Assembly: GCA_034422875.1 (NCBI GenBank)
Contig: DAOUJI010000066.1
Coordinates: forward strand, 8,714-72,713
Direction of reading: 5' to 3'
Length of the DNA stretch: 64,000 nucleotides
Origin: Dehalococcoidia bacterium
GTDB taxonomy: Bacteria; Chloroflexota; Dehalococcoidia; Lucifugimonadales; JAGWBF01
Shown piece by piece: positions 1 through 64,000 of this stretch. The notes beneath the pieces are model-generated. The model was not told the DNA's origin and did not search any database. It saw nothing but the letters and a program-made list of their open reading frames with translations. Within the stretch, counting starts at the first letter, position 1. Every line of letters starts with the position of its first letter. Both the position numbers and the translations under genes were made by a program.

Positions 1-391
1 TCTCTTCGATGGGGGTGTTCGGGTCTGGGCGGTGGATGTAGTAGAGGTCGATGTAGTCCGTGTCGAGACGGCTAAGGCTGTCCTCGACGCAGTCGGTTAT
101 GTGCTTCCGGGAAGCTCCGCTCTCGTTTGGTCCCGATGCCCATAAGCTCCCGCCTTTGGTGGCCAGCACGATATCGCTCCGGCGTCGGCTTTTCAGGGCT
201 CGTCCGATGATTTCTTCCGACTCGCCCTTGCTGTACTGGTTGGCCGTGTCGATGAAGTTGACGCCAATCTCCAGGGCCCGGTCTAGCACAAGGTTGGACT
301 GGCGTTCGTCGGTCCGGCCGCCAAAGTTGTTGCAGCCCAGGCCCAGCACGGACACCTTGAGGCCGGAGTTGCCCAGGCGCCTATACTCCAT
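1..391 (-). CDS. aldo/keto reductase, N-terminal part (3' end lies beyond the window start)
   Basis: Absent from the ORF track because no stop lies inside the window. Reverse-strand reading from ATG (391-389) gives MEYRRLGNSGLKVSVLGLGCNNFGGRTDERQSNLVLDRALEIGVNFIDTANQYSKGESEEIIGRAL...LDTDYIDLYYIHRPD, a canonical AKR N-terminus. A GAGGTG Shine-Dalgarno lies a few nt upstream. Confidence 0.85.
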   Translation of the reverse strand, partial: MEYRRLGNSGLKVSVLGLGCNNFGGRTDERQSNLVLDRALEIGVNFIDTANQYSKGESEEIIGRALKSRRRSDIVLATKGGSLWASGPNESGASRKHITDCVEDSLSRLDTDYIDLYYIHRPDPNTPIEE

Positions 392-497
392 CGTTCACCT
401 CTAAAACGCCTCCCGGCGTAGGGATTGGGATAGCCCTAGCTTAGCCCCGAATGGACATCGATGCAAGTTTGGGAGGTTGAGACGGCCCTCACCCCAG

Positions 498-518
498 CCC
501 CCTCCCAGGGGGAGGGGG
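498..518. repeat. GC-tract palindromic hairpin (REP-like intergenic element)
   Basis: CCCCCTCCC (498-506) and GGGAGGGGG (510-518) form an inverted repeat in the divergent AKR/CoA-transferase intergenic region. Similar G/C-tract palindromes recur at 10877-10900, 32775-32900 and 42610-42676. Confidence 0.4.
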
Positions 519-618
519 GAAATCCGGTTGATAGGCGCCTACGGCTTGAATATAATGGCTCAGGCATTTTCCAATCCGGTGCCCGGCCTTTTTCGTTCCC
601 TGGGCCCACGAGGCGGCT

Positions 619-1902
619 ATGTCATCCAATCAACAACCTGACGACGCTCCCCTGACGCCCTACCGCGCACTGGACCTAACCGAGGGCGGGTTCAACTGGT
701 GCGGCAAGGTGCTGGCCGACATGGGCGCCGATGTCATCAAGGTGGAGCCAGTGGGCGGCTCCAACGCGCGCTTCAGGGGCCCCTTCTACAAGGACGATCC
801 GCATCCCGAGAAGAGCCTCTTCTGGTGGGCCTATTGCGTGAACAAGCGTGGGATCACGCTGGACATAGAGTCCGCCGACGGGAGGGAGCTTCTCAAGAAA
901 CTTGCCGCCAGGTCCGACTTCATCCTGGAGTCTTTCAAGCCCGGGTACATGGACAGCATCGGACTGGGCTACGAGGCCCTGTCGACCATCAATCCCGGCC
1001 TCATCATGACCTCCATGACTCCCTTCGGACAGACCGGCCCCTACGCCCACTTCAAGGCGACGGACATCGTGGCGTGGTCCATGGGAGGCCAACAGTACGC
1101 CAGCGGGGACGATGACCGGCCGCCGGTGAGGGTGAGCTTTCCCCAGGCGGAGCTCCACGGCGGCGCCCAGGGAGCCGCAGGCGCCATGACCGCGTTGTGG
1201 CAGCGCACCAAGTCGGGAGAGGGGCAGCAGGTCGACGTGTCCATGCAGACGTCGGTGATATGGACTTTGATGAACGCCACTCACCACCCGCCCATCATGG
1301 GCAACAACATGGAGCGGGCCGGAGGCGCCCGTAAACGGAACGGCCACCTTTTCAGGGCGATCTTCCAATGCCAGGACGGCTACGTAGTGGCCAACATCGG
1401 GGGAGGCGGCACCGCCGGCAGAGACACCACCGTGCCGGGCCTCATCCAGTGGATGGAGGAGGACGGGGTGAAGCCGGACTTCATGGCCGACGTGGACTAC
1501 AGCCGGTACAGCGCCATTGACACGGCGCTTTCAGGAGAGGATGGAGCCAAGCTCCAGCAGGCGACCCAGCAAGCCTTTTCCGACTTCCTGTCCACCAAGA
1601 CCAAGGGAGAAATCTATGCACGGGCCGTCAGTCACCGACTGTTTATGAGCCCATGCAACACGGTTAAGGACATCCGGGAAAGCGTCCAGCTTGAGGCCAG
1701 GGACTTCTGGCTGGAGCTTTACCATCCTGAAGTCGATGCAATGGTCACCTACTTGGGGCCGTATATCAAGATGGGTGAAAGCCCCATCAAGCTGCGCCGC
1801 GCCGCCCCCAAAATTGGGGAGCACAACGAAGACGTCTATATGGGCCTCCTGGACCTCAGCAGGGAACAATTGGTCAAATTGAAGGAGACCGGCGTCATAT
1901 AA
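619..1902 (+). CDS. family III CoA-transferase (CaiB/BaiF/Frc type)
   Basis: 427-aa ORF. The N-terminal LDLTEGGFNWCGKVLADMGADVIKVEP motif and the length are typical of CoA-transferase family III. Confidence 0.9.
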   Translation: MSSNQQPDDAPLTPYRALDLTEGGFNWCGKVLADMGADVIKVEPVGGSNARFRGPFYKDDPHPEKSLFWWAYCVNKRGITLDIESADGRELLKKLAARSDFILESFKPGYMDSIGLGYEALSTINPGLIMTSMTPFGQTGPYAHFKATDIVAWSMGGQQYASGDDDRPPVRVSFPQAELHGGAQGAAGAMTALWQRTKSGEGQQVDVSMQTSVIWTLMNATHHPPIMGNNMERAGGARKRNGHLFRAIFQCQDGYVVANIGGGGTAGRDTTVPGLIQWMEEDGVKPDFMADVDYSRYSAIDTALSGEDGAKLQQATQQAFSDFLSTKTKGEIYARAVSHRLFMSPCNTVKDIRESVQLEARDFWLELYHPEVDAMVTYLGPYIKMGESPIKLRRAAPKIGEHNEDVYMGLLDLSREQLVKLKETGVI

Positions 1903-2145
1903 CATCCGATATCGCCGGCTTCATCGCTCTTTGCCCTGGGTAGCCCACGGCGAACCCTCACGAAATTAGTCCGATTTTTCCTGTCGTGTCCATTACATAA
2001 GTTGGCATTGGGCGTCCTGACTTGTTCGTCTCTGGAGGATGGACGTCGAAAAACGGGACATAGTTCGCTTATAATAGTTACGAATTATGACTATTGTGAA
2101 GGATATCACGATAAGTTGTGAAATAAATCTCGAAGAAAAAAGGTA

Positions 2146-2174
2146 TTGACAAGCCTATACAGGTATGATAGTCT
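2146..2174 (+). promoter_or_regulatory. sigma70-type promoter (TTGACA, 17-nt spacer with TG, TAGTCT)
   Basis: TTGACA at 2146-2151, a 17-nt spacer ending in TGA (extended -10 TG), and TAGTCT at 2169-2174. An A/T-rich UP-like tract (about 2100-2145) precedes it. No protein-coding ORF follows on this strand. Confidence 0.5.
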
Positions 2175-2175
2175 A

Positions 2176-2315
2176 CGAATTGCCCCAAGCAACCGAGGGA
2201 CTGGCAGGTGGGGCCGAGTATGTGAACGAGGGTCCGGGCGACCGGGCCTCCGGGCAGCGGAAAGGTCGAAGGGCCGCAGGAGCGGAGTTGCTCGGGGCGC
2301 TTCTTTGTGCGCCGC
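2176..2315 (+). ncRNA. unclassified structured small RNA (ends estimated)
   Basis: Terminal helix CCCCAAGCAAC (2183-2193) pairs with GTTGCTCGGGG (2287-2297) with one mismatch. Internal elements are a GNRA-capped hairpin GGTCCGG-GCGA-CCGGGCC (2231-2248) and a GGTC-GAAG-GGCC hairpin (2264-2275). A 3' hairpin GGCGC-TTCTTTGT-GCGCC lies at 2296-2313. The family is not recognised. Confidence 0.35.
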
Positions 2316-2333
2316 TAGACGCCTTCTTGACCG

Positions 2334-4199
2334 TTAACGCAGGAACCGTTCGTCGCCCACCCGCCGGGTCACACGCTGCTGGTCCAGGTGCTCCATCAGG
2401 GGCAGGACATATTTTCGGCTGGCGTCCAGCAGGTCGCGGCCTTCCGCCACGGTTATCTTGCCGTGGTCTCTTGCGTAGGACACGATCCGGTCCACCATCT
2501 CCTTGTACGCGGACGCTGAGAAAACAACCGATTCGCTCACCCTCACTACCTTCCCTGTGTCGATGAGATAAGCGATCAGTTCGGAGTCGACTGGCTGATC
2601 GGTAGGTGGAGAGAAGGGGTCGGACTCCAGGGCGCGTAGATATTGGTCCGCCTGCTTAGCCTGGGCCGGACTAAGTGTCGGTTCATGATCCGGCAGGTTT
2701 GCGGATTGACCGTCCTGGGTCAACGCTCCCTCGGCTGATAGCCTGTCCATGGCCGCCTGAAATGCATCGGGGGGAAGGCCCAGGCGGTTTCTCAGCTCTT
2801 CCCTGGGCATCCCCTTTCTGAGGGGGTGCTGGCCATGGTAGTCCGAAAGAGTTTGCCGCACCTTTTCCTGCAGCATGGCCCATGCATGGGCTGAGTAGAC
2901 CAGCGTGTTGGGGCCGGGCGGGTTGGCGCCCAGAGCTATCAGGCGTCCTTCGGATTCCAACTCGGCGGACTGCGCCGAAGCCTCGTCCTGGGACAGGTTG
3001 GCCCTCTGGGCCAGGGATGACAACGGCATGGGCCCGAAATGGTCGGCGGCGTCCAACAGAGCGCCCTCTCCCGTGCCCTGCTCCATATCCGACAGGCGGC
3101 TTATGACGGACTCGATGAAGCGGCGGTGCCTGCGAGCCGGATAGGGGTCCACGACCTTGCCGCCGCCCAGGGTCGAGTCGGACGACCTGAGCACGAACAG
3201 GTCTCCTTTGACCACGGGGACCGGGTCAGTAAGATGGAGCTGGGCCCAGCCCTCTTCGCCAGGGTCTATGCGGTCGGCGTCCAAAAGCCTCACGCGGGCA
3301 AAGGCCTCGTTGGTGAATACGTGGAAAGAGACCGTTTCGTTGTGCTTGAGGGATCGAGGAGAGTCAGGACTGAGCCTCAACAGGGCGTCTACGCGGGACG
3401 TGGGCTGGAGCCAGCCCGACGTGGTCAGGACCTCACCTCGGTGGACTTCATCCCGTTCGATGCCCGATAGGTTCACCGCAAGCCTTCGTCCCGGGTCTGC
3501 TTCATCCAGCTTCTTCCTGTGGCTCTGCAGGCCCCGTATCCTGCCGCGTTCCCCCGAGGGCGCCAGCTGCACCTCCTGGCCCACGTTCAACGTCCCGTCT
3601 ATCAGCGTGCCGGTGACCACGGTGCCGAAACCGGCCACGGTGAAAGACCGGTCCACGGGCAGCCTTGGACGGCCCAGGTCTTTCCGGGTGTCCGTCTCGT
3701 CCAGCATGGAGTCGATGGCTTCCTTCAGCTCGTCCAGCCCTTGCCCGGTGTAGGCCGAGACAGGATGCATCGGCGCACCCTCAAAAGAAGTTCCCTGAAG
3801 GGCGTCCTCGACCTCTGCCTCCACCAGCTCCACCAACTCCTCTTCCACCAGGTCGCACTTTGTTATGGCCACCATGCCGCGCTTGATGCGAAGTATGTCC
3901 AGGATGGTCAGGTGTTCCCTGGTCTGGGGCATTACGCTTTCGTCGGCGGCTACGATGAGCAGGGCCAAATCGATTCCGCCCACGCCGGCCAGCATGTTCT
4001 TGATGAACCGTTCGTGGCCCGGCACGTCCACTATGCTGACCTCCCGGCCGGAAGGCAGTGTCATCCAGGCGAATCCCAGGTCGATGGTCATCTCCCGCTC
4101 CTTCTCTTGAGGAAGACGGTCGGGGTCGATGCTGGTGAGAGCCTTCACCAAGGTGGACTTGCCGTGGTCCACGTGGCCTGCGGTGCCAATTACGTACAT
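2334..4199 (-). CDS. selB: selenocysteine-specific translation elongation factor SelB
   Basis: Track ORF 2334-4295. The GTPase begins at MYVIGTAGHVDHGKSTLVKALT (ATG at 4199), followed by DPDRLPQEKEREMTIDLGFAW, DVPGHERF and TKCD. It is about 620 aa with a long C-terminal extension as in SelB, not EF-Tu. Confidence 0.9.
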   Translation of the reverse strand: MYVIGTAGHVDHGKSTLVKALTSIDPDRLPQEKEREMTIDLGFAWMTLPSGREVSIVDVPGHERFIKNMLAGVGGIDLALLIVAADESVMPQTREHLTILDILRIKRGMVAITKCDLVEEELVELVEAEVEDALQGTSFEGAPMHPVSAYTGQGLDELKEAIDSMLDETDTRKDLGRPRLPVDRSFTVAGFGTVVTGTLIDGTLNVGQEVQLAPSGERGRIRGLQSHRKKLDEADPGRRLAVNLSGIERDEVHRGEVLTTSGWLQPTSRVDALLRLSPDSPRSLKHNETVSFHVFTNEAFARVRLLDADRIDPGEEGWAQLHLTDPVPVVKGDLFVLRSSDSTLGGGKVVDPYPARRHRRFIESVISRLSDMEQGTGEGALLDAADHFGPMPLSSLAQRANLSQDEASAQSAELESEGRLIALGANPPGPNTLVYSAHAWAMLQEKVRQTLSDYHGQHPLRKGMPREELRNRLGLPPDAFQAAMDRLSAEGALTQDGQSANLPDHEPTLSPAQAKQADQYLRALESDPFSPPTDQPVDSELIAYLIDTGKVVRVSESVVFSASAYKEMVDRIVSYARDHGKITVAEGRDLLDASRKYVLPLMEHLDQQRVTRRVGDERFLR

Positions 4200-4302
4200 G
4201 AGGAAGCCTTCAAACCTGTTTTTGGGACGTCTACGCCATGCTGACCGAACACTCTGAGCTTGCCATATTCTAGTCGGATGGCTCCCATTTGGCACGTTGG
4301 GT

Positions 4303-5544
4303 TTACAGGAATTCTACGAACGCTTGATTCGAGAGCAGCATGCCCTTATCGGTGAGACGCAGCCGGCCGTCGGCGCACTCCAGGAGCCCCTGCCGAGTCA
4401 ACGCCTTGATCTGGGAGGCGTATAGTGCAAACGGGTCCACCGAAAACCGGTCTTTGAAAGCTTGAACGTCAATCCCCTCGGTAAGTCGCAGGCCCAGTAT
4501 CATGGTCTCTGCCATATCCAGCTCGGGAGAAATCTCCTCCCAGCCGTCCACGGTCAATGCCGAACCCAGCAGGGCGTCGTCAATCTCCGGGATTTCGCTG
4601 GAGCCGCCTCGCCAGTTTTCGTTCCATCGCTCAGCAAGCCTGATGTAGTCCCTGGGCGGCTTCACCGTCCAGAACCGTCGGCTGCCCAGCCGCGAGTGGG
4701 CCCCGGGGCCGACGCCCAGATACGGGAGGTTGCGCCAGTATGCCTTGTTGTGGAGACTCTCGTGCCCCGACAACGCCCAGTTCGAAATCTCGTAGCGGAC
4801 GTACCCTGCGTCGCCCAGACGTCCGCTGGCCAGTTCATACATGTCGGCGGCCAGGTCCGGGTCAGGCTCGGGCAGAGTTCCCCGGCCGACCCACTGCTCC
4901 ATGGGTGTGCCCTCTTCCAGGGTCAGGGCGTACAAAGACAGGTGTCCGGGCTCGGCTCCGGCCGCCGTCTCCACTGTGTCTCGCCATTGACCCAGAGTCT
5001 GGCCGGGAAGCCCGTATATCAAGTCCAGGTTCACTTGGTCGAATCCCGCTTCCCTGGCGGCTGAATGGGCTGCCAACGCCTCGTCCGCGCTGTGGCGACG
5101 GCCCAGCATCTTCAGCAGGCCATCGTCCAGGCTCTGCACCCCGATGCTGAGCCGCGTAGCTCCGATAGACTTCAGGGCGTCCAGGGTTTCTGGGGTCAGG
5201 TCTCCGGGATTGGCCTCGATGGTCACCTCTGCGTCTTCGGTCAACTCAAAGCCGGAAGATATGGTCTCCAGGATGCGGCCCAGGGATGCGGGGCCAAGAT
5301 AAGAAGGGGTGCCTCCTCCAAAGAACACGGTGTTGACTCGACGACTGTCCAAGACCCCGCCCCACAGCGTCAACTCGGTGGACAGGGCGTTTGCGTAAGG
5401 CTCCATCAGACCTTCGATGCCCTGGTAGGTGTTGAAGTCGCAGTAGGGGCACTTTGACAGGCAGAAGGGAACGTGAACGTACAGGGAGATGCCTGTGTCG
5501 GCAATGGAGAGTGAAGTCTTATTCATCCTGCTGGCGCTCTGCAA
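4303..5544 (-). CDS. hemW: radical SAM heme chaperone HemW / HemN-like protein
   Basis: Radical-SAM CxxxCxxC motif in YVHVPFCLSKCPYCDFNT, and HemN/HemW-like length. The start is uncertain (TTG at 5544 or ATG at 5526). Confidence 0.85.
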   Translation of the reverse strand: MQSASRMNKTSLSIADTGISLYVHVPFCLSKCPYCDFNTYQGIEGLMEPYANALSTELTLWGGVLDSRRVNTVFFGGGTPSYLGPASLGRILETISSGFELTEDAEVTIEANPGDLTPETLDALKSIGATRLSIGVQSLDDGLLKMLGRRHSADEALAAHSAAREAGFDQVNLDLIYGLPGQTLGQWRDTVETAAGAEPGHLSLYALTLEEGTPMEQWVGRGTLPEPDPDLAADMYELASGRLGDAGYVRYEISNWALSGHESLHNKAYWRNLPYLGVGPGAHSRLGSRRFWTVKPPRDYIRLAERWNENWRGGSSEIPEIDDALLGSALTVDGWEEISPELDMAETMILGLRLTEGIDVQAFKDRFSVDPFALYASQIKALTRQGLLECADGRLRLTDKGMLLSNQAFVEFL

Positions 5545-5548
5545 ACGT

Positions 5549-6625
5549 TCACACGTTGAACAGGAAGATGATTACGTCGCCGTCCTTGACCGGGTAGCCT
5601 TTCCCCTCAAGGCGGAACACTCCCTGCTTCTTGCACTGGGCTATGGAGCCGCAGGCGGCCAGGTCGTCATAGGCCACCACCTCGGCTCGTATGAATCCCC
5701 TCTCGATGTCCGAGTGTATCTGACCAGCCGCGGCCGGAGCGGGCGTTCCTGAGGGGACGGACCAGGCCCGGACCTCCTTGGGGCCGTAAGTGAAGAAGGA
5801 AACCAGATTGAGAAGCTCATGGCACTTGGCCGCAAGTCGATCGAGGCCCGATTCCCCAACGCCCAACGACTCCCGAAACTGCCTCTCCTCCTCCGGCTCC
5901 AGCATGGACAACTCTTCCTCCAGCTTGGCGCACACCGTCACCGCTGGTGCGTCTCCGGGGACACCGTCAACGCCAGGGCTTGAAGCAGCCTCGTCTTCAC
6001 CTATGTTCAACGCGACAAGCAGGGGCTTGGCCGTGAGCAACTGGTAGTTGTTCATAAAGGCGAGATCGTCCGGTTCCAGGTTCTGCCCCCGTACTGGGAC
6101 CCCCTGGTCCAGGGCGCCCGCCAGCTTAGCCGCCAGGGCGTCCTCCCGCACCAGCATGTCACGCTCGTGGCCCTTGGCTCCCTTCATAGACGCCTGGATG
6201 CGCTCCCGCCTGCGTTCGAGAATAGCCTGGTCGGAAAAGAGCAGTTCGGCCTCCATCTCCTCCATGTCTCTCCGGGGGTCTACGCTGCCCTTGGAGTGGG
6301 GCACGGCAGGGTCTTCGAAGCGGCGCACGACGTGCACCAGCGCGTCGACGCCCTGGACTGCGTTCAGGAACTGGCCCGCAATTCCCTGCCTGTCTTCGCC
6401 ATAGGGAGATGGAACATCCAGGAATCGCATTTCCACTGGCACGATTTTGAGTGGGTTAAATATTCCGGCCAGCGTATCCAGCCTGGGGTCGGCCATGTGA
6501 GTAACGCCGGTGTTGATTTCCATGCGGGAGGAGCCGTGGGATGCGGCTTCGGCGCGACCTCGCGTCAGCGCTCGCAGTAGAGTGGTTTTTCCGCTCTGAG
6601 GCAGGCCGATTAAAGCCAGTTCCAT
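5549..6625 (-). CDS. ychF: YchF/OLA1-type ribosome-binding ATPase
   Basis: N-terminal P-loop LIGLPQSGKTTLLRALT. The C-terminal TGS/YchF-type domain reads ...IHSDIERGFIRAEVVAYDDL...GKGYPVKDGDVIIFLFNV. Confidence 0.8.
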   Translation of the reverse strand: MELALIGLPQSGKTTLLRALTRGRAEAASHGSSRMEINTGVTHMADPRLDTLAGIFNPLKIVPVEMRFLDVPSPYGEDRQGIAGQFLNAVQGVDALVHVVRRFEDPAVPHSKGSVDPRRDMEEMEAELLFSDQAILERRRERIQASMKGAKGHERDMLVREDALAAKLAGALDQGVPVRGQNLEPDDLAFMNNYQLLTAKPLLVALNIGEDEAASSPGVDGVPGDAPAVTVCAKLEEELSMLEPEEERQFRESLGVGESGLDRLAAKCHELLNLVSFFTYGPKEVRAWSVPSGTPAPAAAGQIHSDIERGFIRAEVVAYDDLAACGSIAQCKKQGVFRLEGKGYPVKDGDVIIFLFNV

Positions 6626-6651
6626 AGGGGCTGTCTCGATGACGGAGGCCG

Positions 6652-7032
6652 CTACTGGGGCGGCTCGTCCTCGTCTATAATCCGCCCGCTGCCGTCAACA
6701 ACTCTGTCACCGTCTCGGGGCCCCCTCCTGTAATCACGCCTGACTCTCCACGGGGCATACTCTTCGACAACTTCCCGTGGAGCAAGATTCAACAGCATGT
6801 ATACAGCCACCGACAACACGATGAAGTATCCAGCGTACCCAATCAGAGGGACCCGGGAAACGGGTGTCAGGAAGTAGATGAGGGTTCCCGGAATCAAGAG
6901 TTTCAATAGAATGTTCACCCTCTTGTCGGTGATGAGCTTCCAGACCACATAGACAGTCCGTATCAGCCTCGGGAGAATAATCGGGCCGAACAAGAGAAGG
7001 AACGGATATGCCAAGCGCCATATCATGGCCAT
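6652..7032 (-). CDS. small hypothetical membrane protein
   Basis: 126-aa ORF with about three hydrophobic helices and a charged C-terminal tail. No family recognised. Confidence 0.5.
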   Translation of the reverse strand: MAMIWRLAYPFLLLFGPIILPRLIRTVYVVWKLITDKRVNILLKLLIPGTLIYFLTPVSRVPLIGYAGYFIVLSVAVYMLLNLAPREVVEEYAPWRVRRDYRRGPRDGDRVVDGSGRIIDEDEPPQ

Positions 7033-7121
7033 GCCTCAATCTCCATTATATCCCAGAGGTGTGCTATCTTTGAAGACGCGCCCCGAAAGAGCGCAATGGC
7101 CGGGTGTCCTGAAGCCACTCT

Positions 7122-7772
7122 ATGTATGTATTTCTAGATGAATCGGGTAATTTGGACTTTAGCTCTCGCGGCACACGGCATTTTGTGTTGACCAGTGTCA
7201 GCATGACGAGGCCCTTCCAAGTCACCGAAGCTCTCGAAGCCTACAAATATGACTGTCTCGACTATGGTTTATCACAGGAATACTTCCACTGCGCCGACGA
7301 CAATGCGCATGTACGCACCAGGGTGTTTGACATCATCTGTGCGCACCTCGATGGCATAGAGGTAAACAGCCTGATCGTAGACAAACGCAAGACCAGTCCC
7401 GCGTTACAGTCCGAACATCGTTTTTACCCGGAGATGCTGGGCAATCTCGTCAAGTTCGTACTCTCCAGACCCTCCCACATGGAAGCCGATGAAGTCATTA
7501 TCATTACCGACACAGTTCCGTTGCATAGGAGACGTCAAGCTATAGAAAAAGCCATCAAGAGCGCCCTGGCAAGAATGGTTCCCAGCGGTACAAGGTATCG
7601 TGTCCTACACCACGATTCCCGGTCCCATCATGGGCTGCAGATTGCGGACTACTGTTGCTGGGCAATCTTCCGAAAGCATGAAAAGGGAGACCAGGTTGCC
7701 TTTGACCGCCTCCGTCCCGCAATGGGGAGCGAGTTTGACATCTTCAGGAGGGGGACAAAGTATTACTATTGA
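7122..7772 (+). CDS. DUF3800 family protein
   Basis: N-terminal MYVFLDESGNLDF and C-terminal HHGLQIADYCCWAI fit the DUF3800 signature (DESG ... QxAD). G+C is visibly lower than in the flanks. Confidence 0.7.
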   Translation: MYVFLDESGNLDFSSRGTRHFVLTSVSMTRPFQVTEALEAYKYDCLDYGLSQEYFHCADDNAHVRTRVFDIICAHLDGIEVNSLIVDKRKTSPALQSEHRFYPEMLGNLVKFVLSRPSHMEADEVIIITDTVPLHRRRQAIEKAIKSALARMVPSGTRYRVLHHDSRSHHGLQIADYCCWAIFRKHEKGDQVAFDRLRPAMGSEFDIFRRGTKYYY

Positions 7773-7791
7773 CCTTAGACTGAAAAAATGA

Positions 7792-7857
7792 CCCCCCCAA
7801 CTACTCCCTTACGGGAGAGAGCCCCTTGGGCTCTTGTCATTGGGGGGGAACCTTTTG
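7792..7857 (+). terminator. Y-shaped (three-way junction) structure, possible terminator after the DUF3800 gene
   Basis: CCCCCCCAA (7792-7800) pairs with TTGGGGGGG (7840-7848). The pair encloses two hairpins, CTCCC-TTAC-GGGAG (7804-7817) and AGAGCCC-CTT-GGGCTCT (7818-7834). CCTTTTG follows. Confidence 0.4.
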
Positions 7858-7995
7858 ACCATCTTCACTGTAGCAAATCCTAACTGGGATAACAATCCTC
7901 GTTCGGTCTCCTCAACAGGGTTCAGTCGTTTATAATTCCCACAGAAATTCGGTCAACTAGGGAATCATAACAGTCTTGGAAGCGGCGGGAGGTGT

Positions 7996-9018
7996 GTGAC
8001 GGCGCCGGCTCAAGTCCTCTACGGAGATGACTTCTTAGTTTCAGAAGCCCTGAGGGAGCTGCGCGACGGTGTGGGCCCCGACGAACTGCGGGACGCCAAC
8101 AGCCACCGTCTGGCCGGGGCCGACGTGTCTCCCCAGGACATCCAGGCCGTATGCAACGCCGTTCCCTTTCTTGCATCATACCGGCTTGTGATCGTGGAGG
8201 GACTGCTTGGGCGTTTCGAGTCGTCGTCGCCGCCCCGCAGAGGCTCCAGGGGAGGCAGGCAGGGGTCTCAATCGTCGAGAACCTCCACCGCCGGTTGGGA
8301 CGATTTGGCCCGGTATATAGCCTCCGATATGCCTCCGACAACCGTGTTGGCCTTTGTGGACGAGCGGGTTATGAGGAACAACCCAATGCTGGCCATCCTC
8401 AGACCGGCTGCGGAAGTGAAAGAGCTGGCCACTCCTGCTGGAGAAGCCCTGGCCCGCTGGATAAAGGAGCGCGCCTCAGCCAAGGGCGCCCAGATTACCC
8501 CCGGAGCCATCCGCCTCTTGTCCCAGTTCGTGGGAGGGAACCTGCGGGTCCTGGATGGAGAGCTGGAGAAGCTCTCACTGTACGCTAGGCGGCCTGTGGA
8601 ACGTCCCATAGAAGACTCCGACGTGAGGGCTCTTGTCTCTCAGGCAAGGGAGGCCAACATATTCGCCGGAGTGGACGCGCTGATGGATGGCCGCTCCGGG
8701 GCGGCGCTTCAAAACATCCAGCAGCTTAGAAGCGACGGGGCGGACTTCTCCTACATAGTGGCCATGACAGCCCGTCAGCTGCGCTTAGTGGCCCTGGCGA
8801 AGGACCTCTTGGATCGGGGTCATAAGCAGGCGGAGCTTGGCGGTAAGCTGGGAATACGGCAGGACTTTGCGGTCAGGCGCACAGCCGACCAGGCCCGGAA
8901 GAGGTCATGGAGCGGCATACGGCAGCTCTATGGAAAACTGCTGGAGACCGACCTTGCCGTGAAAGAAGGCCGTTTGGATGAAGACGTGGCCCTGGAGCTC
9001 CTGGCCAGCCTGAACTGA
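7996..9018 (+). CDS. holA: DNA polymerase III subunit delta
   Basis: 340-aa ORF with a GTG start. The N-terminal VLYGDDFLVSEALRELR and the overall length are typical of HolA. Confidence 0.8.
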   Translation: MTAPAQVLYGDDFLVSEALRELRDGVGPDELRDANSHRLAGADVSPQDIQAVCNAVPFLASYRLVIVEGLLGRFESSSPPRRGSRGGRQGSQSSRTSTAGWDDLARYIASDMPPTTVLAFVDERVMRNNPMLAILRPAAEVKELATPAGEALARWIKERASAKGAQITPGAIRLLSQFVGGNLRVLDGELEKLSLYARRPVERPIEDSDVRALVSQAREANIFAGVDALMDGRSGAALQNIQQLRSDGADFSYIVAMTARQLRLVALAKDLLDRGHKQAELGGKLGIRQDFAVRRTADQARKRSWSGIRQLYGKLLETDLAVKEGRLDEDVALELLASLN

Positions 9019-9084
9019 CGGATGCGGGTGAGTTCGTTCCCGAGGGGTTTCCGGGCGCCGTTGACACTTCGCCTGTCGGGTCGG

Positions 9085-10086
9085 TTATTCCTCGTAGCCA
9101 GCCGTCCAGCGGATGTCCATGGTGTTGAAGCAGGCCACGCTGTGGGCAGGGGTGAGGTTTTCCAAGGCAGGCGCCGGATTGCTCCTGCACTGACTTGTAG
9201 CCTTGTGGCAGCGGGGAATGAAGGGGCACGTGTCTTCTTTAGTCATCAGGTCCGGAGGAGTCCCGTGGATAGGTTCGAAACGCACGTCGGGCCTGTCGAG
9301 CCTGGGCACGGAGCGGAACAGCCCCCAGGTGTAGGGATGGACGTGGTTCCTGAAAAGCTCATGCACTCCGGCGTACTCGACGACTTTACCTGCATACATT
9401 ACAGCCACGTTGTCGGCCATCCGGGCCACCACTCCCATGTCGTGGGTGATTAATATCATGGAGGAGTGGCGGTCTCTGCAGAAACGCTTCAGCCGGTCCA
9501 GAATCTCCGCCTGAAGGGTGACGTCCAGGTTGGACGTGGGCTCGTCGGCAATCAACACCTTTGGCCCAAGGGCCATAGCCATGGAAATCATGACCCGCTG
9601 GCACATCCCGCCGCTCAACTGGAAAGGGTACCGCTTCAAAGTGTCTTTGGGGTCGGGCAGCCCCATGTCAGCCAGAAGGTCCGCGGACAGGTCCTCGGCG
9701 GCCCTTTTTGTCATGTCGGTGTGAGTCAGGATCTGCTCTTCCAACTGTGCGCCGATGGTGAGAATCGGGTTCAGAGCCGCCACCGGCTCCTGGGGTATCA
9801 TCGCAATGTCCTTGCCCCGGATTCGGCGGAGCGACGCCTGGTCCAGCGACATGATGTCCTGACCGCCGAACTCCACAGCTCCCGAGACCTCTCTGGCTGC
9901 CCGGGGCAAGAGGCCCAGCAGCGTAAGGGCGATGGTGCTCTTGCCGGCGCCGCTTTCACCCACAAGACACAGGATGGAGTCCTGTTCGAGGTCAAAGCTG
10001 ACTCCGTTGACGGCGGTCACGACGCCTTCCTTGGTGTAGAACCGGACCTTCAGGTCTTCTGCGTGGAGCACTGGGGTTGCCATCAC
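9085..10086 (-). CDS. ABC transporter ATP-binding protein, oligopeptide/dipeptide (OppD/DppD) type
   Basis: Walker A GESGAGKS, signature LSGGMCQR and Walker B LIADEPTSNLD. The Cys-containing C-terminal extension (CPFIPRCHKATSQC) is typical of Opp/Dpp ATPases. No permease or binding-protein gene is adjacent. Confidence 0.85.
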   Translation of the reverse strand: MMATPVLHAEDLKVRFYTKEGVVTAVNGVSFDLEQDSILCLVGESGAGKSTIALTLLGLLPRAAREVSGAVEFGGQDIMSLDQASLRRIRGKDIAMIPQEPVAALNPILTIGAQLEEQILTHTDMTKRAAEDLSADLLADMGLPDPKDTLKRYPFQLSGGMCQRVMISMAMALGPKVLIADEPTSNLDVTLQAEILDRLKRFCRDRHSSMILITHDMGVVARMADNVAVMYAGKVVEYAGVHELFRNHVHPYTWGLFRSVPRLDRPDVRFEPIHGTPPDLMTKEDTCPFIPRCHKATSQCRSNPAPALENLTPAHSVACFNTMDIRWTAGYEE

Positions 10087-10107
10087 ACCCTCTTCATACT
10101 CCGTGGG

Positions 10108-10815
10108 TTAGGCCAGCTTGGCCTCGGCCGCCGGGTCTTCCACCAGCGCCAGGTGGTGGAAGCGTCCGGCTTTTATTTCCTGCACGAGAGTCTCCACCGA
10201 GTCCACCCTGCGGTGAAACTCGGTGGCGGCGGCGCCCAGCGTGTGGAGCCGGTGGGCGTCGCTTCCTCCGACTGTCCTCATCTCTAGCCGAACGCTGAGG
10301 TCCAGAGAAAACTTTGTCTCGCCCTCGGTGGCCCTTCCGTTAATCCCTTCGACAGCGTCACAGACCCCGAATACAGGATCGGCGCAGGCGTCGTCAATCA
10401 TCTGCCGGTAGTAGTCGGGCTTATGGGCGTGCTCAGGCTGGAACCGCCTGCGATAGGGATGGGCGGCTATCAACGCGCCTCCCGCCTTCCGTGTCAGCTC
10501 GTTGAGGACATGCACTTTGTGCATCCCGAACCGGTACTCGGTCAGGCCATAGACCAGCACGTGCCCCGAATCGGTGTTGATTTCGGACCCCGAGAGGACC
10601 AGGAAGTCATGGCGGGCGCTGAGGTCACGTATGGAATTTGCGTCCCAGAAGTAGTCGTGCTCGGTGAAACAGATGGCATCCAGTCCTATTGACTTGGCTT
10701 TTTCGATAAGCTCATCGGGGCTGACGAAGCTATCATCCGAACGCGGGAAGGAGTGGGTATGGAGGTCGATGATCAACGGGGCTCCAAGCCTTGGGGTCTG
10801 GTGGTAGTTTCCCAC
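10108..10815 (-). CDS. PHP-domain metal-dependent phosphoesterase
   Basis: IIDLHTHSFPRSDD N-terminal motif, then ...FTEHDYF... and ...GGSDAH..., characteristic of the PHP fold. Confidence 0.75.
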   Translation of the reverse strand: MGNYHQTPRLGAPLIIDLHTHSFPRSDDSFVSPDELIEKAKSIGLDAICFTEHDYFWDANSIRDLSARHDFLVLSGSEINTDSGHVLVYGLTEYRFGMHKVHVLNELTRKAGGALIAAHPYRRRFQPEHAHKPDYYRQMIDDACADPVFGVCDAVEGINGRATEGETKFSLDLSVRLEMRTVGGSDAHRLHTLGAAATEFHRRVDSVETLVQEIKAGRFHHLALVEDPAAEAKLA

Positions 10816-10876
10816 CGCTGCCCAGTCTAGTCAACCCTGCTGGCTGACGGCGCCTATGGTGGGCCTATGCAACATC

Positions 10877-10900
10877 TCTTCCCCTTCTCGAGGGGGAAGA
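10877..10900. repeat. GC-tract palindromic hairpin (REP-like)
   Basis: TCTTCCCC (10877-10884) and GGGGAAGA (10893-10900) form an inverted repeat between carA and the PHP gene. Confidence 0.4.
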
Positions 10901-10921
10901 TTGAGATGGGAGTGAAAATGG

Positions 10922-12064
10922 CTACTCGGGAACCATATCCAGGAAGCGGTCGAAGACTTCCTCGTTGTCCCGTGGGCCGGGAGAAGCTTCCGAGTGGTAC
11001 TGGATGGTCAACACGGGCAATTCTGCGTGCTTCAACCCCTCGACCGTGCCGTCGTGGAGGTTCACCTGGGTAACCTCTAACCCTGGCGGAAGTGAGCGAG
11101 GGTCGACGGCATAGCCGTGGTTCTGGGCGGTAATGTGCACCCGTCCGGTGAGGAGGTCCTTCACCGGGTGGTTTGCTCCCCGGTGCCCGAACTTGAGTTT
11201 GAAGGTGTCGGCCCCAAAGGCACGGGCTATGACCTGGTGGCCGAGGCATATCCCCATCAAAGGGACCTTCCCAACTAAGCTCCTAGCAGTCCCGACCAAC
11301 TCGTCCAGCAGGGCTGGGTCACCGGGTCCGGGAGAGAAGAGCACGCCTGAGGGATTCAGCGCCATGATTTCCTCGGCAGTGGAGGACCCTGGGACTGCGA
11401 TAACCTGGCAACCCCGGCGGTTCAGTAGCCGCAGAATGTTGTACTTGAGGCCCATGTCGGTGACTACGATGCGCCGTTCGTTCCCAGAAGCTGGGGTGGC
11501 GTTATGGTCCCAGGAGTAGGGTTCGCGAGTTGACACCCTGGACACGAAGTCCTGGCTGTCGTACCTGGGCAAGTCCCTGATTCGCGCCAGGGCGCCTTCA
11601 GGAGCGATTTCCGTGAGAAACGACGACGCCTCTCGCCCCGCACCCGTGACGCCCCCATCGCCGGGCTGGACTATCCCCATCATCACCCCCCGAGTACGGA
11701 GTCGGCGGGTTATGGCCCTGGTGTCCACTCCCTGAATGGCCGGAATGTTCTGAGACTCCAGGAAACTGTGAAGGCTCATGTTGCTCAGGCCGTGGCTTGG
11801 ATAGTCGCAGTGCTCTCTGACCACCAGCCCGGCCACCTGAATCTGCCGGGACTCGAAGTCTTGGGGGTTGATGCCGTAGTTGCCGGCCAACGGATAGGTC
11901 AACACCACGATTTGCCCGGCGTAGGACGGGTCGGTCAGGACCTCCTGGTAGCCGGTCATGGAAGTGTTGAATACGACTTCTCCGTGCCCGAGAATGGCCG
12001 CCCCTAGGGCCTCGCCCCGGAAGGACGACCCGTCTTCCAACGTCAAATAAGCCGTTTCAGTCAA
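10922..12064 (-). CDS. carA: carbamoyl-phosphate synthase small (glutamine amidotransferase) subunit
   Basis: LTLEDGSSFRGEALGA...GEVVFNTSMTGYQEVLTDPSYAGQIV N-terminus, with a GATase domain containing GICLGHQ. Confidence 0.92.
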   Translation of the reverse strand: MTETAYLTLEDGSSFRGEALGAAILGHGEVVFNTSMTGYQEVLTDPSYAGQIVVLTYPLAGNYGINPQDFESRQIQVAGLVVREHCDYPSHGLSNMSLHSFLESQNIPAIQGVDTRAITRRLRTRGVMMGIVQPGDGGVTGAGREASSFLTEIAPEGALARIRDLPRYDSQDFVSRVSTREPYSWDHNATPASGNERRIVVTDMGLKYNILRLLNRRGCQVIAVPGSSTAEEIMALNPSGVLFSPGPGDPALLDELVGTARSLVGKVPLMGICLGHQVIARAFGADTFKLKFGHRGANHPVKDLLTGRVHITAQNHGYAVDPRSLPPGLEVTQVNLHDGTVEGLKHAELPVLTIQYHSEASPGPRDNEEVFDRFLDMVPE

Positions 12065-12088
12065 TAACAGCTACACCCTTCCCATTTT

Positions 12089-13465
12089 TTAGCTGTGGAC
12101 CTTACCATGAGAGGGCTCCAAGGCTTGCGCCGGAGCTGCCTGTTCTTCTGTGTAGAAGGTGTACCTCTGGAGGTCCGGCTCCTCAGCGGGAAACTCTTCG
12201 ATAGGGCGCCGAGCGTCCTCGCCCGGATGGGCGAAATGAGAGGGGCGGACGGCCCGCTCACAGTAACAGCAGATGAACCGCGTCACCGGAGCCGTGCGCA
12301 ACGAAAACCGGGCCGTCGTACTCATTGGCTCGTTGTTCACGGCACAGGACGGATTGTCGCATCTGATGTTCCCGGACACTTCCATGGGCGCCTCAACAAT
12401 CCGATGTTCGTTCTCTCCTCTTGTTCTCCAGGGGTGAAGCCCAAGCATTAGCGCGATCAGGGCCATTCGGACCGGCACTCCGTTCCGGGCCTGCTCGAAA
12501 TATTTGCTCCGGCTGTCGGTGTCCACGTCGGGGGATATTTCGTCCACCCTGGGCAGGGGATGCAGCACGACGGCTTTGGAAAAATCTGGCTGCTTCAGAA
12601 CATCGGCGTTGATTCGCGGGTAGCGCCCTGGGGAAGCCTGCCCCTTTCCATCCGCGTCCCTTTCGGCCTGTCTCCGGGTCACGTAGAAGGCCAGGGAATC
12701 GTCCTGGCCCAGCTCCAACTCAGCGGACCCGAACAGCGTCAGACTGTGTGGTTCGCTTGGAGTCATGTAAATGGCGTCTACGATGCCTCCTTCAGCGCTT
12801 GAGTCCTCGCCATAGAGGGCAGACAGCCCGGCGTGGCGGACCTCTTGAGTGGGTATTCCATATTCGGTCTCTATCTTGTCGACTACGTGCTCCGGCAACC
12901 CCAACCCTTCGCCGGGTAGACAAATCACCCCTGACCCGAACCGGAGAAGCGCGTACACCAGGGAGTGGACCGTGCGGCCGTTCTTCAGGTCTCCGCACAG
13001 GACGATTTTTCTACCTTCCAGTGTGCCGAATTGCTTGCGCAGGGTGTAGAGGTCAAGCAAGGTCTGGGTAGGATGCTCGTGGCCTCCGTCGCCCGCGTTG
13101 ATGACAGGAACATCGCTGTAGTCGGCTGCAAGACGGCTGGCGCCTTCCCACGGGTGGCGCAGGACTATGAAGTCGGAGTACCCGCTCCATATGCGGATAG
13201 TGTCGGCCAGCGTCTCGCCCTTTTCGACAGATGACGTGCGGGGGTCGGCTACAGTGACCGCCGAGCCGCCCAGTCGTTTCATGGCCGCCTCGAAGGAGCC
13301 GCGTGTGCGGGTGCTGGGCTCCAGGAACAGGCTTCCCATGATTTTCTTGGAAGCCATACCATAGAAGCTGTCCCTGTCGGTTTCTACCGCCAAGGCCAGG
13401 TCCAGGATGTCTTCGATCTGGCCCACAGACAGGTCGTCGATGGAGACAAGGCTGCCTTTATACAT
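12089..13465 (-). CDS. pyrB: aspartate carbamoyltransferase catalytic chain fused to a PyrI-like zinc domain
   Basis: N-terminal ATCase signature ([19 protein letters not shown]). The C-terminal ~115 aa carry a 4-Cys motif, [14 protein letters not shown]...[10 protein letters not shown], like the Zn domain of the regulatory chain PyrI. At 458 aa it is longer than a plain PyrB. Confidence 0.85.
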
Positions 13466-14045
13466 TAGCGGCGCCTCCCCACTGCCGTTGGGCGACTGAG
13501 TTGGAGTCGAGGACCACCTCGTCGCTGCCGTCCACTTCGGCCACCCTGACTCGCACCGTTTCGCCGCGGCTTGTGGGGATGTTCTTCCCCACGTAGTCGG
13601 CCCTTATCGGAAGCTCTCTGTGCCCCCTGTCCACCAGCACAGCCAGCTGCACTCGCTGTGGCCTGCCCAGGTCGGTCAGCGCGTCCAGGGCCGCTCGGGC
13701 CGTCCTCCCGGTGTAGAGGACATCGTCGACGAGCACGATGCGCCTGCCCTCCACTTCCATAGGCGAACCTTCGGCCACGGCCCTGAGTCTGGGCCTGGGA
13801 ATGTCGTCCCTGTAGGGACGGATGTCCAGCTCGTACACCGGAGTTTCTGCGTTCTCGAAACTCAGGATGGCGTCGGTGATCCGTTGGGCCAGTGGAAGAC
13901 CCCGCGTGCGTATCCCCACAAGCGCGAGGTCCTCAACCCCCTGGTGGCGTTCCACGATTTCGTGGGCGATGCGGGAGAGGATTCTCCGGACGCCGTTGGC
14001 GTCCAGGACCACGCTTGCCGCATGTTTTGCCGCTCTCTCGGCCAT
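13458..14045 (-). CDS. pyrR: bifunctional pyrimidine operon regulator / uracil phosphoribosyltransferase PyrR
   Basis: [22 protein letters not shown]...[15 protein letters not shown] plus the PRPP-binding motif [21 protein letters not shown] at 14045; the track starts one codon earlier at TTG. Confidence 0.9.
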
Positions 14046-14110
14046 CAAAAAACCCTTGCCTGCGCTGACAAGGGTTGCATTGCTCCCCAGGGGAAGGGGT
14101 ATGAGTTAAG
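14046..14110 (-). promoter_or_regulatory. pyr operon leader: terminator-like hairpin abutting the pyrR start codon
   Basis: Minus strand reads AACCCTTG-TCAGCGCAGG-CAAGGGTT followed by TTTTTTG-ATG (stem 14051-14058 with 14069-14076). The only SD-like sequence (AAGGG) lies in the 3' arm. Upstream CCCCUGGGGAGCAAUGC loosely recalls a PyrR box. Confidence 0.5.
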
Positions 14111-14300
14111 AGCAGCCGCCTTGCCAGCCTCACCGGACTGATTTAAAGGATTGGCTTCCGACTATTCGATTTTCTTGGTTGAGAGGAATCTTATCAGGGC
14201 AGAACCTCATCTGCAAGGGAGTGTGTTCATCCAAAACGCATTGACTGGCAGGTATTCAAGAAACGCCCAAATAGCGCTAACATACTCGGAAGGCGATGCA

Positions 14301-15509
14301 ATGAGCATTCTGCGTAGTAGGAGGTGTGCCTTGCGACTCTTATCTTTGACGCGGATTGTCTTGCTGGGGTTGCTGGCGATTATTTTGTCGGCGGCCATGG
14401 CTTGCGGTGGGGACGGGGACGATGATCCCTTAGTGATAGGCGTGATGGAATCTCTCACTGGACCAGGCCAGACCTACGGGACTGTGGCCGTTCAGGCAAA
14501 AGAGATGGCCGTTGAAGAGATTAACGCGGCAGGCGGCATCAACGGACGCATGTTGGAACTCATCGTCGAAGACTCCAAGTGCGCCGCCCAGGACTCGATA
14601 ACCGCTTACAGAAAGCTTACCGACGTGGACGGGGTCAAAATCATCCTGGGAACTTCCTGCAGCGGAGCCATGCTGGGCGCAGCCCCCCTGGCTGAAGCGG
14701 ACGGAGTGATAATGTTCTCCGGCCTGGCCACCAACCCCGACATCGCCGACGCCGGCGACTACATCTTCCGGACCTCGTTGAGCGACGTCCAGTTGGGCAT
14801 CGACACCGGCAATGTCATGTGGGCGGACGGCGCCCGCAGGCTGGCCACCATTACCGAGGCGACCGACTACGCAGAGGGCGTCAGGCGGACGACAGTCGAG
14901 CAGTTCCAGAAGCTGGGCGGCGAATTGGTCGCGGAGGAACGCTACGCCTCCGACGTCACCGACTTCAGGACCCAATTGACCAAGCTGTTGAACGCGAACC
15001 CGGATGCGTTGCACATAGCGGCTCAGTCCGAGTCCTCCGGAGGCACGATTGTCAAGCAAGCTCGAGAGGTGGGCTACGAAGGGCCGATGTACTCCGAGGT
15101 CGTCCCAGTGGGCGCCACCGCACTGGAGATCGCCGGCGAGGCGGCTACTGGCCTCAAGGCCATCCAGACCGACCTCGACCCCAATAACACCAAGGCCCAG
15201 GAAGTGCTCGCAAACTTCCGGGCAAAATACGACTACGTCACCCTGGCCTGGTATCTGGGTTCCGCCTACGATGACGTGTACATTGCAGCCGAGTGTCTGA
15301 AGCAGACCGAGGACGACCAGGACGCAGACGGCTTCAGGGACTGCATGTACGGCATAACCTGGAGCGGGACCATAGGAGACAATTACAGCTTCGACGATAA
15401 GGGCGAGGTTGTCGGCCTGTCCAACGTCGTTGTAGAGATCCTGCCTCTTGCCGAAAGGACTGAGGAGAACCAGGGGTACAAGGTGTTGGGACCGGCTCCT
15501 ACCCAGTAG
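14301..15509 (+). CDS. ABC transporter substrate-binding protein, branched-chain amino acid (LivK/LivJ-like) family
   Basis: ATG at 14301 with a GGAAGG SD. A signal peptide ends in AAMACGG (possible lipoprotein). The periplasmic-binding fold shows ...GVMESLTGPGQTYG...GTSCSGA.... Confidence 0.85.
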   Translation: MSILRSRRCALRLLSLTRIVLLGLLAIILSAAMACGGDGDDDPLVIGVMESLTGPGQTYGTVAVQAKEMAVEEINAAGGINGRMLELIVEDSKCAAQDSITAYRKLTDVDGVKIILGTSCSGAMLGAAPLAEADGVIMFSGLATNPDIADAGDYIFRTSLSDVQLGIDTGNVMWADGARRLATITEATDYAEGVRRTTVEQFQKLGGELVAEERYASDVTDFRTQLTKLLNANPDALHIAAQSESSGGTIVKQAREVGYEGPMYSEVVPVGATALEIAGEAATGLKAIQTDLDPNNTKAQEVLANFRAKYDYVTLAWYLGSAYDDVYIAAECLKQTEDDQDADGFRDCMYGITWSGTIGDNYSFDDKGEVVGLSNVVVEILPLAERTEENQGYKVLGPAPTQ

Positions 15510-15579
15510 AATCCAAGCATAGCCGCTGGGCCGGGACTGGCCCAGCGGCATATTCCGGAAGCGTCCAGCTAAAGTTCCT

Positions 15580-16941
15580 TTGGGGGTCCGCTTGATTGTA
15601 CGCGGTGTCGGTTCGGGCAGGCTCCTCGCCGTCACACTGGCAACGATGGCGGCGGCCTATGTCGTCTGGAAGATAACCCAGTCCCCCGAACAGGCCACTC
15701 AATTCGCCTTTAACGGGCTGTCCGTCGGGGCGGTGTACGCTCTGCTTGCCATGGGGTTCACCCTGGTGTACAGCACCGTCTGGTTCTTTGACCTGTACTA
15801 TGGAGCCGCAGCGGCTATAGGCGCCTACGGCGTTTTCTACCTGAGGTCCCACGACACACTGGGGGGCCAGTACGAAGTTAACGAGATCTACGTTAACGTG
15901 TTGTTCGCCGCCACGGTAGCCGGAGTCGCCGCCTGGGCCATAAACGCCGGCCTGCCAACCCGCATCAGGGACCGATTTAAGTCCGCTGTGCGTCCGGGCA
16001 TCGGACTGCTGGCCGCAGGCGTGGGGGTCTACACGGGTTTCGTGCTTTCCTACCCAGGCGAATTGAACCTGTTGCTCGCTCCTGCCGTCGGCGCTTTGAC
16101 GGGAGTTGTGGTCCTCTGGATGCTGCACCGAGGATTCGGGCTCATTTCCGACAGGGGAGGCGCCTGGGGGTTCATAACCGCCGTCGGCGGAATTGGAGCC
16201 GCTGCACTCGGAGGGTATTGTGGGTACCTGGTGGCCAATGCCCCCGGTTCCCAGCTCTACCTGAGCTGGGGAGTGTCGTGCGTGCTGGCGGGAACCGTCG
16301 GCCTCGGTCTCTACAAGGGGATGTACGTGTACATGAGGGTGCGGGCGAGATCTCCCCTAATCATGCTGGTGGCGTCCCTGGGGGTCCTGCTGGCGCTGAC
16401 CGCAGCAATCACCATCGTATTCCAGACCGCCGCTCGTCCCCTGCCCGAGGCGTTCGGAGGTGACCCCTGGACCCTTGGGGGGGCACATATCAAGGGGTTC
16501 AACGTATTCACCATCGGGGTGGCCCTGGCGGGCTTTGTGGTCTTGTTGCTGGTTCTCAAGTTGACAGCGTTCGGAAAGGCTGTGCGAGCCATCGGCGACG
16601 ACGAAGAGGTGTCGAAGGTGGTGGGAATAAACACCACCGTGATAATCGCAGCAGTGTTCTTTATAGGCGCCGTATATGCGGCAATGGCAGGAATTCTGAC
16701 CGGCCACGACACCGCCATCCAGCCAAGAATGGGCCTGCTGCTCCTCTTGAAAGGCTGGATTGCCTCTGTGGTCGGAGGCATCGGAAACCTCTATGGGGCC
16801 ATCGTCGGCGGATTCGCTCTGGGGATGATCGAGCAGTTTGGCATCTGGGACTTGGCTGGGGAATGGAAGGACGTCATTGCCTTTATGGTACTGATCTTGT
16901 TCTTGTCATTCTGGCCCCGGGGTCTGTTGCCCAGAAAGTGA
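15580..16941 (+). CDS. livH: branched-chain amino acid ABC transporter permease (LivH-like), unusually long
   Basis: LivH-like N-terminus (FAFNGLSVGAVYALLAMGFTLVY) and C-terminus (GNLYGAIVGGFALGMIEQF). Extra hydrophobic helices are inserted in between, giving 453 aa. The start is uncertain. Confidence 0.8.
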   Translation: MGVRLIVRGVGSGRLLAVTLATMAAAYVVWKITQSPEQATQFAFNGLSVGAVYALLAMGFTLVYSTVWFFDLYYGAAAAIGAYGVFYLRSHDTLGGQYEVNEIYVNVLFAATVAGVAAWAINAGLPTRIRDRFKSAVRPGIGLLAAGVGVYTGFVLSYPGELNLLLAPAVGALTGVVVLWMLHRGFGLISDRGGAWGFITAVGGIGAAALGGYCGYLVANAPGSQLYLSWGVSCVLAGTVGLGLYKGMYVYMRVRARSPLIMLVASLGVLLALTAAITIVFQTAARPLPEAFGGDPWTLGGAHIKGFNVFTIGVALAGFVVLLLVLKLTAFGKAVRAIGDDEEVSKVVGINTTVIIAAVFFIGAVYAAMAGILTGHDTAIQPRMGLLLLLKGWIASVVGGIGNLYGAIVGGFALGMIEQFGIWDLAGEWKDVIAFMVLILFLSFWPRGLLPRK

Positions 16942-16945
16942 TAGC

Positions 16946-18001
16946 GTGAAGACGGAATCGAGGAGATTAGGAGCGCTGACGAATCTTCGGCTTGACCGCC
17001 AGGAGCTTCTGGCGGCCGCCAGGGGCAACATAGAGCTTTGGGCGAACCTGCTTATCGTCTCGTGGGCCATCGGGTTCATGCTGTGGCAGGGTGTCGGATT
17101 CGCCATAGCCATTGGAACAGTGTTCGGCATCTGGGCGATACTGGCGGTGAGCCTTAACCTGGTGGTGGGCTTCACTGGGCTGTTGTCGGTGGGCCATATA
17201 GGCTTCTTCGGAATCGGCGCCTACACTACGGCGATTCTCACCTCGGAAGCGTCGTACGACCAACTGCGCACCGGGGCGATACCCACATTCGATTGGCCGT
17301 TCTTTGCGGCTCTGCCGGTCGGCATGGTCCTGGCCGGTCTGGTGGCCATTGTAGTGGGAGTCGTGTTCAACCGGTTCAGGGACGACATCTTCGTCCTCGT
17401 CTCCTTTGGATTCGCCATTATCAGCTTCAACGTCTTCCTGAACTGGCGGGACCTCACCCGGGGCGCATTCGGCATCCACGAGGTGCCCCGTCCCGTCATA
17501 GGCGGATGGACATTCAACGGAGAATTGGAATTTCTTGTTCTTGTTCTGGTGTTCCTGGCCATCATCATGCTCATTTCCTGGTTCATAGTCACGTCGTCTT
17601 TCGGGCGAGTGCTTACAGCCATAAGAGAGGACGAGCAGGCCATTGGAGTGTTCGGCTACCAGGCGACCCAATACAAGCTTGCCGTGTGGACCATCTCGGC
17701 CATGATGGCGGGTCTGGCCGGAGGTCTGTTCTCTGCGTGGACCAGCTTCGTGGACCCCAACTCCTTCATCCTGCTGGAGTCCATGCTCCTGGTAGCCATA
17801 GTCATACTCGGAGGCTTGGCCACTATATGGGGGTCCCTCTTGGGGGCAATGGCCTTCGTACTGCTGGAAGAGGGGATGCGCTTCATCCCAGGCCTGCCCA
17901 CCGAATATATCGGTCAAGCCAGGCTGGTCATCCTGGGAATACTCCTGGCGTTGCTCATGCTGTTCAGGCCCCAGGGTCTGGTCGGGAGGTACAGGCTATG
18001 A
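16946..18001 (+). CDS. livM: branched-chain amino acid ABC transporter permease (LivM-like)
   Basis: 351-aa polytopic membrane ORF directly after livH. It contains ...LSVGHIGFFGIGAYT... and ...GGLATIWGSLLGA.... Confidence 0.85.
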   Translation: MKTESRRLGALTNLRLDRQELLAAARGNIELWANLLIVSWAIGFMLWQGVGFAIAIGTVFGIWAILAVSLNLVVGFTGLLSVGHIGFFGIGAYTTAILTSEASYDQLRTGAIPTFDWPFFAALPVGMVLAGLVAIVVGVVFNRFRDDIFVLVSFGFAIISFNVFLNWRDLTRGAFGIHEVPRPVIGGWTFNGELEFLVLVLVFLAIIMLISWFIVTSSFGRVLTAIREDEQAIGVFGYQATQYKLAVWTISAMMAGLAGGLFSAWTSFVDPNSFILLESMLLVAIVILGGLATIWGSLLGAMAFVLLEEGMRFIPGLPTEYIGQARLVILGILLALLMLFRPQGLVGRYRL

Positions 18002-18759
18002 GCGAAGAACTCGTCCAATCGGGCGACTCTTATGCCATTGAGACAGTTGAAATCTCCAAGCACTTCGGCGCGGTTCACGCGGTCGACGAGCTCACCGTGT
18101 CTATTCCCAAGAAGGGAATGACCAGCATCGTGGGTCCCAACGGGTCGGGGAAGTCCACACTCATCAACCTGCTGACCGGCACATTGCCACTCGACGGAGG
18201 CATGGTAATTATCGACGGGACCGTCCTCACTGAGGTGAAGGCCCACGAGAACCCCGCACACGGCATCACCCGGACATTCCAGGAGGTGCGGCTCTTCGAC
18301 CAGATGACCGTGTGGAATAACGTCATGGTGGTCTTGACCAAGCGCAAGCTTTTCCCCGCTCTGTTCGAACGGACCAAGCCCGCATACAGGGAGAAGACTG
18401 CGGCAGTTCTGGAGGACGTGGGCTTGTGGGAAAAACGGAACGACCTGGCCATGAACCTCTCCTACGGACAGAGGAAGCTGCTGGGCATCGGGCGCGCCAT
18501 GGCAATGGGAGTGAAGACCTTGATGTTCGACGAGCCCTTTGCCGGACTCTTCCCCCAGATGTTGGAGAAGATGAAAGGGCTCATGAACCAGATGCGGGAA
18601 GAGGGGAATACCATCATCCTCATCTCTCACAACATGGACATCGTCCGGGAACTGCCGGACCACCTGATCGTCCTGGACAGCGGAAAGCTCCTTGCCCAGG
18701 GAGACGTGCACGAGGTGCTGAGCCGCCCGGAGGTGATAGAGGCGTACCTGGGCGTATAG
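17998..18759 (+). CDS. livG: ABC transporter ATP-binding protein (LivG-like)
   Basis: ATG at 17998 overlaps the livM stop (ATGA). Walker A is GPNGSGKST and the signature is LSYGQRKLL. The track ORF 17293-18759 has a 5' extension that runs inside livM in another frame. Confidence 0.88.
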   Translation: MSEELVQSGDSYAIETVEISKHFGAVHAVDELTVSIPKKGMTSIVGPNGSGKSTLINLLTGTLPLDGGMVIIDGTVLTEVKAHENPAHGITRTFQEVRLFDQMTVWNNVMVVLTKRKLFPALFERTKPAYREKTAAVLEDVGLWEKRNDLAMNLSYGQRKLLGIGRAMAMGVKTLMFDEPFAGLFPQMLEKMKGLMNQMREEGNTIILISHNMDIVRELPDHLIVLDSGKLLAQGDVHEVLSRPEVIEAYLGV

Positions 18760-18796
18760 TCCTCTTACGGCTTACGGCTTATCGTGGAATGAATGC

Positions 18797-19624
18797 ATGA
18801 ACACTTTGAATGAAGCTGACCAACAACAGAACTCAGAGCTCGTAGAGGCCGTACCCGACGGAGACGAGGACCGCCCTGACGGAGGGATGCTGCTTGAGTT
18901 GTCGGGAATATCCGTGCAATACGGGGTCGTGACCGCCCTGGACGACGTGTCTCTGGGAGTCCGTAAGGGTGAAGTGGTGGCCGTGATGGGTCCCAACGGG
19001 GCTGGCAAGTCCACCGTCCTCAAAGCCGTCATGGGTTTGGCCCCCGTCGTCGCCGGAGAGGTCTACTGGCGCAACCGGCTGTTGGCCTCCGCCACCCACG
19101 AGATTGTGAAAGAGGGCATCTCCTTCGTTCCCCAGGGCAGGCGAGTCTTCACTCACCTCACCATCCAGGAAAACCTGGAGATGGGCTGCCTTCACCTGAA
19201 CGACAAGGCGGAAAAAGAGCGGCGCATGGACTCGGTTATGGAGCTATTCCCTGTGCTGCAAGAAAAGCGGCGCGACCTGGCCAGCGCCATGTCGGGGGGT
19301 CAACAGCAGATGCTGGCCCTGGGACGTGGGCTCATGGCGGCTCCGGAGGCCCTGTTGCTGGACGAACCAACGCTGGGCCTTGCTCCCATCATAGTCAGTG
19401 AGGTGTTTGAAAAGGTCGCTGAGATAAGTGAGCGTCTGGATACCACCATCATGGTGGTGGAGCACAACATCAAGGGCGTCCTGAACATCGTGGACCGCGC
19501 CTACGTGCTGGACAAGGGCCGGGTGGCCTTCCATGGAGACCCCCAGTCCATCCGAGACACCGACATCCTAACCGAGGTGTTTCTGGGCAGGACCGACCAG
19601 GACAGGGAAGAAGACGAAGCCTGA
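18797..19624 (+). CDS. livF: ABC transporter ATP-binding protein (LivF-like)
   Basis: Walker A GPNGAGKST and signature MSGGQQQMLAL. There is an acidic N-terminal extension, so the true start may be the internal MLLELSG. Confidence 0.85.
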   Translation: MNTLNEADQQQNSELVEAVPDGDEDRPDGGMLLELSGISVQYGVVTALDDVSLGVRKGEVVAVMGPNGAGKSTVLKAVMGLAPVVAGEVYWRNRLLASATHEIVKEGISFVPQGRRVFTHLTIQENLEMGCLHLNDKAEKERRMDSVMELFPVLQEKRRDLASAMSGGQQQMLALGRGLMAAPEALLLDEPTLGLAPIIVSEVFEKVAEISERLDTTIMVVEHNIKGVLNIVDRAYVLDKGRVAFHGDPQSIRDTDILTEVFLGRTDQDREEDEA

Positions 19625-19683
19625 TCTCGGTGGAGGCCTGCATGCCTGTGACTTACGGCAAGACCTCCCGGGGGTCGGCGTCC

Positions 19684-20241
19684 CTAAATCGGCAGCGCTT
19701 TTTCGGCGTGGCCTTCCGGCAGCTCCACTCCGAAAGCGTTCACGTTGAAGGCCAGCATGGCGTAGCAGCCCAATAGCGTAGTTAGCTCGGTGGCGCCGTT
19801 GGTCCCGAACTGGGCAAGCACTGTGTCGAAAGCTTCCTGGCTGACCCGGCGGGTGCGGAAGAACTCGCGGCCATAGTTCACGACAGCGGCCTCGTCCTCG
19901 GCCAGTCCTGGCAGGTCCTGTTTGTCACGCAGGGCATCGACTATCTCGTCGCGCAGACCTTCACGCCGCGCCGCCGGAGCGTGTGCGTTCCAGATGAACT
20001 GGCAATCGTTCTCACGGGCGGCTAAAAGCATCGCCAACTCCCTGATACGGGGTGAAAGCGAGGTGTCGGTGCGCAGGTACTGGGCCAGGCCCAGGGCGCG
20101 TTGGGCGACTTCGGGAGCGTTGAGCATTACCGATCCAGGTCCCGTGGTAGGAACGCCGCCTCGAGAGGCCACTATTGCGTCGAAAGCTTCCCGTTCATGT
20201 TCAGGCACGGATTCTCTGGTTACTGTGGGTGTTCTGGCCAT
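19684..20241 (-). CDS. carboxymuconolactone decarboxylase (AhpD-like) family protein
   Basis: The start is moved to ATG 20241 (MARTPTV), which has a GGGGAGG SD. The CMD-type helical core includes ...LAMLLAARENDCQFIWNAH.... Confidence 0.7.
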   Translation of the reverse strand: MARTPTVTRESVPEHEREAFDAIVASRGGVPTTGPGSVMLNAPEVAQRALGLAQYLRTDTSLSPRIRELAMLLAARENDCQFIWNAHAPAARREGLRDEIVDALRDKQDLPGLAEDEAAVVNYGREFFRTRRVSQEAFDTVLAQFGTNGATELTTLLGCYAMLAFNVNAFGVELPEGHAEKALPI

Positions 20242-20462
20242 TTCGACCTCCCCAGATAGACATTTGAGGGCATTGTACAGGATGTCGCCGGTGTAGGACA
20301 CTTTGGGCATCAGTTGCGGCAACATCAGGAAGCTTATCCCGCATAGTCAGTGGAGTAATGCGTCATCGGCGCCGGGGACGCCGTCGTGTCATTCACTGCG
20401 AACTAGCTTTAGACCCATGCTTCAAACGGTTGGACAGCGACTAAACGCTGTAGATTTTTCAG

Positions 20463-22139
20463 CTAGCTCTCTGGGTCGGAGAAATAACGCTGGATTAGTC
20501 TCAGCACATGGTCCCTGTCAATAAGACCGTCAAAGTAGTCGCTTATCGCCCTGAGGATTTCGTCTTTGTCGATTCTACCGTCTCTGTTGGCGTCGTAGTT
20601 CGTTTCAACTGCCAACGCTAATGTTTTGACCGACATCAGTGAGATTATGACGTAGGTGCGGTCCTCGTAGGTGCCACAGCGATGTTCTACAAGCTCCCAA
20701 CTTCCGTCGGCGACTGAGTACAAATTCGCACGGTCCTCGCTGCACGCTGGTTGGTCGTCCTGGGGGATGCCCAACCACAACTCCACATCCGGTGCGGTGA
20801 AGTCCATATAGGGAATGTCGCTCTCAGACGGATAGGCCTTAACGTTCACCGACCACACGACCTCGGAAGCGACGTCCGACGGCGGCGCTCCCTCAGGCAG
20901 GACATCTAATTCGGCTACTATGATCGTGGTGCCGCTGGGAAGGGAATCCTGGGGGATTACCAGGCGTTTGGCGAAATCTCTCGAGATGTAAACATGGGTC
21001 GATGCGCCGCCGGAAGACGTAGATCCAGAAAAGCCGGATGCCCCTATCGCCAGCTGCACTCGCACCTTCTGGGGAGAATTTTCGATTCCCGTGCCGGATA
21101 TCTCTACCGTACCGCGATGGTATCCCAAATCTAGATTAGACGAGTCCACACTTACGTCGATTTCCTGAATGTCGGTTGGCCCGCTGGAGAAGCCGGATAG
21201 CGGGTCGAGGGTCAGCCAATCGGCGTTGTCTGAAACATTGAAGCTCATTGGTCCTGTGCGGCTGTTCCACACTTGCAGTTTCTGTGACGGCGGTACGTCC
21301 TCGATCATGTCAACGAAGAAGGTGGCGGGTTCGAACGGAGGCACCGCGATCAGGCCCTCGGTCGCCGTCGTCGCGGATTCGAGGGTAAAGGTCAACGTCG
21401 CCATAGGCGAGTTGGAAAACTTGCCTGTGTTTCTAATGCTGCTGATAGCCTCCTGAGGGCTGGTGGGGGAATTGTTCAAGGTGAACTCAGTCCCCTCCTC
21501 CGTGCCTGCATCGTAGGGATAGAGGTTGACTACAAGCTCGTCTTTCCAGTTCCCGTCGCCGTCCAGCAGGGAGAGTCCTGAAATGCCCACGAACCAGTCC
21601 GGGCTGGGTCCAATCATGGAGAGAAGGGTCACCAGGGGATAGTCAGACGTGACTTCGATGTCGAACGTATTTGAGCCTTCCGGGCCGCTTCCGGGACTCT
21701 GCTGTATGATCGACAGTTTGTTGTTTCCGCTGGCGTTGATTTCACCCCGGAAAGTGCCCGTGGCGCCGAGCTCGGCGACGTTCTCAACCCCTGGGGTGGC
21801 CAGGCCGCCGCTGCTCCAATAGGTGACGCTGCTGTTGTGGACAGCGCCGATAAGCGTGGTGAAATGCCCGCCCGACACTACCCCACCGGGAGTGCTTTGA
21901 AGGTTCCACATTCCCTTGAACGTGACACTGTACTCAACTTCGGTCGCAGTCTGAGCCGAGACGGATTTGGAGATAGCTCCGGACGTAAGCAATAGGCACA
22001 ATAATCCGGTAAGGACCGCAAGTGTTAGAAAGAGACGCTGCCTGGCGAGAAAAGGCACGCATAAAATGGCTTGGGCGTCTCGCTGCCGCCGAGATAAGTA
22101 GGGCATAGGGTTCATAGCTGCCATCCCTGGATAACCCAT
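20463..22139 (-). CDS. secreted spondin_N-domain protein with C-terminal EF-hand/dockerin-like module
   Basis: A signal/anchor helix precedes a spondin_N-like domain (FKGMWN...GHFTTLIGAVHN...LLSMIGPSPDWFVGISGL...LYPYDAGTEEG). The C-terminus reads YDANRDGRIDKDEILRAISDYFDGLIDRDHVLRLIQRYFS. Confidence 0.7.
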   Translation of the reverse strand: MGYPGMAAMNPMPYLSRRQRDAQAILCVPFLARQRLFLTLAVLTGLLCLLLTSGAISKSVSAQTATEVEYSVTFKGMWNLQSTPGGVVSGGHFTTLIGAVHNSSVTYWSSGGLATPGVENVAELGATGTFRGEINASGNNKLSIIQQSPGSGPEGSNTFDIEVTSDYPLVTLLSMIGPSPDWFVGISGLSLLDGDGNWKDELVVNLYPYDAGTEEGTEFTLNNSPTSPQEAISSIRNTGKFSNSPMATLTFTLESATTATEGLIAVPPFEPATFFVDMIEDVPPSQKLQVWNSRTGPMSFNVSDNADWLTLDPLSGFSSGPTDIQEIDVSVDSSNLDLGYHRGTVEISGTGIENSPQKVRVQLAIGASGFSGSTSSGGASTHVYISRDFAKRLVIPQDSLPSGTTIIVAELDVLPEGAPPSDVASEVVWSVNVKAYPSESDIPYMDFTAPDVELWLGIPQDDQPACSEDRANLYSVADGSWELVEHRCGTYEDRTYVIISLMSVKTLALAVETNYDANRDGRIDKDEILRAISDYFDGLIDRDHVLRLIQRYFSDPES

Positions 22140-22188
22140 CGAGGCAACGCTTTACCGTGACCGTACTGGCTGGGTGTGAGTTACGTCC

Positions 22189-23034
22189 CTACGATTTCGC
22201 CTGAAGCAGGGCTATGCCGATGGCGCCGGGGCCGGTGTATACGCCCAGGGCAGGGCCGAAGGATGTGACGTAAGGTTCGACGCCCTCTGGGAGCATGTCC
22301 TTGAGGTCGCCGGCCACCTCATGCGCCCGGTCCGGGGTGGTGCTGTACATGATTGCCAAGCCCTCCAGCGGCCCAAAATCTCGCGCCGCCTGCTTCAGTT
22401 TTGCCAGGGCTTTGGCGAACGTCCGACCCTTGCCGAGTTCGTGCACCTCTCCGTCCTTCACGATAATCATGGGCTTCAGTTGGAGAGCGGTGCCTATCAT
22501 CGCGCGAGCTTTGCCGATGCGTCCGCCCTTCTGCAGGAACTCCAGTGTCTCAAACAGACAAATGCATTGGGCCCGGGCCGTTGCGTCATGGGCAATTGAC
22601 ACCACTTCATCATAGCCTGCGCCCCGGTTCGCTGCTTGCGCCGCCGCTTCAACCACGAGGCCGAGCGCCATGGAAGCCTGGGCGGTGTCAATGACCTCTA
22701 CCGGGCAGGAGGCCGAAGTCATTGTCGATGCCTGGACGGCGGAGTTGTAGGTGCCGCTGAGTTTGGAGGAAACGTGGAGAGAAACAATGCCGTCGGCGTC
22801 CGAACCAAGGGCATCGTACACTTCCTTGAAATCTCCGGGGGATGCTTGCGAGGTCTTGGGGAGTTCCGGGCTGCTCACCAGCATCGAATAGAAGTCGTCG
22901 GGCGTTATAGTGACATTGTCCTTGTAAGTCTCAGTGCCGAAGTGGACGTTCTGGGCCACAACGACAACGCCAAGGCCCTGGGCTACGTCGCTGGGTATGT
23001 CCGATGTGCTGTCGGTTACGATTTTGACGGTCAC
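22189..23034 (-). CDS. DegV family fatty-acid-binding protein
   Basis: VKIVTDSTSDIPSDVAQGLGVVVV N-terminus, and a length (281 aa) typical of DegV. Confidence 0.88.
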   Translation of the reverse strand: MTVKIVTDSTSDIPSDVAQGLGVVVVAQNVHFGTETYKDNVTITPDDFYSMLVSSPELPKTSQASPGDFKEVYDALGSDADGIVSLHVSSKLSGTYNSAVQASTMTSASCPVEVIDTAQASMALGLVVEAAAQAANRGAGYDEVVSIAHDATARAQCICLFETLEFLQKGGRIGKARAMIGTALQLKPMIIVKDGEVHELGKGRTFAKALAKLKQAARDFGPLEGLAIMYSTTPDRAHEVAGDLKDMLPEGVEPYVTSFGPALGVYTGPGAIGIALLQAKS

Positions 23035-23399
23035 GCATCACCTGCCCTGGCAAGGCCAGAGGATGCGGAAGACCCGACTGAGCGTCTCAATTTGTAAGGA
23101 CGTGCTGGTGGAGGTCCGTTAGGTCAGTATCTTGAGCATGTCCTGTTCAGTGGTTGGAGCAGACCTCGTATGGGATTCGAGTTCGTCTGCTGTGACGCTC
23201 TGCATCAGCGGATGGCCTACTGCTATTCTCCCCGGCTGCCGTATTTTGTGGGCATAGTCTACCATGAACTGAGCCGCTTTAGGCGCCGTCTATCCGAGAC
23301 TGGGTCAACGGCGCTCGCGGCTATGCGCTTCCAGGTTCCCTCGGAGGGCTTGGAGTGTCCTGAACGGGCCCGGTTCCGGAATACGCTTGGAACGGCCGG

Positions 23400-23804
23400 T
23401 TACTCCGGGGCTGTGTGGCCCATCACGAGATCGCGCAGTGTCACGATCCCCAGAGGGTTGCGGTCGTGGTCTACAACGATGGCGCGGGAGACTTCAAACC
23501 GCACCAGCAGTCGCACCGCATATCGCGACGCCATTTCGACAGGCAGGGTCAACACCGGCTTGGACATGATTTCATAGATGTTGACCCGTTCCGGGGAACG
23601 GTCCCGGGCTATCACCTGGCGTGCGATGTCGGAGACCAGCACCAGTCCCGCCTCGTCGGTGTCGTCCCGCCGGCTTACGGCCAGCGAGTTTACCCCGTGC
23701 TGTCGCATAAGCTCGATGGCCTCGGCTACAGTCGCCAGACCATCGATACTGTGGAGTTCAGAAGTCATGAGGTCTCCAACCTTGCTATGACCTGTCTCGC
23801 TCAT
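23400..23804 (-). CDS. CBS-pair domain protein
   Basis: 134 aa with two CBS motifs (...VGDLMTSELHSIDGLATVAEAIELMRQHGVNSLAV... and ...IYEIMSKPVLTL...). The start ATG overlaps the stop of the upstream PII-like gene (ATGA at 23801-23804). Confidence 0.85.
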   Translation of the reverse strand: MSETGHSKVGDLMTSELHSIDGLATVAEAIELMRQHGVNSLAVSRRDDTDEAGLVLVSDIARQVIARDRSPERVNIYEIMSKPVLTLPVEMASRYAVRLLVRFEVSRAIVVDHDRNPLGIVTLRDLVMGHTAPE

Positions 23805-24151
23805 ATCTCGTACTCCAGCTCCTCTCGAATGGTAGGCAGTTGGGTGGTGAGGCCAACGGCGTCCTCAATGTCCAGTTGGAACGCGATTCCAGAACCGTGC
23901 TCCGTCTCCATGTGAGCGGCGTCCCGGATGCGTTCCAGAATGTGCCGGGCTCGAGTTTCGACCACCAGAAACAGAACGATGTCTCGTTGGGCGGCCAGGC
24001 CGAGGCCCAGGAAGGTCTTTTCAGGGACCAGTCCCTCACCTCGAACGCTGCTGACTATCGTCGCGCCGGTGGCTCCGCCGGCGCGGGCGGCGTCTACCAC
24101 GATCTTGGTCTTCTCGTCGTTGACTAAGGCTACAATCAGCTTCATCCTCAT
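23801..24151 (-). CDS. P-II-like signal transduction protein (divergent)
   Basis: 116 aa. MKLIVALVNDEKTKIVVDAARAGGATGATIVSSVRGEGL resembles the beta-alpha-beta ferredoxin-like PII fold. It lacks a canonical GlnB T-loop sequence. Confidence 0.65.
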   Translation of the reverse strand: MRMKLIVALVNDEKTKIVVDAARAGGATGATIVSSVRGEGLVPEKTFLGLGLAAQRDIVLFLVVETRARHILERIRDAAHMETEHGSGIAFQLDIEDAVGLTTQLPTIREELEYEI

Positions 24152-24155
24152 GGCT

Positions 24156-24941
24156 TTAAGCCTCCTTGGAATCCCTGGCCGCTCGTCTGCGGTTCAACCA
24201 AGACGCAACCATGGCGTAGCCCAACACCGTCATTATAGGAAAGACGCTGGCGAAAGCAATCAGTCCGAACCCGTCGATCAGTGGGCTGCGTCCCGGAACG
24301 TTCGCGGCTAGGCCCAGTCCCAGAGCCGCCACGACAGGCACCGTCACGGTTGAGGTCGTCACCCCTCCGCTGTCATAGGCCAGAGGCACGATGGTTTTGC
24401 TGGACCGGAAGGTCTGGACTATGACGACTACGTAAGCCGCCATGATGTACCAGGGGAGGGGGGTGCCTGTGACGATGCGGAAGCAGCCAAGCGCCACTCC
24501 CGCCGCCACCCCCACTGCTACGGCCAATCTCAATCCCCAGGAGCGGACGGAGCCGCCCGAGACCTCCTCGGCCTTCAGGGCCACCGCTATGAGCGCAGGT
24601 TCGGCGACCGTGGTGGCGAAACCGATGGCTGCGGCGAAAACGTAGACGAGCCAGTAGTCGCGCCAGTCTATGCCGCCTATCAGGCTCTGATATCCAACAG
24701 TTTCGGGCCCGGTGAGTTGGCGCTCCATGGTCTCTCCGATGGGGAAGAGCGCCTCTTCCAGGCCTACAAGAAAGAAGGCGAGCCCCAGAAGGACGAACAC
24801 AACCCCCATTGCCATCCGGCGGGGGTTCGGCAGTTTGCGGCGCAGGATTATGAGCTGGAAAAAGACCAGGACTCCGACTATGGGAGCCACGTCTACGAGA
24901 GTGGACCGGACGGTTGTTCCGAATGTGTCGAGGAATTCCAA
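24156..24941 (-). CDS. DUF1538 family membrane protein (copy 2)
   Basis: Polytopic membrane ORF with ...[14 protein letters not shown]... and ...[25 protein letters not shown].... It is a paralogue of the adjacent gene. Confidence 0.7.
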   Translation of the reverse strand: MEFLDTFGTTVRSTLVDVAPIVGVLVFFQLIILRRKLPNPRRMAMGVVFVLLGLAFFLVGLEEALFPIGETMERQLTGPETVGYQSLIGGIDWRDYWLVYVFAAAIGFATTVAEPALIAVALKAEEVSGGSVRSWGLRLAVAVGVAAGVALGCFRIVTGTPLPWYIMAAYVVVIVQTFRSSKTIVPLAYDSGGVTTSTVTVPVVAALGLGLAANVPGRSPLIDGFGLIAFASVFPIMTVLGYAMVASWLNRRRAARDSKEA

Positions 24942-24943
24942 TT

Positions 24944-25687
24944 TCAGGTCACCATTCCGTAAATGAGTACACAGATCATAGGGGTCAAACTGGCGAAGGC
25001 GATGAGCCCGAATCCGTCAAGCATTGGATTGCGCCCCCGGATTGAAGCTGCCAGCCCGACGCCCAACGCGGTGACCAGAGGCACCGTGATGGTGCTGGTG
25101 GTGACTCCCCCTGAATCGTAGGCGACGCCGATGATCTCCTCTGGGGCGAATGCGGTCAGAGCCGTCACTAGCACATAGCCGCCGATTATCAAGTAGTGTA
25201 TGGGCCAACCCTTCAAGATGCGGACGACACCCAATACGATGGCGGCTCCTACAGACAACGCCACGACCAGGCGCAACTCGAAGGCGTAGGAAGATCGGGC
25301 GTTCTCGTTGTTAGGGATGGCCCCGGCTTCAGCCGCGACATCGGCGGCCTCGGAGGCTATGGCAATCAGCGCCGGTTCAGCGACCGTGGCGCCGAATCCC
25401 AGGCAAAAAGCGAAGGCCAGCAACGCCGTCAGGCTTCCCTTGTTGGCGAACCCCCGTGCTAACGCGTCGCCAATGGGAAAGAGGCCGCTTTCCAGGCCCT
25501 CGACGAAAAGAGCCAGCCCGACGACCACGAAGACCAAACCTACGATAACGTCTACGAGGTCGGGGAATGGCTGTTGCAGCACCGCTATCTGGAAGAACGC
25601 GATGACGATGATGATAGGCGCCAAGTCCCGCAGAGAACCGAGGGTCCTCTGCAGCATCGGGGCGAAGAGCCGGGGAAACTCCTTCAT
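24944..25687 (-). CDS. DUF1538 family membrane protein (copy 1)
   Basis: Polytopic membrane ORF with ...[15 protein letters not shown]... and ...[25 protein letters not shown].... Only 2 nt separate it from copy 2. Confidence 0.7.
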
Positions 25688-26502
25688 CCAAGTCCTTCCG
25701 GCTAGCTGAACAAGCGCCGTAAACTACGGCGGGCTAAAATATAGTTGGCCTCCTGAAGTGAGTCAAGCCGGGTAGCTGCCTATGGAACCGGTGACTACAC
25801 TGCATGACGACCGTCACAGAGCCGGGTCATAAGCTTTAAATTTTTCTACTAAATCGTCAGGCTGGGTTTTATTTGCCCCACATCGGTCAGAGTCAAGCGA
25901 AAGCGATGACCGAATACGTCCATCCCATATAGGTTTTGGGGCAATCAAGGTCATGACAGCCTGTACCGTCGGCTGTTTCGGCGCCTTGACCAGCTCCGTT
26001 GGACGCTGCTAAACTCCCGCAGAGTCGAGTGGGATGTGGTTGGTGTGGTGTGGATATTGCGCGGCCTCCGCGCCTAGTCATCTGGACGTGCGCCATGCAG
26101 ATATACTCTAACAGCCCCCGAATGGGGAATACAGACCTGAGAGAAGTGACTTATCGCAACAGACAGCGATACAGCCTTCCCTGCGAGCCTTAACTTACCC
26201 GTCCAATCTAATCGGGGTTCTCTGACCCCTCTCCCTTAGGTCCTCTGGCCTTAACCTTGCCGCCGAGTTCGTCGGCTTCTTCACCCACCCCAAAGCCAAC
26301 GCTTTATTGATGCTTTGGCATTTCGGGGGTGCGAGGGCGAAGCCGCGAACGCGAGGCAAAAACCAACATAAATGTCCAGGGGAATCGTATTGCCAAAAGC
26401 ATTGTTCGATTTTCCTTGGGGAGACCACGAAACACTCTGCTCAAATAGTCCCGCCGTTGCGGGCAGCGCTTTGCGTAAAGCAAGAAAATCAGGAGGTTGA
26501 CA

Positions 26503-26874
26503 ATGCGAGAAGTGCTTAGGTCGAAGATTCATCGAGCGTGGGTTACCGACGCGAACCCGGACTATGTTGGGAGCATCCTCATCGACGAGGACCTGATGGA
26601 CCGGGTGGACCTGTGGGACTTTGAAAAGGTCCTGGTCTGTGACATCAATAATGGCAACCGGTTTGAGACCTACGCCATCGCGGGCGAACGCGGCTCGGGC
26701 GTCGTCGCCGTTCAGGGCGCGGCAGCCCGCCTCAGCGCCACTGGCAACTGCATAATCATCATGTCCTTCGAAGTCACGGACGACAGGCCGGACCCGCAGA
26801 TGATTCTGGTGGACCAGGACAACCAATTCGTTGAATACCTCGAGGGAGCCAAACATGGTCAGCAAGTTTTCTGA
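26503..26874 (+). CDS. panD: aspartate 1-decarboxylase (pyruvoyl-dependent)
   Basis: ATG at 26503, 6 nt after AGGAGG. MREVLRSKIHRAWVTDANPDYVGSILIDEDL... retains the Gly-Ser self-cleavage site, followed by ...NNGNRFETYAIAGERGSGVVAVQGAAARL.... Confidence 0.9.
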   Translation: MREVLRSKIHRAWVTDANPDYVGSILIDEDLMDRVDLWDFEKVLVCDINNGNRFETYAIAGERGSGVVAVQGAAARLSATGNCIIIMSFEVTDDRPDPQMILVDQDNQFVEYLEGAKHGQQVF

Positions 26875-27676
26875 ACAAGAAACCGAGTCCTACTACGACT
26901 CGGAAGACGTCATATACCGGTCGGTCTGGGACGAAGACGGGAGCGTCCACTGGGGCCTCTTTGACGAAAGCGGCGACAAGGACTTCCTCAAGGCCTGCGA
27001 CAGGCTGAACCGGACGATGGTCGCCAAAGGCGGCATTAACCAGGACTCTTCGGTGCTGGACTTGGGCTGCGGCAACGGGACGACGGCCATATGGCTCGCC
27101 GGAGCCAGCGGTGCGCACGTGACTGGCATTGACCTCAGCGGCGTCCGAGTGGCCAACGCATTGGACAAAAAGGCCGCGCTAGACCCCGGTCTCGGGGACA
27201 GAGTGGCTTTCGAGAAGGCCTCGGCCACCGAACTTCCCTTCGCTGACGGCTCCTTCACCCACGTCTGGAGCCAAGCAGTGATCTACCACGTGCCGGATAA
27301 ACGCACGGTCCTGAGCGAGGCCTACCGCGTCCTGGCAGAGGGCGGCATCATGGTGTTCGATGACCTCCTCAGGCCAAAGCGGGACATTACGCCTGAAGCC
27401 CAGACCTACGTATACGACCGGCTGCTGTACGACACAGAGTTCAGTTTCGAGTCTTATCAGCAGGCTCTCAAGGACCAGGGTTTCGAACTGCTTGAAGCCT
27501 TGGACATTTCCCCCCACCTGAGGCAGAGCTACCTGTGCCTGTCCGAGCGCACTCCCAAGGACGAAACGTTGGACGAAGCCGAACATTACAAGTGGCTCAC
27601 CAAAGCATACATCGAGACCGCCGCCGCTGTGGACAAAAACGAGCTGGGCTGGGGTCTCTACATCTGCCGGAAGTAA
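26855..27676 (+). CDS. class I SAM-dependent N-methyltransferase, sarcosine/dimethylglycine N-methyltransferase-like
   Basis: ATG at 26855 with a GAGGGAG SD, overlapping the panD 3' end by 20 nt. ESYYDSEDVIYRSVWDEDGSVHWGLFDE..., the SAM motif VLDLGCGNG, ...VWSQAVIYHVPDK... and a C-terminal ...ELGWGLYICRK resemble SDMT/GSMT-family betaine-pathway enzymes (from memory). Confidence 0.7.
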   Translation: MVSKFSEQETESYYDSEDVIYRSVWDEDGSVHWGLFDESGDKDFLKACDRLNRTMVAKGGINQDSSVLDLGCGNGTTAIWLAGASGAHVTGIDLSGVRVANALDKKAALDPGLGDRVAFEKASATELPFADGSFTHVWSQAVIYHVPDKRTVLSEAYRVLAEGGIMVFDDLLRPKRDITPEAQTYVYDRLLYDTEFSFESYQQALKDQGFELLEALDISPHLRQSYLCLSERTPKDETLDEAEHYKWLTKAYIETAAAVDKNELGWGLYICRK

Positions 27677-27677
27677 C

Positions 27678-28310
27678 ATGCCGGACAGTCATAACAGAGT
27701 TCAATGGGTCTATTCCTCCAACTCCAACCAGGAGTTGGAGGAACGCTACGACCAATGGGCCGCCGAATACGACAAGGACCTGTCCGAGGAGTTCGAGTGG
27801 AACGCCCCACAGACGGCGGCTGACCTGTTCGCGAAACACGTCCCCGCCGGAGCGAAAATCCTGGACGCTGGAGCCGGCACCGGCCTTGTGGGTGAATGTC
27901 TAGCCCAGTCGGGCTACCGTGACCTCTACGCCATGGACCTGTCTCTGAGAATGCTGGAGGAGGCCCGGCAAAAGGACCTCTACAAAGATTTCCGCCAGAT
28001 GACCCTTGGTGAGGAGCTGGGCTACGAAACCGACTCATTCGACGCGGTCATAAGTGTTGGGGTGTTCACCACGGGCCACGCCCCGGCCCATGCCTTCGAC
28101 GAGTTGGCCCGCATCACCAAGCCCGGCGGGTTCATTGTGTTCAGCTTGCGGGTTGACCTGTTCGAAGAAGGCGGCTTCAAGGAATACCAGGAGGGCATGG
28201 AAGAAGCCGGCAAGTGGAAGCTGGCCGAGCTATCCGAGCCCTACTACGCGCTCCCCAAGGGCGAGCCCGACGTAATCCACCGCATCTGGGCCTACCAAGT
28301 CACCGCCTAG
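27678..28310 (+). CDS. class I SAM-dependent methyltransferase (second, unrelated subfamily)
   Basis: The ATG lies 1 nt after the preceding stop. SAM-binding motif ILDAGAGTGLVG, then ...DAVISVGVF... and ...KPGGFIVFSL.... Confidence 0.75.
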   Translation: MPDSHNRVQWVYSSNSNQELEERYDQWAAEYDKDLSEEFEWNAPQTAADLFAKHVPAGAKILDAGAGTGLVGECLAQSGYRDLYAMDLSLRMLEEARQKDLYKDFRQMTLGEELGYETDSFDAVISVGVFTTGHAPAHAFDELARITKPGGFIVFSLRVDLFEEGGFKEYQEGMEEAGKWKLAELSEPYYALPKGEPDVIHRIWAYQVTA

Positions 28311-28449
28311 CGCCGCCGCCTTCCAGGGCGGCTCAACTTCCCTACCTGTGCCTCATTCGTTCCGATCACGCTGACCGTGTTTTTGTGACGAATTGTCATC
28401 TGCTATTATTGGGTGAGTTGTAATACCTGAATAATTGAAGTCATTCACT

Positions 28450-30897
28450 ATGAAAGTCGAAAGGGTTGGGATTCCAACGATTGTTGTCGCCGCAATTGCC
28501 TTTTGGGTGGCCGCTGCGGCAATTGGGATCCTCTCCATCCCGAAGGTCCTGGCGCACGATCCGTCCTCAGGCGACTGCTCCTCTGGCATCGCTGTACCCA
28601 ACGCAGCCAGCAACCCGGGGCTGGTGTCCGACTGCGAAGCGTTGCTGGCGTCCCGGGACACTTGGTCCGGTCAGGCGACTCTTAATTGGTCTCAGGACAT
28701 CCCCATGGGAGACTGGGATGGGATCGCTCTCGATGGCATGCCGCCAAGGGCGACAAAGCTGATAGGCATCGGAGCGAAGTTGACCGGCTCGATACCCGCC
28801 GAATTGGGCAGGCTTGATAAGTTGGAAGAATTGAATCTGGCAGGAAATCACCTAACAGGCCCGATTCCACCCGAACTGGGTAACCTTGCTGATTTGCAAG
28901 TGCTGGTGCTTAACTCGAACCAGTTGACTGGTGCAATTCCTGCGGAACTGGGCAACCTATCCAGCTTGAAAGTCCTCCGACTTTCCGAGAATCGGTTGGA
29001 CGGTCCTATACCCCCAGAGCTGGGTCGATTGTCGACGCTGTTATGGCTGTCTCTCACTCAGAACCAATTGAGTGGGCCTATCCCTTCAGAACTGGGCAGT
29101 TTGCCTAATCTGGTGTTTCTTTATCTCAGAGGCAATCGGCTGATCGGCCATATTCCTTCGGATCTCAGTCGGCTGACTATGCTGTACGATCTTGACCTCT
29201 CTTACAATCAACTAAACGGTTCGATACCGGAAGAGTTGGGCCTCCTGTCCAAGTTGCAATTCCTAGACCTTACCAACTCTGGATTGAGCGGCCCAATACC
29301 GAGGGAATTGGGAAACCTATCCGGTTTGGTTTGGCTCAATCTTTCTTACAACCAGTTGAGTGGAGCAGTGCCCTCGGAGTTGGCGGGTCTATCAAAGTTG
29401 ACAAGACTTTGGCTCCATGGGAATCAGTTGACCGGGCCAATACCCTCTCAGTTGGGTAACCTCTCAAACCTGGTGGAACTGACCCTAGGGGGCAACGATC
29501 TCACCGGTACGATACCCACTCAACTGGGTAGCCTCGCCAACCTGGAATCTCTGTCCCTCGACTATAACCAGCTGACCGGGCCGATACCCTCGGAGTTGGG
29601 GAACCTGACCAAATTGCAGAACCTATGGCTCAACAGCAATCAGTTGAATGAGTCGATACCCAACTCGCTAGGCAACTTAATCAACCTGAAATCGCTAGAC
29701 TTGTCGAAGAACCGGTTGAAGGAGAACGTGCCCAATGAACTAGGCATCTTGGTCAACCTGCAATCATTGAACCTGTCAAACAACCGCTTGACCGGGACTA
29801 TCCCAGTTCAGCTTGGCAGCTTATCCAGACTGGAGACGCTAAATCTCTCTGGCAACCAGTTGGATGGGACGATACCCGCAGAGCTTGGCGTGTTGTCTAA
29901 CCTGAGAGAAATCTGGATTGGTGGAAACCAGTTGACCGGATGCATACCAGCCGCTTTGAAAGCGGTGCTAGATAATGACCTCGCCACTCTCGGTCTACCG
30001 TTCTGCCACCCGTTGCAGGATGCTTGTGCCATCGAAGGGGCAGTGCCAAATGCGTACAATAATCACCAGTTGGTGGCCGACTGCTATGCTTTGCTGGAGA
30101 CACGGGATATCTTGGATGATTCCGGTTTGCTGAATTGGTCGGCGGACCTGTACATCACAGACTGGGATGGGGTCACAGTCAGTGGCACGCCGCTTCGCGT
30201 CACCGGGGTCCGGCTCGACAGCTACAAGTTAGGCGGTACTATACCGCCACAGCTATCCAGGCTGACCGATCTAAAGTTGCTGTCCCTAACTTACACCCAA
30301 ATGACCGGCCCGATTCCAACTGAATTAGGCAGTTTCTCCAACTTGAAAGAACTATACCTAGGCAGTAACCAGTTGACAGGCCCGATTCCCGCTGAGTTGA
30401 GTAGTCTCTCCAATCTCCGCCATCTCTACCTCAGCAGCAACCGTTTAGATGGGACGATACCGGCCGCACTAGGGGGCCTCGTCAAGCTTGAGGAACTGGC
30501 CCTCTCCTATAATCAATTGACCGGTTCAGTTCCTGCTGAACTGGGCAACCTAACCAGGCTGCAACGACTGAGACTGTCCCACAACCAATTGACCGGGGAC
30601 ATACCGGCCGAGTTAGGACAACTCGCAAACCTAACGGAACTGAAGCTTGCTGGGAGCCAGCTGACCGGGTGCATTCCGCAGGGATTGAGAGATGTAGCAG
30701 TCAATGACTTTGGCGGCCTCGGCCTGCCGTTCTGCATGTTGACCGAGGAAGAGTTGCTCGACCGGTATGACGGCAACGGCAACGGGACCATCGAGAGAGA
30801 CGAAGCCCTTGACGCTGTGGCAGACTACTTCGCAGACCTAATCAGCAGAGATGACGTGTTAACCATCATCTCACTCTATTTCTCGTCGTCCGGTTGA
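28450..30897 (+). CDS. secreted leucine-rich-repeat protein, plant-type 24-residue LRRs, with C-terminal EF-hand/dockerin-like module
   Basis: An N-terminal hydrophobic anchor/signal is followed by two LRR blocks of about 17 and 7 repeats of LxxLxxLxLxxNqLtGpIPxELGn. Each block is preceded by a Cys-containing cap (...DCEALLASRD...LNWS...DWDG...) and closed by ...GCIP...LPFC. The C-terminus reads YDGNGNGTIERDEALDAVADYFADLISRDDVLTIISLYFS. G+C is lower than in the neighbours. Confidence 0.85.
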   Translation: MKVERVGIPTIVVAAIAFWVAAAAIGILSIPKVLAHDPSSGDCSSGIAVPNAASNPGLVSDCEALLASRDTWSGQATLNWSQDIPMGDWDGIALDGMPPRATKLIGIGAKLTGSIPAELGRLDKLEELNLAGNHLTGPIPPELGNLADLQVLVLNSNQLTGAIPAELGNLSSLKVLRLSENRLDGPIPPELGRLSTLLWLSLTQNQLSGPIPSELGSLPNLVFLYLRGNRLIGHIPSDLSRLTMLYDLDLSYNQLNGSIPEELGLLSKLQFLDLTNSGLSGPIPRELGNLSGLVWLNLSYNQLSGAVPSELAGLSKLTRLWLHGNQLTGPIPSQLGNLSNLVELTLGGNDLTGTIPTQLGSLANLESLSLDYNQLTGPIPSELGNLTKLQNLWLNSNQLNESIPNSLGNLINLKSLDLSKNRLKENVPNELGILVNLQSLNLSNNRLTGTIPVQLGSLSRLETLNLSGNQLDGTIPAELGVLSNLREIWIGGNQLTGCIPAALKAVLDNDLATLGLPFCHPLQDACAIEGAVPNAYNNHQLVADCYALLETRDILDDSGLLNWSADLYITDWDGVTVSGTPLRVTGVRLDSYKLGGTIPPQLSRLTDLKLLSLTYTQMTGPIPTELGSFSNLKELYLGSNQLTGPIPAELSSLSNLRHLYLSSNRLDGTIPAALGGLVKLEELALSYNQLTGSVPAELGNLTRLQRLRLSHNQLTGDIPAELGQLANLTELKLAGSQLTGCIPQGLRDVAVNDFGGLGLPFCMLTEEELLDRYDGNGNGTIERDEALDAVADYFADLISRDDVLTIISLYFSSSG

Positions 30898-30980
30898 CGT
30901 ACGCGTCGGCCGGTCATCCCAATAGGCCGATTCAGGTCTAATGGTTTGCGCCCCAATGCTTGGTCACACAGAGCGCGCCA

Positions 30981-32615
30981 TTATTCCAGTATGAACCCCT
31001 CGTAGCCGTTGGCGGCGGCCGCGTTGCGCTTGGCCCGCATCACCGGAGCAGTGTCCGGTGAGGAGAGCAGCGCACGGGGCTTGCCGGGGATGTTCGCCCC
31101 CACAAACCAGGAGTTGGCCTGGGTGCGGATATGCTTGGCGCCCTCTACCTTCACGTGCTCCAGCCAGGCGTCCTCCGCCTCCACATTGGCCGAGATGCGT
31201 GAGTAACCGTTGTCGCGCACGTATTGGATGCAGTCGGTCACCCACTCCACCAGCGGCTCGGCGGCCCTGACGAAGTTACCCACCGAGGCTGCGTTGATGG
31301 TGAAGAGATTGGGGAAGCCGGCGCTCTGGATGCCCATGAAGGTGCGAGGTCCGTTGGAGAACTTGTCCTTAAGGGTGCGCCCGCCCTCGCCGCAGATGTG
31401 TACCCTGTTCAGGGCCCCGGTGACGGCGTCGTACCCCGTGGCGAAGATGATGACCTCCAGCTCGTACTCGGCGTCGGTTGTAGCGAGCCCGTTGGGAGTG
31501 ATGCGCTGGATAGGGGCCGCTTTCACGTCCACCAGCAGCACGTTGTCCTGGTTGAAGACCTCGTAGTAGCCGCTCTCGCACGGGACCCGCTTGGAGCCGA
31601 ACATGTGGTCCTTGGGCACCAGCATTTCGGCGACGACCGGGTCATGGACGCGCTCACGGATTTTCTGGCGGACGAACTCGGCGTAGTGTTCGTTGGCCTC
31701 TCCGGGGATCATCACATCGTAATAATTGGACAGCCACTTCTTGAAACCTGGCTCCGCCCACAGCCTTTCGTACTGCTCCTGCCGTTCTTCTTCCGACACT
31801 TCGAGGGCCGACCGGGGGTCGAATTCGTGCATGAAGGAACCGGGAGTTTCCAGACACTTCTGGAAAATCTCTGGGTAGTTCGCCTTTATCTCCTTCTGCA
31901 TCTCATCGTCAATCGGGCCGTTCCGGAGAGGCGCGCAGTAGTTTGCCGTCCTCTGGAAGACTGTCAGGTGGCCTACTTCCTTGGCGATTTCCGCGATGAG
32001 TTGGACGGCGGTGGCTCCGGTGCCTACGACCCCAACGCGCTTGCCCGCCAGGTCCATGCCTTCCTTGGGCCATCTGCCGGTGTGGCACCAGGCGCCCTTG
32101 TAGCTGTCCAGCCCTTCAAACTCGGGGACGTAAAACGCCGACAGAAGGCCCACTGCGGTAACTAGGAACTGACCTCTCGCCTTGAGACCGCCGTCAGTCT
32201 CTATCTCCCAGAGATTGGTTGTTTCGTCATAAATGGCCGATTTGATCCTGGCGTTGAATTGGATGTCCCTCTTGAGGTCGAACTTGTCGGCTACGTAGTT
32301 GAGGTAGCGTTCGTTCTCAGGCTGGCCGGAGTAGAGCTCCTTCCAGTCCCATTCGTCGAGCAGTTCCTGGGAGAAGGAGTACCCGTATGTGTAGCTCTCG
32401 GAGTCAAAGCGGGCCCCGGGATAGCGGTTCCAATACCATGTGCCCCCCACTCCGCTGGCTTCATCGAACGCTCTCACGGAGAGCCCCATATTTCGTAGGC
32501 GGTACAACATGTACAGCCCGGTGACTCCGGCTCCGATGACCAGGGCGTCGTACTGTCCGAGGTCCTCGTTGGATTGCTGTGGGGCTGCTGGATTTTGCTG
32601 CAAAGAATCGACCAT
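30981..32615 (-). CDS. Baeyer-Villiger (type I flavin, NADPH-dependent) monooxygenase
   Basis: FAD GxGxxG (VIGAGVTGL), GGTWYWNRYPGARFDSESYTY, the BVMO fingerprint YKGAWCHTGRWP and a second Rossmann motif VGVVGTGATAVQ. Confidence 0.9.
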   Translation of the reverse strand: MVDSLQQNPAAPQQSNEDLGQYDALVIGAGVTGLYMLYRLRNMGLSVRAFDEASGVGGTWYWNRYPGARFDSESYTYGYSFSQELLDEWDWKELYSGQPENERYLNYVADKFDLKRDIQFNARIKSAIYDETTNLWEIETDGGLKARGQFLVTAVGLLSAFYVPEFEGLDSYKGAWCHTGRWPKEGMDLAGKRVGVVGTGATAVQLIAEIAKEVGHLTVFQRTANYCAPLRNGPIDDEMQKEIKANYPEIFQKCLETPGSFMHEFDPRSALEVSEEERQEQYERLWAEPGFKKWLSNYYDVMIPGEANEHYAEFVRQKIRERVHDPVVAEMLVPKDHMFGSKRVPCESGYYEVFNQDNVLLVDVKAAPIQRITPNGLATTDAEYELEVIIFATGYDAVTGALNRVHICGEGGRTLKDKFSNGPRTFMGIQSAGFPNLFTINAASVGNFVRAAEPLVEWVTDCIQYVRDNGYSRISANVEAEDAWLEHVKVEGAKHIRTQANSWFVGANIPGKPRALLSSPDTAPVMRAKRNAAAANGYEGFILE

Positions 32616-32774
32616 GACGTTACCTCTTCAACTCTTTGGACTGTTGCGGCTGCAACGACGGGTCGGGCGCTCGCCGTCAAGTGAGCCTGATATATTTTAG
32701 CCGATTTACCGGTGTGTCCGTCAATTTTGCCCACCTACAGTGTGTTTGGTTCCTAAAGTCGCCCGGAACAGTCC

Positions 32775-32900
32775 GTTCGCCCTGAGCTTGTCGAGGGGTC
32801 TTCCGTTCATGGTTCGACGAACTCACCAAGAACGGGTCAGGGGCGTTCCTCTCACGCCCCGTCCCTTCCCCCTCTGGGAGAAGGTGAGGATGGGGCCGCC
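32775..32900. repeat. GC-rich imperfect-palindrome intergenic element (REP-like)
   Basis: TGAGCTTGTCGA ... TCGACGAACTCA is an imperfect inverted repeat, followed by CCTTC-CCCCTCTGGGA-GAAGG. It translates to low-complexity pseudo-peptides typical of intergenic palindromic repeats. Confidence 0.35.
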
Positions 32901-33111
32901 CGGACTCTGGACGCTGTGTTACACTCAACCGCTCCGCCGAGCATTGGAGGACTGACCTATAGCTCCTAATGACGGTTTCTACTGGGCCTTTCTGGCTCTT
33001 CTGGGATGGGGCTGCGCAGACTACCTGGCGCGCTCCGCCTCCGGGCGATATGGAAGCGTTAGCGTCACAGTTCTCAGCCTGATTATTGGTCTGGCGGCTC
33101 CTCTGCCCTTT

Positions 33112-33831
33112 GTGCTGGCGGAAATTGTCCAGGGGTCATTGCACGTTGACTGGTCTGCATTGGCAATCTGGGCGCCCGCAACCGGAGGGTTTCTAGGAAT
33201 CGCCTACCTGGTCTACTACACAGGTTTGCAACGGGGTTCCGTCACCGTGGTGTCCACTGCGGCTTCGGCTTGGCTGGCCGTCACAGTGTTGATTGCTGTC
33301 GTCGCGTTTGGAGAGAGTCTCTCGTTGGGTCAAGCCGGTTTGATGGCCGTCATTTTCGTCGGCATACTCATGCTTTCGGCAGGCCGGCTGAACGTAACGG
33401 GCATTAGCTCAGGGCTGCCTTGGGGGCTCGGAGCCATGTTCGCCATCGGCGTCGCCCTGGCGTTGCTTGACCGTGTAACCGAAGCGGCGGGGCCTATGAT
33501 GGCGGTGCTTGTTGTCCGCGCGGTCTCCATAGCGCCCACGTACGTCTTCGCGCGGCTGCGACGCGTAACAGTCCAGATGCCCACTAACCGGAACGGATGG
33601 GCGTTGCTGCTGGCCGTTGGACTTCTCGACGCTGGGGCCTATGTCGGATACAACCTGGGCGTGGACACGGCCTCCGTCGCTGTCGTGGCTCCCATAGCAG
33701 CGGCCCACCCAGTTGCAACCATCGCGCTGGCCGTAGCCCTTAGTCGCGAACGGCCTCACCCGCTACACTGGGCAGGCGCCGTCGCAGCTATAGGGGCTAC
33801 CATCGGCCTCAGCTTTCTGGTTGGAGCTTAA
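33112..33831 (+). CDS. EamA/DMT-family transporter (annotated from first canonical start; homology continues upstream)
   Basis: Ten-helix DMT-like hydrophobic pattern. The frame stays open and membrane-protein-like back to 32956 (PIAPNDGFYWAFLALLGWGCADYLARSAS...) but has no ATG/GTG/TTG before 33112. Confidence 0.7.
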   Translation: MLAEIVQGSLHVDWSALAIWAPATGGFLGIAYLVYYTGLQRGSVTVVSTAASAWLAVTVLIAVVAFGESLSLGQAGLMAVIFVGILMLSAGRLNVTGISSGLPWGLGAMFAIGVALALLDRVTEAAGPMMAVLVVRAVSIAPTYVFARLRRVTVQMPTNRNGWALLLAVGLLDAGAYVGYNLGVDTASVAVVAPIAAAHPVATIALAVALSRERPHPLHWAGAVAAIGATIGLSFLVGA

Positions 33832-34018
33832 CGGGAACGCCGGTGTGACAGACCTATATCAGGCTCTATACACAGTCCGTCGGACCCTGGATAGGGGGTC
33901 GGCTGGGTAATCTGCGCGACGGCGATTCGTTCCCACAGCGGGACGGTCTGCCACTAATGAACACCGTCTCGCCCTATGCGGAGGAGATGAACGGCTCGGT
34001 TCTGTCTACCGTCAAGTT

Positions 34019-34094
34019 TGGTGGAGATAGGGGGACTCGAACCCCCAACCTCGGCATTGCGAACGCCGCGCTCTCCCAGTTGAGCTATATCCCC
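34019..34094 (-). tRNA. tRNA-Ala (anticodon CGC)
   Basis: Reverse complement GGGGATATAGCTCAACTGGGAGAGCGCGGCGTTCGCAATGCCGAGGTTGGGGGTTCGAGTCCCCCTATCTCCACCA folds as a cloverleaf. It has the G3:U70 Ala identity pair, the anticodon loop TTCGCAA, a TTCGAGT T-loop and an encoded CCA. Confidence 0.95.
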
Positions 34095-34206
34095 AGGGAA
34101 CGCCTGAATTCGGGATCTTCGGAGTTCCGAGTTCAGAGTCCAGACTGAAATGCTATAGCGCCCCTCTGAAGGGTGTCAAGCAAAGCAGCGCCAGGCGCCT
34201 ACAGGC

Positions 34207-35004
34207 TTAGCTCCCGAGAAGCCTGCCCTCGCAACCCTCCAGGGCCTTCTCCAGCAACGGGATGTTGGCGTCGTCGGTGAGGCCCGTGTTGATGGGCGTC
34301 ACCGAAATCATCTTGTTGAGAGCAGCCCAAATGTCCGTGCCTTCCTCCTGCTCACGCTCTTTGAAAAGGGGCACGTCCCGGTTGATGCGGTAAGTCATGC
34401 TACGGATGTCCTCGTCCTCTTTCACCGACTCGCCGTAGCTGCGGCGGCCCAGCCTCGTGACCCTTACCCCTTTCAGGTTCTCAGCCGGCTCGTTGGGCAG
34501 ATTCACGTTGACGAGGGTCGGAGGCAAGCTGGCGCCATTCTTGAGGCTCTCGACCACGATGCCTAAGAAGGCCGCAGCCACATCGTAGCGGGTGTCCCTG
34601 AGGGCGCCCACGGATATGGCAATGGACGGGCATCCCCGGACGTATCCCTGCAGCGCTGCTCCCACCGTGCCGGAGATAAGCACGTCCTCTCCCAGGTTTG
34701 ACCCCTGGTTTATCCCCGACACCACGAGGTCCACGGGCCCGGCCAGCTGCTCCAGGGCCAGGACGGCGGCGTCCGCCGGGGTGCCTTCGATGGAGTAGGC
34801 TACAATTTCGTGGGGGCCTTTCTCCACCAGCGGTTCCACCTGAAAGACCCGCAGGGGTCTCCGCAGAGTCAGTGAAGCGCCGACACCACTGTGGTCCCGG
34901 TCGGGAGCCGCCACGCAGACGTCCCCGTGGAGCTTCAAGGCGTTCACGGCCGCCCAAAGCCCCGGGGCCCTGAACCCATCGTCATTAGTCGCTAGAATCT
35001 TCAA
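34207..35004 (-). CDS. surE: 5'/3'-nucleotidase SurE
   Basis: MKILATNDDGFRAPGLWAAV N-terminus (TTG start), 265 aa. Confidence 0.9.
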   Translation of the reverse strand: MKILATNDDGFRAPGLWAAVNALKLHGDVCVAAPDRDHSGVGASLTLRRPLRVFQVEPLVEKGPHEIVAYSIEGTPADAAVLALEQLAGPVDLVVSGINQGSNLGEDVLISGTVGAALQGYVRGCPSIAISVGALRDTRYDVAAAFLGIVVESLKNGASLPPTLVNVNLPNEPAENLKGVRVTRLGRRSYGESVKEDEDIRSMTYRINRDVPLFKEREQEEGTDIWAALNKMISVTPINTGLTDDANIPLLEKALEGCEGRLLGS

Positions 35005-35062
35005 CTATCTCACCTGTTTTTATGGTGCCGGAGAAGCTCCGGAGAGGAAAGGAGGAGACTGC

Positions 35063-35137
35063 TGGTGGCAACGGGTGGGTTCGAACCACCGACCTAGCGC
35101 TTATGAAGCGCCCGCTCTGCCCCTGAGCTACGTTGCC
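35063..35137 (-). tRNA. tRNA-Met, or tRNA-Ile2 (anticodon CAT), elongator type
   Basis: Reverse complement GGCAACGTAGCTCAGGGGCAGAGCGGGCGCTTCATAAGCGCTAGGTCGGTGGTTCGAACCCACCCGTTGCCACCA folds as a cloverleaf with anticodon loop TTCATAA. It lacks initiator features (no three consecutive G:C pairs in the anticodon stem, and position 1:72 is paired). Confidence 0.9.
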
Positions 35138-35308
35138 ACAACTGGGGCTATTGTCAGAAGGGCTGCCGACGCGACGCCAGCAGCCCCCGGATTTCCAATA
35201 TACCTATTCACCCTGACGCCTGTCAACGCGCACGACGCGCCTTTGCTGGACACCCTGACGACGCCGTTTTATAGTCTGTTCAACAGGTGCTTTCAGGAGG
35301 CTTACCCT

Positions 35309-36493
35309 ATGGCCCTTTCGGAAAAGGTGGCGAAGTTCGTTGAAGAGGGCGGATGGATCAGGAAGATGTTTGAGGCGGGCATCGCCCTGAAGCAGCAGTA
35401 CGGCGACGACAAGGTCTTCGACCTATCCCTGGGCAATCCGGTAGTGGAGCCGCCAGCCGAATTCAAGGCGGAGCTCCAACGGCTGGCTGCCAGCGAGACG
35501 CCGGGAATGCACCGATACATGCCCAACGCGGGCTACGCCGACACCCGGGAGGCCGTTGCCGCGGGAATTCGGGAAGAGGCTGGGGTGGACATGACCGGCG
35601 CAGAAATAGTGATGACGGCAGGAGCCGCCGCAGGCCTGAACGTGGCCCTTAAGACCATCCTGAACCCCGGGGACGAGGTTATCATCTTCGCTCCCTATTT
35701 CGTGGAATACGTCTACTACACCGACAACCACGGCGGCGTGTCCGTGACGGCTCCCACCGACGCAGCGTTTCAGCCGGACCTGGCTGCTCTGGAGGGCTTA
35801 ATTACACCTAAAACCAGAGGCGTGCTAATCAACTCGCCCAACAACCCCTCGGGCGCGGTGTACGGGTCGGACACTCTGGCGGACCTGGGAGAGCTTCTGC
35901 GGGCGAAAAGCGCCCAATATGGTTCGGAGATATTCCTGATAAGCGACGAGCCTTACCGCCGAATCATCTTCGACGGCCTCTCCTATCCCCACGTCTATCC
36001 CCACTACGAAGCCTCCATGGTGGTACACTCCCACGCCAAGGACCTGGCCCTCCCCGGCGAGCGCATTGGATACATAGCGGTGAATCCGGCCTACGAAGGG
36101 AAAACTGAACTGGCCGACGGCCTGACCTTCTGCAACCGCATCCTGGGGATAGTCAACGCACCCGCGCTCATGCAGCATGTGGTCAGGGCGCTGCAAGGGG
36201 TCACAGTGGACGTATCTGACTACCAGAGGAAGCGGGACTTCATCCACGGCGCGTTGACGGACCTGGGATACGACTGCTTCAAGCCCCAGGGGGCTTTCTA
36301 TCTCTTCCCCAAGGCTCCAGGAGGGGACGACCTGGCCTTCGTGGATGAACTGCAACGCTATAACGTGCTGGTGGTGCCCGGCAGGGGCTTCGGGCAGGCT
36401 GGCCACTTCCGGGTGTCCTACTGCCTGGAGGACCGGGTTCTGAAAGGCTCGCTGGAAGGGTTCGCCGCCGCGGCCAAGAGCTTCGGGCTGTAA
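35309..36493 (+). CDS. class I/II pyridoxal-phosphate-dependent aminotransferase (AspC/AlaT-like)
   Basis: ATG at 35309 after CAGGAGG. FDLSLGNP..., ...YMPNAGY..., ...INSPNNPSG... and ...SHAKDLALPGERIGY... (PLP lysine context). The track ORF start at 35075 would overlap the tRNA. Confidence 0.85.
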   Translation: MALSEKVAKFVEEGGWIRKMFEAGIALKQQYGDDKVFDLSLGNPVVEPPAEFKAELQRLAASETPGMHRYMPNAGYADTREAVAAGIREEAGVDMTGAEIVMTAGAAAGLNVALKTILNPGDEVIIFAPYFVEYVYYTDNHGGVSVTAPTDAAFQPDLAALEGLITPKTRGVLINSPNNPSGAVYGSDTLADLGELLRAKSAQYGSEIFLISDEPYRRIIFDGLSYPHVYPHYEASMVVHSHAKDLALPGERIGYIAVNPAYEGKTELADGLTFCNRILGIVNAPALMQHVVRALQGVTVDVSDYQRKRDFIHGALTDLGYDCFKPQGAFYLFPKAPGGDDLAFVDELQRYNVLVVPGRGFGQAGHFRVSYCLEDRVLKGSLEGFAAAAKSFGL

Positions 36494-36517
36494 ATCCGGG
36501 CGTCGACTGTACAAGCG

Positions 36518-36877
36518 ATGTCATCTACGAACGATCCCGTTCGACTACCAGAGTTCACCAACGACCTTGGAAGGCTGTCCAGAAAGCTCCGCTCTATCGA
36601 CCGCGACCTGGAAGCGTTCATTCGATTGCTCCAGGCAGGCCTCAAATCAAGCATACATGCAACCCGGGTTCCTGGGTTCGGTGAACTAAACGTATGGAAA
36701 GGCCGCGCAATTAGTCGAGACATGCGGAGTGGAAAATCCGGAGGGTTCAGAATCTGGTGGCTAGAAACCTCATCGGACACCGTAGCGCTGCTCTACATAT
36801 ACACTCATCGCAGCAACGAGAACGAGAATCGTATCAGGGAAGAAGTTAGAAGGCGTCTTTCAACCAATGGATATTAG
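36518..36877 (+). CDS. RelE/ParE-superfamily toxin (HigB/Gp49-like)
   Basis: 119 aa. ...LPEFTNDLGRLSRKLRS... and the core ...GKSGGFRIWWLETSSDTVALLYIYTHRS... resemble RelE/ParE-type mRNA interferase toxins. No same-strand antitoxin ORF is adjacent. Confidence 0.6.
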   Translation: MSSTNDPVRLPEFTNDLGRLSRKLRSIDRDLEAFIRLLQAGLKSSIHATRVPGFGELNVWKGRAISRDMRSGKSGGFRIWWLETSSDTVALLYIYTHRSNENENRIREEVRRRLSTNGY

Positions 36878-37396
36878 AGGAGACGTTTCCTCGTCTTCGC
36901 TATCGGGCATGGACTCAAACTTTCGCCTATAGTAGGCATACTCATACGGTATCGTTTCGCCCTCGGCAGTCGCTATCCAAGGGGCTTCCCCGTGACTTGC
37001 TGCTACTAGTTCGGCGGCCGTCTGATTTTCCCACTTTTTCGCGATGTCGAACATGAGCTTCAACTCAGTGGGCCTGAAGATGTCCAGCGGCGGCTCGACA
37101 CCTGGTATGACCGAATACCGGTATTGGGTGTACGGCCCCGACTGTTCCTTGATTTCTTGTACCAACCCAGACATCCTGCGCAATTCCTTTTGCATCTGCT
37201 TGGGATACGGTCCCCGTGGCATGTGGACGTAGTCGGCGCCAGTGACCGCCACTCCATGTTGCTCGAAATGATCGAAGTCCAGGAAGTAGAGAAGCTTTGC
37301 CAATTTGGTTCGACCCAAAGTGCCGTTGCGCACGGTATCACAGAAGAACAGAAGCGCGGCCTGCATCTTTTTGGAACTATAGTGTGTCCTAGCCAT
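36860..37396 (-). CDS. Panacea (DUF4065, SocA-like) domain antitoxin-type protein
   Basis: ...GRTKLAKLLYFLDFDHFEQHGVAVTGADYVHMPRGPYP... is the characteristic N-terminal region of the DUF4065/Panacea domain. Its 3' end overlaps the convergent toxin-like gene by 18 nt. Confidence 0.65.
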   Translation of the reverse strand: MARTHYSSKKMQAALLFFCDTVRNGTLGRTKLAKLLYFLDFDHFEQHGVAVTGADYVHMPRGPYPKQMQKELRRMSGLVQEIKEQSGPYTQYRYSVIPGVEPPLDIFRPTELKLMFDIAKKWENQTAAELVAASHGEAPWIATAEGETIPYEYAYYRRKFESMPDSEDEETSPLISIG

Positions 37397-37536
37397 TACG
37401 GACCTCCGCCGCGTTGGGCGCCACCCAGCCTTAGAAAAATCGCTCTCGCCCTTGCGACCCCAGTTTGCGGCTGACTGGTATCTATATTATAGCAACCCCG
37501 CCCGCCCTACAGACAACGGGTCGTTATCCTTGTGAT

Positions 37537-39030
37537 CTATAACCCTCGCAGCTCCAGGGTCTCCACATGGCCGGTTTCCAGGCTGGCGACCCGGACGGCG
37601 TGGTTGTTTGTGTCCGCGACGTAGAGCTTTCCTCCAGCCGCGCTGATTCCTGACGGTTCGTGGAAGCGGGCTTCGAACGCCGAACCGTCTTTATAGCCGT
37701 GCTCGCCGCTGCCAAGGAACGTGAGCACGCTCCTCGTGCCCGGGTAGACCCGCTTTATCTTGTTGTTGTAGGTGTCGGCGATATACAGGACTCCGTCATG
37801 CCAGTCCACCCCCTGGACGTGCTGGAGACGCACCTGTTCTCCCACTCCGTCCACGTCGCCCCACACGAACAGGTCCTCGCCCACGATAGTCCCCACACGC
37901 CCCGACGGGTTCAGGTCGGCGTACCTGACGGCACTGGCCTCGCTGTCAGCGAAATAGAGGCGTTCCCCGTCTGACGTGATGCCAGTGGGCTGGTCCAGAG
38001 AAGCCGACATCAGGGGACCGTCTATGGGGGCCTCCCGGCCGTTGCCGGCGTATACGTTGACCTGGCCCGACGCCAGGTGGAGCGCCCAGAGTTGGTGGTT
38101 GCCCGCCATAGCGATGTGCACGACGCCGTTGTGGACCGCCACGTCCCAGGGTGAACTCAGGGCTGTCCGCAGGGCAGGACCGCCTTCGGAATGGCCCCGC
38201 GCCTGCTCTCCCGTCCCGGCTACGGTCTCAACTGTTCCGGCCTCCAGGTCGACTGTCCGAATGGCGTGGTTCTCAGTGTCAGCTACATAGAGAGAGTTCC
38301 CGTCTTCCGACAGGGCCATTCCCTGGGGATGATCGAACTCGGCCGAATCATAATCCCCGTCGGCATGTCCCGGCTGGCCGCTTCCTATGACGTGCGTCAC
38401 CTGTCCATCCAAGTCGGCCACGACAATGCGGTTGTTGTTGGAGTCGGCTACAAACAGGCGTCCGGAAGCCTCGTCAGCCAATATCTTGCCTGGGAAGGAG
38501 AGTCCCGGCGCCTCTGGCGCTTCCCGTTGGAAGTCGAGCCGCTTCGTGCGGTCCAGCATCCCCTTCTCGTCGAACTCTTCCACCATTCGCCCAAGCAAGC
38601 CGTCGAACTGCTCGAAGCTGAACTCCCCCTCGTGCTTGCCGATGACCTTGCCCTGGGGGTCCACAAACATCAGAGTGGGCCAGGCGCGGCAGCCGTACTC
38701 CCTCCAGATGCTGAAGTCCCCGTCATTGACCACGGGGTGTTCCAGCTCGAACCTGAGCACCGCTTTCCTCAGGTTGTCCGTGTCCCGCTCAGAGGTGAAC
38801 TTGGCAGAGTGGACTCCGATCACCACAAGCTCTGCCGCGTACTTGTGCTCCAGTTTCCGCAACTGCGGAAATATGTGCATGCAGTTCACTCAACAGGAGG
38901 TCCAGAACTCCAGGATGACTATTTTCCCTACCAGCTCCTTCATGCTGATGGGCCTGCCAGTGTTGAGCCAGTCCTTACCTGACGGGAACTCGGGAGCGTT
39001 GACGTTGCCGAGGAAAGAGCGTGTGGCCAC
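37537..39030 (-). CDS. thioredoxin-like + NHL-repeat (NHLRC2-like) protein with in-frame TGA, probable selenoprotein
   Basis: Track ORF 37537-38889 begins one codon after an in-frame TGA (38892-38890). Reading through gives [66 protein letters not shown]... from GTG 39030, which has a GAAAGGGGG SD. The TGA sits at the first Cys position of the CxxC motif. The C-terminal part carries NHL beta-propeller repeats (...[12 protein letters not shown]...). Confidence 0.75.
38854..38871 (-). promoter_or_regulatory. candidate bacterial SECIS hairpin
   Basis: The minus strand has a perfect 7-bp stem, TTTCCGC-AGTT-GCGGAAA, starting 18 nt after the TGA codon. The apical loop contains GU. Confidence 0.5.
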
Positions 39031-39103
39031 TTTGGACCCCCTTTCAGTAAGCGCCCGCCCATTATACACCTGCGCCCCTGCGCACGGTCACAGGCTAAAA
39101 TGC

Positions 39104-40417
39104 TCAACCGGATGCGCCGGGCGAGGCGGCGGTCGGTTCCCGTTTCACAGGCCGCCTTACCAACAGTAAAGACACAGTCGCGACTCCCATGAATATGATG
39201 GCCAGCATCAACGGGAAGTCATAGGTGTCGTGCCGTTCTCCCCACCAACCGACAAACCAGGGGGCCAGTATCATCATCCATGAAGAGGAGAATGTGATCA
39301 TTCCTCGCATCGCGGCAAACCGGGTCCTCCCATAGAAGTCCCCCACCGTAGCCCAGAGCAGGAAGCCGGAGGCGTCGCCCACTCCGGCCAGTATCATGTA
39401 TAGGTATATGGCCCAGGCGGAGCCGTCCCACTCCCCGGTAAGCAGGAACAGCGTCGCCAAGCCCTCCAGGGCGAGACACCCGGCCACCACCAGGTTCCTT
39501 GGGACCTTGTCGGAGACCCAGCCAACGGGTATGCGGGAGACTATGTTTACGACGAACAGAATCACCAGCAGGTACCCGAAAGTGGTGTCTCCCACTCCTT
39601 TGGAAAACACGATGGGCTGGAGGTTAATCAAGATCCCCAAGGCGCCCGCACGCCGGAATATCTGACCGAGGACTATCAGCCAAAACGCAGAGGTCCCAAT
39701 TGCCTCTCTGATGGTGAAGTCCACACTCCCCCTGCTGGGATTGCTCTGCCCGGTCCCCGACACTGCAATCGGAGGCCTGGGGCGGTCGCCATCGGGACGA
39801 AGGCCGACGTTTTCCGGGGCGCTGTGCAGCCACAGCCCCAGCGGGGCCATGAGCACAACGTAACCCAGCCCGATGATGAGCGAGACCTGTTCCCAGCTGA
39901 ACTTGATGATCATGATGTTGACCAGGGGAACCAATGCGGCGGCCCCTATGGAAGCCACGGTTGCGAATATTGCCAGGGCCAGACCGCGATGCCTTATGAA
40001 CCACATGTTGAGCATGTTGAAGAGGCCGTGCTGGACGGATATGGCGTTGGCGGCGGCTATGAGCCCCAGGTAGATGAGGGCGAATCCCAGGTAGTTGTCC
40101 ACCCTGGAGAAGGCCAGGTACCCAACGCCGCCCACCAGGAGGCCGGCAATCACGACAATCCTGCCGCCGAACCTGTCCATCAACCAGGCGGCAACCGGTC
40201 CCAGGACCTCCCCCTGGGCCCTGGCCAGGGAAAAGACCAGCGCCGTCTGCTCTTGCCGGAGGCGCAGAGATTCCTGGACGGGCACGAAGAACACGTTGAA
40301 ACCGCGGAAGAAGATGCCGTTGGCTACGAAGATGACGAGGGAAGCGATGCCGAGGACGAACCAGCCGTAAAAGATACGGCCTCCTGTCATCCGGTCAAAC
40401 CATCGCCTGGTGTCCAA
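39104..40417 (-). CDS. MFS transporter
   Basis: 437-aa ORF with about 12 hydrophobic helices and an MFS-like loop motif (...DRFGGRIVV...). Confidence 0.75.
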   Translation of the reverse strand: MDTRRWFDRMTGGRIFYGWFVLGIASLVIFVANGIFFRGFNVFFVPVQESLRLRQEQTALVFSLARAQGEVLGPVAAWLMDRFGGRIVVIAGLLVGGVGYLAFSRVDNYLGFALIYLGLIAAANAISVQHGLFNMLNMWFIRHRGLALAIFATVASIGAAALVPLVNIMIIKFSWEQVSLIIGLGYVVLMAPLGLWLHSAPENVGLRPDGDRPRPPIAVSGTGQSNPSRGSVDFTIREAIGTSAFWLIVLGQIFRRAGALGILINLQPIVFSKGVGDTTFGYLLVILFVVNIVSRIPVGWVSDKVPRNLVVAGCLALEGLATLFLLTGEWDGSAWAIYLYMILAGVGDASGFLLWATVGDFYGRTRFAAMRGMITFSSSWMMILAPWFVGWWGERHDTYDFPLMLAIIFMGVATVSLLLVRRPVKREPTAASPGASG

Positions 40418-40632
40418 TGCTTTTCTGCGAGTTTTCGACGCTTTTCAATTGATAGGATGATAATCCGGAGCACGTATTATCCGGCCTCTGGGCGAAATAC
40501 TCAAATTACATAAAGAATCGGACTTTATCGACGCCGAAATTACGGGAAATAAATGGGGCTGAATGGTATAATTAAATAGACAATATTCGTATCTGTTTCT
40601 TGGGTTTCTCAAGTGTGGAGCGGGGAGTGTAG

Positions 40633-42561
<1,929 letters not shown>

Positions 42562-42609
42562 GCCCTGACTTCAACCCTCCCTCTGAGGAGACCGTTGCAC
42601 AACTGGTAG

Positions 42610-42640
42610 GGGCGACCCTTGTGGTCGCCCTTATTTGTTG
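42610..42640 (+). terminator. intrinsic terminator of gyrB
   Basis: GGGCGACC-CTTGT-GGTCGCCC (42610-42630) followed by TTATTTGTTG. Confidence 0.7.
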
Positions 42641-42655
42641 TCCATCGGGGAAACA

Positions 42656-42676
42656 GGGCAACCACCAGGGTTGCCC
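42656..42676 (-). terminator. hairpin downstream of pyrE (weak terminator / REP-like)
   Basis: GGGCAACC-ACCAG-GGTTGCCC palindrome. On the minus strand it is followed only by TGTTTCC. Confidence 0.4.
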
Positions 42677-42767
42677 CTACGAACGTAACGCACCGTAAGA
42701 GGAGATTCGGGCCGACTGAGTCTCGTAGAATTCCGGTTACTCAAAGGTCTCCCTCGGTGAGAGGGGG

Positions 42768-43331
42768 CTAGACTGCCGGCTGCACCTGGCCATCGGGCGT
42801 CGCTTCCAGAAGGGTCCAGAAAGGATAACCCCGGCGGCGTATTTCGTCGCTCCCGCCTTCCCGCCGGTCCAATATGGCGGCCACCATCACCACCGTGCAG
42901 CCAGCCGCCTCCGCAGCCTCTATAGCGTGCAGCAGGGAACCGCCCGACGTGCAGGTGTCGTCCACCACCGCAACCTTGCATCCTTCCATCGGCAGCGGCC
43001 CCTCGATAGCCCTACCTGCGCCGTGGCCTTTAGCCTCTTTCCTGACAATGAAAGCCGGTATAGGGGTTCCATCCAAGTGGCTGGTCAACGCTATGGCAGT
43101 CGCCATGGGGTCGGCGCCCAGCGTTGGGCCGCCCACGGCCTCGGCGCCGGCGTTTCTGACAACGGGCAGGAAGGTGCGCCCAATAAGAAAGGCGCCCTCG
43201 GGGTCCAGGGTCAACAGTCGCCCGTCGAAGTAGTATGGGCTGACCTTCCCTGACGACAGTGTAAATTCACCGTAGGTCAAAGCCCCGAGGCGTTCGGCCA
43301 ACTCAAGCAGCCGGTGGGCATCGGATGTCAT
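42768..43331 (-). CDS. pyrE: orotate phosphoribosyltransferase
   Basis: ...GALTYGEFTLSSGKVSPYYFDGRLL... and the PRPP motif VAVVDDTCTSGGSL. Confidence 0.9.
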   Translation of the reverse strand: MTSDAHRLLELAERLGALTYGEFTLSSGKVSPYYFDGRLLTLDPEGAFLIGRTFLPVVRNAGAEAVGGPTLGADPMATAIALTSHLDGTPIPAFIVRKEAKGHGAGRAIEGPLPMEGCKVAVVDDTCTSGGSLLHAIEAAEAAGCTVVMVAAILDRREGGSDEIRRRGYPFWTLLEATPDGQVQPAV

Positions 43332-43957
43332 GGGCGCCCCTCCGCGACACTCAAGTCCCCAGCCCGTTGACTGGACCCGTATAGACCATGTCGATGGATA
43401 TACGCCTCTACAGCCTCCGGGACCCGATCCCCCACCGGAAGTCCCTTGGAGACCCTTTCCCTCACCTCCGTGGCGCTGATGGCCGTCAGCGGGGCTTCCA
43501 GGTAGATAACGCGGGTGGATTCATCAGGCCTGCTTGCAGCGTTGGGCACATCATATCCCGGCCTTGGCACGGCTACGATGGTGCACAACTCCCGAATCCG
43601 CTCAGGTTCCTTCCAGCGGTCCATATGCACCGCTGAGTCTGCGCCCACGATTAAGAACAGCTCACGCGTTGGGTCCTCTCGATTCAACTCCTCCAGAGTG
43701 TCGACGGTGTAGGTCAGGCCTTCCCGTTCGACCTCCATGGGAGACACGGAGAAGCGGGGATTCGAGGAGACAGCCAGGGCTGCCATGTCCATACGGTGGT
43801 GCGCGGCGGACACTTCCTCCCCTTCTTTCATCCAGGGCCTTCCGGCGGGCACGAACCACACCTCATCCAGATGGCACGTTTCCAACGCCTCTTCCGCCGC
43901 CAGAAGATGCCCTATATGGATGGGGTCGAAGGTCCCGCCCATCAGTCCCAACCGCAT
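43328..43957 (-). CDS. nadD: nicotinate-nucleotide adenylyltransferase
   Basis: MRLGLMGGTFDPIHIGHL N-terminus. It overlaps the pyrE start by 4 nt. Confidence 0.9.
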   Translation of the reverse strand: MRLGLMGGTFDPIHIGHLLAAEEALETCHLDEVWFVPAGRPWMKEGEEVSAAHHRMDMAALAVSSNPRFSVSPMEVEREGLTYTVDTLEELNREDPTRELFLIVGADSAVHMDRWKEPERIRELCTIVAVPRPGYDVPNAASRPDESTRVIYLEAPLTAISATEVRERVSKGLPVGDRVPEAVEAYIHRHGLYGSSQRAGDLSVAEGRP

Positions 43958-43988
43958 GCTTTCACCAAACCCAGGGCTTCTGAGTCTT

Positions 43989-45269
43989 CTAGAGCCATTC
44001 CAGCTCGGCCCTGCCGATGTGGACCGGATCTCCCGGCTTGACGCCCATGCCTTCCAAGGCGTCAGCGACCCCCAGGTCCCGCAACTGCTTCCAAAGCTGC
44101 ACCATCACCCGCCAGTCGCGCAGGTCGGCCATGGGGAGCATGCGCTCCACCCTAGGGGCGGATACGTGGTAGGCTCCTCCACGCCGAGTGATGGTGAACG
44201 GGGGCGGTTCGTCGGGCTCCCTAGAAACCACCGGACTGATTCGCGGTCCGCTCTTGGGGAGTGCGCCCAGAGTTTCCACGACCTTTAGCATCAGCCCGTT
44301 GACGCCCTCTCCCGTGACGGCTGAGACCAGATGCACAGAGCCCGTGGCAGGCCCGCCTTTGCTCGCTGCGCTCAGCGTCTCGTCGAGGACGTCTGCCAGC
44401 TCTTGGACATCGGGAATATCCGCCTTGTTGACCACGACAATCTGAGGCTTCGACCCCAGGTCCTCATCGAACTCCCTCAGCTCGCGATTAATCTGTTTCA
44501 TGTCTCCCGCAGGATCGTCGGCGCTGCCGTCCACCAGATGGATCAAGAGCTTGGCCCTCTCGGCGTGCCTCAGGAAGTCATGCCCCAGCCCTAGTCCCTC
44601 GTGTGCGCCCTGTATCAGTCCTGGGACCTCCATCATCACGAAAGGTTCATAGCCAACGCCTAGATCAACCACTCCCAGAGCCGGCTCCGTCGTGGTGAAC
44701 GGGTACGGCGCAACCTTGGGAGTCGCCCGCGAGCAGACGGACATAAGCGTGGACTTTCCCGCGTTGGGCTTGCCCACTATTCCCACGTCGGCCAGCAGCT
44801 TGAGTTCCAACAGAAGTTGGGCCCACTCTCCGTCCATTCCCTTCTCAGCCAGAAGAGGCTCCTGTTGAGTCGGGGTGGCAAACCGAGCGTTGCCCGAGCC
44901 TCCTCGACCCCCACGAGCGACGAGAAGCTCTTCATCCCCTTCAGACACCTCACCAATGGCGACTCTCTCCCCATCCCCCATCTTCCAAATCACGGTGCCG
45001 ATTGGAGCCCTTACCTTCACATCTTCCCCATTAGCCCCTCGTCTGTTCTGTCCTCTGCCATGGACTCCGCGGGAACCCTTCCATCGAGAGTTGTACCTCA
45101 AGTGAAGCAAAGTGTTTATCGAGTCGTCCCCAACGATATAAACACTCCCGCCATGACCCCCGTCACCCCCGTCAGGACCTCCCCTGGGAACAAACTTCTC
45201 CCTACGGAAACTCACGCAGCCGTTGCCGCCGGATCCCCCAATTACGGTTATTTTAGCTAAATCAATCAT
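43989..45269 (-). CDS. obg: GTPase Obg/CgtA
   Basis: Glycine-rich Obg fold (GGSGGNGCVSFRREKFVPRGGPDGGDGGHGGSVY), G1 motif GKPNAGKST and a C-terminal OCT-like domain. Confidence 0.93.
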   Translation of the reverse strand: MIDLAKITVIGGSGGNGCVSFRREKFVPRGGPDGGDGGHGGSVYIVGDDSINTLLHLRYNSRWKGSRGVHGRGQNRRGANGEDVKVRAPIGTVIWKMGDGERVAIGEVSEGDEELLVARGGRGGSGNARFATPTQQEPLLAEKGMDGEWAQLLLELKLLADVGIVGKPNAGKSTLMSVCSRATPKVAPYPFTTTEPALGVVDLGVGYEPFVMMEVPGLIQGAHEGLGLGHDFLRHAERAKLLIHLVDGSADDPAGDMKQINRELREFDEDLGSKPQIVVVNKADIPDVQELADVLDETLSAASKGGPATGSVHLVSAVTGEGVNGLMLKVVETLGALPKSGPRISPVVSREPDEPPPFTITRRGGAYHVSAPRVERMLPMADLRDWRVMVQLWKQLRDLGVADALEGMGVKPGDPVHIGRAELEWL

Positions 45270-45485
45270 TCTGGTTTCATGAGATGTCTAACAGTAGTGA
45301 TAAGGGAGTGGGATATGTTGACAAACGAATGTGTTAGCTTTGGAACTACTGTTGAATAGATGTGTGGAGACGTTGAAAACCATATACAAAGACCAAGACT
45401 ATTGTACATGTTCCGACGGCTCGGAAGGAATGGATAGGAGGCGGGTTGGAGTTTGGGTGGCTAATGAGGCGAGATAATGGAAGGT

Positions 45486-46844
45486 TCAGTTGGTGATCGG
45501 CGCTAAGAGGGCCTCTTTGATCGCTATGACATGGTTCTTTACCGAGGGGTCGGTGTCAAGGGAACGAGTGACTTTGGACAATGCGCTTATGACTGTGGAG
45601 TGGTTCCGGCCCCCCATGAGCCGCCCGATGTCGGTGTCGCTCATGGATAGCTCTTCGTGCATCAAATACATGGCAATCCGCCGAGGTTCTGTGACGCTTC
45701 GCTTGCGGCTGGCTCCCACCAGGTCATCCCGCCCCACCGAGAACCTAAGGCATACCTGCTCCAGGATAGTTTCCGGCCCCACCGCCGCTTGGCTGAAGCT
45801 GGGCAGCAAGTCTGCGATGGCCTGGGCGACCAGGTCCATGGTGATGGGCGAGTCATATACGTTGGCCATCGCTACGATGCGGTTGAGGCATCCCTCCAAC
45901 TCTCTTATGTTGCGGTAGGGGTAATTAGCAGCGTGGTGGATAACGGCATCCTCCAATGAAACGGACATATGTCCTGCCTTGGTGCGCAGGATGGCCGCAC
46001 GGGTTTCCATGTCGGGTGCGGATATGTCTGTCATGAGGCCCCACTCAAAGCGTGAGCGGAGCCGGTCTTCCAAGTCGGAGAATTCCCTCGGTGGACGGTC
46101 CGACGCCAGCACCACCTGCCCGGAGGAATTATGCAGGTCGTTGAAGGTATGGAAGAAGGCCTCCTGGGTCTGCTCCTTCCCGGCAAGGAACTGCACGTCG
46201 TCTACTAGCAGCACGTCGACGCTCCGGTACTTGGCGCGGAAGTCCTCGGTGGTCCTGGAGCGTATGGCGGTGATGAACTCGCTGGTGAACTGCTCTGCGG
46301 TCACATAGAGGATGCGGTCTCCCCGCTCAATGGACGTGTGGCCGATGGCCTGCAGAAGGTGAGTCTTGCCCAACCCTGCGGGAGAGTGTATGAACAGGGG
46401 CTGGTACGCGTTCTCCGGCGTCTCCGCGACCGCCTTTGCGGCCGAGTAGGGGAGTCTGTTGGAGGGGCCCACGACGAACCTTGGGAAGGTGTAATGGCGA
46501 TGCAGCCCCGACCAAGACGACTGGCCCTGGCGTCGACTGTTGGCCGCGCCGGAGGGCGTCGGGTCCAGAGGGGACCGGGCGGTGTCCAGGACCGGGGTGG
46601 ACCTGAATTCCACGTCCAGGGCGCCGTCCACGACCCGTTGGACAGTCTCACGGATGGTGGGGTACATTCGACGTTCGAGCCATTCTATGGAGAAGGGAGT
46701 GTTCACTCCTACAAGCAAAACGCCCCGGTCGATGGAGAGGCCGCGTGTGTCCTTGAGCCATGTGTCGAACACATGCCTGTCCACGCGAACTTGCAGCTCG
46801 CCGAGCGCGGCTTTCCATCCATTTATTGCTCTGATGTCGGTCAT
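45486..46844 (-). CDS. dnaA: chromosomal replication initiator protein DnaA
   Basis: The start is moved to ATG 46844 (MTDIRAINGWKAALGELQ...FDTWLK). AAA+ Walker A is SPAGLGKTHLLQAIGH, and a C-terminal DNA-binding domain follows (...RRIAMYLMHEELSMSDTDIGRLMGGRNHSTV...). Confidence 0.93.
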   Translation of the reverse strand: MTDIRAINGWKAALGELQVRVDRHVFDTWLKDTRGLSIDRGVLLVGVNTPFSIEWLERRMYPTIRETVQRVVDGALDVEFRSTPVLDTARSPLDPTPSGAANSRRQGQSSWSGLHRHYTFPRFVVGPSNRLPYSAAKAVAETPENAYQPLFIHSPAGLGKTHLLQAIGHTSIERGDRILYVTAEQFTSEFITAIRSRTTEDFRAKYRSVDVLLVDDVQFLAGKEQTQEAFFHTFNDLHNSSGQVVLASDRPPREFSDLEDRLRSRFEWGLMTDISAPDMETRAAILRTKAGHMSVSLEDAVIHHAANYPYRNIRELEGCLNRIVAMANVYDSPITMDLVAQAIADLLPSFSQAAVGPETILEQVCLRFSVGRDDLVGASRKRSVTEPRRIAMYLMHEELSMSDTDIGRLMGGRNHSTVISALSKVTRSLDTDPSVKNHVIAIKEALLAPITN

Positions 46845-47086
46845 AAGAGAGGCCGGGGGCGTTATGTAAATCAGGATAAGGGCGTTAAACAAAGGGTTGT
46901 CAAGGCAGTAATCACGGAAAAGTTGGGCCACGCCAAAATTGGCGTCGAACATAGTATAATTCTGAGATAGAATATAATTATAGTTTAGCACATATAAGCT
47001 GATTCGGCGGTTTCCGTAACCCTGGCTCCCTGGATATAATCAAACGTGGCATATCGCCCATTCGGAGCCCGTTCTGGAATTCGACA
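46845..47086. other. A/T-rich dnaA-fmt intergenic region, candidate oriC/DUE and divergent promoters
   Basis: A strongly A/T-rich stretch at 46950-47000 (ATAGTATAATTCTGAGATAGAATATAATTATAGTTTAGCACATATAAGC). TATAAT hexamers occur at 46955-46960 and 47034-47039. Only degenerate DnaA-box-like 9-mers are present (TCAGGATAA at 46871-46879, 2 mismatches). Confidence 0.3.
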
Positions 47087-48061
47087 ATGACAACCCATGA
47101 CGCTTTACAGAAAGTCGTAACAGGCGTAAGAGCAGTGTTTATGGGCACTCCCGCCTTTGCCGTCCCAGCGTTGGATACGTTGGTCGAGACGGGGTGTACG
47201 GTTCCAGCAGTCTACACCCAGCCCGACCGCCCCAAAGGCCGGTCAAAAACCCCGGTCCCAAGCCCGGTCAAGGTCAGGGCTATGGAGTTGGGCCTCGACG
47301 TATGCCAGCCGGAATCCCTCCGAGGCTCCGCTCCTGCGGAGGAGATCAGGGTCTTGGGGCCGGACGTCATCGTGGTCGCGGCCTACGGCAAGTTTCTCCC
47401 CGCCGACGTCTTGTCCATACCTCCTCACGGCTGCCTCAACATACACCCGTCGCTGTTGCCTCAGTACAGGGGACCGTCACCAGTTGCTTCGGCTATCGTG
47501 GATGGCCTCAGGGAGACCGGCGTGTCCCTGATGCTGCTGGACGAAGGAATGGACACGGGGCCCGTAATTGCTTCCGAAGGGTATCCAATAGGGCCCCGGG
47601 ATGCCGCAGACGGTCTGACGTTTCGTCTATTCGAGACGGGCGCCCGCATGTTGCGGGAACGACTGCCGGAGTGGATGGAAGGGCGCATTGAAGCCGTTCC
47701 CCAGGAGGAGGCCGCAGCGACGACTACCAGGCTGCTCAAGAGGGAAGACGGAAACGCGGACTGGAACTCCACGGCAATTGAGTTGGACCGGAAGCTGCGG
47801 GCGTTCACTCCCTGGCCCGGCCTTTACACCCAGTGGCTGGGCAAGACCTTGAAGATCATCGCCGCCCAGCCAACGGACTCTCACGGCGCCAGCCCTCCCG
47901 GGCGGGTTATTGATCTAGGGGGTGAAGCGTCCCTCGGTGTGGTCACTGGCGGCGGAACGCTGGGCCTAGAGGCGCTGCAACTGGAAGGAAGACGAGTGCA
48001 GTCGGCAAGGGAGTTCTTGGCTGGCTACCCTGAGTTTCCGGGGTCAATGCTGCCGAGCTAG
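47087..48061 (+). CDS. fmt: methionyl-tRNA formyltransferase
   Basis: ...VFMGTPAFAVPALDTLVE...VYTQPDRPKGR... and ...NIHPSLLPQYRGPSP.... The start may be slightly downstream. Confidence 0.9.
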   Translation: MTTHDALQKVVTGVRAVFMGTPAFAVPALDTLVETGCTVPAVYTQPDRPKGRSKTPVPSPVKVRAMELGLDVCQPESLRGSAPAEEIRVLGPDVIVVAAYGKFLPADVLSIPPHGCLNIHPSLLPQYRGPSPVASAIVDGLRETGVSLMLLDEGMDTGPVIASEGYPIGPRDAADGLTFRLFETGARMLRERLPEWMEGRIEAVPQEEAAATTTRLLKREDGNADWNSTAIELDRKLRAFTPWPGLYTQWLGKTLKIIAAQPTDSHGASPPGRVIDLGGEASLGVVTGGGTLGLEALQLEGRRVQSAREFLAGYPEFPGSMLPS

Positions 48062-48083
48062 GCTGGGCGCCTGACCTGTCCCC

Positions 48084-48830
48084 TCAGAAAAACTCCACCG
48101 GGTAGACAACCTGGATGACGTGAGCATCCTGGAGTTCGGAGAGCTTGCTGCCCCCGTCCGAGGTGTCCTGGACGCCCACGCCCACGAAGTAGGCGCACAA
48201 GTCAGCCAGGAGGTGGCAATGAGAAGACTGTCCGGAGAACAACACGTTGTCGGCCACCGAACCTGTGGGCAGGTCTAGAGATGTCCGAACGAGTTCGTCC
48301 ACGGAGCTGGACTGGGCGGACATCGAGGCGTCCGCGACAATGACGGCCCGCTCTTTGACCTCGATGGGCGCCGCGTCGTGGGGGTTGACGGTCGGGGGCG
48401 CCTGCTCCACGTTGATCTCGTCCATAAGCAGGTCGAGGCTGTAGACGACCCGGGAGAAGGAGGCATGCCAGGGTTCGCTCCAGACGTCACCCACGGTGAA
48501 GTTCTCCGAGTTGACGTAGGCCGCAATCACCGGCGTTTGCCTGCGGGTCATGATATTGAGGAGACTTTCGACCAGTCTCTCGCGGCGTTCCTCAGGCCAG
48601 GACGTGAAAGGCCCGATTCCGAGGATCAAGTCGGCTGCAGACACGCTGGCGGGAGCGTCGGAGGACCCCGGCAGGGCGCCAAAGAAGCCGTGCCAGATCA
48701 CGTCGAAATGGGCTTTGATGCTTTGGAGGGACTCCTCATGCACCATGAGGCCCGTGGTGACGTGCAACGGGGGATGGGGACTTGACGGGTCGCCTGGAGC
48801 TCCGGACTGGCCGAAGTAGACCAGGTACAC
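48084..48830 (-). CDS. hypothetical protein, divergent DUF3800-like
   Basis: N-terminal MYLVYFGQSG (compare the DESG motif) and C-terminal ...VLFSGQSSHCHLLADLCAYFVG (compare ...S..glQxAD...). Its GTG start abuts the rplY stop. Confidence 0.4.
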   Translation of the reverse strand: MYLVYFGQSGAPGDPSSPHPPLHVTTGLMVHEESLQSIKAHFDVIWHGFFGALPGSSDAPASVSAADLILGIGPFTSWPEERRERLVESLLNIMTRRQTPVIAAYVNSENFTVGDVWSEPWHASFSRVVYSLDLLMDEINVEQAPPTVNPHDAAPIEVKERAVIVADASMSAQSSSVDELVRTSLDLPTGSVADNVLFSGQSSHCHLLADLCAYFVGVGVQDTSDGGSKLSELQDAHVIQVVYPVEFF

Positions 48831-49481
48831 CTAGGAGCTCTCTTCTTCTGGGCTGTCGTCGGCTCCCGTTTCCCCGGAAGGAGCCTCTGCCTGTGGAGTT
48901 GCGGGAGCATCGGTCGGGGCCCTTCCCGCTTCAACGCGGGCCACCATCTCTTCGGGGTCGGTGAGCAGAGTCACGCCGTTGGGTATGGGCAGGTCTCCAG
49001 CGCGGAGAACAGAGTCGGGCTCGTCCAACACCGTAGCGTCCACAAGGATTTCCCTCGGCATGTCCAGAGGCAGGGCCTCCACGGTGACGTGCCGGAGCAT
49101 TTGGACCACTGTGCCGAAAGCTGAGCGCGCTCCAGCCGACTCGCCTTCCAGGACCACGGGCGCCTCTGCCGATATCCGCTCCGTGGCTTCTGTCCTGAGG
49201 AAGTCGACGTGTATAAGGTCGCCCCGCACCGGGTCCCACTGGATTTCTCTTGCAAAGGCCAAATGTTCGCCGGACTCGCCGTCCACGGTTATGGAGACCG
49301 GTGTGGTGGCGCCGGCCAGGGCCAGCGCCTTTATCAGGTCGGCGCTGGTGATTTGAAGGTTTTTCGGGTCGATGCCCGGGCCGTAGAGGTGCACGGGTGT
49401 CAGCCCGGACCTTCTCAAGGCCCTGTTCTTCTTTCCAAAAGACGACCTGGGTTGGAGGTTGAGGGAAATCCGGTCTGGCAC
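48831..49481 (-). CDS. rplY: 50S ribosomal protein L25 / general stress protein Ctc form
   Basis: ...LNLQPRSSFGKKNRALRRSGLTPVHLYG... with a long acidic C-terminal tail. GTG start after AAAGGAG. Confidence 0.88.
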   Translation of the reverse strand: MPDRISLNLQPRSSFGKKNRALRRSGLTPVHLYGPGIDPKNLQITSADLIKALALAGATTPVSITVDGESGEHLAFAREIQWDPVRGDLIHVDFLRTEATERISAEAPVVLEGESAGARSAFGTVVQMLRHVTVEALPLDMPREILVDATVLDEPDSVLRAGDLPIPNGVTLLTDPEEMVARVEAGRAPTDAPATPQAEAPSGETGADDSPEEESS

Positions 49482-49619
49482 GGGAGCTCCTTTGCAGGGT
49501 GGGCGGTTGGTTGCCCCTATGATACCACTCGTGCGCCTGGAATGGAACGTCCCGACCGTCCTTGTATGTCCGGGGTCCGTGCGAACGGGGCGGCATCCTT
49601 AGGACCAGTCCAAGCTAAT

Positions 49620-49648
49620 TTGAAAGCGGCCTGAAGCTGCGCTATTAT
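49620..49648 (+). promoter_or_regulatory. sigma70-type promoter TTGAAA, 17 nt spacer, TATTAT
   Basis: TTGAAA at 49620-49625, an exact 17-nt spacer, and TATTAT at 49643-49648. This predicts a transcription start near 49655, about 85 nt upstream of the moeB-like ATG. Confidence 0.5.
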
Positions 49649-49650
49649 TA

Positions 49651-49739
49651 GGCAAGGCCGTCTGCGCCTGAGACATCGCCGTAGCGCATGGGATGGAGAC
49701 GGCGCAGCTTAATTGCCGTAACTGGAAAGAGAGGGGGCC
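49651..49739 (+). promoter_or_regulatory. structured 5' leader of the moeB-like/cysteine synthase operon (candidate riboswitch or attenuator)
   Basis: GGCAA (49651-49655) pairs with TTGCC (49713-49717). CTGCGCC (49661-49667) pairs with GGCGCAG (49701-49707). The mutually exclusive alternative is GCCGTCT (49657-49663) with AGACGGC (49697-49703). The SD GAGAGGGGG lies just 3' of these. Confidence 0.3.
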
Positions 49740-50597
49740 ATGACTCAGCAGCCCGTTACACTGACGCCTGACCAGATAAATCGGTACAGCAGGCACATCA
49801 TTATGGGGCCGGTGGGAAGCGCCGGACAGCGAAAGTTGCTGGGCTCAAAAGTGTTGATCGTAGGCGCCGGAGGCCTCGGTTCTCCCGTGGCAGTCTATCT
49901 CTCGTTGGCGGGCGTGGGCACGTTGGGAATCGTGGACTTCGACACGGTGGACGTGTCTAACCTCCAGCGCCAGATACTCCACCAGAACGACGACGTGGGC
50001 CGACCCAAGACCCTTTCCGCGAAGGAGACCATCAACGCTTACAACCCCGACACCAACGTTGTCATTCACGACGCCTGGCTCACCTCCGAAAACGCCATGG
50101 AAATCATCTCCCAATATGACCTGGTGGTAAGCGGCGCCGACAACTTCCCCGCCCGGTATCTCATCAACGACGCCTGCTACCTCGCCGGAAAGCCCCTGGT
50201 CGACGGAAGCATCCTCATATTTGATGGCCAGGCCACGGTATACCAGCCTGGACACGGCTGCTACCGCTGCCTGTTCCCGTCGCCTCCTCCACCGGGCATG
50301 GTCCCCAACTGCGCGGAGGCCGGCGTTCTGGGCGCTCTGACAGGTCTGGTCGGGAGCATACAGGCGGTGGAGACTCTGAAGCTGATCATGGGCATTGGAG
50401 AGAGCCTTTCGTCCAGGCTCCTGCTGATCGACGCCCTGAGCATGGACTTCAGGGAGGTCAAGATAAAGAGGAACGGCAATTGCCCGTTGTGCGGCGACAA
50501 CCCCACTGTGACCGAGCTCATCGACTACGAGGTGTTCTGCGGCGTGACCCCTCATCCCGAAGTAAACGAAGCGGCCGGAGTCGCCAGCCCAAACTAG
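49740..50597 (+). CDS. HesA/MoeB/ThiF-family sulfur-carrier-protein adenylyltransferase
   Basis: ...INRYSRHIIM...GQRKLLGSKVLIVGAGGLGSPVAVYLSLAGVGTLGIVDFDTVDVSNLQRQILH..., with two CxxC pairs (CYRC, CPLC). There is no rhodanese domain. Confidence 0.88.
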   Translation: MTQQPVTLTPDQINRYSRHIIMGPVGSAGQRKLLGSKVLIVGAGGLGSPVAVYLSLAGVGTLGIVDFDTVDVSNLQRQILHQNDDVGRPKTLSAKETINAYNPDTNVVIHDAWLTSENAMEIISQYDLVVSGADNFPARYLINDACYLAGKPLVDGSILIFDGQATVYQPGHGCYRCLFPSPPPPGMVPNCAEAGVLGALTGLVGSIQAVETLKLIMGIGESLSSRLLLIDALSMDFREVKIKRNGNCPLCGDNPTVTELIDYEVFCGVTPHPEVNEAAGVASPN

Positions 50598-50603
50598 CTG
50601 CCA

Positions 50604-51563
50604 ATGGCTGCAACGCATAAAGTCGTCAACGCAAGCACGGTCCTGGACCTTATCGGCAACACACCCTTGGTGGAGCTTAACCACATGGAGCTCAAACCCG
50701 GGGTGCGGGTCTTCGCCAAACTGGAGGGACAGAACCCCACCGGCAGCCTTAAGGACCGCATCGCCAAGTACATGATCGACAAGGCCGAGCGGGACGGACT
50801 CCTGACTCCCGAAAAGAGGATACTGGAGCCCACCAGCGGCAACACTGGCATTTCTCTGGCCTTCGTGGCCAGCCTCAAGGGATACAAGGTCACTGTAGTC
50901 ATGCCGGAGAACGTGAGCCATGAACGCTCGGAACTGCTCTGGGCCTTCGGCGCCGACATCATTTACTCCGATGGAACGAGAGGCACCAACGGCTCAATCG
51001 AAGTGGCCCAAGAGATAATCGAGAAACAGGGCGACGAGTATGTGATGCTGTACCAGTACGGCAACGAGGCCAATCCGGGCGCTCATTACGAGACCACCGG
51101 CGCGGAGATTGCCCGCGACCTGCCGGACGTGGACATGTTCGTCGCTGGCCTCGGCACTGGTGGCACCCTGATGGGCACCGGTCGCCGCCTCCGTGAGCAC
51201 AACCCCGACGTGAAAATCGTCGCAGTGGCGCCGGAGCCTGGGGACTACATTCAGGCCCTGCGAGACCTGGACGAGGGTTTCATACCGCCGATACTGGACA
51301 TTTCCATGCTGGACTCCAGGATTATGGTGTCCAGCGCTGACTCCTTCCGCATGGCCAAGGAGCTTCTGAACCGTGAGGGGATATTCGCTGGAATATCCTC
51401 AGGAGCAGTGGTTTTTGGCGCAATGAAGGCCGCACAACGGCTGGACCAGGGGAACATAGTGTGCCTGCTGGCCGATGGGGGCTGGAAGTACCTGAGCTCC
51501 CATCTCTGGACCACGGACTACGGCGACATGGACGAGGACACCACCGGCAAAATCTGGTGGTGA
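50604..51563 (+). CDS. cysteine synthase family PLP enzyme (CysK/CysM type)
   Basis: ...GNTPLVEL...AKLEGQNPTGSLKDRIA... (PLP-lysine motif), then ...EPTSGNTGISLA... and ...GTGGTLMG.... Confidence 0.88.
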   Translation: MAATHKVVNASTVLDLIGNTPLVELNHMELKPGVRVFAKLEGQNPTGSLKDRIAKYMIDKAERDGLLTPEKRILEPTSGNTGISLAFVASLKGYKVTVVMPENVSHERSELLWAFGADIIYSDGTRGTNGSIEVAQEIIEKQGDEYVMLYQYGNEANPGAHYETTGAEIARDLPDVDMFVAGLGTGGTLMGTGRRLREHNPDVKIVAVAPEPGDYIQALRDLDEGFIPPILDISMLDSRIMVSSADSFRMAKELLNREGIFAGISSGAVVFGAMKAAQRLDQGNIVCLLADGGWKYLSSHLWTTDYGDMDEDTTGKIWW

Positions 51564-51662
51564 CCTTCGCTCATCGTCTCAGCCTTTGTCGGCGTCGTTA
51601 GAGCGGAAGCGAACTAGCGGCGCTCACAGCGGCATTCCATCGGGAAATAGGAGGGAGTGACG

Positions 51663-52064
51663 ATGCCAAGAATGTTTTCCGTTTTCTTCTGCTTCCTTGC
51701 GCTAATCTTAATCTGGTCGATGGCCTGCGGAGGGTCCAATGGGCCCCTTGGTGAATCTGAATCCGAATCCGACCGAACTTACCCCTCCATCGGGTCAAGT
51801 TCTTCGGAAGAGGACGACGAAATCATGGAAAGGCTTGACGTCCTCACGGAGCGGGAAGCCGAAGTCGAGGACGGTCTCTGCAATCACGAAGAGATAGATG
51901 AAATTTGGGAAGGATTCGGCGGTTGGCAGGAAGACAGATATGGCAGTAGCCTTTCTTCTGAGGACGACTTTCTGGAACTGAGCGACAGAGAGAAGAAGAT
52001 ATTCCTCGATAGATATGGGTACCTCCTGGACGACCTGGAGAACGCCGGCAGGAAAGTTTGCTGA
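51663..52064 (+). CDS. small acidic secreted protein (possible lipoprotein)
   Basis: ATG 51663 after AGGAGGGAG. The signal peptide ends ...LIWSMACGGS, and the mature part is Ser/Glu/Asp-rich. No family recognised. Confidence 0.55.
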   Translation: MPRMFSVFFCFLALILIWSMACGGSNGPLGESESESDRTYPSIGSSSSEEDDEIMERLDVLTEREAEVEDGLCNHEEIDEIWEGFGGWQEDRYGSSLSSEDDFLELSDREKKIFLDRYGYLLDDLENAGRKVC

Positions 52065-52205
52065 TAGAACTCGATCCAGGCAGTTGCGGTCTTAACCTAT
52101 GTGCGAGACGTTAAAACGCTGCTGACTTGACATCGAGGCGGCGCTGCCAAGATATGCCCGAAAATTGGCAGGTCTTAACGCGTTGGAGAAGGGGTGGATC
52201 GGGAA

Positions 52206-55049
52206 ATGCTGCGAATGACAAGAATTCCTATTTTCTTCCGCGTCACTTTGGTGTTGGTTCTTCCGGCAGTTCTCCTTGCCTGCGAAATCGGAACGCAGCC
52301 CACAGAGAATGGCGCCTTGACACCGACAGTCGAGGAACCGGTTGGGGCGGCAACGGAAGAAGGGTTGCCCACGGCAACCGGATTGCCGGGAGATGCGACG
52401 GCAACACCGGCCTCGCGGTCGATGTCTGGACCGTCGGCTTCGACAGCGGCGAAGAGGCTGACCCCGGAGGAGAAAGAACAATGGGCCCTGGATTCCCTTG
52501 ATGTCATCCAAAGAGCCGACCCTTCCCTGGCCCAAGCTCTCTCTGGATTGCCTTGGCTCTCCGACGGCTTCACCGGGGATGAGGCTCGGGCGCTCGACGT
52601 CATACGGCACTTTGCTGAGACAGACCTGAAAACAGCAAACTCCGTCGTGAACGTGCTTCAATTGTCAGGTGCAGTTGAGGAGATTCACGCGGATGCCCTG
52701 GGATCATTGGATTACATCCTCCGAAAGGACCGCGTACGAGGCGAGAGCCTCGTCAACCAATCGTGGTTTCAGGATGGGTTGACAGACCAAGAGACCGCGC
52801 TGATCGTTGTCCTTCGGGATGTCGTTGAGGAGAACCAAGAAGTTTTCGACGACTTGATTCAGGGAGGTCGCGTACGTTCCGAAACCCTGTCTCTGTCCTC
52901 TGGGGATGTGGACCTGTTCCTCATCCGCCGGCCTTCCCTGGAATATGTCGACGAGAGTGTTTTCGATGATCTGGGCGCCGCCGTCAAGGCTATCGAAGAG
53001 TTCATGGGTCCTCCATGGGTCAAGAGCGATGTCATTCTGCTTGTGGAACTTGACATCGATCTCTTCTCACCTGAAGGGGGGAGCAACTATGGCACACACA
53101 TGTCAATCGTGGTTCCGGAACCTGGAGCCCCGGCGCCCCGACAAGCCATCTACCACGAGCCAGCCCACTACTACTTCAGGCTCGACATTTTCCCCGAGTG
53201 GCTGGCTGAGGGAGCATCGGACTTTCTTTTCTACTCCGTTGTAGGTAGAAACCTCCAGGCGCTATATGCCAGCGTGCAAAAAGATGTCGCGTTTTACTGC
53301 GAATGGGTCACGCCAAACCAGGACGTGAACACGGTTCAAGAGTTGCTCGATTACGTGCCGCCGGCAATATCTCTCGGGGTCGAATTCGGGGTCGGGTTCG
53401 AAGTGTGCCCCTATCGGATGGGGTCGTCTTTCCTGCTGGCAATGGACAATGCCCTGGGACGCGAGGTCGTCTCGTCTTCGTTACGGGAATTGTATAGGTT
53501 GGGCGAAGCAAAAGGCTCGCCGGTGACCGAGGACGAGATTTACCAGGCATTCCTGGACAATACTCCTGCGGCGAAGCAGAGCGAATTCCGCGACCTGTAC
53601 TATTTTCATCATGGTGGGCCAGCATCCGACCATATCCCTGTCGGGCCTCCTCCATCCGGTTCGGTCCACTACGGCAGGCCCATCCCTGGATATGAGCCTA
53701 CCGGTCCGGCTGCCCTCGCTTCGGACAGGGAGGCTCTGGCCGCCATTTACAACGCCGCAGGCGGCCCCAACTGGAATAACTCCGAAAACTGGCTGAGCGA
53801 CGCTCCTCTCTACCAATGGCATGGCGCCACATCCCAATACTGGGACGAGAACACTGCGGATGAGGACGTGGTCCCCGCGGGCGACTACCGTGTTTACGGG
53901 CTTCAACTTCACGGCAACGGGTTGAGCGGTCCGGTGCCACCTGAACTGGGCTTACTCTGGTGGCTGGAGGAGTTGTATCTCAGCGACAACCGGTTAACCG
54001 GACCTATACCGCCGGAACTAGGCAACCTGCACACCCTCAGCCGGTTGAGCATGTCAGGGAATCAGTTGAGCGGACCGATACCGCCGGAGTTGGGCAATCT
54101 GGGCTTGACCGAGTTGGGGTTGTCGTTCAACCGGTTAAGCGGCGAGATTCCGCCGGAACTGGGCAGGTTGCGAGGCCTGCGGGTGTTGGCGCTCTCCGAT
54201 AATGAGCTAACCGGTCCGATTCCTCCGGAGCTGGGCGCTCTTGGCAATCTGAGATTTCTGGACCTCTCGCGCAACCGGTTGAGCGGGGATATACCCCCGG
54301 AACTGGGGAATCTCACTAACCTGCAAAACTTGCGCCTCTCCGGGAACCGCTTGACCGGCTGCATACCCGCCTCTCTGCGGAGCCAATTGAGCCCGGCTTC
54401 TATCCTGGGAGACCTGCCGTTCTGTGGGACTGCACCCTCGGTGACCTCCGATGGGGCGGACCGGGCAGCGCTGGTTGCCCTTTACAACGCCACTAATGGC
54501 CCCAACTGGGCAAACAACGACAACTGGCTGACTGACGCGCCCTTGAGCGAGTGGCACGGCGTCACCACTGACGACGATGGCCGTGTAGTAGACCTGACTC
54601 TCTCGGAAAACCGCTTAAGCGGAGAGATGCCCCGGGAGCTGGGCAACCTCGACAAGCTGCGTAAGCTGTGGCTCCCACGGAACCGGTTGACCGGGGAGAT
54701 ACCGCGGGAGCTTGGCAAACTGTCCGGCCTGCTCTTCCTGGAGCTCTCAAGCAACCAGTTAAACGGAGAGATACCTCCGGAGTTGGGCAACCTGACCAGA
54801 CTGAACGTTCTAAGCTTGAGCATAAACAACCTGAGTGGGGAGATCCCCCCGGAACTGGGCGGAATCTCTAACCTGAGACAGCTTCAGCTCAACCGGAATG
54901 AGTTGAGCGGCGAGTTGCCGTCGGAGCTGGGTGGCCTCACCAAACTGAAATGGCTGGTGATCAGTGACAACCAGTTGACCGGGTGCATACCTCGCTCTCT
55001 GGAGAACAGTTTGGAACTCATTGACACTGACCGTCTGCAATTCTGCTGA
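52206..55049 (+). CDS. lipoprotein with gluzincin-like (HExxH...E) peptidase-like domain and two plant-type LRR blocks
   Basis: Lipobox ...PAVLLAC. AIYHEPAHYYFRLDIFPEWLAEGASDF resembles the HExxH-(18)-E / WLxEG arrangement of M1/MA-clan peptidases. Two N-cap motifs follow (DREALAAIYNAAGGPNWNNSENWLSDAPLYQWHG and DRAALVALYNATNGPNWANNDNWLTDAPLSEWHGV), each leading 6-7 LRRs of LxxLxxLxLxxNrLsGeIPpELGn that end in GCIP. Confidence 0.8.
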   Translation: MLRMTRIPIFFRVTLVLVLPAVLLACEIGTQPTENGALTPTVEEPVGAATEEGLPTATGLPGDATATPASRSMSGPSASTAAKRLTPEEKEQWALDSLDVIQRADPSLAQALSGLPWLSDGFTGDEARALDVIRHFAETDLKTANSVVNVLQLSGAVEEIHADALGSLDYILRKDRVRGESLVNQSWFQDGLTDQETALIVVLRDVVEENQEVFDDLIQGGRVRSETLSLSSGDVDLFLIRRPSLEYVDESVFDDLGAAVKAIEEFMGPPWVKSDVILLVELDIDLFSPEGGSNYGTHMSIVVPEPGAPAPRQAIYHEPAHYYFRLDIFPEWLAEGASDFLFYSVVGRNLQALYASVQKDVAFYCEWVTPNQDVNTVQELLDYVPPAISLGVEFGVGFEVCPYRMGSSFLLAMDNALGREVVSSSLRELYRLGEAKGSPVTEDEIYQAFLDNTPAAKQSEFRDLYYFHHGGPASDHIPVGPPPSGSVHYGRPIPGYEPTGPAALASDREALAAIYNAAGGPNWNNSENWLSDAPLYQWHGATSQYWDENTADEDVVPAGDYRVYGLQLHGNGLSGPVPPELGLLWWLEELYLSDNRLTGPIPPELGNLHTLSRLSMSGNQLSGPIPPELGNLGLTELGLSFNRLSGEIPPELGRLRGLRVLALSDNELTGPIPPELGALGNLRFLDLSRNRLSGDIPPELGNLTNLQNLRLSGNRLTGCIPASLRSQLSPASILGDLPFCGTAPSVTSDGADRAALVALYNATNGPNWANNDNWLTDAPLSEWHGVTTDDDGRVVDLTLSENRLSGEMPRELGNLDKLRKLWLPRNRLTGEIPRELGKLSGLLFLELSSNQLNGEIPPELGNLTRLNVLSLSINNLSGEIPPELGGISNLRQLQLNRNELSGELPSELGGLTKLKWLVISDNQLTGCIPRSLENSLELIDTDRLQFC

Positions 55050-55102
55050 GGCCATGCGCCCCAACCACTTTGTGACCTTAATTCATAACTAGGGAGTGTG
55101 AT

Positions 55103-56039
55103 ATGAAGCAACTGTACACCTGCATCATCCTGACCGTGCTGGCTCTTGCGGCTGTTGTTGGCGCCGCCCGCGCCTGAGTCCGGCTCAACACCGGACGCGA
55201 CAGGCACGACGCCCACAGCCCCTGAGGAGTCAAGCGAGACGATGCCTGCGACCGGCTCAACGCCGGCTACGGGGAGTGGCCGGGATCCACAAGGGTCCAA
55301 GCCAACCAACGCGCCCGCAGCCACTGAGGAGTCAAGTGAGACGATGCCTGCGGCTACACGGACCGAAAGTGTGGTAACCCAGTTCGCCTCCGTCAGCGGG
55401 GGGAGGCTCCACACCTGCGGTGTGAGGGCGGACGGCTCCGTCGCCTGCTGGGGGTATGATAGTCATGGCCAGACCGCGCCGCCGGACGGAGAGTTCGCCT
55501 CTGTAAGCTCGGGGTCGGAGCACACCTGCGGAGTGAGGGAGGACAGCTCCGTTGCCTGCTGGGGGGATGATAGTGCGGGCCGGGCCACGCCGCCGGATGG
55601 GGAGTTCGCCTCCGTCAGCGCGGGGTGGGAACACACCTGCGGGGTGAGGGTAAACGGCTCCGTTGCCTGCTGGGGGGATGATAGAGAAGGGCGAGCCACG
55701 CCGCCGGATGGGGAGTTCGCCTCCGTCAGCGCAGGGTGGGATCACACCTGCGGCGTGCGGATGGACGGCTCCGTCGCCTGCTGGGGGAATAATCACCATG
55801 GCAAGGCCACGCCGCCGGATGGGGAGTTCGCCTCCGTCAGCCCGGGGAAACATCACACCTGTGGCGTGAGGGTGGACGGCTCCGTAGACTGCTGGGGGGC
55901 GGATGCTGATGGCCGGGCCACGCCGCCTGAGGGGGGGTTCGCCTCGGTCAGCGCGGGAGATGACTTCACCTGTGGCGTGCGGATGGACGGCTCCGTTGTA
56001 TGCTGGGGGGATAGAGCCGGAATAATTCTCGCCAGGTGA
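55103..56039 (+). pseudogene. RCC1-repeat secreted protein, signal peptide out of frame (frameshifted paralogue or assembly error)
   Basis: An SD (AGGGAG) plus ATG 55103 encodes MKQLYTCIILTVLALAAVVGAARA and then TGA (55175-55177). The repeat-bearing frame (track ORF 55146-56039, six FASVSxGxxHTCGVRxDGSVACWGxD units) is +1 relative to it. Alignment to the paralogue at 56276 shows about 20 nt missing at the signal-peptide/lipobox junction. Confidence 0.5.
55251..55452. repeat. near-identical DNA segment shared by the tandem RCC1 paralogues (partner at about 56480-56680)
   Basis: ACCGGCTC.ACGCCGGCTACGGGGAG.GGCCGGGATCCACAAGGGTCCAAGCCAACCAACGCGCC.GCAGCCACTGAGGA.TCAAGTGAGAC.ATGCCTGCG... is conserved almost base for base between the two genes. 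Confidence 0.8.
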
Positions 56040-56275
56040 ATAACCGGCCGGGGAGCGATTCGGGCTTTGCCGGGGCGCACAGAATCTCATCCTGACGAGG
56101 TGTGAAGGACGGCAAAGTCCGAATTCCCTGCCACGCCACACGTGCTGGAAGGGATGCCCCGACGGTCTCGGAGACTCCCGCGCACTGGCAACTCTTACAG
56201 GGGGTCCGTAGCCCTGCTCCTCGTGGTCCATGCTATGACTCTTTGTGAGCGCTGAACCAAATGAGGGAGGACGAC

Positions 56276-57553
56276 ATGAGGAAACAATACCTTTGCGGGC
56301 TGGCTCTGGTTTTGCTTGTGGCTGTTATGGGCGGCGCCTGCGGCGGCTCGGAGACATCCGCGCCTGAGTCCGGCTCTACGCCCGCCCTGACCGCCACACC
56401 GCGTGCCGATTCTATGGGACCGACGGCCACGGCCACTGCAATGGACACATCCGGCTCATCGGAGCCGTCCGAGCCTGAGACCGGCTCTACGCCGGCTACG
56501 GGGAGCGGCCGGGATCCACAAGGGTCCAAGCCAACCAACGCGCCGGCAGCCACTGAGGACTCAAGTGAGACTATGCCTGCGACCGCACGAACCGAAAGTA
56601 TGGTATCCCAGTTCGCCTCGGTCAGCGCGGGGAGTTTCCACACCTGCTGGGTGAGGGCGGACGGCTCCGTCGCCTGCTGGGGCGATGATCGGTATGGCCG
56701 GGCCACGCCGCCGGATGGGGAGTTCGCCTCCGTCAGCGCGGGGCGCCTCCACACCTGCGGATTGCGAGTGGACGGCTCCGTCGCCTGCTGGGGGGCGGAT
56801 GGAGAAGGCAGGGCCACGCCGCCGGATGGGGAGTTCGCCTCAGTCAGCGCGGGGGGCGATCACACCTGCGGAGTGAGGGCGGACGGCTCCGTCGCCTGCT
56901 GGGGCGATGATCGGTACGGCCGGACCGCTGCGCCCGGAGGGGAGTTCGCCTCAGTCGGCCCGGGGATCCTCCACACCTGCGGTGTGAGGGTGGACGGCTC
57001 CGTCGCCTGCTGGGGCGATGATCGGTATGGCCGGACCGCTGCGCCCGGAGGGGAGTTCGCCTTGGTCAGCGCGGGGGAACGTCACACCTGCGGAGTGAGG
57101 GCGGACGGCTCCGTGGCCTGCTGGGGTAATGATGATTATGGCCAGTCCACAACGCCTCGGCCTGATGAGACAGAGGCCAAAGGCGAGGCGTCCGATCTCG
57201 CGGTGGCCGAGTACGCGGCCTGGTGCGGGAAGCGCGCCGTTGACACAACAGCGCCGGAGACCTGGGGAGAGGCGATAAGACAGTTGGACAGGACGCTCGA
57301 CGACTACGAGAGCGTGACTGCACCGGAAGAACTGCAAGCCGTTCACAGCGCATTGATTACACTGTTAAAGGCCCAACTTGATTTATATCAGAGCCAGGAT
57401 GGGAGCGAGCCGTATGACGAATTCCTGTTCGGCCAGCAGCCCGATGTCCTAAAAGTGATCACACCTCTGTTCATCGCGATCGACGCTCTGGACGAGGAGA
57501 TCGTCTCCCAACTGGAAGATTCCGGTTGCCTGACCACAGACGATGGTTCTTAG
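56276..57553 (+). CDS. RCC1-repeat (RCC1_2-like short blades) secreted protein, possible lipoprotein
   Basis: ATG 56276 after GAGGGAGG. The signal peptide ends ...VAVMGGACGG and is followed by a Thr/Pro/Ser-rich linker. Five 37-aa repeats FASVSAGxxHTCGVRADGSVACWGDDRYGRxxxPxGE precede an alpha-helical C-terminal domain. Confidence 0.8.
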   Translation: MRKQYLCGLALVLLVAVMGGACGGSETSAPESGSTPALTATPRADSMGPTATATAMDTSGSSEPSEPETGSTPATGSGRDPQGSKPTNAPAATEDSSETMPATARTESMVSQFASVSAGSFHTCWVRADGSVACWGDDRYGRATPPDGEFASVSAGRLHTCGLRVDGSVACWGADGEGRATPPDGEFASVSAGGDHTCGVRADGSVACWGDDRYGRTAAPGGEFASVGPGILHTCGVRVDGSVACWGDDRYGRTAAPGGEFALVSAGERHTCGVRADGSVACWGNDDYGQSTTPRPDETEAKGEASDLAVAEYAAWCGKRAVDTTAPETWGEAIRQLDRTLDDYESVTAPEELQAVHSALITLLKAQLDLYQSQDGSEPYDEFLFGQQPDVLKVITPLFIAIDALDEEIVSQLEDSGCLTTDDGS

Positions 57554-57694
57554 TTGTTACCGGGATCTGACGCTATCTTAGGAAACCTGGATTGGAGAGT
57601 ATCCGGCAGGCGACGAGATGGCTGGCTCTGCCCAATAGTGCTTGCCGTCGCTCTCTCCGGTAGCAAGCCCGCCAAGTTTCATGTAGCGGCGTCT

Positions 57695-59287
57695 CTAGCG
57701 GCTGAAGATGGGGATGGGCAGTTTCCGAATAAAGAACGAGACCACGAACAGCGCCAGGCCAACTCCCATGGCTGTTGCGCACAACGGGACCACACCCGAG
57801 ACAATGTCCGAGACCATGGACGTGACCACATCAGAGGAGATTTCGACGACGCTTGTCGGAATATCCGGCTCATCCACGATCAGGTTGTCCAATAAACTCT
57901 CAATCGCCGGCTTGGTCACCAGGGCTACGATAAGGCATATGGCGCCGCTGACAAACAGGACGATTCCGGGAAAGCGGAACAGAGACCCCATATGGGGAAA
58001 CTGCAAAGCGCCCAGCAGCAGTGACCCCACGACCACCGCGACTATGGTCAGCGTCAACCCTAATCCGGTAGTCGCTATGTAGTCCCTGGCAGGTTCCAGG
58101 TCCTCCAGAAATTCCCGCCGGGTCTGGCCGCTGTCTTCAGCAGCGACCTCAATTAAGTCCAGGCGGCGGTCTTCGTCCAGCTCTTCCTCCACGAACTCCT
58201 CGATTGTTTCGTCGATGAACGGACCCGCCACCGTGGTCGCCGTTATCTTGATCGCTCCCTTAATGTCGCCTTCACTAAGCGGGAGTTTGATAGCCTCTTC
58301 TTGCTCCTTCAGGGCGTCGATGGCTGACTGGGTAAACGCGGGCTCGGCCTCCAACTCTTTGATGGCGCGGTCGAAGATAACGTCGGAGACGCTGTTGCTC
58401 AGGGACTCAGGGTCCCTCAGCTCAGGTATGGTCTCAGGAATCCGGCCCTCCGCCAGCTCCTTCCAGAGAAAAGCGATCTCCTCCGCCATTTCGACGGCGC
58501 CGTCAACCTCCTGGGTCGGGATATCATCTATGGCCTCCGACAGCGCTCGGTTGATGACAGGAGTAGCGACTGAAGACGCGCCTGTTCTGAGCGCCCCTTT
58601 CATGTCGACAGCGATAAGGGAAACCTTTATCTCGTCCTCTTGTTGCTGCAAACCGGTGATTGCGGACTCGGGAAACGCCGGGTCGGCTTCCAGTTCCGCG
58701 ATGGCCAGATCGAAAATATATCCCGCAAGGCTGTCATTCAGCGACGACGGGTCGCTCAGCGCCGGGATGGCTTCAGGAGGCTGACCCTCTTCAAGGTCCT
58801 TCCAGAGAATGGCCAGTTCGTCCGCCATTTCTTCAACGTCAGCGACTTCCTTAGTTGGAATCTCGTCGATGCGTCGTTCGATGTAGGCCAACAACGTGGG
58901 TTTAATGTTGTCAATAGGCTCTGCCAGTTCTATGAAAACCAGCGCCTCTTCGGAGTCTCGTTTCAGGTAGTCGAGGGCGCCGGAGAGAGCGTTCTCCACC
59001 TGGCCTTCCAGATAGGCTGGAGGAAGGATGCTGCGGGTGACCTCAATCACGTCCTCATGGGGCACTTCGACGCCGGCCACCAGATAGTCGGTCTGCTTCT
59101 CGAATTCCGGGTCCAGCAGGACCTCGTCGTAAATCCGGTCGTAGACCGAATTCTCAGAAATGTTCTCGGTGTAGAAATCCGCGGACAGGAAGTTGCTGCG
59201 GAAGCCGCTGACAACCACAAAGCATATGAATCCGACGATTATCACTACCGCCAGGATTAACCCCAGTATCGGACGCAAGACCGCCAT
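57695..59287 (-). CDS. hypothetical membrane protein with internal tandem ~110-aa repeats
   Basis: The start is moved to ATG 59287 (MAVLRPILGLILAVVIIVGF...). It has an N-terminal TM helix, a large acidic helical region with two tandem repeats (EIPTKEVADVEEMADELAILWKDLEEG... and DIPTQEVDGAVEMAEEIAFLWKELAEG...), and C-terminal TM helices. Confidence 0.6.
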   Translation of the reverse strand: MAVLRPILGLILAVVIIVGFICFVVVSGFRSNFLSADFYTENISENSVYDRIYDEVLLDPEFEKQTDYLVAGVEVPHEDVIEVTRSILPPAYLEGQVENALSGALDYLKRDSEEALVFIELAEPIDNIKPTLLAYIERRIDEIPTKEVADVEEMADELAILWKDLEEGQPPEAIPALSDPSSLNDSLAGYIFDLAIAELEADPAFPESAITGLQQQEDEIKVSLIAVDMKGALRTGASSVATPVINRALSEAIDDIPTQEVDGAVEMAEEIAFLWKELAEGRIPETIPELRDPESLSNSVSDVIFDRAIKELEAEPAFTQSAIDALKEQEEAIKLPLSEGDIKGAIKITATTVAGPFIDETIEEFVEEELDEDRRLDLIEVAAEDSGQTRREFLEDLEPARDYIATTGLGLTLTIVAVVVGSLLLGALQFPHMGSLFRFPGIVLFVSGAICLIVALVTKPAIESLLDNLIVDEPDIPTSVVEISSDVVTSMVSDIVSGVVPLCATAMGVGLALFVVSFFIRKLPIPIFSR

Positions 59288-59406
59288 CACAAAAACCAAG
59301 CCACACCTCGTCTTTACGCCTACGACCCGCTGCGGGCGCCGACTCTCCGGCGTACTATACCAGACTCGGCAGAGCAGGATTACGGTACAAGAGGTGCCGT
59401 TCCGGC

Positions 59407-59841
59407 TCAATAGACCAGGGACTGCACCCAGAAAGAGCATCCCCACAGCTCGGCTCCGCCGATGTTATGCTTGCGCCTGGGTTCGGCTTTCACGCACTCG
59501 GCCGCGGGCAACCCCTCAAGGATGACCCTGCGCATCAGGCTCTTCACTGAAGACGGACTATTTGCTGACACATACTTTTCCAGCTCTTCGTAGGCTTCGG
59601 CGTCGTCGGACAGGTCTACCAGTACCAGCACTTCCAGGTTGTATACCGACTGAGGGTCGGTGGCACGGTATTCGGCGGCCGCCGAGTGGTTGGATGCTTG
59701 CAAGTCCCGGATTACAGCCGCAGGAAACTCCTGGATGCTGTCCGGCGGGTGCTTGTAGACCCTGAGACCGTCCACGCTCCCTAACTGGGCCGCCATCTCG
59801 TCGATGATGGCTTTGAGTTCCCCCGGCGTTGGAACTACCAT
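59407..59841 (-). CDS. phage head-tail joining / head completion-like protein (tentative)
   Basis: 144-aa ORF overlapping the upstream connector gene by 7 nt. Its position and size match HK97 gp10/DUF3168-like proteins, but sequence recognition is weak. Confidence 0.4.
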   Translation of the reverse strand: MVVPTPGELKAIIDEMAAQLGSVDGLRVYKHPPDSIQEFPAAVIRDLQASNHSAAAEYRATDPQSVYNLEVLVLVDLSDDAEAYEELEKYVSANSPSSVKSLMRRVILEGLPAAECVKAEPRRKHNIGGAELWGCSFWVQSLVY

Positions 59842-60683
59842 CCCTGACCTCCCATCGGGTTCTTGCGGTAGGCGGCCAGGAGCAGCGCCACGTCCGGGTC
59901 CAAGGCTTTGGATACTCCGCCCAGCCCGGTGCGGCGCAGGTCCGGCGCCATAAAGCCTGCGTCACGTCGTTTCCACAGGCGCGAGGTCTGTATGAGGCAG
60001 GCCTCTGTGACCTCGTTGGGGTATACGAGCCGGGCTATGTGCGAGTTGTCGACGTGGGTCGCGGCCGTTGTTCCGTTGACGCCCCGTACGACGGTCAGCT
60101 CGTTGACCGACACTGCGGTGACATACAACTGCTCATCGCCTATCAAGAGTGTGTGGCCTGGCGAAAGATTAGTTGAGTCGCTGACCGCAAGGCTGGTTGC
60201 GTCCGCGGACAGCTCCGCTCCCTGGTTCAACGCGGCGCCGGCGGCCTCCGTCACCTCCCTGTATCCCCACTTCCCGTTCACCTCCACCGTTCGGAGTCCG
60301 GCGGGAAAAGTGCTCTTGTTGCTGGCGTCCACATCCACCAAGACCCTCGTGTAGGGACGGCCCCAGGGCTTGTCCGGCTGGGCGTTAGAAGGATAGAGCA
60401 GGTAGTCCGCGACTTCCCAGGGCGTCTCGAAAGTACGGTCCCGATCGTCGTCGGTCTTCAGCGAGGTTACGCTTATCAGGTCTGGGACGCCCAGCTCCTT
60501 CCCTCCATCGCCGTCAAAGAACCGGTCCTCCTGGACGACGTAGAACCGCCGGTTGCAGTAATGGTCGATGAGCCTCGATACGGCCTCCAGAATGTCCAGC
60601 AACCTGGTGTCGTAGGCGTCGCCCGATATATTCAGGACGCCCGCCGATTTCAGCGTTGCAAGGTCGGCGTAAGCGTTAGTCAT
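59835..60683 (-). CDS. phage gp6-like head-tail connector protein with C-terminal extension
   Basis: N-terminus MTNAYADLATLKSAGVLNISGDAYDTRLLDILEAVSRLIDHYCNRRFY matches the gp6-like connector pattern (y.tl.elK..l.i...d..l..li.aa...ie.yc.r.f). GGAGG SD. Confidence 0.6.
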   Translation of the reverse strand: MTNAYADLATLKSAGVLNISGDAYDTRLLDILEAVSRLIDHYCNRRFYVVQEDRFFDGDGGKELGVPDLISVTSLKTDDDRDRTFETPWEVADYLLYPSNAQPDKPWGRPYTRVLVDVDASNKSTFPAGLRTVEVNGKWGYREVTEAAGAALNQGAELSADATSLAVSDSTNLSPGHTLLIGDEQLYVTAVSVNELTVVRGVNGTTAATHVDNSHIARLVYPNEVTEACLIQTSRLWKRRDAGFMAPDLRRTGLGGVSKALDPDVALLLAAYRKNPMGGQGW

Positions 60684-60770
60684 AGCAGCCTCCGCGAGGC
60701 TCCTTCCCTTATACGAGAAGGAGCCGGGGGATCGTTCTCAAAATCAAGGAAGCAGCGGCGGGAACCTCCG

Positions 60771-61223
60771 CTACACCTCTACGTAGAAGATGTAGGCGTG
60801 TCCGGCAAGTCCGGCGGCGGAGCCCGTTGCTTTGCTGCCTGTGATGTAGTCTGTCCTGCCACCCTTGGCGTCCAGCCGTTGCATGGACTTGCCGTTGGCT
60901 CCTTTGTTCCCTATGTTGTCTTCCACGCCTTTGGCCGCGTTCACGTCCAGCCCGTCAATCAGGTCGTTCGACGACCGGTTTCCCCGCAATGCGGAACCGA
61001 AGTCTACGGTGCAAGCGTCCCTGGAACCGGTTGTCCGATCGATGACTAAACGCACCACGATAATCGGACCAGCCTCGGGGTTTCGCCAGGCCAACACTCC
61101 TCCTCTGGCGTCGGAATCCCCCAGTGCCGCCTTGGCGCACTTAAGGGCAGCCGGAGCTACGTCCGAGGTGAGCATGTCCTTCACTTGCTCGGCCAGGGGA
61201 CTGTCCTTTGACGGATTGGCCAT
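60771..61223 (-). CDS. hypothetical phage structural protein (decoration/cement-like position)
   Basis: 150-aa ORF between the capsid and connector genes with an AAGGAG SD. No family recognised. Confidence 0.4.
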   Translation of the reverse strand: MANPSKDSPLAEQVKDMLTSDVAPAALKCAKAALGDSDARGGVLAWRNPEAGPIIVVRLVIDRTTGSRDACTVDFGSALRGNRSSNDLIDGLDVNAAKGVEDNIGNKGANGKSMQRLDAKGGRTDYITGSKATGSAAGLAGHAYIFYVEV

Positions 61224-61253
61224 GTGTTACTCCTTGGCGCCGGGCGCAGCTGT

Positions 61254-62588
61254 CTACGCCACGCCCGTGATGTTGTACTGCAAGGCCGTGTGAGTGGCGG
61301 TGGACCTGCTTCCCGTCCTCTCTGCGAAAGCTATCCGCAGACTCACCACCATGATGTTCTGCCGTTTCTGGATGTCCCGGTCCGTTTCGATGGCCAGCTC
61401 CCGCCTGAAACCGACCCTCCACTGGGACCGGTTCACGATGAGGACACGTCCGGTGTTACTGCCGTTTCCGGCGTCGGTCACCTTTCCGTCGGTGTCCGCC
61501 AGCTTCATCTGCTCCGACACAATGACGGGGATGCCTTCAACCGCCCCGAGCTGCCCCCGGAGCACGGTGGCGTTGGGCCCCAGCTTGTCAAGAGTGCGGA
61601 AGTTGTCCACGCTGAGGGCGCGGATGTAAGTGTTCACATCCATGATGTAGGCCAGCTCCGAGGGCCTGACGCCGTACTTGCCCAGCTTGCCCCTTATCTC
61701 GTTGAACATCCCGTCGGACACCGCGGCGCTGTGGTCGTTGGCCTGCCCGGTGTTGTCCACCAGCGGCAGATGAAGCAGCCCGTCGAACCCCAGCAGCCAG
61801 TGTCCCTTGCCCACGTCGGACTTGGAGATGGTGGCCTCGTCCGCATTGATATTGTTCACCGTCGTCGAGTCTCCGTTGAGCACGACGTCGTCGATTACCT
61901 CGGCGGCGTTCCGCACCAGGCCGCTGCGCACCTCCTGGGCCATGGCGATCACCGCGTCCTCGTCCAACGTCAGGGACCAGGGCACCTGCCCCACCAGCTC
62001 ATAAGAAGTGAGAGTCTGCTTGGCGGTGTTCAGGGCAGTGGCCGTCACGGCCAGGTTCTCCGTGCCGGGGTACCAGTTCACGTCGCCCAGTTGAAGCGGT
62101 ATCTCGAAGGGGTCCGAGGGCATGTCCACCCTGGAGAAGAGGGGAGCCACCATGGTCTCCAGGTTCACGTCCATCCAAAGAGTCGAGGCTTCCTGGGTGG
62201 GGACCAGCTCATCCCCGGACCCGGCGGTGGTTGAGTCCATGGCCGCCTTCAGGTTCGACTGCCACTCCTCCAGCATTCGCGGATTCAGTCCTAGGGGCTG
62301 GCGAATCTGGGCGTTTAGGAGGCTCCGCATGTAGGCCAGGTCCAGCAAGTCCAGGCCCTGGTACTTCCCGTAGGGCACCCTGGGCCTGTCCTGTCCGCCG
62401 TACTTGCCCAGGAGCGCCTGCTTCTCTCCGTTCTTCCACATCTCCCGGATGCGGGCAATCTGGGCCGAGACCCGGCTCACCTCCTCCTTGAGCGGAGGAA
62501 GCTCGCTGTCGATGCGGCCGTTGTAGAACTCCTTCACTCCCGCAACTTCCTTCTTGATAAGGTCCAGGTCTTGAGCGCTGATGGTCAT
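61254..62588 (-). CDS. HK97-fold phage major capsid protein
   Basis: 444 aa. An N-terminal coiled-coil (delta-domain-like) segment MTISAQDLDLIKKEVAGVKEFYN...VSAQIARIREMW is followed by capsid-core-like ...LWMDVNLETMVAPLFSRVDMPSDPFEIPL... and ...QWRVGFRRELAIETDRDIQKRQNIMVVSLRIAF.... AAGGAGGAG SD. Confidence 0.85.
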   Translation of the reverse strand: MTISAQDLDLIKKEVAGVKEFYNGRIDSELPPLKEEVSRVSAQIARIREMWKNGEKQALLGKYGGQDRPRVPYGKYQGLDLLDLAYMRSLLNAQIRQPLGLNPRMLEEWQSNLKAAMDSTTAGSGDELVPTQEASTLWMDVNLETMVAPLFSRVDMPSDPFEIPLQLGDVNWYPGTENLAVTATALNTAKQTLTSYELVGQVPWSLTLDEDAVIAMAQEVRSGLVRNAAEVIDDVVLNGDSTTVNNINADEATISKSDVGKGHWLLGFDGLLHLPLVDNTGQANDHSAAVSDGMFNEIRGKLGKYGVRPSELAYIMDVNTYIRALSVDNFRTLDKLGPNATVLRGQLGAVEGIPVIVSEQMKLADTDGKVTDAGNGSNTGRVLIVNRSQWRVGFRRELAIETDRDIQKRQNIMVVSLRIAFAERTGSRSTATHTALQYNITGVA

Positions 62589-62630
62589 GACTCCTCCTTG
62601 AAATTTCTGGTCATTGTTCTTCCTTGGCGC

Positions 62631-63332
62631 CTAGGGAGCGGTCCGGGACACGATCCGTAGGCTCTCCACTACCTGCCGCAGGGCGTCATCCCAAGGCACT
62701 TGTTCCGTCTCCTCCAGCCCCTGGCTCACGTAGTACGCCTCCATTCTTGGCGAGCGGCTGAGGGCCTTTCGCAGGGCGCCCTGGTTGGCCGGAACAGGAG
62801 CCGCGCTAATCTCCAGCAGCTCCTGCTCCAGGAACCGCACTCCCAGTGCCTTGCCGGTGTCGGCGTCTCGTCGCAGCTCGTACCTGATTGGCCGGAACCC
62901 CACCGACACGCCCCGCTGGTATCCGTTCCGGTAGAGGTCTGCCACCTCTTTGGCAAAGTCCGTAGGTGCGAACTCCACCCTTGCCATGAGGTTGTTCCCC
63001 TCGGCCCAAAGCTCCCGCGTTCGGCCTATGGCCGGCCTGGTGTAATCGTGGGCCCAGAGGAACACCGGGTTTTTGAGATAGGACTGGAGCCGCCATCCCT
63101 GCAGCGAAATCACGTCGCCGTGGCGGTCTACGTCGTCGTTGGACACAACGAAAGCCATCTGCTGTTCTCCGGCCTCTGGCGACTGAGCTTGAGGAAAGCC
63201 CAGGCTTTCCACGGACTGTCCGGTGGCGGCTGAGGTCCACTTCCGCAAATAGGGCGCGTCGCTGAGTCCTCGCCGGTATGAGTCCAGCGACTCCAACAAC
63301 CGCTCCCGTTCCCATTGCTCGATGTCGTTCAT
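62631..63332 (-). CDS. HK97-family phage prohead protease
   Basis: ATG 63332 after GGAAGGGAGG. ...FVVSNDDVDRHGDVISLQGWRLQSYLKNPVFLWAHDYTRPAIGRT... is the prohead serine protease (S78/U35) core, and ...LLEISAAPVPANQGAL follows. Confidence 0.85.
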   Translation of the reverse strand: MNDIEQWERERLLESLDSYRRGLSDAPYLRKWTSAATGQSVESLGFPQAQSPEAGEQQMAFVVSNDDVDRHGDVISLQGWRLQSYLKNPVFLWAHDYTRPAIGRTRELWAEGNNLMARVEFAPTDFAKEVADLYRNGYQRGVSVGFRPIRYELRRDADTGKALGVRFLEQELLEISAAPVPANQGALRKALSRSPRMEAYYVSQGLEETEQVPWDDALRQVVESLRIVSRTAP

Positions 63333-63381
63333 GCAGGGCGCCTCCCTTCCGATTTGGTTTTCGCTCTTCCGGGGCCAGGGC

Positions 63382-63421
63382 ACAAAAAGAGGGACAGACC
63401 CAACTCAGGGTCTGTCCCTCT
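63382..63421 (-). terminator. strong intrinsic terminator (minus strand) immediately upstream of the prohead protease gene
   Basis: A perfect 14-bp stem, AGAGGGACAGACCC (63388-63401) with GGGTCTGTCCCTCT (63408-63421) and a 6-nt loop. On the minus strand it is followed by TTTTTGTG. Confidence 0.7.
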
Positions 63422-63640
63422 GGCGCTGAAGCAGCCGGGCTGGCAATCCGGCCTTTTGTGACGCTTCAAATTCAGGCTACCGCCCGCTGACCAAAGTGGT
63501 CAACGGCCCGATGTCACCCCCGCACCTGTCCCTGTCCATTCTGGTTTCCGAAAAGCTTTAAGCAGAGTAGAATGCATCCGTAGATTGCCCCCGCCCCTTA
63601 CCCCGCACGCATTCACCCATGGGAGGACCCACTAGCCACG

Positions 63641-64000
63641 ATGGTCCGCGTTCTGGTGATTCCTTTGGCTTCGGCGCTGGCAGTGATCATGCTGGTCCTG
63701 GCTGGGCTGGCAGTGACCACGGCTCACGCCACGGATCCCGATGTCAGCCCCTTCTACGACTCAAACGGCAACGGTGTGATTGACAGGGACGAGGCCATAA
63801 CAGCCGTCGCCGACTACTTCGCGGGCGTCATCACCAGAGACCAGGTCCTTGTCATAGTCCAGTACTACTTCAGCGGGGAGACCGTCCCCGACATAGAGGA
63901 CGTACTGCCGCCCGAGCCGCCCACCCGTTCTCTCAGCCAGGTCATCGAGGATGTGCGGCCGGCGGTGGTCTATGTCCGGAACGTCGATGTGGGCGTCGGG
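63641..64000 (+). CDS. secreted trypsin-like (HtrA/S1C-type) serine protease, 5' part, with N-terminal EF-hand/dockerin-like module
   Basis: Not in the ORF track because it runs off the window. ATG 63641 gives MVRVLVIPLASALAVIMLVLAGLAVTTAHA (signal) and then YDSNGNGVIDRDEAITAVADYFAGVITRDQVLVIVQYYFSGE. ...SLSQVIEDVRPAVVYVRNVDVGVG follows, typical of the start of an S1C protease domain. Confidence 0.6.
   Translation, partial: MVRVLVIPLASALAVIMLVLAGLAVTTAHATDPDVSPFYDSNGNGVIDRDEAITAVADYFAGVITRDQVLVIVQYYFSGETVPDIEDVLPPEPPTRSLSQVIEDVRPAVVYVRNVDVGVG

What the first reader, a model, noticed from the sequence alone, without database searches (positions are those of the whole stretch)
26503..28310. 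panD translationally coupled to two SAM-dependent methyltransferases: candidate beta-alanine betaine pathway
An aspartate 1-decarboxylase with an intact Gly-Ser self-processing site is detached from panB and panC. Its 3' end overlaps by 20 nt a methyltransferase resembling the sarcosine/dimethylglycine N-methyltransferases of the glycine-betaine pathway. A second class I methyltransferase starts 1 nt after that. PanD makes beta-alanine, and stepwise N-methylation of beta-alanine gives beta-alanine betaine, an osmolyte whose synthesis is known from Plumbaginaceae plants. I know of no described bacterial gene cluster for it.
Basis: inference. Interest (0 to 1): 0.75.

Follow-up and report, generated by a model that had tools for sequence, protein, structure and literature searches.

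The report
Candidate bacterial beta-alanine betaine operon
A marine SAR202-type bacterium carries a tightly packed three-gene cassette (aspartate decarboxylase plus two methyltransferases), conserved in dozens of related species, that most likely makes the osmolyte beta-alanine betaine, for which no microbial genes are known.

Summary
panD (26503-26874), a 273-aa methyltransferase MT1 (26855-27676, 20-nt overlap) and a 210-aa methyltransferase MT2 (27678-28310, 1-nt gap) form one unit on the + strand.

The adjacency is not unique. Of 80 Dehalococcoidia/SAR202 loci, 55 carry the intact trio, and the 20-nt overlap is kept in 53 of 58. No panB or panC lies within 8 kb in any of them.

Outside SAR202, MT1 and MT2 are fused into one protein in at least 10 distant protein clusters. 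One such fusion sits next to panD, metK and ahcY. A low-GC lineage has panD directly upstream of an MT1 homologue. Symploca cyanobacteria fuse PanD, a glycine/sarcosine-methyltransferase-like domain and an MT1-like domain. Other fusions sit beside gamma-butyrobetaine-hydroxylase-like genes, two also beside carnitine acyltransferase genes.

So MT1 and MT2 look like a module that exhaustively N-methylates omega-amino acids, and PanD supplies beta-alanine. The product is inferred, not shown.

MT1 is not a true SDMT (103 bits against a cut-off of 550). MT2's closest solved relative is the orphan mammalian METTL27. I found no paper describing microbial beta-alanine betaine genes.

The parts
26491..26496 (+). 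Shine-Dalgarno-like AGGAGG, 6 nt upstream of the panD ATG
   Evidence: Read directly from the sequence.
26503..26874 (+). panD: pyruvoyl-dependent aspartate 1-decarboxylase, 123 aa. The Gly23-Ser24 processing site is intact. Gln replaces the canonical Asn72.
   Evidence: PF02261 133 bits and TIGR00223 122 bits, above the cut-off of 106. Aligned to M. tuberculosis and E. coli PanD structures. Gln at the Asn72 position in 119 of the 120 closest homologues and in 58 of the 60 PanD copies over 100 aa in the fetched loci.
26855..27676 (+). MT1: 273-aa class I SAM methyltransferase with the RebM/MitM/SDMT-type fold. Proposed to carry out the later N-methylations of beta-alanine.
   Evidence: Pfam and NCBIfam scans. 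PDB sequence search. AlphaFold model with pLDDT 88, and Foldseek TM 0.83-0.86 to AtmM, MitM and Galdieria SDMT. It overlaps panD by 20 nt, conserved in 53 of 58 loci.
27678..28310 (+). MT2: 210-aa class I SAM methyltransferase, METTL27/WBSCR27-like. Proposed to carry out the first N-methylation(s) of beta-alanine.
   Evidence: Pfam scan. Best PDB hit by sequence is 7qcb METTL27, 88.6 bits, E 4e-24. The same entry is the top Foldseek hit, TM 0.72. It starts 1 nt after the MT1 stop, a spacing kept in 31 loci. It is fused to MT1-like domains in at least 10 distant protein clusters.

Best explanation
The three genes form one translationally coupled operon that converts L-aspartate into beta-alanine betaine (N,N,N-trimethyl-beta-alanine).

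PanD decarboxylates aspartate to beta-alanine. This step must come first, because a pyruvoyl enzyme needs the substrate's free primary amine to form its Schiff base (established PanD chemistry).

The two SAM-dependent methyltransferases then share the three successive N-methylations, in the way GSMT and SDMT share them in glycine betaine synthesis. MT2 (METTL27-like) probably acts early and MT1 (SDMT-like) late.

The product most likely serves as a compatible solute of this marine, probably sponge-associated, SAR202/Dehalococcoidia bacterium.

Shown here: gene identities, the coupling, the conservation, and the fusions and neighbourhoods in other lineages. Inferred: the substrate of the methyltransferases, the number of methyl groups added, the division of labour between MT1 and MT2, and the physiological role.
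For: 1. Conserved cassette. Of 80 Dehalococcoidia/SAR202 loci found through MT1, 55 have intact panD-MT1-MT2 in the same order. The 20-nt panD/MT1 overlap is kept in 53 of 58 loci, although the flanking genes differ between loci (dnaE, a molybdoenzyme-like gene, a hydrolase and others).

2. MT1 and MT2 belong together. At least 10 representative clusters at 50% identity are single proteins of 458-495 aa with an MT1-like N-terminal half (31-49% identity) and an MT2-like C-terminal half (33-41%).

3. PanD is linked to MT1-type enzymes in three further, independent arrangements.
- L082 has an MT1-MT2 fusion, then panD, metK and ahcY. SAM synthetase and SAH hydrolase are the signature of a high-flux methylation pathway.
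- L089 and L091 (34-37% GC) have panD 3 nt upstream of an MT1 homologue.
- Three Symploca MAGs carry a 674-aa protein: PanD, then a domain whose only NCBIfam hit is glycine/sarcosine N-methyltransferase, then an MT1-like domain.

4. Other members of the module sit beside enzymes that make or use omega-amino-acid betaines.
- GBBH-like dioxygenase plus carnitine acyltransferase: L086, L094, L095.
- A fused or adjacent TauD-family dioxygenase, and a PLP-dependent decarboxylase: L083, L084.
- A class III aminotransferase, next to P0367.

5. The cassette panD is never next to panB or panC. It is decayed or absent in some cassettes (L013, L042 and about 13 loci with only MT1-MT2). That fits an accessory role.

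6. Literature. Natural North Pacific communities label beta-alanine betaine through SAM-derived methyl groups, and the authors could cite only the plant enzyme (PMC9321204). A Porphyra methyltransferase-PanD fusion lacked DMSP-synthesis activity (PMC11306096), and the related alga Pyropia accumulates beta-alanine betaine on dehydration (PMC12113544).
Against: - No biochemical or metabolite data exist for this organism.
- Neither methyltransferase reaches the cut-off of any curated family. MT1's nearest solved relatives include O-methyltransferases, an aziridine N-methyltransferase and even a cyclase. Sequence alone therefore does not fix the substrate or the atom that is methylated.
- About 13 loci keep MT1-MT2 without panD, and 9 keep MT1 alone. 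The methyltransferases can evidently work with a precursor from elsewhere, or on another substrate.
- No betaine transporter, osmosensor or regulator lies beside the cassette.
- All close PanD homologues carry Gln in place of the near-universal Asn72. The effect of this is unknown.
- Whether another panD serves CoA synthesis in these genomes could not be checked.
Confidence: 0.62

Rival explanations
1. The cassette does methylate beta-alanine, but the end product is N-methyl- or N,N-dimethyl-beta-alanine. Alternatively the methylated beta-alanine is a precursor of something else rather than a free betaine osmolyte.
For: Two enzymes do not prove three methylations. No osmotic-stress genes flank the cassette. 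Other members of the module feed hydroxylases and acyltransferases, which shows that its products can be intermediates.
Against: The GBBH-like partners in sister clusters act on trimethylammonium substrates. This rests on established knowledge of gamma-butyrobetaine hydroxylase and on the PF06155+PF02668 hits, and it argues that the module methylates exhaustively. The known two-enzyme and one-enzyme systems (GSMT/SDMT, plant BANMT) all go on to the betaine. The SAR202 cassette has no downstream tailoring gene.
Confidence: 0.13
2. The linkage is not metabolic. PanD serves pantothenate/CoA synthesis, and the two methyltransferases act on an unrelated substrate such as a quinone, a lipid or a nucleic acid.
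For: Source annotations call MT1 'UbiE'. MT2's relative METTL27 was suggested to act on nucleic acid, on structural grounds (PMC9240639). Some genomes keep MT1-MT2 without panD.
Against: The 20-nt coupling overlap is conserved across 53 species. PanD associates with MT1-type enzymes in four independent architectures, including a covalent fusion. metK and ahcY lie in the L082 cluster. The neighbours elsewhere are themed on carnitine and betaines. UbiE/MenG models score far below their cut-offs.
Confidence: 0.1
3. MT1 and MT2 are a divergent GSMT/SDMT pair that makes glycine betaine, and panD is a passenger.
For: MT1's top NCBIfam hit is SDMT, over its full length. Its fold matches Galdieria SDMT with TM 0.84.
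Against: MT1 scores 103 bits against the SDMT cut-off of 550. No glycine/sarcosine N-methyltransferase hit is listed for MT2. MT2 belongs to the METTL27 family instead. This reading does not explain the repeated link to PanD.
Confidence: 0.06
4. The cassette makes a sulfonium compound of the DMSP type. An S-methyltransferase would act together with a PanD-family decarboxylase working on DMSHB or a similar acid.
For: DMSP is the sulfonium analogue of beta-alanine betaine. Wang et al. 2024 regarded a PanD-family domain fused to a DsyG-like methyltransferase as a good candidate DMSHB decarboxylase.
Against: That Porphyra fusion showed neither the S-methyltransferase nor the decarboxylase activity (PMC11306096). 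The PanD here keeps every aspartate-binding and catalytic residue apart from Asn72. A pyruvoyl enzyme needs an alpha-amino group, which DMSHB lacks (established chemistry).
Confidence: 0.03

Closest known systems
Glycine betaine synthesis by glycine/sarcosine N-methyltransferase (GSMT) plus sarcosine/dimethylglycine N-methyltransferase (SDMT), known from halophilic bacteria, cyanobacteria and Methanohalophilus
   Same: Two class I SAM methyltransferases, encoded side by side or fused, share three successive N-methylations of a small amino acid to give a betaine osmolyte. MT1 has the SDMT-type fold and length. In L082 the methyltransferases lie with metK and ahcY. From my own recollection, a SAM synthetase gene also accompanies some glycine betaine methyltransferase operons.
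   Different: The inferred substrate is beta-alanine, supplied by a dedicated decarboxylase in the operon. MT1 falls far below the SDMT model cut-off (103 against 550). The partner enzyme MT2 is METTL27-like, not GSMT/GNMT-like. Only the Symploca fusion uses a GSMT-like first domain.
Plant beta-alanine N-methyltransferase (Limonium latifolium, Plumbaginaceae)
   Same: The same proposed chemistry: beta-alanine to N-methyl-, N,N-dimethyl- and then N,N,N-trimethyl-beta-alanine, using SAM (reviewed in PMC6657504; pathway as summarised).
   Different: From my own knowledge, the plant uses one trifunctional enzyme of the caffeate O-methyltransferase family (Pfam Methyltransf_2). MT1 and MT2 give no PF00891 hit. 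If the function is the same, it arose independently. Plants also do not use PanD to make beta-alanine.
Homoserine N-methyltransferase Tery_2447 of Trichodesmium (homoserine betaine synthesis; Pade et al. 2016, cited in PMC5864184)
   Same: It is a precedent for a cyanobacterial SAM methyltransferase that trimethylates an amino acid other than glycine to make the main compatible solute.
   Different: The MT1-MT2 fusion in Lyngbya PCC 8106 (WP_009784215.1) may or may not be its orthologue.
Mammalian METTL27 / WBSCR27 (PDB 7qcb), an orphan methyltransferase
   Same: It is MT2's closest solved relative in both sequence (88.6 bits, E 4e-24) and fold.
   Different: The substrate of METTL27 is unknown. 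Its authors favoured a nucleic acid but did not exclude a small molecule (PMC9240639). MT2 sits in a small-molecule operon.
DsyGD / DSYE MTHB S-methyltransferases of DMSP synthesis, and the 'DsyGD-like' methyltransferase-PanD fusion of Porphyra umbilicalis (OSX77567.1)
   Same: A PF08241 methyltransferase combined with a PF02261 PanD-family domain.
   Different: The Porphyra protein showed no DMSP-pathway activity. Its relationship to MT1 could not be tested because the sequence is not held. It may be a eukaryotic counterpart of the cassette described here.

Membership tests
PanD, pyruvoyl-dependent aspartate 1-decarboxylase (TIGR00223 / PF02261) | Score above the curated equivalog cut-off | tested here: met
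   TIGR00223 122 bits against a cut-off of 106. PF02261 133 bits against 25.
PanD, pyruvoyl-dependent aspartate 1-decarboxylase (TIGR00223 / PF02261) | Gly-Ser self-cleavage site and the catalytic/substrate residues (E. coli Lys9, His11, Tyr22, Arg54, Thr57, Tyr58) | tested here: met
   Alignment to 2c45 and 1ppy shows K8, H10, Y21, G23-S24, R53, T56 and Y57.
PanD, pyruvoyl-dependent aspartate 1-decarboxylase (TIGR00223 / PF02261) | Conserved Asn72 (E. coli numbering) | tested here: not met
   Gln is found here and in 119 of the 120 closest homologues. The role of Asn72 in cofactor formation has been probed with an N72A mutant (Webb et al. 2012, cited in PMC4410942). The effect of Gln is unknown.
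PanD, pyruvoyl-dependent aspartate 1-decarboxylase (TIGR00223 / PF02261) | Aspartate decarboxylase activity and self-processing | not testable with these tools
   Needs expression, SDS-PAGE or mass spectrometry of the processed chains, and an enzyme assay.
Sarcosine/dimethylglycine N-methyltransferase (NF041675) | Score at or above the equivalog cut-off of 550 bits | tested here: not met
   MT1 scores 103 bits, although the alignment is full-length (residues 11-272 on model positions 13-276 of 278). MT2 scores 20.7 bits.
Sarcosine/dimethylglycine N-methyltransferase (NF041675) | SDMT-type fold | tested here: met
   Foldseek TM 0.83-0.84 to Galdieria SDMT 2o57. AtmM, MitM and RebM match equally well or better, so this feature does not discriminate.
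Glycine/sarcosine N-methyltransferase (NF051855) | Score at or above the cut-off of 350 bits | tested here: not met
   It is not among the listed hits of MT1 or MT2. Every listed hit of MT2 is at or below 54.6 bits.
Plant beta-alanine N-methyltransferase (COMT-like, Pfam Methyltransf_2 PF00891) | Presence of the PF00891 O-methyltransferase-family domain | tested here: not met
   No PF00891 hit for MT1 or MT2 at E <= 0.01.
METTL27 / WBSCR27-like methyltransferases | Significant sequence and fold similarity over most of the protein | tested here: met
   For MT2: phmmer 88.6 bits, E 4e-24 over residues 23-182. Top Foldseek hit 7qcb, E 6.5e-16, TM 0.72. The family has no known substrate.
DsyG/DSYE/TpMMT MTHB S-methyltransferases (DMSP synthesis) | At least 38-40% identity to ratified sequences, the criterion of Wang et al. 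2024 | not tested
The only evidence is the literature result that the PanD-fused Porphyra homologue is inactive.
Betaine-forming N-methylation pathway (functional class) | SAM-dependent N-methylation of beta-alanine to the trimethyl product | not testable with these tools
   Needs enzyme assays or metabolite analysis.

The most novel reading that the evidence does not exclude
MT1 and MT2 define a widespread, uncharacterised two-domain module that exhaustively N-methylates omega-amino acids.
- Coupled to PanD it gives beta-alanine betaine. This arrangement occurs in SAR202, Symploca and other lineages, and would supply the missing genes for the beta-alanine betaine synthesis seen in seawater.
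- Coupled to a GBBH-like hydroxylase and a carnitine acyltransferase, it would give a bacterial de novo route to carnitine from GABA that bypasses trimethyllysine.
- By homology, the orphan human enzyme METTL27 would be a small-molecule amine N-methyltransferase.
Probability: 0.3. Interest if true: 0.88.

Novelty: new variant of a known kind. Interest (0 to 1): 0.78.

Why it matters
Beta-alanine betaine is made by marine microbial communities through SAM-dependent methylation (PMC9321204). It also occurs in algae and animals. The only known enzyme for it is a plant O-methyltransferase-family protein.

This cassette offers a concrete and cheaply testable gene set for the microbial route. It occurs in SAR202/Dehalococcoidia, a group prominent among sponge symbionts (PMC6306507) and, to my knowledge, abundant in the deep ocean.

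The cassette would provide a marker gene for nitrogen-rich osmolyte production in metagenomes. It assigns a function to two large families now annotated 'UbiE' or 'class I SAM-dependent methyltransferase'. It points to related clusters that may make carnitine de novo in bacteria. It also gives the first functional lead for the orphan human methyltransferase METTL27, which lies in the Williams-Beuren syndrome region.

Tried and rejected
- **Literature.** Nine full-text searches were run. Searches looked for microbial beta-alanine betaine genes. One search looked for homoserine betaine, for GABA methylation to butyrobetaine, and for METTL27. None described this cassette. The D. vulgaris paper that co-mentions aspartate decarboxylase concerns a PLP enzyme and is irrelevant. 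The PNAS paper on Tery_2447 is not held.
- **Upstream RNA.** An Rfam scan of 25500-28600 found no riboswitch in the 815-nt upstream spacer. The promoter/terminator scan gave nothing above background.
- **Neighbours.** Pfam scans of the genes within about 10 kb found no transporter, osmoregulator or SAM-cycle gene tied to the cassette in this window.
- **Fold searches.** They did not discriminate the substrate of MT1. O-, N- and C-methyltransferases and a cyclase all match at TM about 0.8.
- **Tree.** A neighbour-joining tree of MT1-like domains was star-like, without resolved PanD-linked and GBBH-linked clades. It was not used as evidence.
- **Second panD.** Whether another panD exists elsewhere in these genomes could not be determined.
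- **P0014.** This 390-aa 'PanD-MT1 fusion' arises from a frame change inside the 20-nt overlap and may be an assembly error. It was not counted as a true fusion.
Full report
**1. What is in the sequence**

Three ORFs lie head to tail on the + strand.
- panD runs 26503-26874 (123 aa), with an AGGAGG 6 nt upstream of its ATG.
- MT1 runs 26855-27676 (273 aa). Its ATG lies 20 nt inside panD, in another frame.
- MT2 runs 27678-28310 (210 aa). Its ATG comes 1 nt after the MT1 stop.

panD passes the curated NCBIfam equivalog (TIGR00223 122 bits, cut-off 106) and Pfam Asp_decarbox (133 bits). Aligned to solved PanDs of M. tuberculosis and E. coli, it keeps the Gly-Ser cleavage site and the counterparts of Lys9, His11, Tyr22, Arg54, Thr57 and Tyr58. 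The one departure is Gln in place of Asn72.

MT1 and MT2 are class I SAM methyltransferases.

**2. The organism**

The closest loci are all MAGs labelled Dehalococcoidia, SAR202 or Chloroflexi. The best of them is 91% identical for MT1, 96% for PanD and 94% for MT2.

The window also encodes a Baeyer-Villiger-type monooxygenase, an 820-aa leucine-rich-repeat protein, a Spondin_N protein and an NHL-repeat protein. From my own knowledge, these 'eukaryote-like' proteins are typical of sponge-associated SAR202. That habitat assignment is an inference.

**3. The adjacency is conserved**

A scan of one genome per GTDB species found 295 loci encoding an MT1 relative, and the best 80 were fetched.

| Content of the locus | Loci |
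|---|---|
| Intact panD, MT1 and MT2, same order and strand | 55 |
| MT1-MT2 without an intact panD | 13 |
| panD-MT1 without an intact MT2 | 3 |
| Neither panD nor MT2 intact beside MT1 | 9 |

- Three of the nine 'neither' loci (L029, L046, L079) are cut at a contig end.
- The panD/MT1 overlap is exactly 20 nt in 53 of 58 loci.
- The MT1/MT2 gap is 1 nt in the 31 closest loci and about 90 nt in the more distant ones.

Beyond the three genes the neighbours change from locus to locus: dnaE, a membrane-anchored molybdoenzyme-like protein, an alpha/beta hydrolase, a transglutaminase-like protein. The cassette itself is therefore the conserved unit.

panD is visibly decayed in L013 (an internal stop) and in L042 (37% identity, no Gly-Ser). 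Some genomes carry two copies of the cassette.

No panB or panC is found in the window or in any fetched locus. The test used E. coli PanB and PanC as queries, after their recalled sequences were checked against PDB 1M3U and 1IHO.

**4. What the methyltransferases resemble**

*MT1.* Its best NCBIfam hit is SDMT, over the full length. The score is 103 bits against a cut-off of 550. By sequence, the nearest solved proteins score as follows.

| Protein | Bits |
|---|---|
| MitM (aziridine N-methyltransferase) | 113 |
| AtmM (sugar O-methyltransferase) | 107 |
| RebM | 91 |
| Plant phosphoethanolamine N-methyltransferases | 71-75 |
| Galdieria SDMT | 69 |

A confident AlphaFold model (pLDDT 88) matches all of these at TM 0.78-0.86. 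MT1 therefore has the SDMT-type fold but is not a member of the SDMT equivalog, and its fold does not reveal its substrate.

*MT2.* It has only generic family hits. Its closest solved relative, by both sequence (88.6 bits, E 4e-24) and fold (top Foldseek hit), is mammalian WBSCR27/METTL27. That enzyme's substrate is unknown (PMC9240639).

Neither protein has the Methyltransf_2 domain of the plant beta-alanine N-methyltransferase family.

**5. Evidence from distant relatives**

This is the decisive part. An exhaustive HMMER search of 1.8 billion representative proteins with MT1 returned 67 hits below E 1e-30. Many of these are 458-495 aa long.

BLAST and Pfam show that these longer proteins are MT1-like at the N-terminus and MT2-like at the C-terminus, including MT2's characteristic N-terminal helices. 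At least 10 clusters at 50% identity have this fusion. MT1 and MT2 thus act as a pair well beyond SAR202.

I looked up the gene neighbourhoods of eleven such relatives.

PanD-linked:
- L082 has the fusion followed by panD, metK and ahcY.
- L089 and L091 (34-37% GC) have panD 3 nt upstream of an unfused MT1 homologue.
- Three Symploca MAGs, one on a 717-kb contig, carry a 674-aa protein. It consists of PanD, a middle domain whose only NCBIfam hit is glycine/sarcosine N-methyltransferase (41 bits), and an MT1-like domain.

Linked to betaine-using or amine-forming enzymes:
- L086, and L094/L095 on a 3-Mb bacterial contig, have the fusion next to a GBBH-like_N+TauD dioxygenase and a carnitine O-acyltransferase.
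- L083 has the fusion extended by a TauD domain, with a PLP-dependent decarboxylase 1.2 kb away.
- L084/L085 (Minicystis) have the fusion between an MscS-type channel and a CmcI-TauD protein.
- P0367 is followed by a class III aminotransferase.

Uninformative or different:
- P0416 (Lyngbya PCC 8106), P0372, P0366 and P0361.

The recurring partners either make omega-amino acids (PanD, PLP decarboxylase, omega-aminotransferase), or act on trimethylammonium carboxylates (gamma-butyrobetaine-hydroxylase-like enzymes, carnitine acyltransferase), or regenerate SAM.

**6. Mechanism proposed**

PanD converts aspartate to beta-alanine. It cannot act after methylation, because the pyruvoyl cofactor must form an imine with a primary alpha-amine (established PanD chemistry).

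MT2 and MT1 then add three methyl groups from SAM. In the Symploca fusion the order is PanD, GSMT-like domain, MT1-like domain, and MT1 resembles SDMT. By analogy, MT2 probably takes the early step(s) and MT1 the late ones. This assignment is an inference.

The overlapping and abutting reading frames would keep the three proteins in fixed proportion.

The role as a compatible solute is also inferred. It rests on the marine habitat, on the metK/ahcY and MscS neighbours in sister clusters, and on the known role of beta-alanine betaine in plants and algae.

**7. Rivals**

- *Partial methylation, or a non-osmolyte fate.* This cannot be excluded.
- *A purely coincidental linkage, with PanD serving CoA synthesis.* This is hard to reconcile with four independent PanD/MT1 architectures and the conserved overlap.
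- *Glycine betaine synthesis.* The model scores argue against it, as does the identity of MT2.
- *DMSP-type chemistry.* The intact aspartate-binding residues of PanD argue against it. So does the negative assay of the Porphyra methyltransferase-PanD fusion (PMC11306096). Given that Pyropia accumulates beta-alanine betaine, that fusion is better explained by the present hypothesis.

**8. Novelty**

Six targeted full-text searches found no description of microbial genes for beta-alanine betaine.

Boysen et al. 2022 showed that natural Pacific communities methylate beta-alanine to the betaine. They could cite only the plant pathway.

No NCBIfam model covers MT1, MT2 or their fusions.

The chemistry is a known kind: stepwise SAM-dependent N-methylation of an amino acid to a betaine. 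Three things are new. The enzymes are unrelated to the plant one. A dedicated decarboxylase is built into the operon. One partner belongs to a family with no known function. I therefore rate it a new variant of a known kind.

**9. Limits**

- The product is not demonstrated.
- Whether a separate housekeeping panD exists could not be tested.
- The neighbourhood sample outside SAR202 is small (eleven proteins).
- The habitat assignment is inferred.

Noticed in passing
L086:874-6660; L094 and L095:3015-7404: An MT1-MT2 fusion methyltransferase lies next to a gamma-butyrobetaine-hydroxylase-like dioxygenase (GBBH-like_N + TauD) and a carnitine O-acyltransferase. L086 also has an MFS transporter. 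This looks like a bacterial de novo carnitine (or hydroxy-betaine) cluster that starts from an omega-amino acid rather than from trimethyllysine.
   Followed up: partly
L081:4596-6620 (Symploca sp. SIO1A3, NER48858.1; also NER19595.1 and NER97356.1): A 674-aa tri-domain protein: PanD, a distant glycine/sarcosine-N-methyltransferase-like domain, and an MT1-like domain. It is annotated only as 'aspartate 1-decarboxylase'. A further MT1-like N-terminus begins at the end of the contig (7694-7795).
   Followed up: partly
window 27678-28310: MT2 is a clear bacterial homologue of the orphan mammalian methyltransferase METTL27/WBSCR27 (Williams-Beuren region). Its place in a small-molecule operon suggests that METTL27 may methylate a small amine.
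   Followed up: partly
window 26713-26715 (PanD residue 71): Gln replaces the near-universal Asn72 of PanD here and in 119 of the 120 closest homologues. The PanD next to the low-GC MT1 homologue (L089) and the Symploca fusion keep Asn. The consequence is unknown.
   Followed up: partly
window 23400-25687 (- strand): A four-gene set: two DUF1538 membrane proteins, a P-II-like protein and a CBS-domain protein. It looks like a regulated transporter of unknown substrate, transcribed divergently from the cassette across an 815-nt spacer.
   Followed up: no
window 20463-22139 (-) and 28435-30897 (+): A Spondin_N/BACON protein and an 820-aa leucine-rich-repeat protein end in the same roughly 40-residue EF-hand/dockerin-like tail (D-x-N-x-D-G-x-I...Y-F). 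These are eukaryote-like proteins of the kind seen in sponge symbionts.
   Followed up: no
L013:7649-8017; L042:7664-8014; L021, L024, L026, L028, L030, L032, L034, L036, L044: The cassette panD is pseudogenised (an internal stop in L013, heavily degenerate in L042) or absent, while MT1-MT2 stay intact. Some genomes carry two cassette copies (OY762409.1, CBDFLW010000004.1, and two PanD clusters from OZ220685.1).
   Followed up: partly
P0014 (390 aa, on a 441-kb contig): An apparent PanD-MT1 fusion created by a frame change inside the 20-nt overlap. It could be a real fusion or an assembly indel.
   Followed up: no
window 62631-63383 (-) and 36860-37396 (-): A Caudovirus prohead protease (Peptidase_S78) gene near the end of the window suggests a prophage remnant. 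A SocA/Panacea antitoxin-domain gene lies at 36860-37396.
   Followed up: no
window 28315-28332: GCCGCC-ttccag-GGCGGC hairpin 5 nt after the MT2 stop codon, with no T-tract. It was not called by the terminator scan and may be the end of the operon.
   Followed up: no

Follow-up and report, generated by a model that had tools for sequence, protein, structure and literature searches.

A probable selenoprotein of the NHLRC2/SOQ1 family encoded with an in-frame TGA in Dehalococcoidia

NHLRC2 has been connected with FINCA disease in humans, and SOQ1 with photoprotective qH in plants. Both proteins carry a CC(I/V)NC motif (PMC6107167; bioRxiv 10.1101/2024.11.01.621559), and in SOQ1 the cysteine pair C431-C434 is redox-active and required for function (bioRxiv 10.1101/2024.11.01.621559). 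The C-terminal domain of SOQ1 contributes a second redox pair and a reported methionine sulfoxide reductase activity; redox activity of the thioredoxin-like (Trx-like) pair or methionine sulfoxide reductase activity has been reported for SOQ1 only (bioRxiv 10.1101/2024.11.01.621559). In insulin-reduction assays no activity of NHLRC2 or SOQ1 was observed (PMC6107167; bioRxiv 10.1101/2024.11.01.621559). A bacterial group without the beta-stranded domain at the C-terminus was described by Biterova et al. (PMC6107167).

Here, a stretch of 64,000 nucleotides from a Dehalococcoidia bacterium (contig DAOUJI010000066.1, hereafter the window) was analyzed. Positions 37537-39030 of its minus strand, on which all features of the gene described below as well as selB are located, form a single gene that very probably encodes a cytoplasmic selenoprotein of 497 residues belonging to the NHLRC2/SOQ1 family, composed of a Trx-like domain and an NHL propeller, in which UGA is read as selenocysteine (Sec) via a SECIS element and SelB. 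The lumenal region of SOQ1 (7DJJ) and NHLRC2 (6GC1) show the same domain order, the same motif position and the same AWPT cis-proline motif, whereas the Dehalococcoidia protein is predicted to carry Sec in place of the second motif cysteine (SOQ1 C431) and has no C-terminal beta-stranded domain. In contrast to SOQ1 it also has neither a HAD domain nor a membrane anchor, and it is a bacterial, predicted cytoplasmic protein.

Two further groups of proteins are informative for comparison. The closest thioredoxin-like structure without an NHL propeller is the C-terminal Trx-like domain of M. tuberculosis DipZ (2HYX), which aligns to residues 12-146 (E 5e-19) and harbors the similar xCINC motif SCINC; DipZ differs in being a membrane-linked reductant transporter domain and in lacking both the propeller and Sec. 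The catalogued UxxC selenoproteins with a thioredoxin fold (PF00578/PF08534) have in common with the present gene a UxxC at the N-terminus of helix alpha1, cysteine-containing homologues and a SECIS element located downstream within the coding sequence. Unlike in these, the best model for the present domain is PF13905, which is not in the catalogue, and the domain is fused to an NHL propeller of ~320 residues.

Gene boundaries and protein domains

The complete coding sequence (37537-39030) consists of 497 codons followed by a TAG stop, starts with GTG and contains one in-frame TGA (38890-38892), which was predicted to encode Sec at residue 47 (U47). The preliminary description of this locus had placed the TGA at exactly this position and had noted that the listed open reading frame (37537-38889) starts with a GTG one codon past it; both statements hold. 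Upstream of the TGA the frame stays open for 46 codons back to the GTG at 39028-39030, as had been proposed together with a good Shine-Dalgarno sequence, and the GGGGG that can be read at 39037-39041, 6 nt upstream of this GTG, probably serves as such. Homologues begin with M/V-A-T-R-S-F at the same position, the start codon being GTG in the loci L001-L003 and ATG in further loci, among them L004 and L005. A second possible start in this frame, a GTG at 39069, is situated upstream of the conserved block and coincides in part with a TATAAT hexamer (39061-39066). This hexamer is recorded as sequence only, and a promoter scan found no sigma-70-type promoter upstream of the gene. Among relatives, no conserved functional partner was found in the operon context, and the gene order gyrB-(MFS)-gene-aminotransferase is present in close relatives only.

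When the TGA is read through, the resulting protein aligns over its full length with solved structures, namely SOQ1 (7DJJ; residues 11-496, E 1.3e-128) and NHLRC2 (6GC1; residues 10-492, E 2.5e-110), and 80 genome loci identified by tblastn cover residues 1-497. The earlier label NHLRC2-like was right, with Arabidopsis SOQ1 as the closest solved structure, and the gene is an orthologue of both SOQ1 and NHLRC2. The Trx-like domain (Trx8/TlpA-type; residues ~11-150; 38581-39000) is interrupted by the TGA, and three Pfam models span it: Thioredoxin_8 (PF13905; residues 35-129, 53 bits), AhpC-TSA (PF00578; residues 23-129, 40.5 bits against a cut-off of 26) and Redoxin (PF08534; residues 15-140, 34.3 bits against a cut-off of 26.6). 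The matches to the structures of DipZ and ResA likewise cover residues 12-146. On the read-through protein no NCBIfam model reaches its cut-off. Within the domain, A116, W117, P118 and T119 show no variation in alignment A1, and Pro118 (38677-38679) in this A-W-P-T motif is presumed to be the active-site cis-proline of the thioredoxin fold, by analogy with Pro-163 of NHLRC2 (PMC6107167).

The NHL-repeat beta-propeller follows at residues ~177-496 (37543-38502; Pfam NHL, PF01436, 102 bits, and TEN_NHL), and residues 176-496 align with the propeller structures of NHLRC2 (6G7W) and SOQ1 (7DJM). Residue 497, the last of the protein, directly follows the propeller, and a beta-stranded domain at the C-terminus with its second cysteine pair is absent. 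Such a domain is not family-defining, but its absence matters for the transfer of the SOQ1 mechanism to this protein.

Position and conservation of the in-frame TGA

The TGA lies in the family motif CC(I/V)NC, which here reads C46-U47-V48-N49-C50 (38881-38895), and aligns with the second cysteine of CCINC. This corresponds to SOQ1 C431, the N-terminal cysteine of the redox pair C431-C434. The preliminary description had assigned the TGA to the first position of a CxxC motif (U-V-N-C) and had given the motif of cysteine-containing members; cysteine is indeed aligned there in 36 homologues, and full-length proteins of the Cys form read DFWTYCCINCMH at this point. While U47 replaces the second cysteine, the remaining motif positions are retained; in metagenome sequences the first cysteine can be G, A or T.

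Across 81 orthologous loci, the codon at this position is TGA in 45, TGC in 23 and TGT in 13. Apart from the window, the TGA form occurs in 44 further Chloroflexota species genomes (GTDB), mostly Dehalococcoidia, and the 36 relatives with TGC or TGT belong to other lineages. In a neighbor-joining tree the TGA forms are monophyletic, so that a single change between U and C is needed. Metagenome contigs, at least 120 in number, also yielded the TGA form; the search pattern used to gather them kept the core of the hairpin described below constant and left only its outer pairs free to vary. Of 120 contigs, 119 have an open frame to either side of the TGA. The TGA is thus shared by at least 120 contigs and by 44 species genomes that were assembled independently, several of which are closed chromosomes; OZ240207.1, OZ240206.1 and OZ244792.1 are examples of closed genomes with the TGA form. 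Since independent assemblies agree, it is scarcely conceivable that TGC or TGT was misread as TGA in the window through faulty sequencing or assembly, even though only a single base separates TGA from a cysteine codon.

The TGA might instead be a real stop within a split or decaying gene, from which a 46-residue peptide would be made, followed by an N-terminally shortened NHL protein of 447-450 residues starting at a downstream GTG or ATG. In the rest of the window TGA serves as a regular stop, and all public gene calls found for the TGA clade start with MH(V/I)FPQL and are 438-450 aa long; such truncated calls are, however, what stop-codon-based gene finders are expected to give. An exact-sequence lookup of the 447-aa truncated product of the window gave no record. 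A stop at this site would cut through the thioredoxin fold, separating beta1 from the CxxC helix. The preliminary description had argued that the 46 upstream codons supply the missing start of this fold, and had named a lack of conservation upstream of the TGA as an outcome that would speak against it. These codons show conservation at the protein level, and both the SOQ1 and the NHLRC2 structure can be aligned from residue 10-11 onwards. The 35 codons preceding the TGA evolve in this frame with the periodicity of coding sequence: mean entropy at codon positions 1, 2 and 3 was 0.56, 0.27 and 1.28, respectively, and no stops were found in 44 loci. No variation was seen in the TGA itself among the 45 loci and at least 120 contigs, whereas third positions next to it vary. 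As judged from the aligned sequences, the conservation of the TGA, the upstream frame and the hairpin goes far beyond chance, and together with the TGA-linked hairpin, which appears to be selected at the nucleotide level, this makes a genuine stop very unlikely.

Within the window, holA and dnaA end in ordinary TGA stops, demonstrating that the code is not reassigned. A listing of all in-frame TGAs flanked to either side by open frame gave 163 candidates in this GC-rich window, of which none apart from the present gene showed a redox motif.

A conserved hairpin downstream of the TGA

In E. coli fdhF and in Moorella, a looped-out G and U of the SECIS hairpin contact SelB, and in fdhF these loop bases are G23 and U24. 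In the present gene, a perfect 7-bp hairpin, UUUCCGC/AGUU/GCGGAAA (38854-38871; apical tetraloop AGUU at 38861-38864), begins 18 nt after the UGA, precisely where the preliminary description had located it, and its loop G and U are found at nt 30 and 31 from the U of UGA, ~7 nt beyond their counterparts in fdhF. For bacterial SECIS (bSECIS) elements an apical loop of 3-9 nt, an upper stem of 4-16 bp and a G in the first two loop positions have been defined (PMC13188914, Fig. 2 legend), along with a distance of 16-37 nt from UGA to loop and a minimum free energy (MFE) of at most -7.5 kcal/mol (PMC13188914). The hairpin agrees with this model in full: the loop has 4 nt, with G as its second base and U as the next, the stem has 7 bp, the distance from UGA to loop is 25 nt, and the MFE is -8.8 (18 nt) and -9.3 kcal/mol (30 nt). 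In common with the bSECISearch consensus, it is a stem-loop within the open reading frame just 3' of the UGA with a small apical loop of G then U, whereas here the core CCGC-AGUU-GCGG is very short and nearly invariant in sequence and a conserved lower stem is lacking. An extended lower stem present in the MFE fold of the window was considered and rejected as not conserved, since no more than 61% of cells are paired among the orthologues and covariation is absent. A permissive Rfam scan of 38750-38950 gave no match to a curated SECIS family.

The stability of the 63-nt region after the UGA is unremarkable when compared to shuffled sequences (z = -1.38). As thermodynamic stability alone is not significant, the case for a SECIS element rests on comparative evidence. 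The hairpin was detected in 45/45 TGA loci and in 0/36 Cys loci, with a mean MFE of the 32-nt region of -9.6 kcal/mol in TGA loci versus -3.7 kcal/mol in Cys loci, and no chance match (0 expected) to the 16-nt hairpin core is to be anticipated in the window. A single departure in the loop was seen in the orthologue L009, which has AUUU and therefore no loop G. Among 75 four- or six-fold degenerate codon columns in which the amino acid is conserved, zero codon entropy was found only at CCG, TTG and CGG of the hairpin; the next lowest value was 0.76 and the median 1.58. In the Cys forms no degenerate codon column has zero entropy.

The preliminary description had suggested a search for UGA-containing orthologues with covarying stems. 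Such orthologues exist in the 44 species genomes from GTDB as well as in at least 120 contigs, and the pairs 22-39 and 24-37 covary. In 150 distinct TGA sequences, pair 22-39 is CG in 76, UA in 57, UG in 14 and CA in 3, and pair 24-37 is UA in 102, CG in 31, UG in 9 and CA in 8. The observed pairing at both positions was reached by 0/2000 shuffles; Fisher p-values for this covariation ignore phylogeny, and separate clades, at least 9-10 of them, have the C-G state at the covarying pairs. Further inside the stem, four G-C pairs never vary and hence yield no covariation signal. When the covarying pairs change, the encoded amino acids change with them, Phe...Lys becoming Leu...Glu. These patterns in the aligned sequences indicate that the hairpin is under nucleotide-level selection, compensatory changes included.

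Selenocysteine machinery and meaning for the family

The presence of selB in the window, already pointed out in the preliminary description, was verified. It is located at 2334-4295, 34.6 kb from the gene, and would be its trans-acting partner. The gene is complete, flanked by hemW and ychF, scores 357 bits with TIGR00475 (cut-off 242) and encodes the Pfam domains GTP_EFTU, Beta-barrel_SelB, SelB-wing_2 and SelB-wing_3. Within the 64-kb window neither selA nor selD was found, ARAGORN detected no tRNA-Sec, and an Rfam scan of the whole window at gathering thresholds returned only two tRNAs and no match to a tRNA-Sec family.

The absence of selA, selD and tRNA-Sec from the window is compatible with a recoding of UGA to a residue other than Sec, either Cys inserted via SelB and the SECIS element or Trp or Cys inserted by near-cognate decoding, which would result in a full-length protein without selenium. 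The variant in which Cys is delivered by SelB would need the hairpin and SelB as well, and the evidence for these two does not discriminate. Nevertheless, we consider recoding without selenium improbable: SelB of the window passes the equivalog cut-off set for the factor specific to Sec, the site corresponds to the classical UxxC position in selenoproteins with a thioredoxin fold, and at least one genome with the TGA form (UBA1141, locus L028, contig DCAE01000079.1, about 17.3-24.8 kb) belongs to a Dehalococcoidia bacterium that BSepDB counts among the Sec-pathway organisms, with 49 selenoprotein genes. It would also be hard to explain why a costly UGA and SECIS element should be kept across so deep a radiation merely for Cys, for which TGC suffices. 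The proposal of a probable selenoprotein missed by ORF calling is strongly supported by the Sec/Cys pairing, the conservation of the SECIS hairpin and selB.

For a selenoprotein, the following mechanism is proposed. The UGA at 38890-38892 would not be read as a stop during translation, as SelB would bind the SECIS hairpin within the coding sequence through its winged-helix domains and would bring Sec-tRNA(Sec) to the ribosome for insertion of Sec at position 47. Sec47 would stand in for the N-terminal nucleophilic cysteine of the CC(I/V)NC redox motif and most likely attack an oxidised substrate in the cleft that the propeller forms with the Trx-like domain, candidates being a protein disulfide, a sulfenate or a methionine sulfoxide. 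This attack would give rise to a selenenylsulfide with Cys50, to be re-reduced later by a reductant.

A 2026 review of 119 prokaryotic selenoprotein families contains no entry for NHL, NHLRC2, SOQ1, a propeller or PF13905, and literature searches on NHL repeats, NHLRC2 or Dehalococcoidia in connection with selenoproteins or selenocysteine turned up no account of it. The generic thioredoxin-fold entries (PF00578/PF08534 UxxC) might already include an NHLRC2/SOQ1-like selenoprotein, since a match to PF00578 and PF08534 with UxxC might have led the tblastn procedure of BSepDB to file the gene under a generic family. The chances seem about even that the TGA forms are the first recognised Sec-containing clade of the NHLRC2/SOQ1 family, deep, widespread in Chloroflexota and truncated in all public calls checked. 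Truncation was found in every public call inspected (> 60 protein clusters, closed Dehalococcoidia chromosomes included), and consequently selenoproteome counts and domain annotations are wrong at this locus for a major lineage of soil, groundwater and ocean.

The locus also offers a clear case of a minimal SECIS element in bacteria, with a 7-bp stem and an AGUU loop, whose constraints extend into the amino acid sequence: located within the open reading frame it shapes the protein, as Phe...Lys and Leu...Glu are swapped together while the RNA base pairs are kept. A Sec/Cys pair is an accepted sign that a redox cysteine is catalytic. If the present reading is true, the natural Sec/Cys pair at the second cysteine of CC(I/V)NC would mark the catalytic redox nucleophile and the Sec forms would offer an enzyme without the C-terminal domain for probing NHLRC2/SOQ1 chemistry. 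The pair at CC(I/V)NC supports the view that NHLRC2/SOQ1 proteins are true redox enzymes.

The reading frame across the TGA and its orthologues

The ORF list holds a 450-codon ORF (37537-38889, minus strand) whose GTG start lies right behind a TGA (38892-38890). Upstream of the TGA this frame runs on without a stop for 46 codons, back to a GTG at 39030-39028 (minus strand), and a GGGGG run (39041-39037, minus strand) is found 6 nt before it. Homologues begin M/V-A-T-R-S-F at the same position, supporting GTG 39030-39028 as the predicted start. The preliminary description had placed the TGA, the upstream frame, a hairpin at 38871-38854 and an ORF start one codon past the TGA, and all of these positions were recovered on re-reading of the sequence. 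A perfect TATAAT (39066-39061) is located 30 nt upstream of the GTG start, within the 73-nt gap behind a co-directional MFS transporter gene, and overlaps an alternative in-frame GTG at 39069. No sigma-70 site was called upstream of the gene by the promoter scan, since no -35 hexamer matches.

The read-through product was subjected to profile searches with Cys in place of the stop. The Pfam domains Thioredoxin_8 (residues 35-129), AhpC-TSA (23-129) and Redoxin (15-140) all span the TGA residue 47, and NHL repeats are found C-terminal to the thioredoxin-type domain. Among sequences of solved structures, the lumenal region of Arabidopsis SOQ1 (7DJJ) aligned end to end with residues 11-496 (E 1.3e-128) and human NHLRC2 (6GC1) with residues 10-492 (E 2.5e-110). 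These alignments cross the TGA, which bears out the proposal that the gene is NHLRC2-like and that the upstream codons complete its thioredoxin fold; 37537-39030 thus reads as one gene and not two. None of the NCBIfam models attained its own cut-off on this protein.

In a search of 5.8 billion proteins, all close matches had 65-92% identity and a length of 438-469 aa, mainly 444-447 aa. They made up over 60 clusters and derived in part from closed chromosomes of 2-4 Mb, and the inspected ones began with MH(V/I)FPQL, just past the TGA position (7/7). Acidobacteria, Latescibacteria and other groups supplied full-length matches at about 60% identity, and those inspected read DFWTYCCINCMH at the motif, as the preliminary description gives for Cys-containing members. 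Full-length or Sec annotation was absent from public records in the inspected clusters. Public gene calls for the TGA clade (proteins P0001-P0079 and the clusters) are all N-terminally truncated (438-450 aa), including those from closed chromosomes at NCBI and ENA, and a fragment from JGI bears the name 'DNA-binding beta-propeller fold protein YncE'.

A scan in which each GTDB species was represented by one genome gave 80 loci, 81 with the window added. Codon 47 is TGA in 45 of the 81 loci (window included) and a Cys codon in 36 (TGC 23, TGT 13). The two kinds of homologue anticipated in the preliminary description, with Cys aligned to the TGA and with UGA itself, were thus both detected, the latter also in at least 120 metagenome contigs. 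TGA forms originate from Dehalococcoidia, SAR202, Limnocylindria and unclassified Chloroflexota, Cys forms from Anaerolineae, Brocadiales, Acidobacteriota, Methylomirabilota and others. In an NJ tree the TGA forms constitute one clade and their distribution is explained by a single U/C change; both hold with metagenome sequences added.

Over the 35 codons before the TGA, entropy was 0.56 at the first codon position, 0.27 at the second and 1.28 at the third, and no stop was present in any of 44 loci, demonstrating purifying selection on the protein read in this frame. Conservation upstream of the TGA, whose absence would have spoken against a selenoprotein, is therefore of the coding type, and both a TGA arising from sequencing error and a pseudogene are excluded by this selection across the 44 loci.

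In a large TGA subclade the first Cys of the motif is replaced by Gly, rarely by Ala or Thr, so the vicinal Cys before Sec is dispensable. G-U-I-N-C occurs in 42 of 164 sequences (metagenome loci L081-L200, e.g. DFWTYGUINCIHVLPQLRE), and the hairpin of the Gly subclade is CUCCCGC-AGUU-GCGGGAG. Anaerolineae Cys forms also lack the first Cys (GCINC).

A predicted SECIS element behind the TGA

The perfect 7-bp hairpin described previously (TTTCCGC-AGTT-GCGGAAA, 38871-38854, minus strand) begins 18 nt past the TGA. It agrees with the published bSECIS model (PMC13188914) in each feature: the stem has 7 bp and the loop 4 nt, the second loop base is a G with a U behind it, the loop lies 25 nt past the UGA, and the MFE is -8.8 to -9.3 kcal/mol. 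The core CCGC-AGTT-GCGG is common to the TGA loci (n=45), with a loop reading AUUU in one Dehalococcoidia orthologue (L009:3130-3190), where CAT His replaces CAG Gln; this locus is without the loop G demanded by the model, yet has kept the TGA and an intact gene. No conserved structure was detected at this site in Cys forms, and the mean MFE of the 32-nt region was -9.6 kcal/mol in TGA forms versus -3.7 in Cys forms. Stability of the hairpin region relative to shuffles was unremarkable (z = -1.38). A longer lower stem in the window's MFE fold was not conserved.

Synonymous constraint was analyzed in 75 codon columns of the TGA genes with a conserved amino acid of 4- or 6-fold degeneracy. Exactly three had zero codon entropy, namely the hairpin's CCG (Pro), TTG (Leu) and CGG (Arg); among the others the next lowest value was 0.76 and the median 1.58. 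Cys genes contained no zero-entropy column.

The four inner stem pairs showed no variation, and the three outer ones were nearly always paired across the 45 genomes; in three sequences both bases of the outermost pair have changed, from U-A to C-G. A metagenome scan for the TGA plus hairpin, with the core fixed, yielded at least 120 contigs; 119 of the 120 listed have a frame open on both sides and the motif FWTx(C/G)U(I/V)NC. In 150 distinct sequences, which include these core-fixed metagenome sequences, pair 22-39 was paired in 98% (C-G 76, U-A 57, U-G 14, C-A 3) and pair 24-37 in 95% (U-A 102, C-G 31, U-G 9, C-A 8). This pairing was reached in 0 of 2000 column shuffles, and the C-G state occurs in at least 9-10 separate tree clades, so that the covarying stems sought in UGA orthologues are present. 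Compensation in the stem carries over into the protein, with UUU(Phe)...AAA(Lys) in some sequences and CUC(Leu)...GAG(Glu) in others; residues at the hairpin ends therefore covary because of RNA pairing, and RNA structure shapes the protein sequence, which explains FPQLRK in TGA forms versus (I/L)P(D/E)LK(K/R) in Cys forms. Leu(CUU)...Lys(AAG) is the third main end combination beside these two (38854-38871 and orthologues). On sequence grounds, hairpin 38871-38854 is a predicted SECIS element.

Selenocysteine machinery and gene neighborhood

The selB gene reported earlier for the window was found at 2334-4295 (minus strand; TIGR00475, 357 bits, cut-off 242), and its product comprises the beta-barrel and both SECIS-binding winged-helix domains. 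No tRNA-Sec, selA or selD was detected within the 64-kb window. Since holA and dnaA end at TGA, with profiles matched to the last residues, TGA acts as a regular stop in this genome, TGA 38892-38890 being the one site predicted to be recoded. BSepDB, which admits a species only if it has two or more Sec-pathway genes, credits Dehalococcoidia bacterium UBA1141 with 49 selenoprotein genes; the UBA1141 genome carries this TGA form (L028), which lends indirect support to Sec decoding.

The gene has no conserved operon partner, in agreement with a report on bacterial NHLRC2 homologues (PMC6107167), and the synteny gyrB-(MFS)-gene-aminotransferase is confined to close relatives. Between the gene and the aminotransferase lie a SocA_Panacea antitoxin-domain gene (36860-37396, minus strand) and, overlapping it tail to tail, an unannotated 119-aa ORF (36518-36877, plus strand). 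Neither gave a tblastn match in the 80 genome loci, where the flanking genes match, and the pair (36518-37396) looks like a window-specific toxin-antitoxin-type insertion. The genes gyrB (40633-42561, plus strand), pyrE, nadD, obg and dnaA (45486-46991, minus strand) are clustered at 40633-46991. A local minimum of cumulative GC skew, shallow and in a profile that is not clean, falls at about 40-48 kb, so the chromosomal origin may be near. Repeat-protein genes of a type more typical of eukaryotes are unusually concentrated (28435-30897, 52194-55049, 55146-56039, 56261-57553 and 20463-22139); their products are a pair of large leucine-rich-repeat proteins of 820 and 951 aa, another pair with RCC1 repeats and one Spondin_N/BACON protein. 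At the window edge, adjoining HK97-type Phage_capsid (61254-62588, minus strand) and prohead protease S78 (62631-63383, minus strand) genes represent a prophage or head-module remnant (61254-63383).

Predicted function and relation to known selenoproteins

The family motif CC(I/V)NC stands at the N-terminal end of helix alpha1 and looks onto the Trx-like/propeller cleft (PMC6107167); in the read-through product it is C-U-V-N-C. In SOQ1 the redox pair C431-C434 (Em -274 mV) is needed for function and hands electrons to the C-terminal domain, and the lumenal region as a whole has methionine-sulfoxide reductase activity (bioRxiv 10.1101/2024.11.01.621559). The predicted Sec47 takes the place of C431, the nucleophilic, N-terminal residue of this pair, and the AWPT motif with the cis-proline does not vary; the protein is therefore probably an oxidoreductase of the selenol/thiol type. 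The propeller cleft would bind an oxidised substrate for attack by Sec47, with Cys50 as the resolving residue. Whereas SOQ1 and NHLRC2 carry a C-terminal domain, this protein ends directly behind the propeller, and the SOQ1 relay is therefore not transferable as it stands. As the read-through product has no N-terminal hydrophobic segment, it is presumably cytoplasmic.

No kind of bacterial selenoprotein is commoner than UxxC proteins of the thioredoxin fold whose SECIS lies inside the ORF, and thus the mechanism is not new. A 2026 review of 119 prokaryotic selenoprotein families mentions neither NHL, NHLRC2, SOQ1 and propeller nor PF13905, and the literature searched on NHL-repeat, NHLRC2 or Dehalococcoidia selenoproteins contains no description of this one. 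PF00578 and PF08534 match the Trx domain too, so the tblastn procedure of BSepDB may have swept such genes into a generic family, e.g. 'Prx-like thiol:disulfide oxidoreductase' or 'Redoxin'. Taken together, 37537-39030 is very probably a real selenoprotein gene, new, or at least unnamed, among UxxC thioredoxin-fold selenoproteins, and of additional interest since the NHLRC2/SOQ1 family, whose active site is disputed, would thereby have a natural Sec at that site.

Follow-up and report, generated by a model that had tools for sequence, protein, structure and literature searches.

A probably domesticated, capsid-forming-satellite-like head operon in the chromosomes of Dehalococcoidia

Introduction

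What is an intact set of phage head genes doing in a Dehalococcoidia chromosome, next to host genes and without a tail gene beside it? The question is raised by a DNA stretch of 64,000 nucleotides, hereafter the window, in which a sequence-only reading had recognized an isolated phage head module and offered two origins for it, a well-preserved prophage remnant or a domesticated capsid unit with its other parts encoded elsewhere. The second option is the one retained here. On balance, the locus is probably the head operon of a chromosomally fixed, vertically inherited capsid and packaging system, i.e., a domesticated system resembling capsid-forming satellites.

The head operon

Open reading frames and family matches bear out the five intact, co-directional head genes, which lie uninterrupted on the minus strand at 59407-63332. 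The first one encodes a prohead (head maturation) serine protease of the S78/HK97 type (62631-63332, 233 aa), matched by PF04586 (E=8.8e-9, above cutoff) and phrog_80 (1e-18), with 41 bits against TIGR01543, below the cutoff of 59. It is followed by an HK97-fold major capsid protein (61254-62588, 444 aa; PF05065, 2e-8; phrog_10, 3e-17), whose residues 33-243 match TIGR01554 with 52.6 bits (cutoff 27.5) and whose N-terminus carries a delta-like region of ~110 aa. This capsid protein has >1,568 homologues, the top 120 all being at least 74% identical, and shares at most 23% identity with any deposited phage capsid.

Immediately 3' of the capsid gene stands a 150-aa ORF, p150 (60771-61223), kept in 33-39 loci and without any family match in profile searches. 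Its AF2 model (pLDDT 80.5), a small all-beta jelly-roll, displays weak fold similarity to the KHP40 cement protein and to chain H of the Pam1 capsid (TM 0.38-0.47) and resembles many small tailed-phage proteins (TM up to 0.59/0.65). On this model, p150 is a candidate capsid decoration or cement protein. The next gene (59835-60683, 282 aa) encodes a head-tail adaptor with a gp6-like N-terminal domain (phrog_442, 6.5e-16; PF05135 at 0.017 only, below cutoff) and an extra C-terminal domain (~155-220) resembling fibre or virion-protein domains, residues 138-229 matching phrog_1101, phrog_4406 and phrog_9851. The adaptor is detected in most genome loci (tblastn; 75 loci in the dN/dS set). The last head gene, p144 (59407-59841, 144 aa), encodes a putative neck protein, tail-terminator or head-completion-like, matching phrog_17840 'tail terminator' (1.9e-8) and homologous to the 138-aa gene found in clade B ahead of a tube-like gene; its structure model has a low pLDDT of 42. 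The SD motifs quoted previously (GGAAGGGAGG, AAGGAGGAG, AAGGAG and GGAGG) are confirmed, as is the host-like composition, with a G+C of 0.59-0.63 and a codon usage correlated with that of host genes (r=0.92).

The operon ends with a conserved membrane protein, mem530 (57695-59287, minus strand), delineated by TM scan and family alignment; the membrane protein reported downstream in place of tail genes is thereby confirmed. Acidic helical repeats, the copy number of which varies, separate its one N-terminal TM helix from the three C-terminal ones, and it has no match in Pfam, PHROGs, NCBIfam, PADLOC, PDB or deposited phages. The reported overlap of its 583-aa ORF with the 144-aa gene probably does not hold, since the real start is likely to be the ATG at 59287, giving a product of 530 aa; indeed, its relatives align from residue ~50 of the longer ORF. 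Even in loci without adaptor and p144 (L003, L010, L013), mem530 still comes after the capsid gene.

On the other side of the module, the divergent secreted protease described before is a trypsin-like S1 protease, the 5' part of which lies in the window (63642-64000, plus strand; 475 aa on the contig; PF13365, 1.7e-27; phrog_11383, 3e-38). Inserted on the opposite strand between the portal and prohead protease genes, this gene does not belong to the conserved core; it is found in L002, L006, L007 and L009 and is absent from L008 and other clades. In L003, a methyltransferase occupies its position.

Portal and terminase

The absence of portal and terminase from the module proved to be an artefact of the window and contig edges, which hid the portal and thereby led to the head-only reading. 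The window comprises 668 nt upstream of the prohead protease start. The source contig (97,113 bp) extends further and, past the trypsin gene, includes a portal gene in the orientation of the head genes (PF04860, E=4.5e-53; phrog_2662, 9e-65), the end of which is 2,079 nt upstream of that start. This portal gene lies just outside the window and is cut by the contig end, so that the contig stops before the position of TerL. Close relatives carry a Zn-ribbon ORF, TerL and portal at the corresponding position, the Zn-ribbon ORF preceding TerL in 18/18 loci, and portal homologues number >1,000. Both units can also be separated: in one genome, ~25 kb separate TerL and portal from the capsid locus, and upstream host synteny is kept in another genome.

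Promoter and leader hairpin

The head operon is preceded on its own strand by a sigma-70-like promoter (63474-63503), with a -35 box TTGACC (63503-63498), an 18-nt spacer and a -10 box TAGCCT (63479-63474). The 170 nt preceding the hairpin contain the pattern TTGACN-N16-19-TAnnnT in 75/77 relatives, as compared with 1.1% of random windows. The hairpin itself, with its T-tract (63374-63437, minus strand), was located by a terminator scan and by covariance model R1. Its 14-bp stem (63421-63388) reads AGAGGGACAGACCC-loop-GGGTCTGTCCCTCT and is followed by TTTTT, as in an intrinsic terminator. The hairpin and T-tract reported earlier are thus real, but not as a boundary terminator: they lie on the module's strand, downstream of the promoter and ahead of the protease SD, at ~59 nt from the protease ATG.

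Model R1 scores the window hairpin at 57.9 bits (E=2e-15), its sole match in the 64-kb window, and the element is present in 78/80 genome loci. Covariation is marked, with 93.4% of cells paired, pair 26-46 occurring as AU, GC, CG and UA, and 0/500 shuffles reaching the score. A second copy stands upstream of TerL, clear at the physically separate TerL-portal locus L122 and degenerate at two other detached TerL loci; no match beyond the two units was found in the 1.19 Mb searched. This leader hairpin is proposed to be an attenuator or antitermination site; it could instead be a 5' stabilizer, a protein-binding site or a packaging site.

Distribution, selection and inheritance

The module occurs in at least 181 species-representative genomes, all belonging to Dehalococcoidia, Chloroflexota or SAR202. 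Among the best-scoring 80 of these 181 loci, surveyed over +-10 kb each, nearly all include protease, capsid and adaptor; adjacency in essentially every genome is confined to protease and capsid with their leader element. Adaptor and neck genes are lost in some lineages (L003, L010, L013, L021), and the capsid gene in L041 and L077 and TerL in L002 and L004 are interrupted by in-frame stops or splits, perhaps through errors of assembly. As stated for the window, tail, lysis and integrase genes are missing within +-10 kb in the 80 species-representative Dehalococcoidia genomes, except in clade B, which retains a single tube-like gene (phrog_10528, 2e-10) along with a 691-aa protein. No integrase homologue was found in any genome locus, no integrase, regulator or primase between the housekeeping genes bounding the locus, and no tRNA near it.

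The comparison with relatives called for by the sequence-only reading reveals strong purifying selection. The dN/dS values of the module (capsid 0.03, TerL 0.05, portal 0.07, p144 0.07, protease 0.11, p150 0.18, adaptor 0.22) are comparable to those of flanking genes (PALP 0.04, ThiF 0.07, L25 0.21, fmt 0.17). Across the same genome pairs, module dS equals flank dS, which argues against recent horizontal spread as the source of conservation. Capsid identity follows that of neighbouring host genes (rho 0.82 for SBP, 0.64 for GGT), the capsid being more conserved than both. In a 3.1-Mb relative with the full locus, RadA and a Fer4 protein stand on one side and PALP-ThiF-L25-fmt-DnaA on the other; the window shares this housekeeping gene order, and flank synteny persists down to ~80% capsid identity.

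Deeper-branching relatives are mobile and carry a tyrosine integrase (XerA-like, 3e-17) or HNH, an HTH TerS being also present. One of them is a complete element of ~12.8 kb with terminal repeats (123-bp DTR on a 12,943-bp contig). Neither tail genes nor the leader hairpin were found in these mobile relatives. A neighbour-joining capsid tree, built without support values, recovers one hairpin-bearing clade of 98 members that excludes the mobile forms. The window's lineage descends from, or is sister to, mobile 12.8-kb tail-less elements.

Proposed function and alternative explanations

In the domesticated system favoured here, two transcription units would work together. The packaging unit (promoter, GGGAC hairpin, small Zn-ribbon protein, large terminase and portal) begins just beyond the window, and the head unit comprises promoter, GGGAC hairpin, prohead protease, HK97 capsid, p150, adaptor, p144 and the membrane protein. 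The hairpin would act as a default-off intrinsic terminator, and a factor able to override it would switch on both units jointly. The products would then form proheads from which the protease would cut off the delta region, the terminase would pack DNA into the shell via the portal, and adaptor and p144 would seal the neck. From this gene content, we infer the production of tail-less, DNA-filled capsids, the function of which may be host-beneficial DNA transfer, either direct and GTA-like or via the tails of infecting phages. Capsids of cf-PICIs are known to dock onto tails of infecting phages. The loss of adaptor and neck genes in some lineages sits poorly with a tail-docking particle.

That the module is simply a prophage remnant left by deletion and drifting to loss is very improbable. 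Most phage functions are indeed missing, and trypsin or methyltransferase genes have been inserted between portal and protease, but dN/dS values of 0.03-0.22 equal those of housekeeping flanks, ORFs are intact across 80 species, the module is conserved in at least 181 species-representative genomes, and its private regulatory element is conserved as well. A full prophage at this site was looked for in relatives and none carries one. It is unlikely, though less so, that a still-mobile cf-PICI-like satellite is integrated here, awaiting the tails and lysis of a helper. Its structural genes do correspond to the structural half of the cf-PICI definition (PMC10085698), and the deeper relatives with integrase, HNH and TerS, including the complete DTR element, point the same way. 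Opposed to this are the lack of integrase, regulator and primase between the bounding housekeeping genes, the lack of a nearby tRNA, the syntenic flanks with their equal dS and, in other clades, packaging and head units at separate loci, an arrangement intolerable for a mobile unit.

An exaptation of the shell for a role other than DNA transfer, e.g., in an encapsulin-like compartment, as a decoy or in defence against phages sharing assembly parts, appears slightly less likely than a mobile satellite. It would fit the restriction of near-universal adjacency to protease, capsid and leader element, the absence of adaptor and neck genes in several lineages and of tail genes in nearly all, and, within the window's clade, the linkage of a conserved membrane protein to the capsid gene. 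However, portal and TerL are conserved like the capsid (dN/dS 0.05-0.07) and have the leader element in common with it, module proteins have no PADLOC match, and no conserved cargo-type gene was found. Slightly lower still, and likewise unlikely, ranks the reading of the module as the head cluster of a complete GTA or cryptic phage, with tail and lysis genes placed elsewhere on the chromosome like the dispersed loci of RcGTA. The system is already split in one genome (25 kb), clade B keeps terminator-like, tube-like and 691-aa genes, p144 is similar to a tail terminator, and the survey covered +-10 kb per locus; on the other hand, no tail-sized gene set lies within that span in 80 genomes, the complete mobile relative is tail-less too, and the leader model detected the two units only in 1.19 Mb of sequence.

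Comparison with known systems

In SatelliteFinder, the structural half of the cf-PICI definition consists of TerL, portal, protease, capsid, adaptor and connector, tail and holin being absent (PMC10085698). The domesticated system proposed here likewise has, as in EcCIEDL933, its own terminase, portal, prohead protease, HK97-type capsid, adaptor and connector without tail or holin, and its mobile relatives are satellite-sized with integrase, HNH and small terminase. Unlike cf-PICIs, the window's lineage has no integrase, regulator, primase-replicase or att/tRNA bounds, is inherited vertically, may be split over two loci and carries the Zn-ribbon ORF in place of a recognizable TerS or HNH. Moreover, cf-PICIs were described in Proteobacteria and Firmicutes, whereas the present system belongs to Chloroflexota, and sequence kinship is limited to generic HK97 families.

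With RcGTA of Rhodobacterales, the system shares a chromosomally fixed, phage-derived structural and packaging set, vertical inheritance under purifying selection, the lack of integrase and replication genes, an HK97-like order (terminase, portal, protease, capsid, adaptor, neck) and dispersible loci. It differs in its phylum and in that genes for tail tube, tape measure, baseplate or fibres were not found with the module. RcGTA is regulated by host control of the CtrA/GafA type, whereas a private leader hairpin appears to be used here. A promoter followed by a strong intrinsic terminator shortly before head and packaging genes recalls the lambda late operon (PR'-tR'-Q); in contrast to lambda, a Q-like gene and a qut-like site are absent, and the same hairpin stands at two operons and covaries across a bacterial class.

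The head module resembles that of HK97-like siphoviruses (Portal_HK97, proheadase_HK97, major_cap_HK97, a delta-like N-terminus and no separate scaffold gene), except that no tail module follows and that its capsid is so distant from any deposited phage capsid. Finally, encapsulins are also HK97-fold shell proteins kept by their hosts, but they lack the prohead protease, portal, terminase and adaptor that are all conserved here.

Capsid operon and packaging genes

The module in the window belongs, as one operon, to a conserved capsid-and-packaging system that is inherited vertically and has no tail genes nearby. Its five intact head genes lie at 59407-63332 on the minus strand, co-directional and uninterrupted as the sequence-only reading had described them. 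The prohead protease matches PF04586 (E=8.8e-9, 36.1 against a cutoff of 21) and phrog_80 (1e-18), and scores below the NCBIfam cutoff for proheadase_HK97 (41.3 against 59). The HK97-type major capsid protein is recognized by PF05065, phrog_10 (3e-17) and TIGR01554 (major_cap_HK97, 52.6 bits against a cutoff of 27.5); the TIGR01554 alignment begins at capsid residue 33, so the delta-like N-terminus proposed earlier is included. The G+C content of the module is host-like (0.59-0.63), its codon usage correlates with that of the window host genes (r=0.92), and the Shine-Dalgarno motifs quoted in the sequence-only reading are found. In-frame stops occur in the best tblastn alignments of the capsid at loci L041 and L077, of the protease at loci L003, L004, L013, L063 and L080, and of the adaptor at six loci; some of these stops probably precede the true start, and others may reflect pseudogenes or errors in long reads.

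The 282-aa head-tail adaptor matches phrog_442 (6.5e-16), reaches only 0.017 with the gp6-like Pfam model, and carries an additional C-terminal domain similar to fibre and virion-protein domains. Its gene overlaps by 7 nt that of the 144-aa protein p144, which matches a "tail terminator" family (phrog_17840, 1.9e-8) and whose structure model is unusable (pLDDT 42). In L008, a single 419-aa ORF (L008:11915-13174) is a fusion of adaptor and p144. The 150-aa protein p150 has no family match, and its confident model (pLDDT 80.5) is a jelly-roll weakly similar to phage cement or decoration proteins (KHP40, Pam1), a fold that also recurs in fibre tips and in numerous small proteins of tailed phages; a role at the capsid surface is plausible.

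Downstream stands a membrane protein, as had been read, with one N-terminal and three C-terminal transmembrane helices. Relatives of the 583-aa ORF align from residue ~50 onward only, so the start is likely the ATG at 59287, giving 530 aa (mem530), and the overlap with p144 would be an ORF-calling artefact. Its linkage to the capsid gene persists even where neck genes are lost. Among close relatives its length varies from 421 to 567 aa, with an internal repeat unit of ~110 aa gained or lost (57695-59287 in the window, L002:13314-14579 in the nearest relative). No relatives of mem530 are detectable beyond its own family among solved structures and deposited phages, and the deposited phages hold no match either for the soluble 691-aa protein found in a second clade of loci. 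Sequence searches of solved structures with p144, p150, the adaptor, mem530 and the 691-aa protein returned nothing significant.

The sequence-only reading had taken the module for a head-only unit with neither portal nor terminase. The head genes are real, and this part of the description does not hold. The window corresponds, in reverse orientation, to positions 2255-66254 of a 97,113-bp metagenomic scaffold (L001). This scaffold carries the C-terminal 280 residues of a portal on the same strand as the module, 2,079 nt ahead of the protease start (PF04860, E=4.5e-53; phrog_2662, 9e-65; 130.2 against a cutoff of 112 for the HK97-type model). The apparent lack of a portal is thus an edge artefact. 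The portal gene is cut by the scaffold end, which is why the large terminase (TerL) is visible in close relatives only. A 77-aa ORF and the trypsin-like gene anticipated on the opposite strand separate portal and protease. The latter encodes a secreted S1 protease of 475 aa (window 63642-64000 on the plus strand, continuing at L001:1187-2614 on the minus strand of the scaffold) with an N-terminal signal or transmembrane segment and an EF-hand/dockerin-like segment, and matches a phage family (phrog_11383, 3e-38). It occurs in some close relatives and is absent from L008; in another clade, a D12 methyltransferase takes its slot.

The entire locus can be followed in L002, the nearest relative, on a 3.1-Mb contig with a capsid 98% identical. 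The order there is a Fer4 protein, a small ORF, TerL, portal, a 156-aa ORF, the trypsin gene on the opposite strand, protease, capsid, the 150-, 282- and 144-aa genes and the membrane protein, leading straight into PALP, ThiF, ribosomal protein L25, fmt and DnaA. TerL (phrog_2, 5.6e-32) is an intact 452-aa protein in L006-L009 and is also intact in L003; it is frameshift-split into two ORFs in L002 (3935-5292) and L004 (2590-4196), both long-read assemblies (23x and 6x coverage), and these splits may be assembly errors or genuine inactivation. The housekeeping order of the window is that of L002, interrupted by inserted LRR and RCC1 genes; the capsid module lies ~11 kb from dnaA, and the remaining window sequence is host DNA. 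The inserted genes belong to a eukaryote-like cluster (52194-57553, 28435-30897 and 20463-22139) that comprises a pair of large LRR proteins, a tandem pair of RCC1-repeat genes whose repeat units are almost identical, and a Spondin_N/BACON/EF-hand protein. Such proteins are typical of sponge-symbiont genomes. Here they separate the module from PALP-ThiF-L25-fmt-DnaA, contiguous with it in relatives. At 12089-13465 on the minus strand, a 458-aa ORF joins the aspartate carbamoyltransferase catalytic chain to a C-terminal PyrI metal-binding domain (a PyrB-PyrI fusion).

The portal is distributed as widely as the capsid. One genome has the small ORF, TerL and portal amid metabolic genes, ~25 kb from the capsid locus, and the host synteny upstream of this detached unit recurs in another genome; a mobile element could not be so split. 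The small ORF is a conserved zinc-ribbon ORF of 45-66 aa, located between a hairpin on the TerL side and TerL in 18/18 loci. Its assignment to an Ogr/Delta-like or another named family was rejected, the matches being to generic zinc ribbons and under cutoff. The protein family cl40, tried as the zinc-ribbon protein, is instead an HTH protein resembling the small terminase (TerS). HTH TerS genes are present in L022, L023 and L027 among the genome loci and otherwise in mobile relatives, and HNH genes in mobile relatives only.

Leader hairpin and promoter

The 14-bp-stem terminator of the sequence-only reading is a real hairpin with a T-tract (63421-63388), and does not bound the module. It lies on the module's own strand, between promoter and protease, with its T-tract towards the protease gene and ~59 nt before the ATG. 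A crude scan detected it upstream of the protease in ~57/84 loci, with compensatory variants. Across 54 aligned copies, base pairing holds in 93.4% of cells, one pair alternates between AU, GC, CG and UA and another between GC and CG, flanking GGAC/GUCC are invariant, and none of 500 shuffles attains the covariation score. A covariance model places the hairpin upstream of the protease in 78/80 species loci (the best-scoring of at least 181), the two exceptions being contigs cut short of that point.

The 64-kb window holds a single copy (57.9 bits). A second copy precedes TerL by 200-300 nt in L002, L006-L009 and L020, and weakly in L014. At the detached TerL-portal loci, the hairpin is recognizable in L122 (32.7 bits) and degenerate in L120 and L121. 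An extra, lower-scoring copy (L046:8591-8657, 27.8 bits), downstream of a host SBP gene and with no module gene near, may be an ordinary terminator of chance similarity. A promoter of the form TTGACN-N16-19-TAnnnT occurs at most 170 nt upstream of the hairpin in 75/77 loci, against 1.1% of random windows, with a median of 72 nt from the -10 element to the stem; in the window, its elements were read from the sequence at 63503-63498 and 63479-63474.

A G+C-rich hairpin followed by a U-tract between promoter and first gene has the make-up of an intrinsic terminator, and the variable loop length (3-9 nt) favours an RNA hairpin over a protein operator of fixed spacing. Rfam gave no match at E<=0.1 in 55000-64000, and no convincing alternative fold of the leader was seen. 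By analogy with phage late-operon control, this promoter-proximal terminator would hold both operons off until some factor permits read-through.

Conservation and inheritance

Capsid homologues number more than 1,568, the best 120 being all 74-100% identical and many lying on megabase contigs. With one genome per species, relatives were found in at least 181 genomes, all of them Dehalococcoidia, Chloroflexota or SAR202 MAGs and many of them complete chromosomes; in IMG/VR, the relatives are fragments no longer than 16 kb. The closest capsid in 50,697 deposited phage genomes is at most 23% identical. The "viral" IMG/VR fragments L086-L099 sit within the chromosomal hairpin-bearing capsid clade, and at least one of them, L090, includes ABC-transporter genes of the host; it seems that virus-prediction pipelines mistake the module for viral DNA.

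A well-preserved prophage remnant was the first option of the sequence-only reading, and selection together with conservation rules it out. In the window's close relatives, dN/dS is 0.03 for the capsid, 0.05 for TerL, 0.07 for both portal and p144, 0.11 for the protease, 0.18 for p150 and 0.22 for the adaptor, compared with 0.04-0.21 for the flanking PALP, ThiF, L25 and fmt. On identical genome pairs, module dS equals flank dS, so the module diverges with its chromosome; an apparent excess of dS in module genes was due to unequal genome pairs and is gone on identical ones. Across clades, capsid identity is correlated with the identity of adjacent host genes (Spearman 0.82 and 0.64), which are less conserved than the capsid. 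Comparison of dN/dS and synteny with relatives, proposed in that same reading, thus reveals purifying selection and conserved housekeeping synteny. Its second option, a domesticated capsid-forming unit with parts encoded elsewhere, fits the vertical inheritance and the portal and TerL found adjacent or at a separate locus. A defence system was also considered and rejected, as no module protein matches PADLOC and the inserted trypsin domain matches generic protease models only.

Missing functions and mobile relatives

A tblastn map and unbiased ORF clustering of all loci agree that protease, capsid and adaptor are near-universal, the adaptor being wholly missing at some loci. Their neighbours depend on the clade: p150, p144 and the membrane protein in the window's clade; a homologue of p144, a gene of 147 aa that matches "major tail protein" (phrog_10528, 2.3e-10), and the 691-aa protein in the second clade (clade B); and, in further clades, small uncharacterised genes only in the capsid-adaptor gap. 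In line with the sequence-only reading of the window's module, no tail-sized gene set, lysis gene or integrase lies within ±10 kb of the loci in any clade; over the same distance, a single tube-like gene is retained by clade B alone. The window's clade has an adaptor and a connector (p144) and no tail or holin families. No tyrosine recombinase homologue is present in the window, its scaffold or the 80 genome loci (best-scoring of at least 181), and PF00589 is absent from the called genes of L001-L005. In L002 and in the window, every gene inside the housekeeping boundaries could be assigned, none of them as a regulator (AlpA/MerR/Stl-type) or primase-replicase, and seven loci searched for a tRNA or att-type integration site hold no tRNA. 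Three "large terminal protein" families, tried as one, are unrelated by profile-profile comparison; two of these apparent proteins are a host ABC-transporter binding protein (cl6) and a gamma-glutamyltranspeptidase.

The most divergent relatives, IMG/VR contigs with capsids 59-64% identical, have a different, circularly permuted order: adaptor and portal; HTH TerS and TerL; HNH, methyltransferase and other small genes; then protease, capsid, p150 and small structural genes. They carry no tail genes, and the hairpin is absent from all six searched. A tyrosine recombinase (XerA/XerC-like, E=3e-17) occurs in five of these divergent contigs only (L101, L102, L103, L112 and L115). Another contig, L107 (IMGVR_UViG_3300018082_000006, 1-12943), has a 123-bp direct terminal repeat, which on 12,943 bp indicates a complete element of ~12.8 kb. 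It encodes adaptor, portal, HTH TerS, TerL, HNH, protease, capsid, p150, small structural genes and a possible PolX-like nucleotidyltransferase, without tail. Lying outside Proteobacteria and Firmicutes, it is a candidate for a capsid-forming satellite. In a neighbour-joining capsid tree without support values, all chromosomal loci with the hairpin group together in one clade of 98, with the mobile forms outside. Most likely, the system descends from a mobile element resembling a capsid-forming satellite and then gained its own regulatory signal.

Comparison with gene transfer agents and capsid-forming satellites

Chromosomal fixation, vertical inheritance and purifying selection, supported by dN/dS, dS, synteny, the host-gene correlation and the capsid tree, are traits of a gene transfer agent (GTA), as is the lack of integrase, replication and own-genome maintenance genes at the locus; the complete tailed particle of a GTA is not encoded there, tail genes not being found within ±10 kb. 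To our knowledge, domesticated phage particles come from few lineages and every example is tailed, and capsid-forming satellites have come only from Proteobacteria and Firmicutes, where they are mobile parasites. It is conceivable, at rather less than even chance, that the whole represents a class-wide domesticated satellite descendant in Dehalococcoidia, SAR202 and sponge symbionts included, with two operons, a private leader-terminator hairpin and tail-less DNA-filled capsids, acting as a tail-less GTA or as an immobilised satellite that moves host DNA by means of tails taken from infecting phages.

No description of this system was found in the searchable literature. It joins domesticated phage particles and satellites as what is most likely a captured satellite-type, tail-less capsid and packaging machine, under housekeeping-level constraint across an abundant, mostly uncultured class (deep-ocean SAR202, sponge symbionts, soil and sediment Dehalococcoidia), and provides a concrete candidate route of horizontal gene transfer for organisms without genetic tools. 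The loci offer a natural series from satellite to host genes: mobile with integrase, fixed and contiguous, fixed and split. Promoter, leader and conserved hairpin form a compact, testable signal, shared by all parts of the regulon, with which missing parts can be sought. Caution is also due with virus-prediction pipelines, which call these chromosomal genes viral contigs, as IMG/VR did with the fragments.

Among the closest known systems are the capsid-forming PICIs (cf-PICIs), defined by integrase, regulator, primase, TerS, HNH, TerL, portal, capsid, protease, adaptor and connector, tail and holin being forbidden (PMC10085698). The mobile relatives match this defining gene content, whereas the window lineage keeps the structural half only, with its own portal, protease and capsid, plus TerL in close relatives. 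The integrase at the end of a cf-PICI island is absent in the window lineage and seen only in the divergent IMG/VR contigs.
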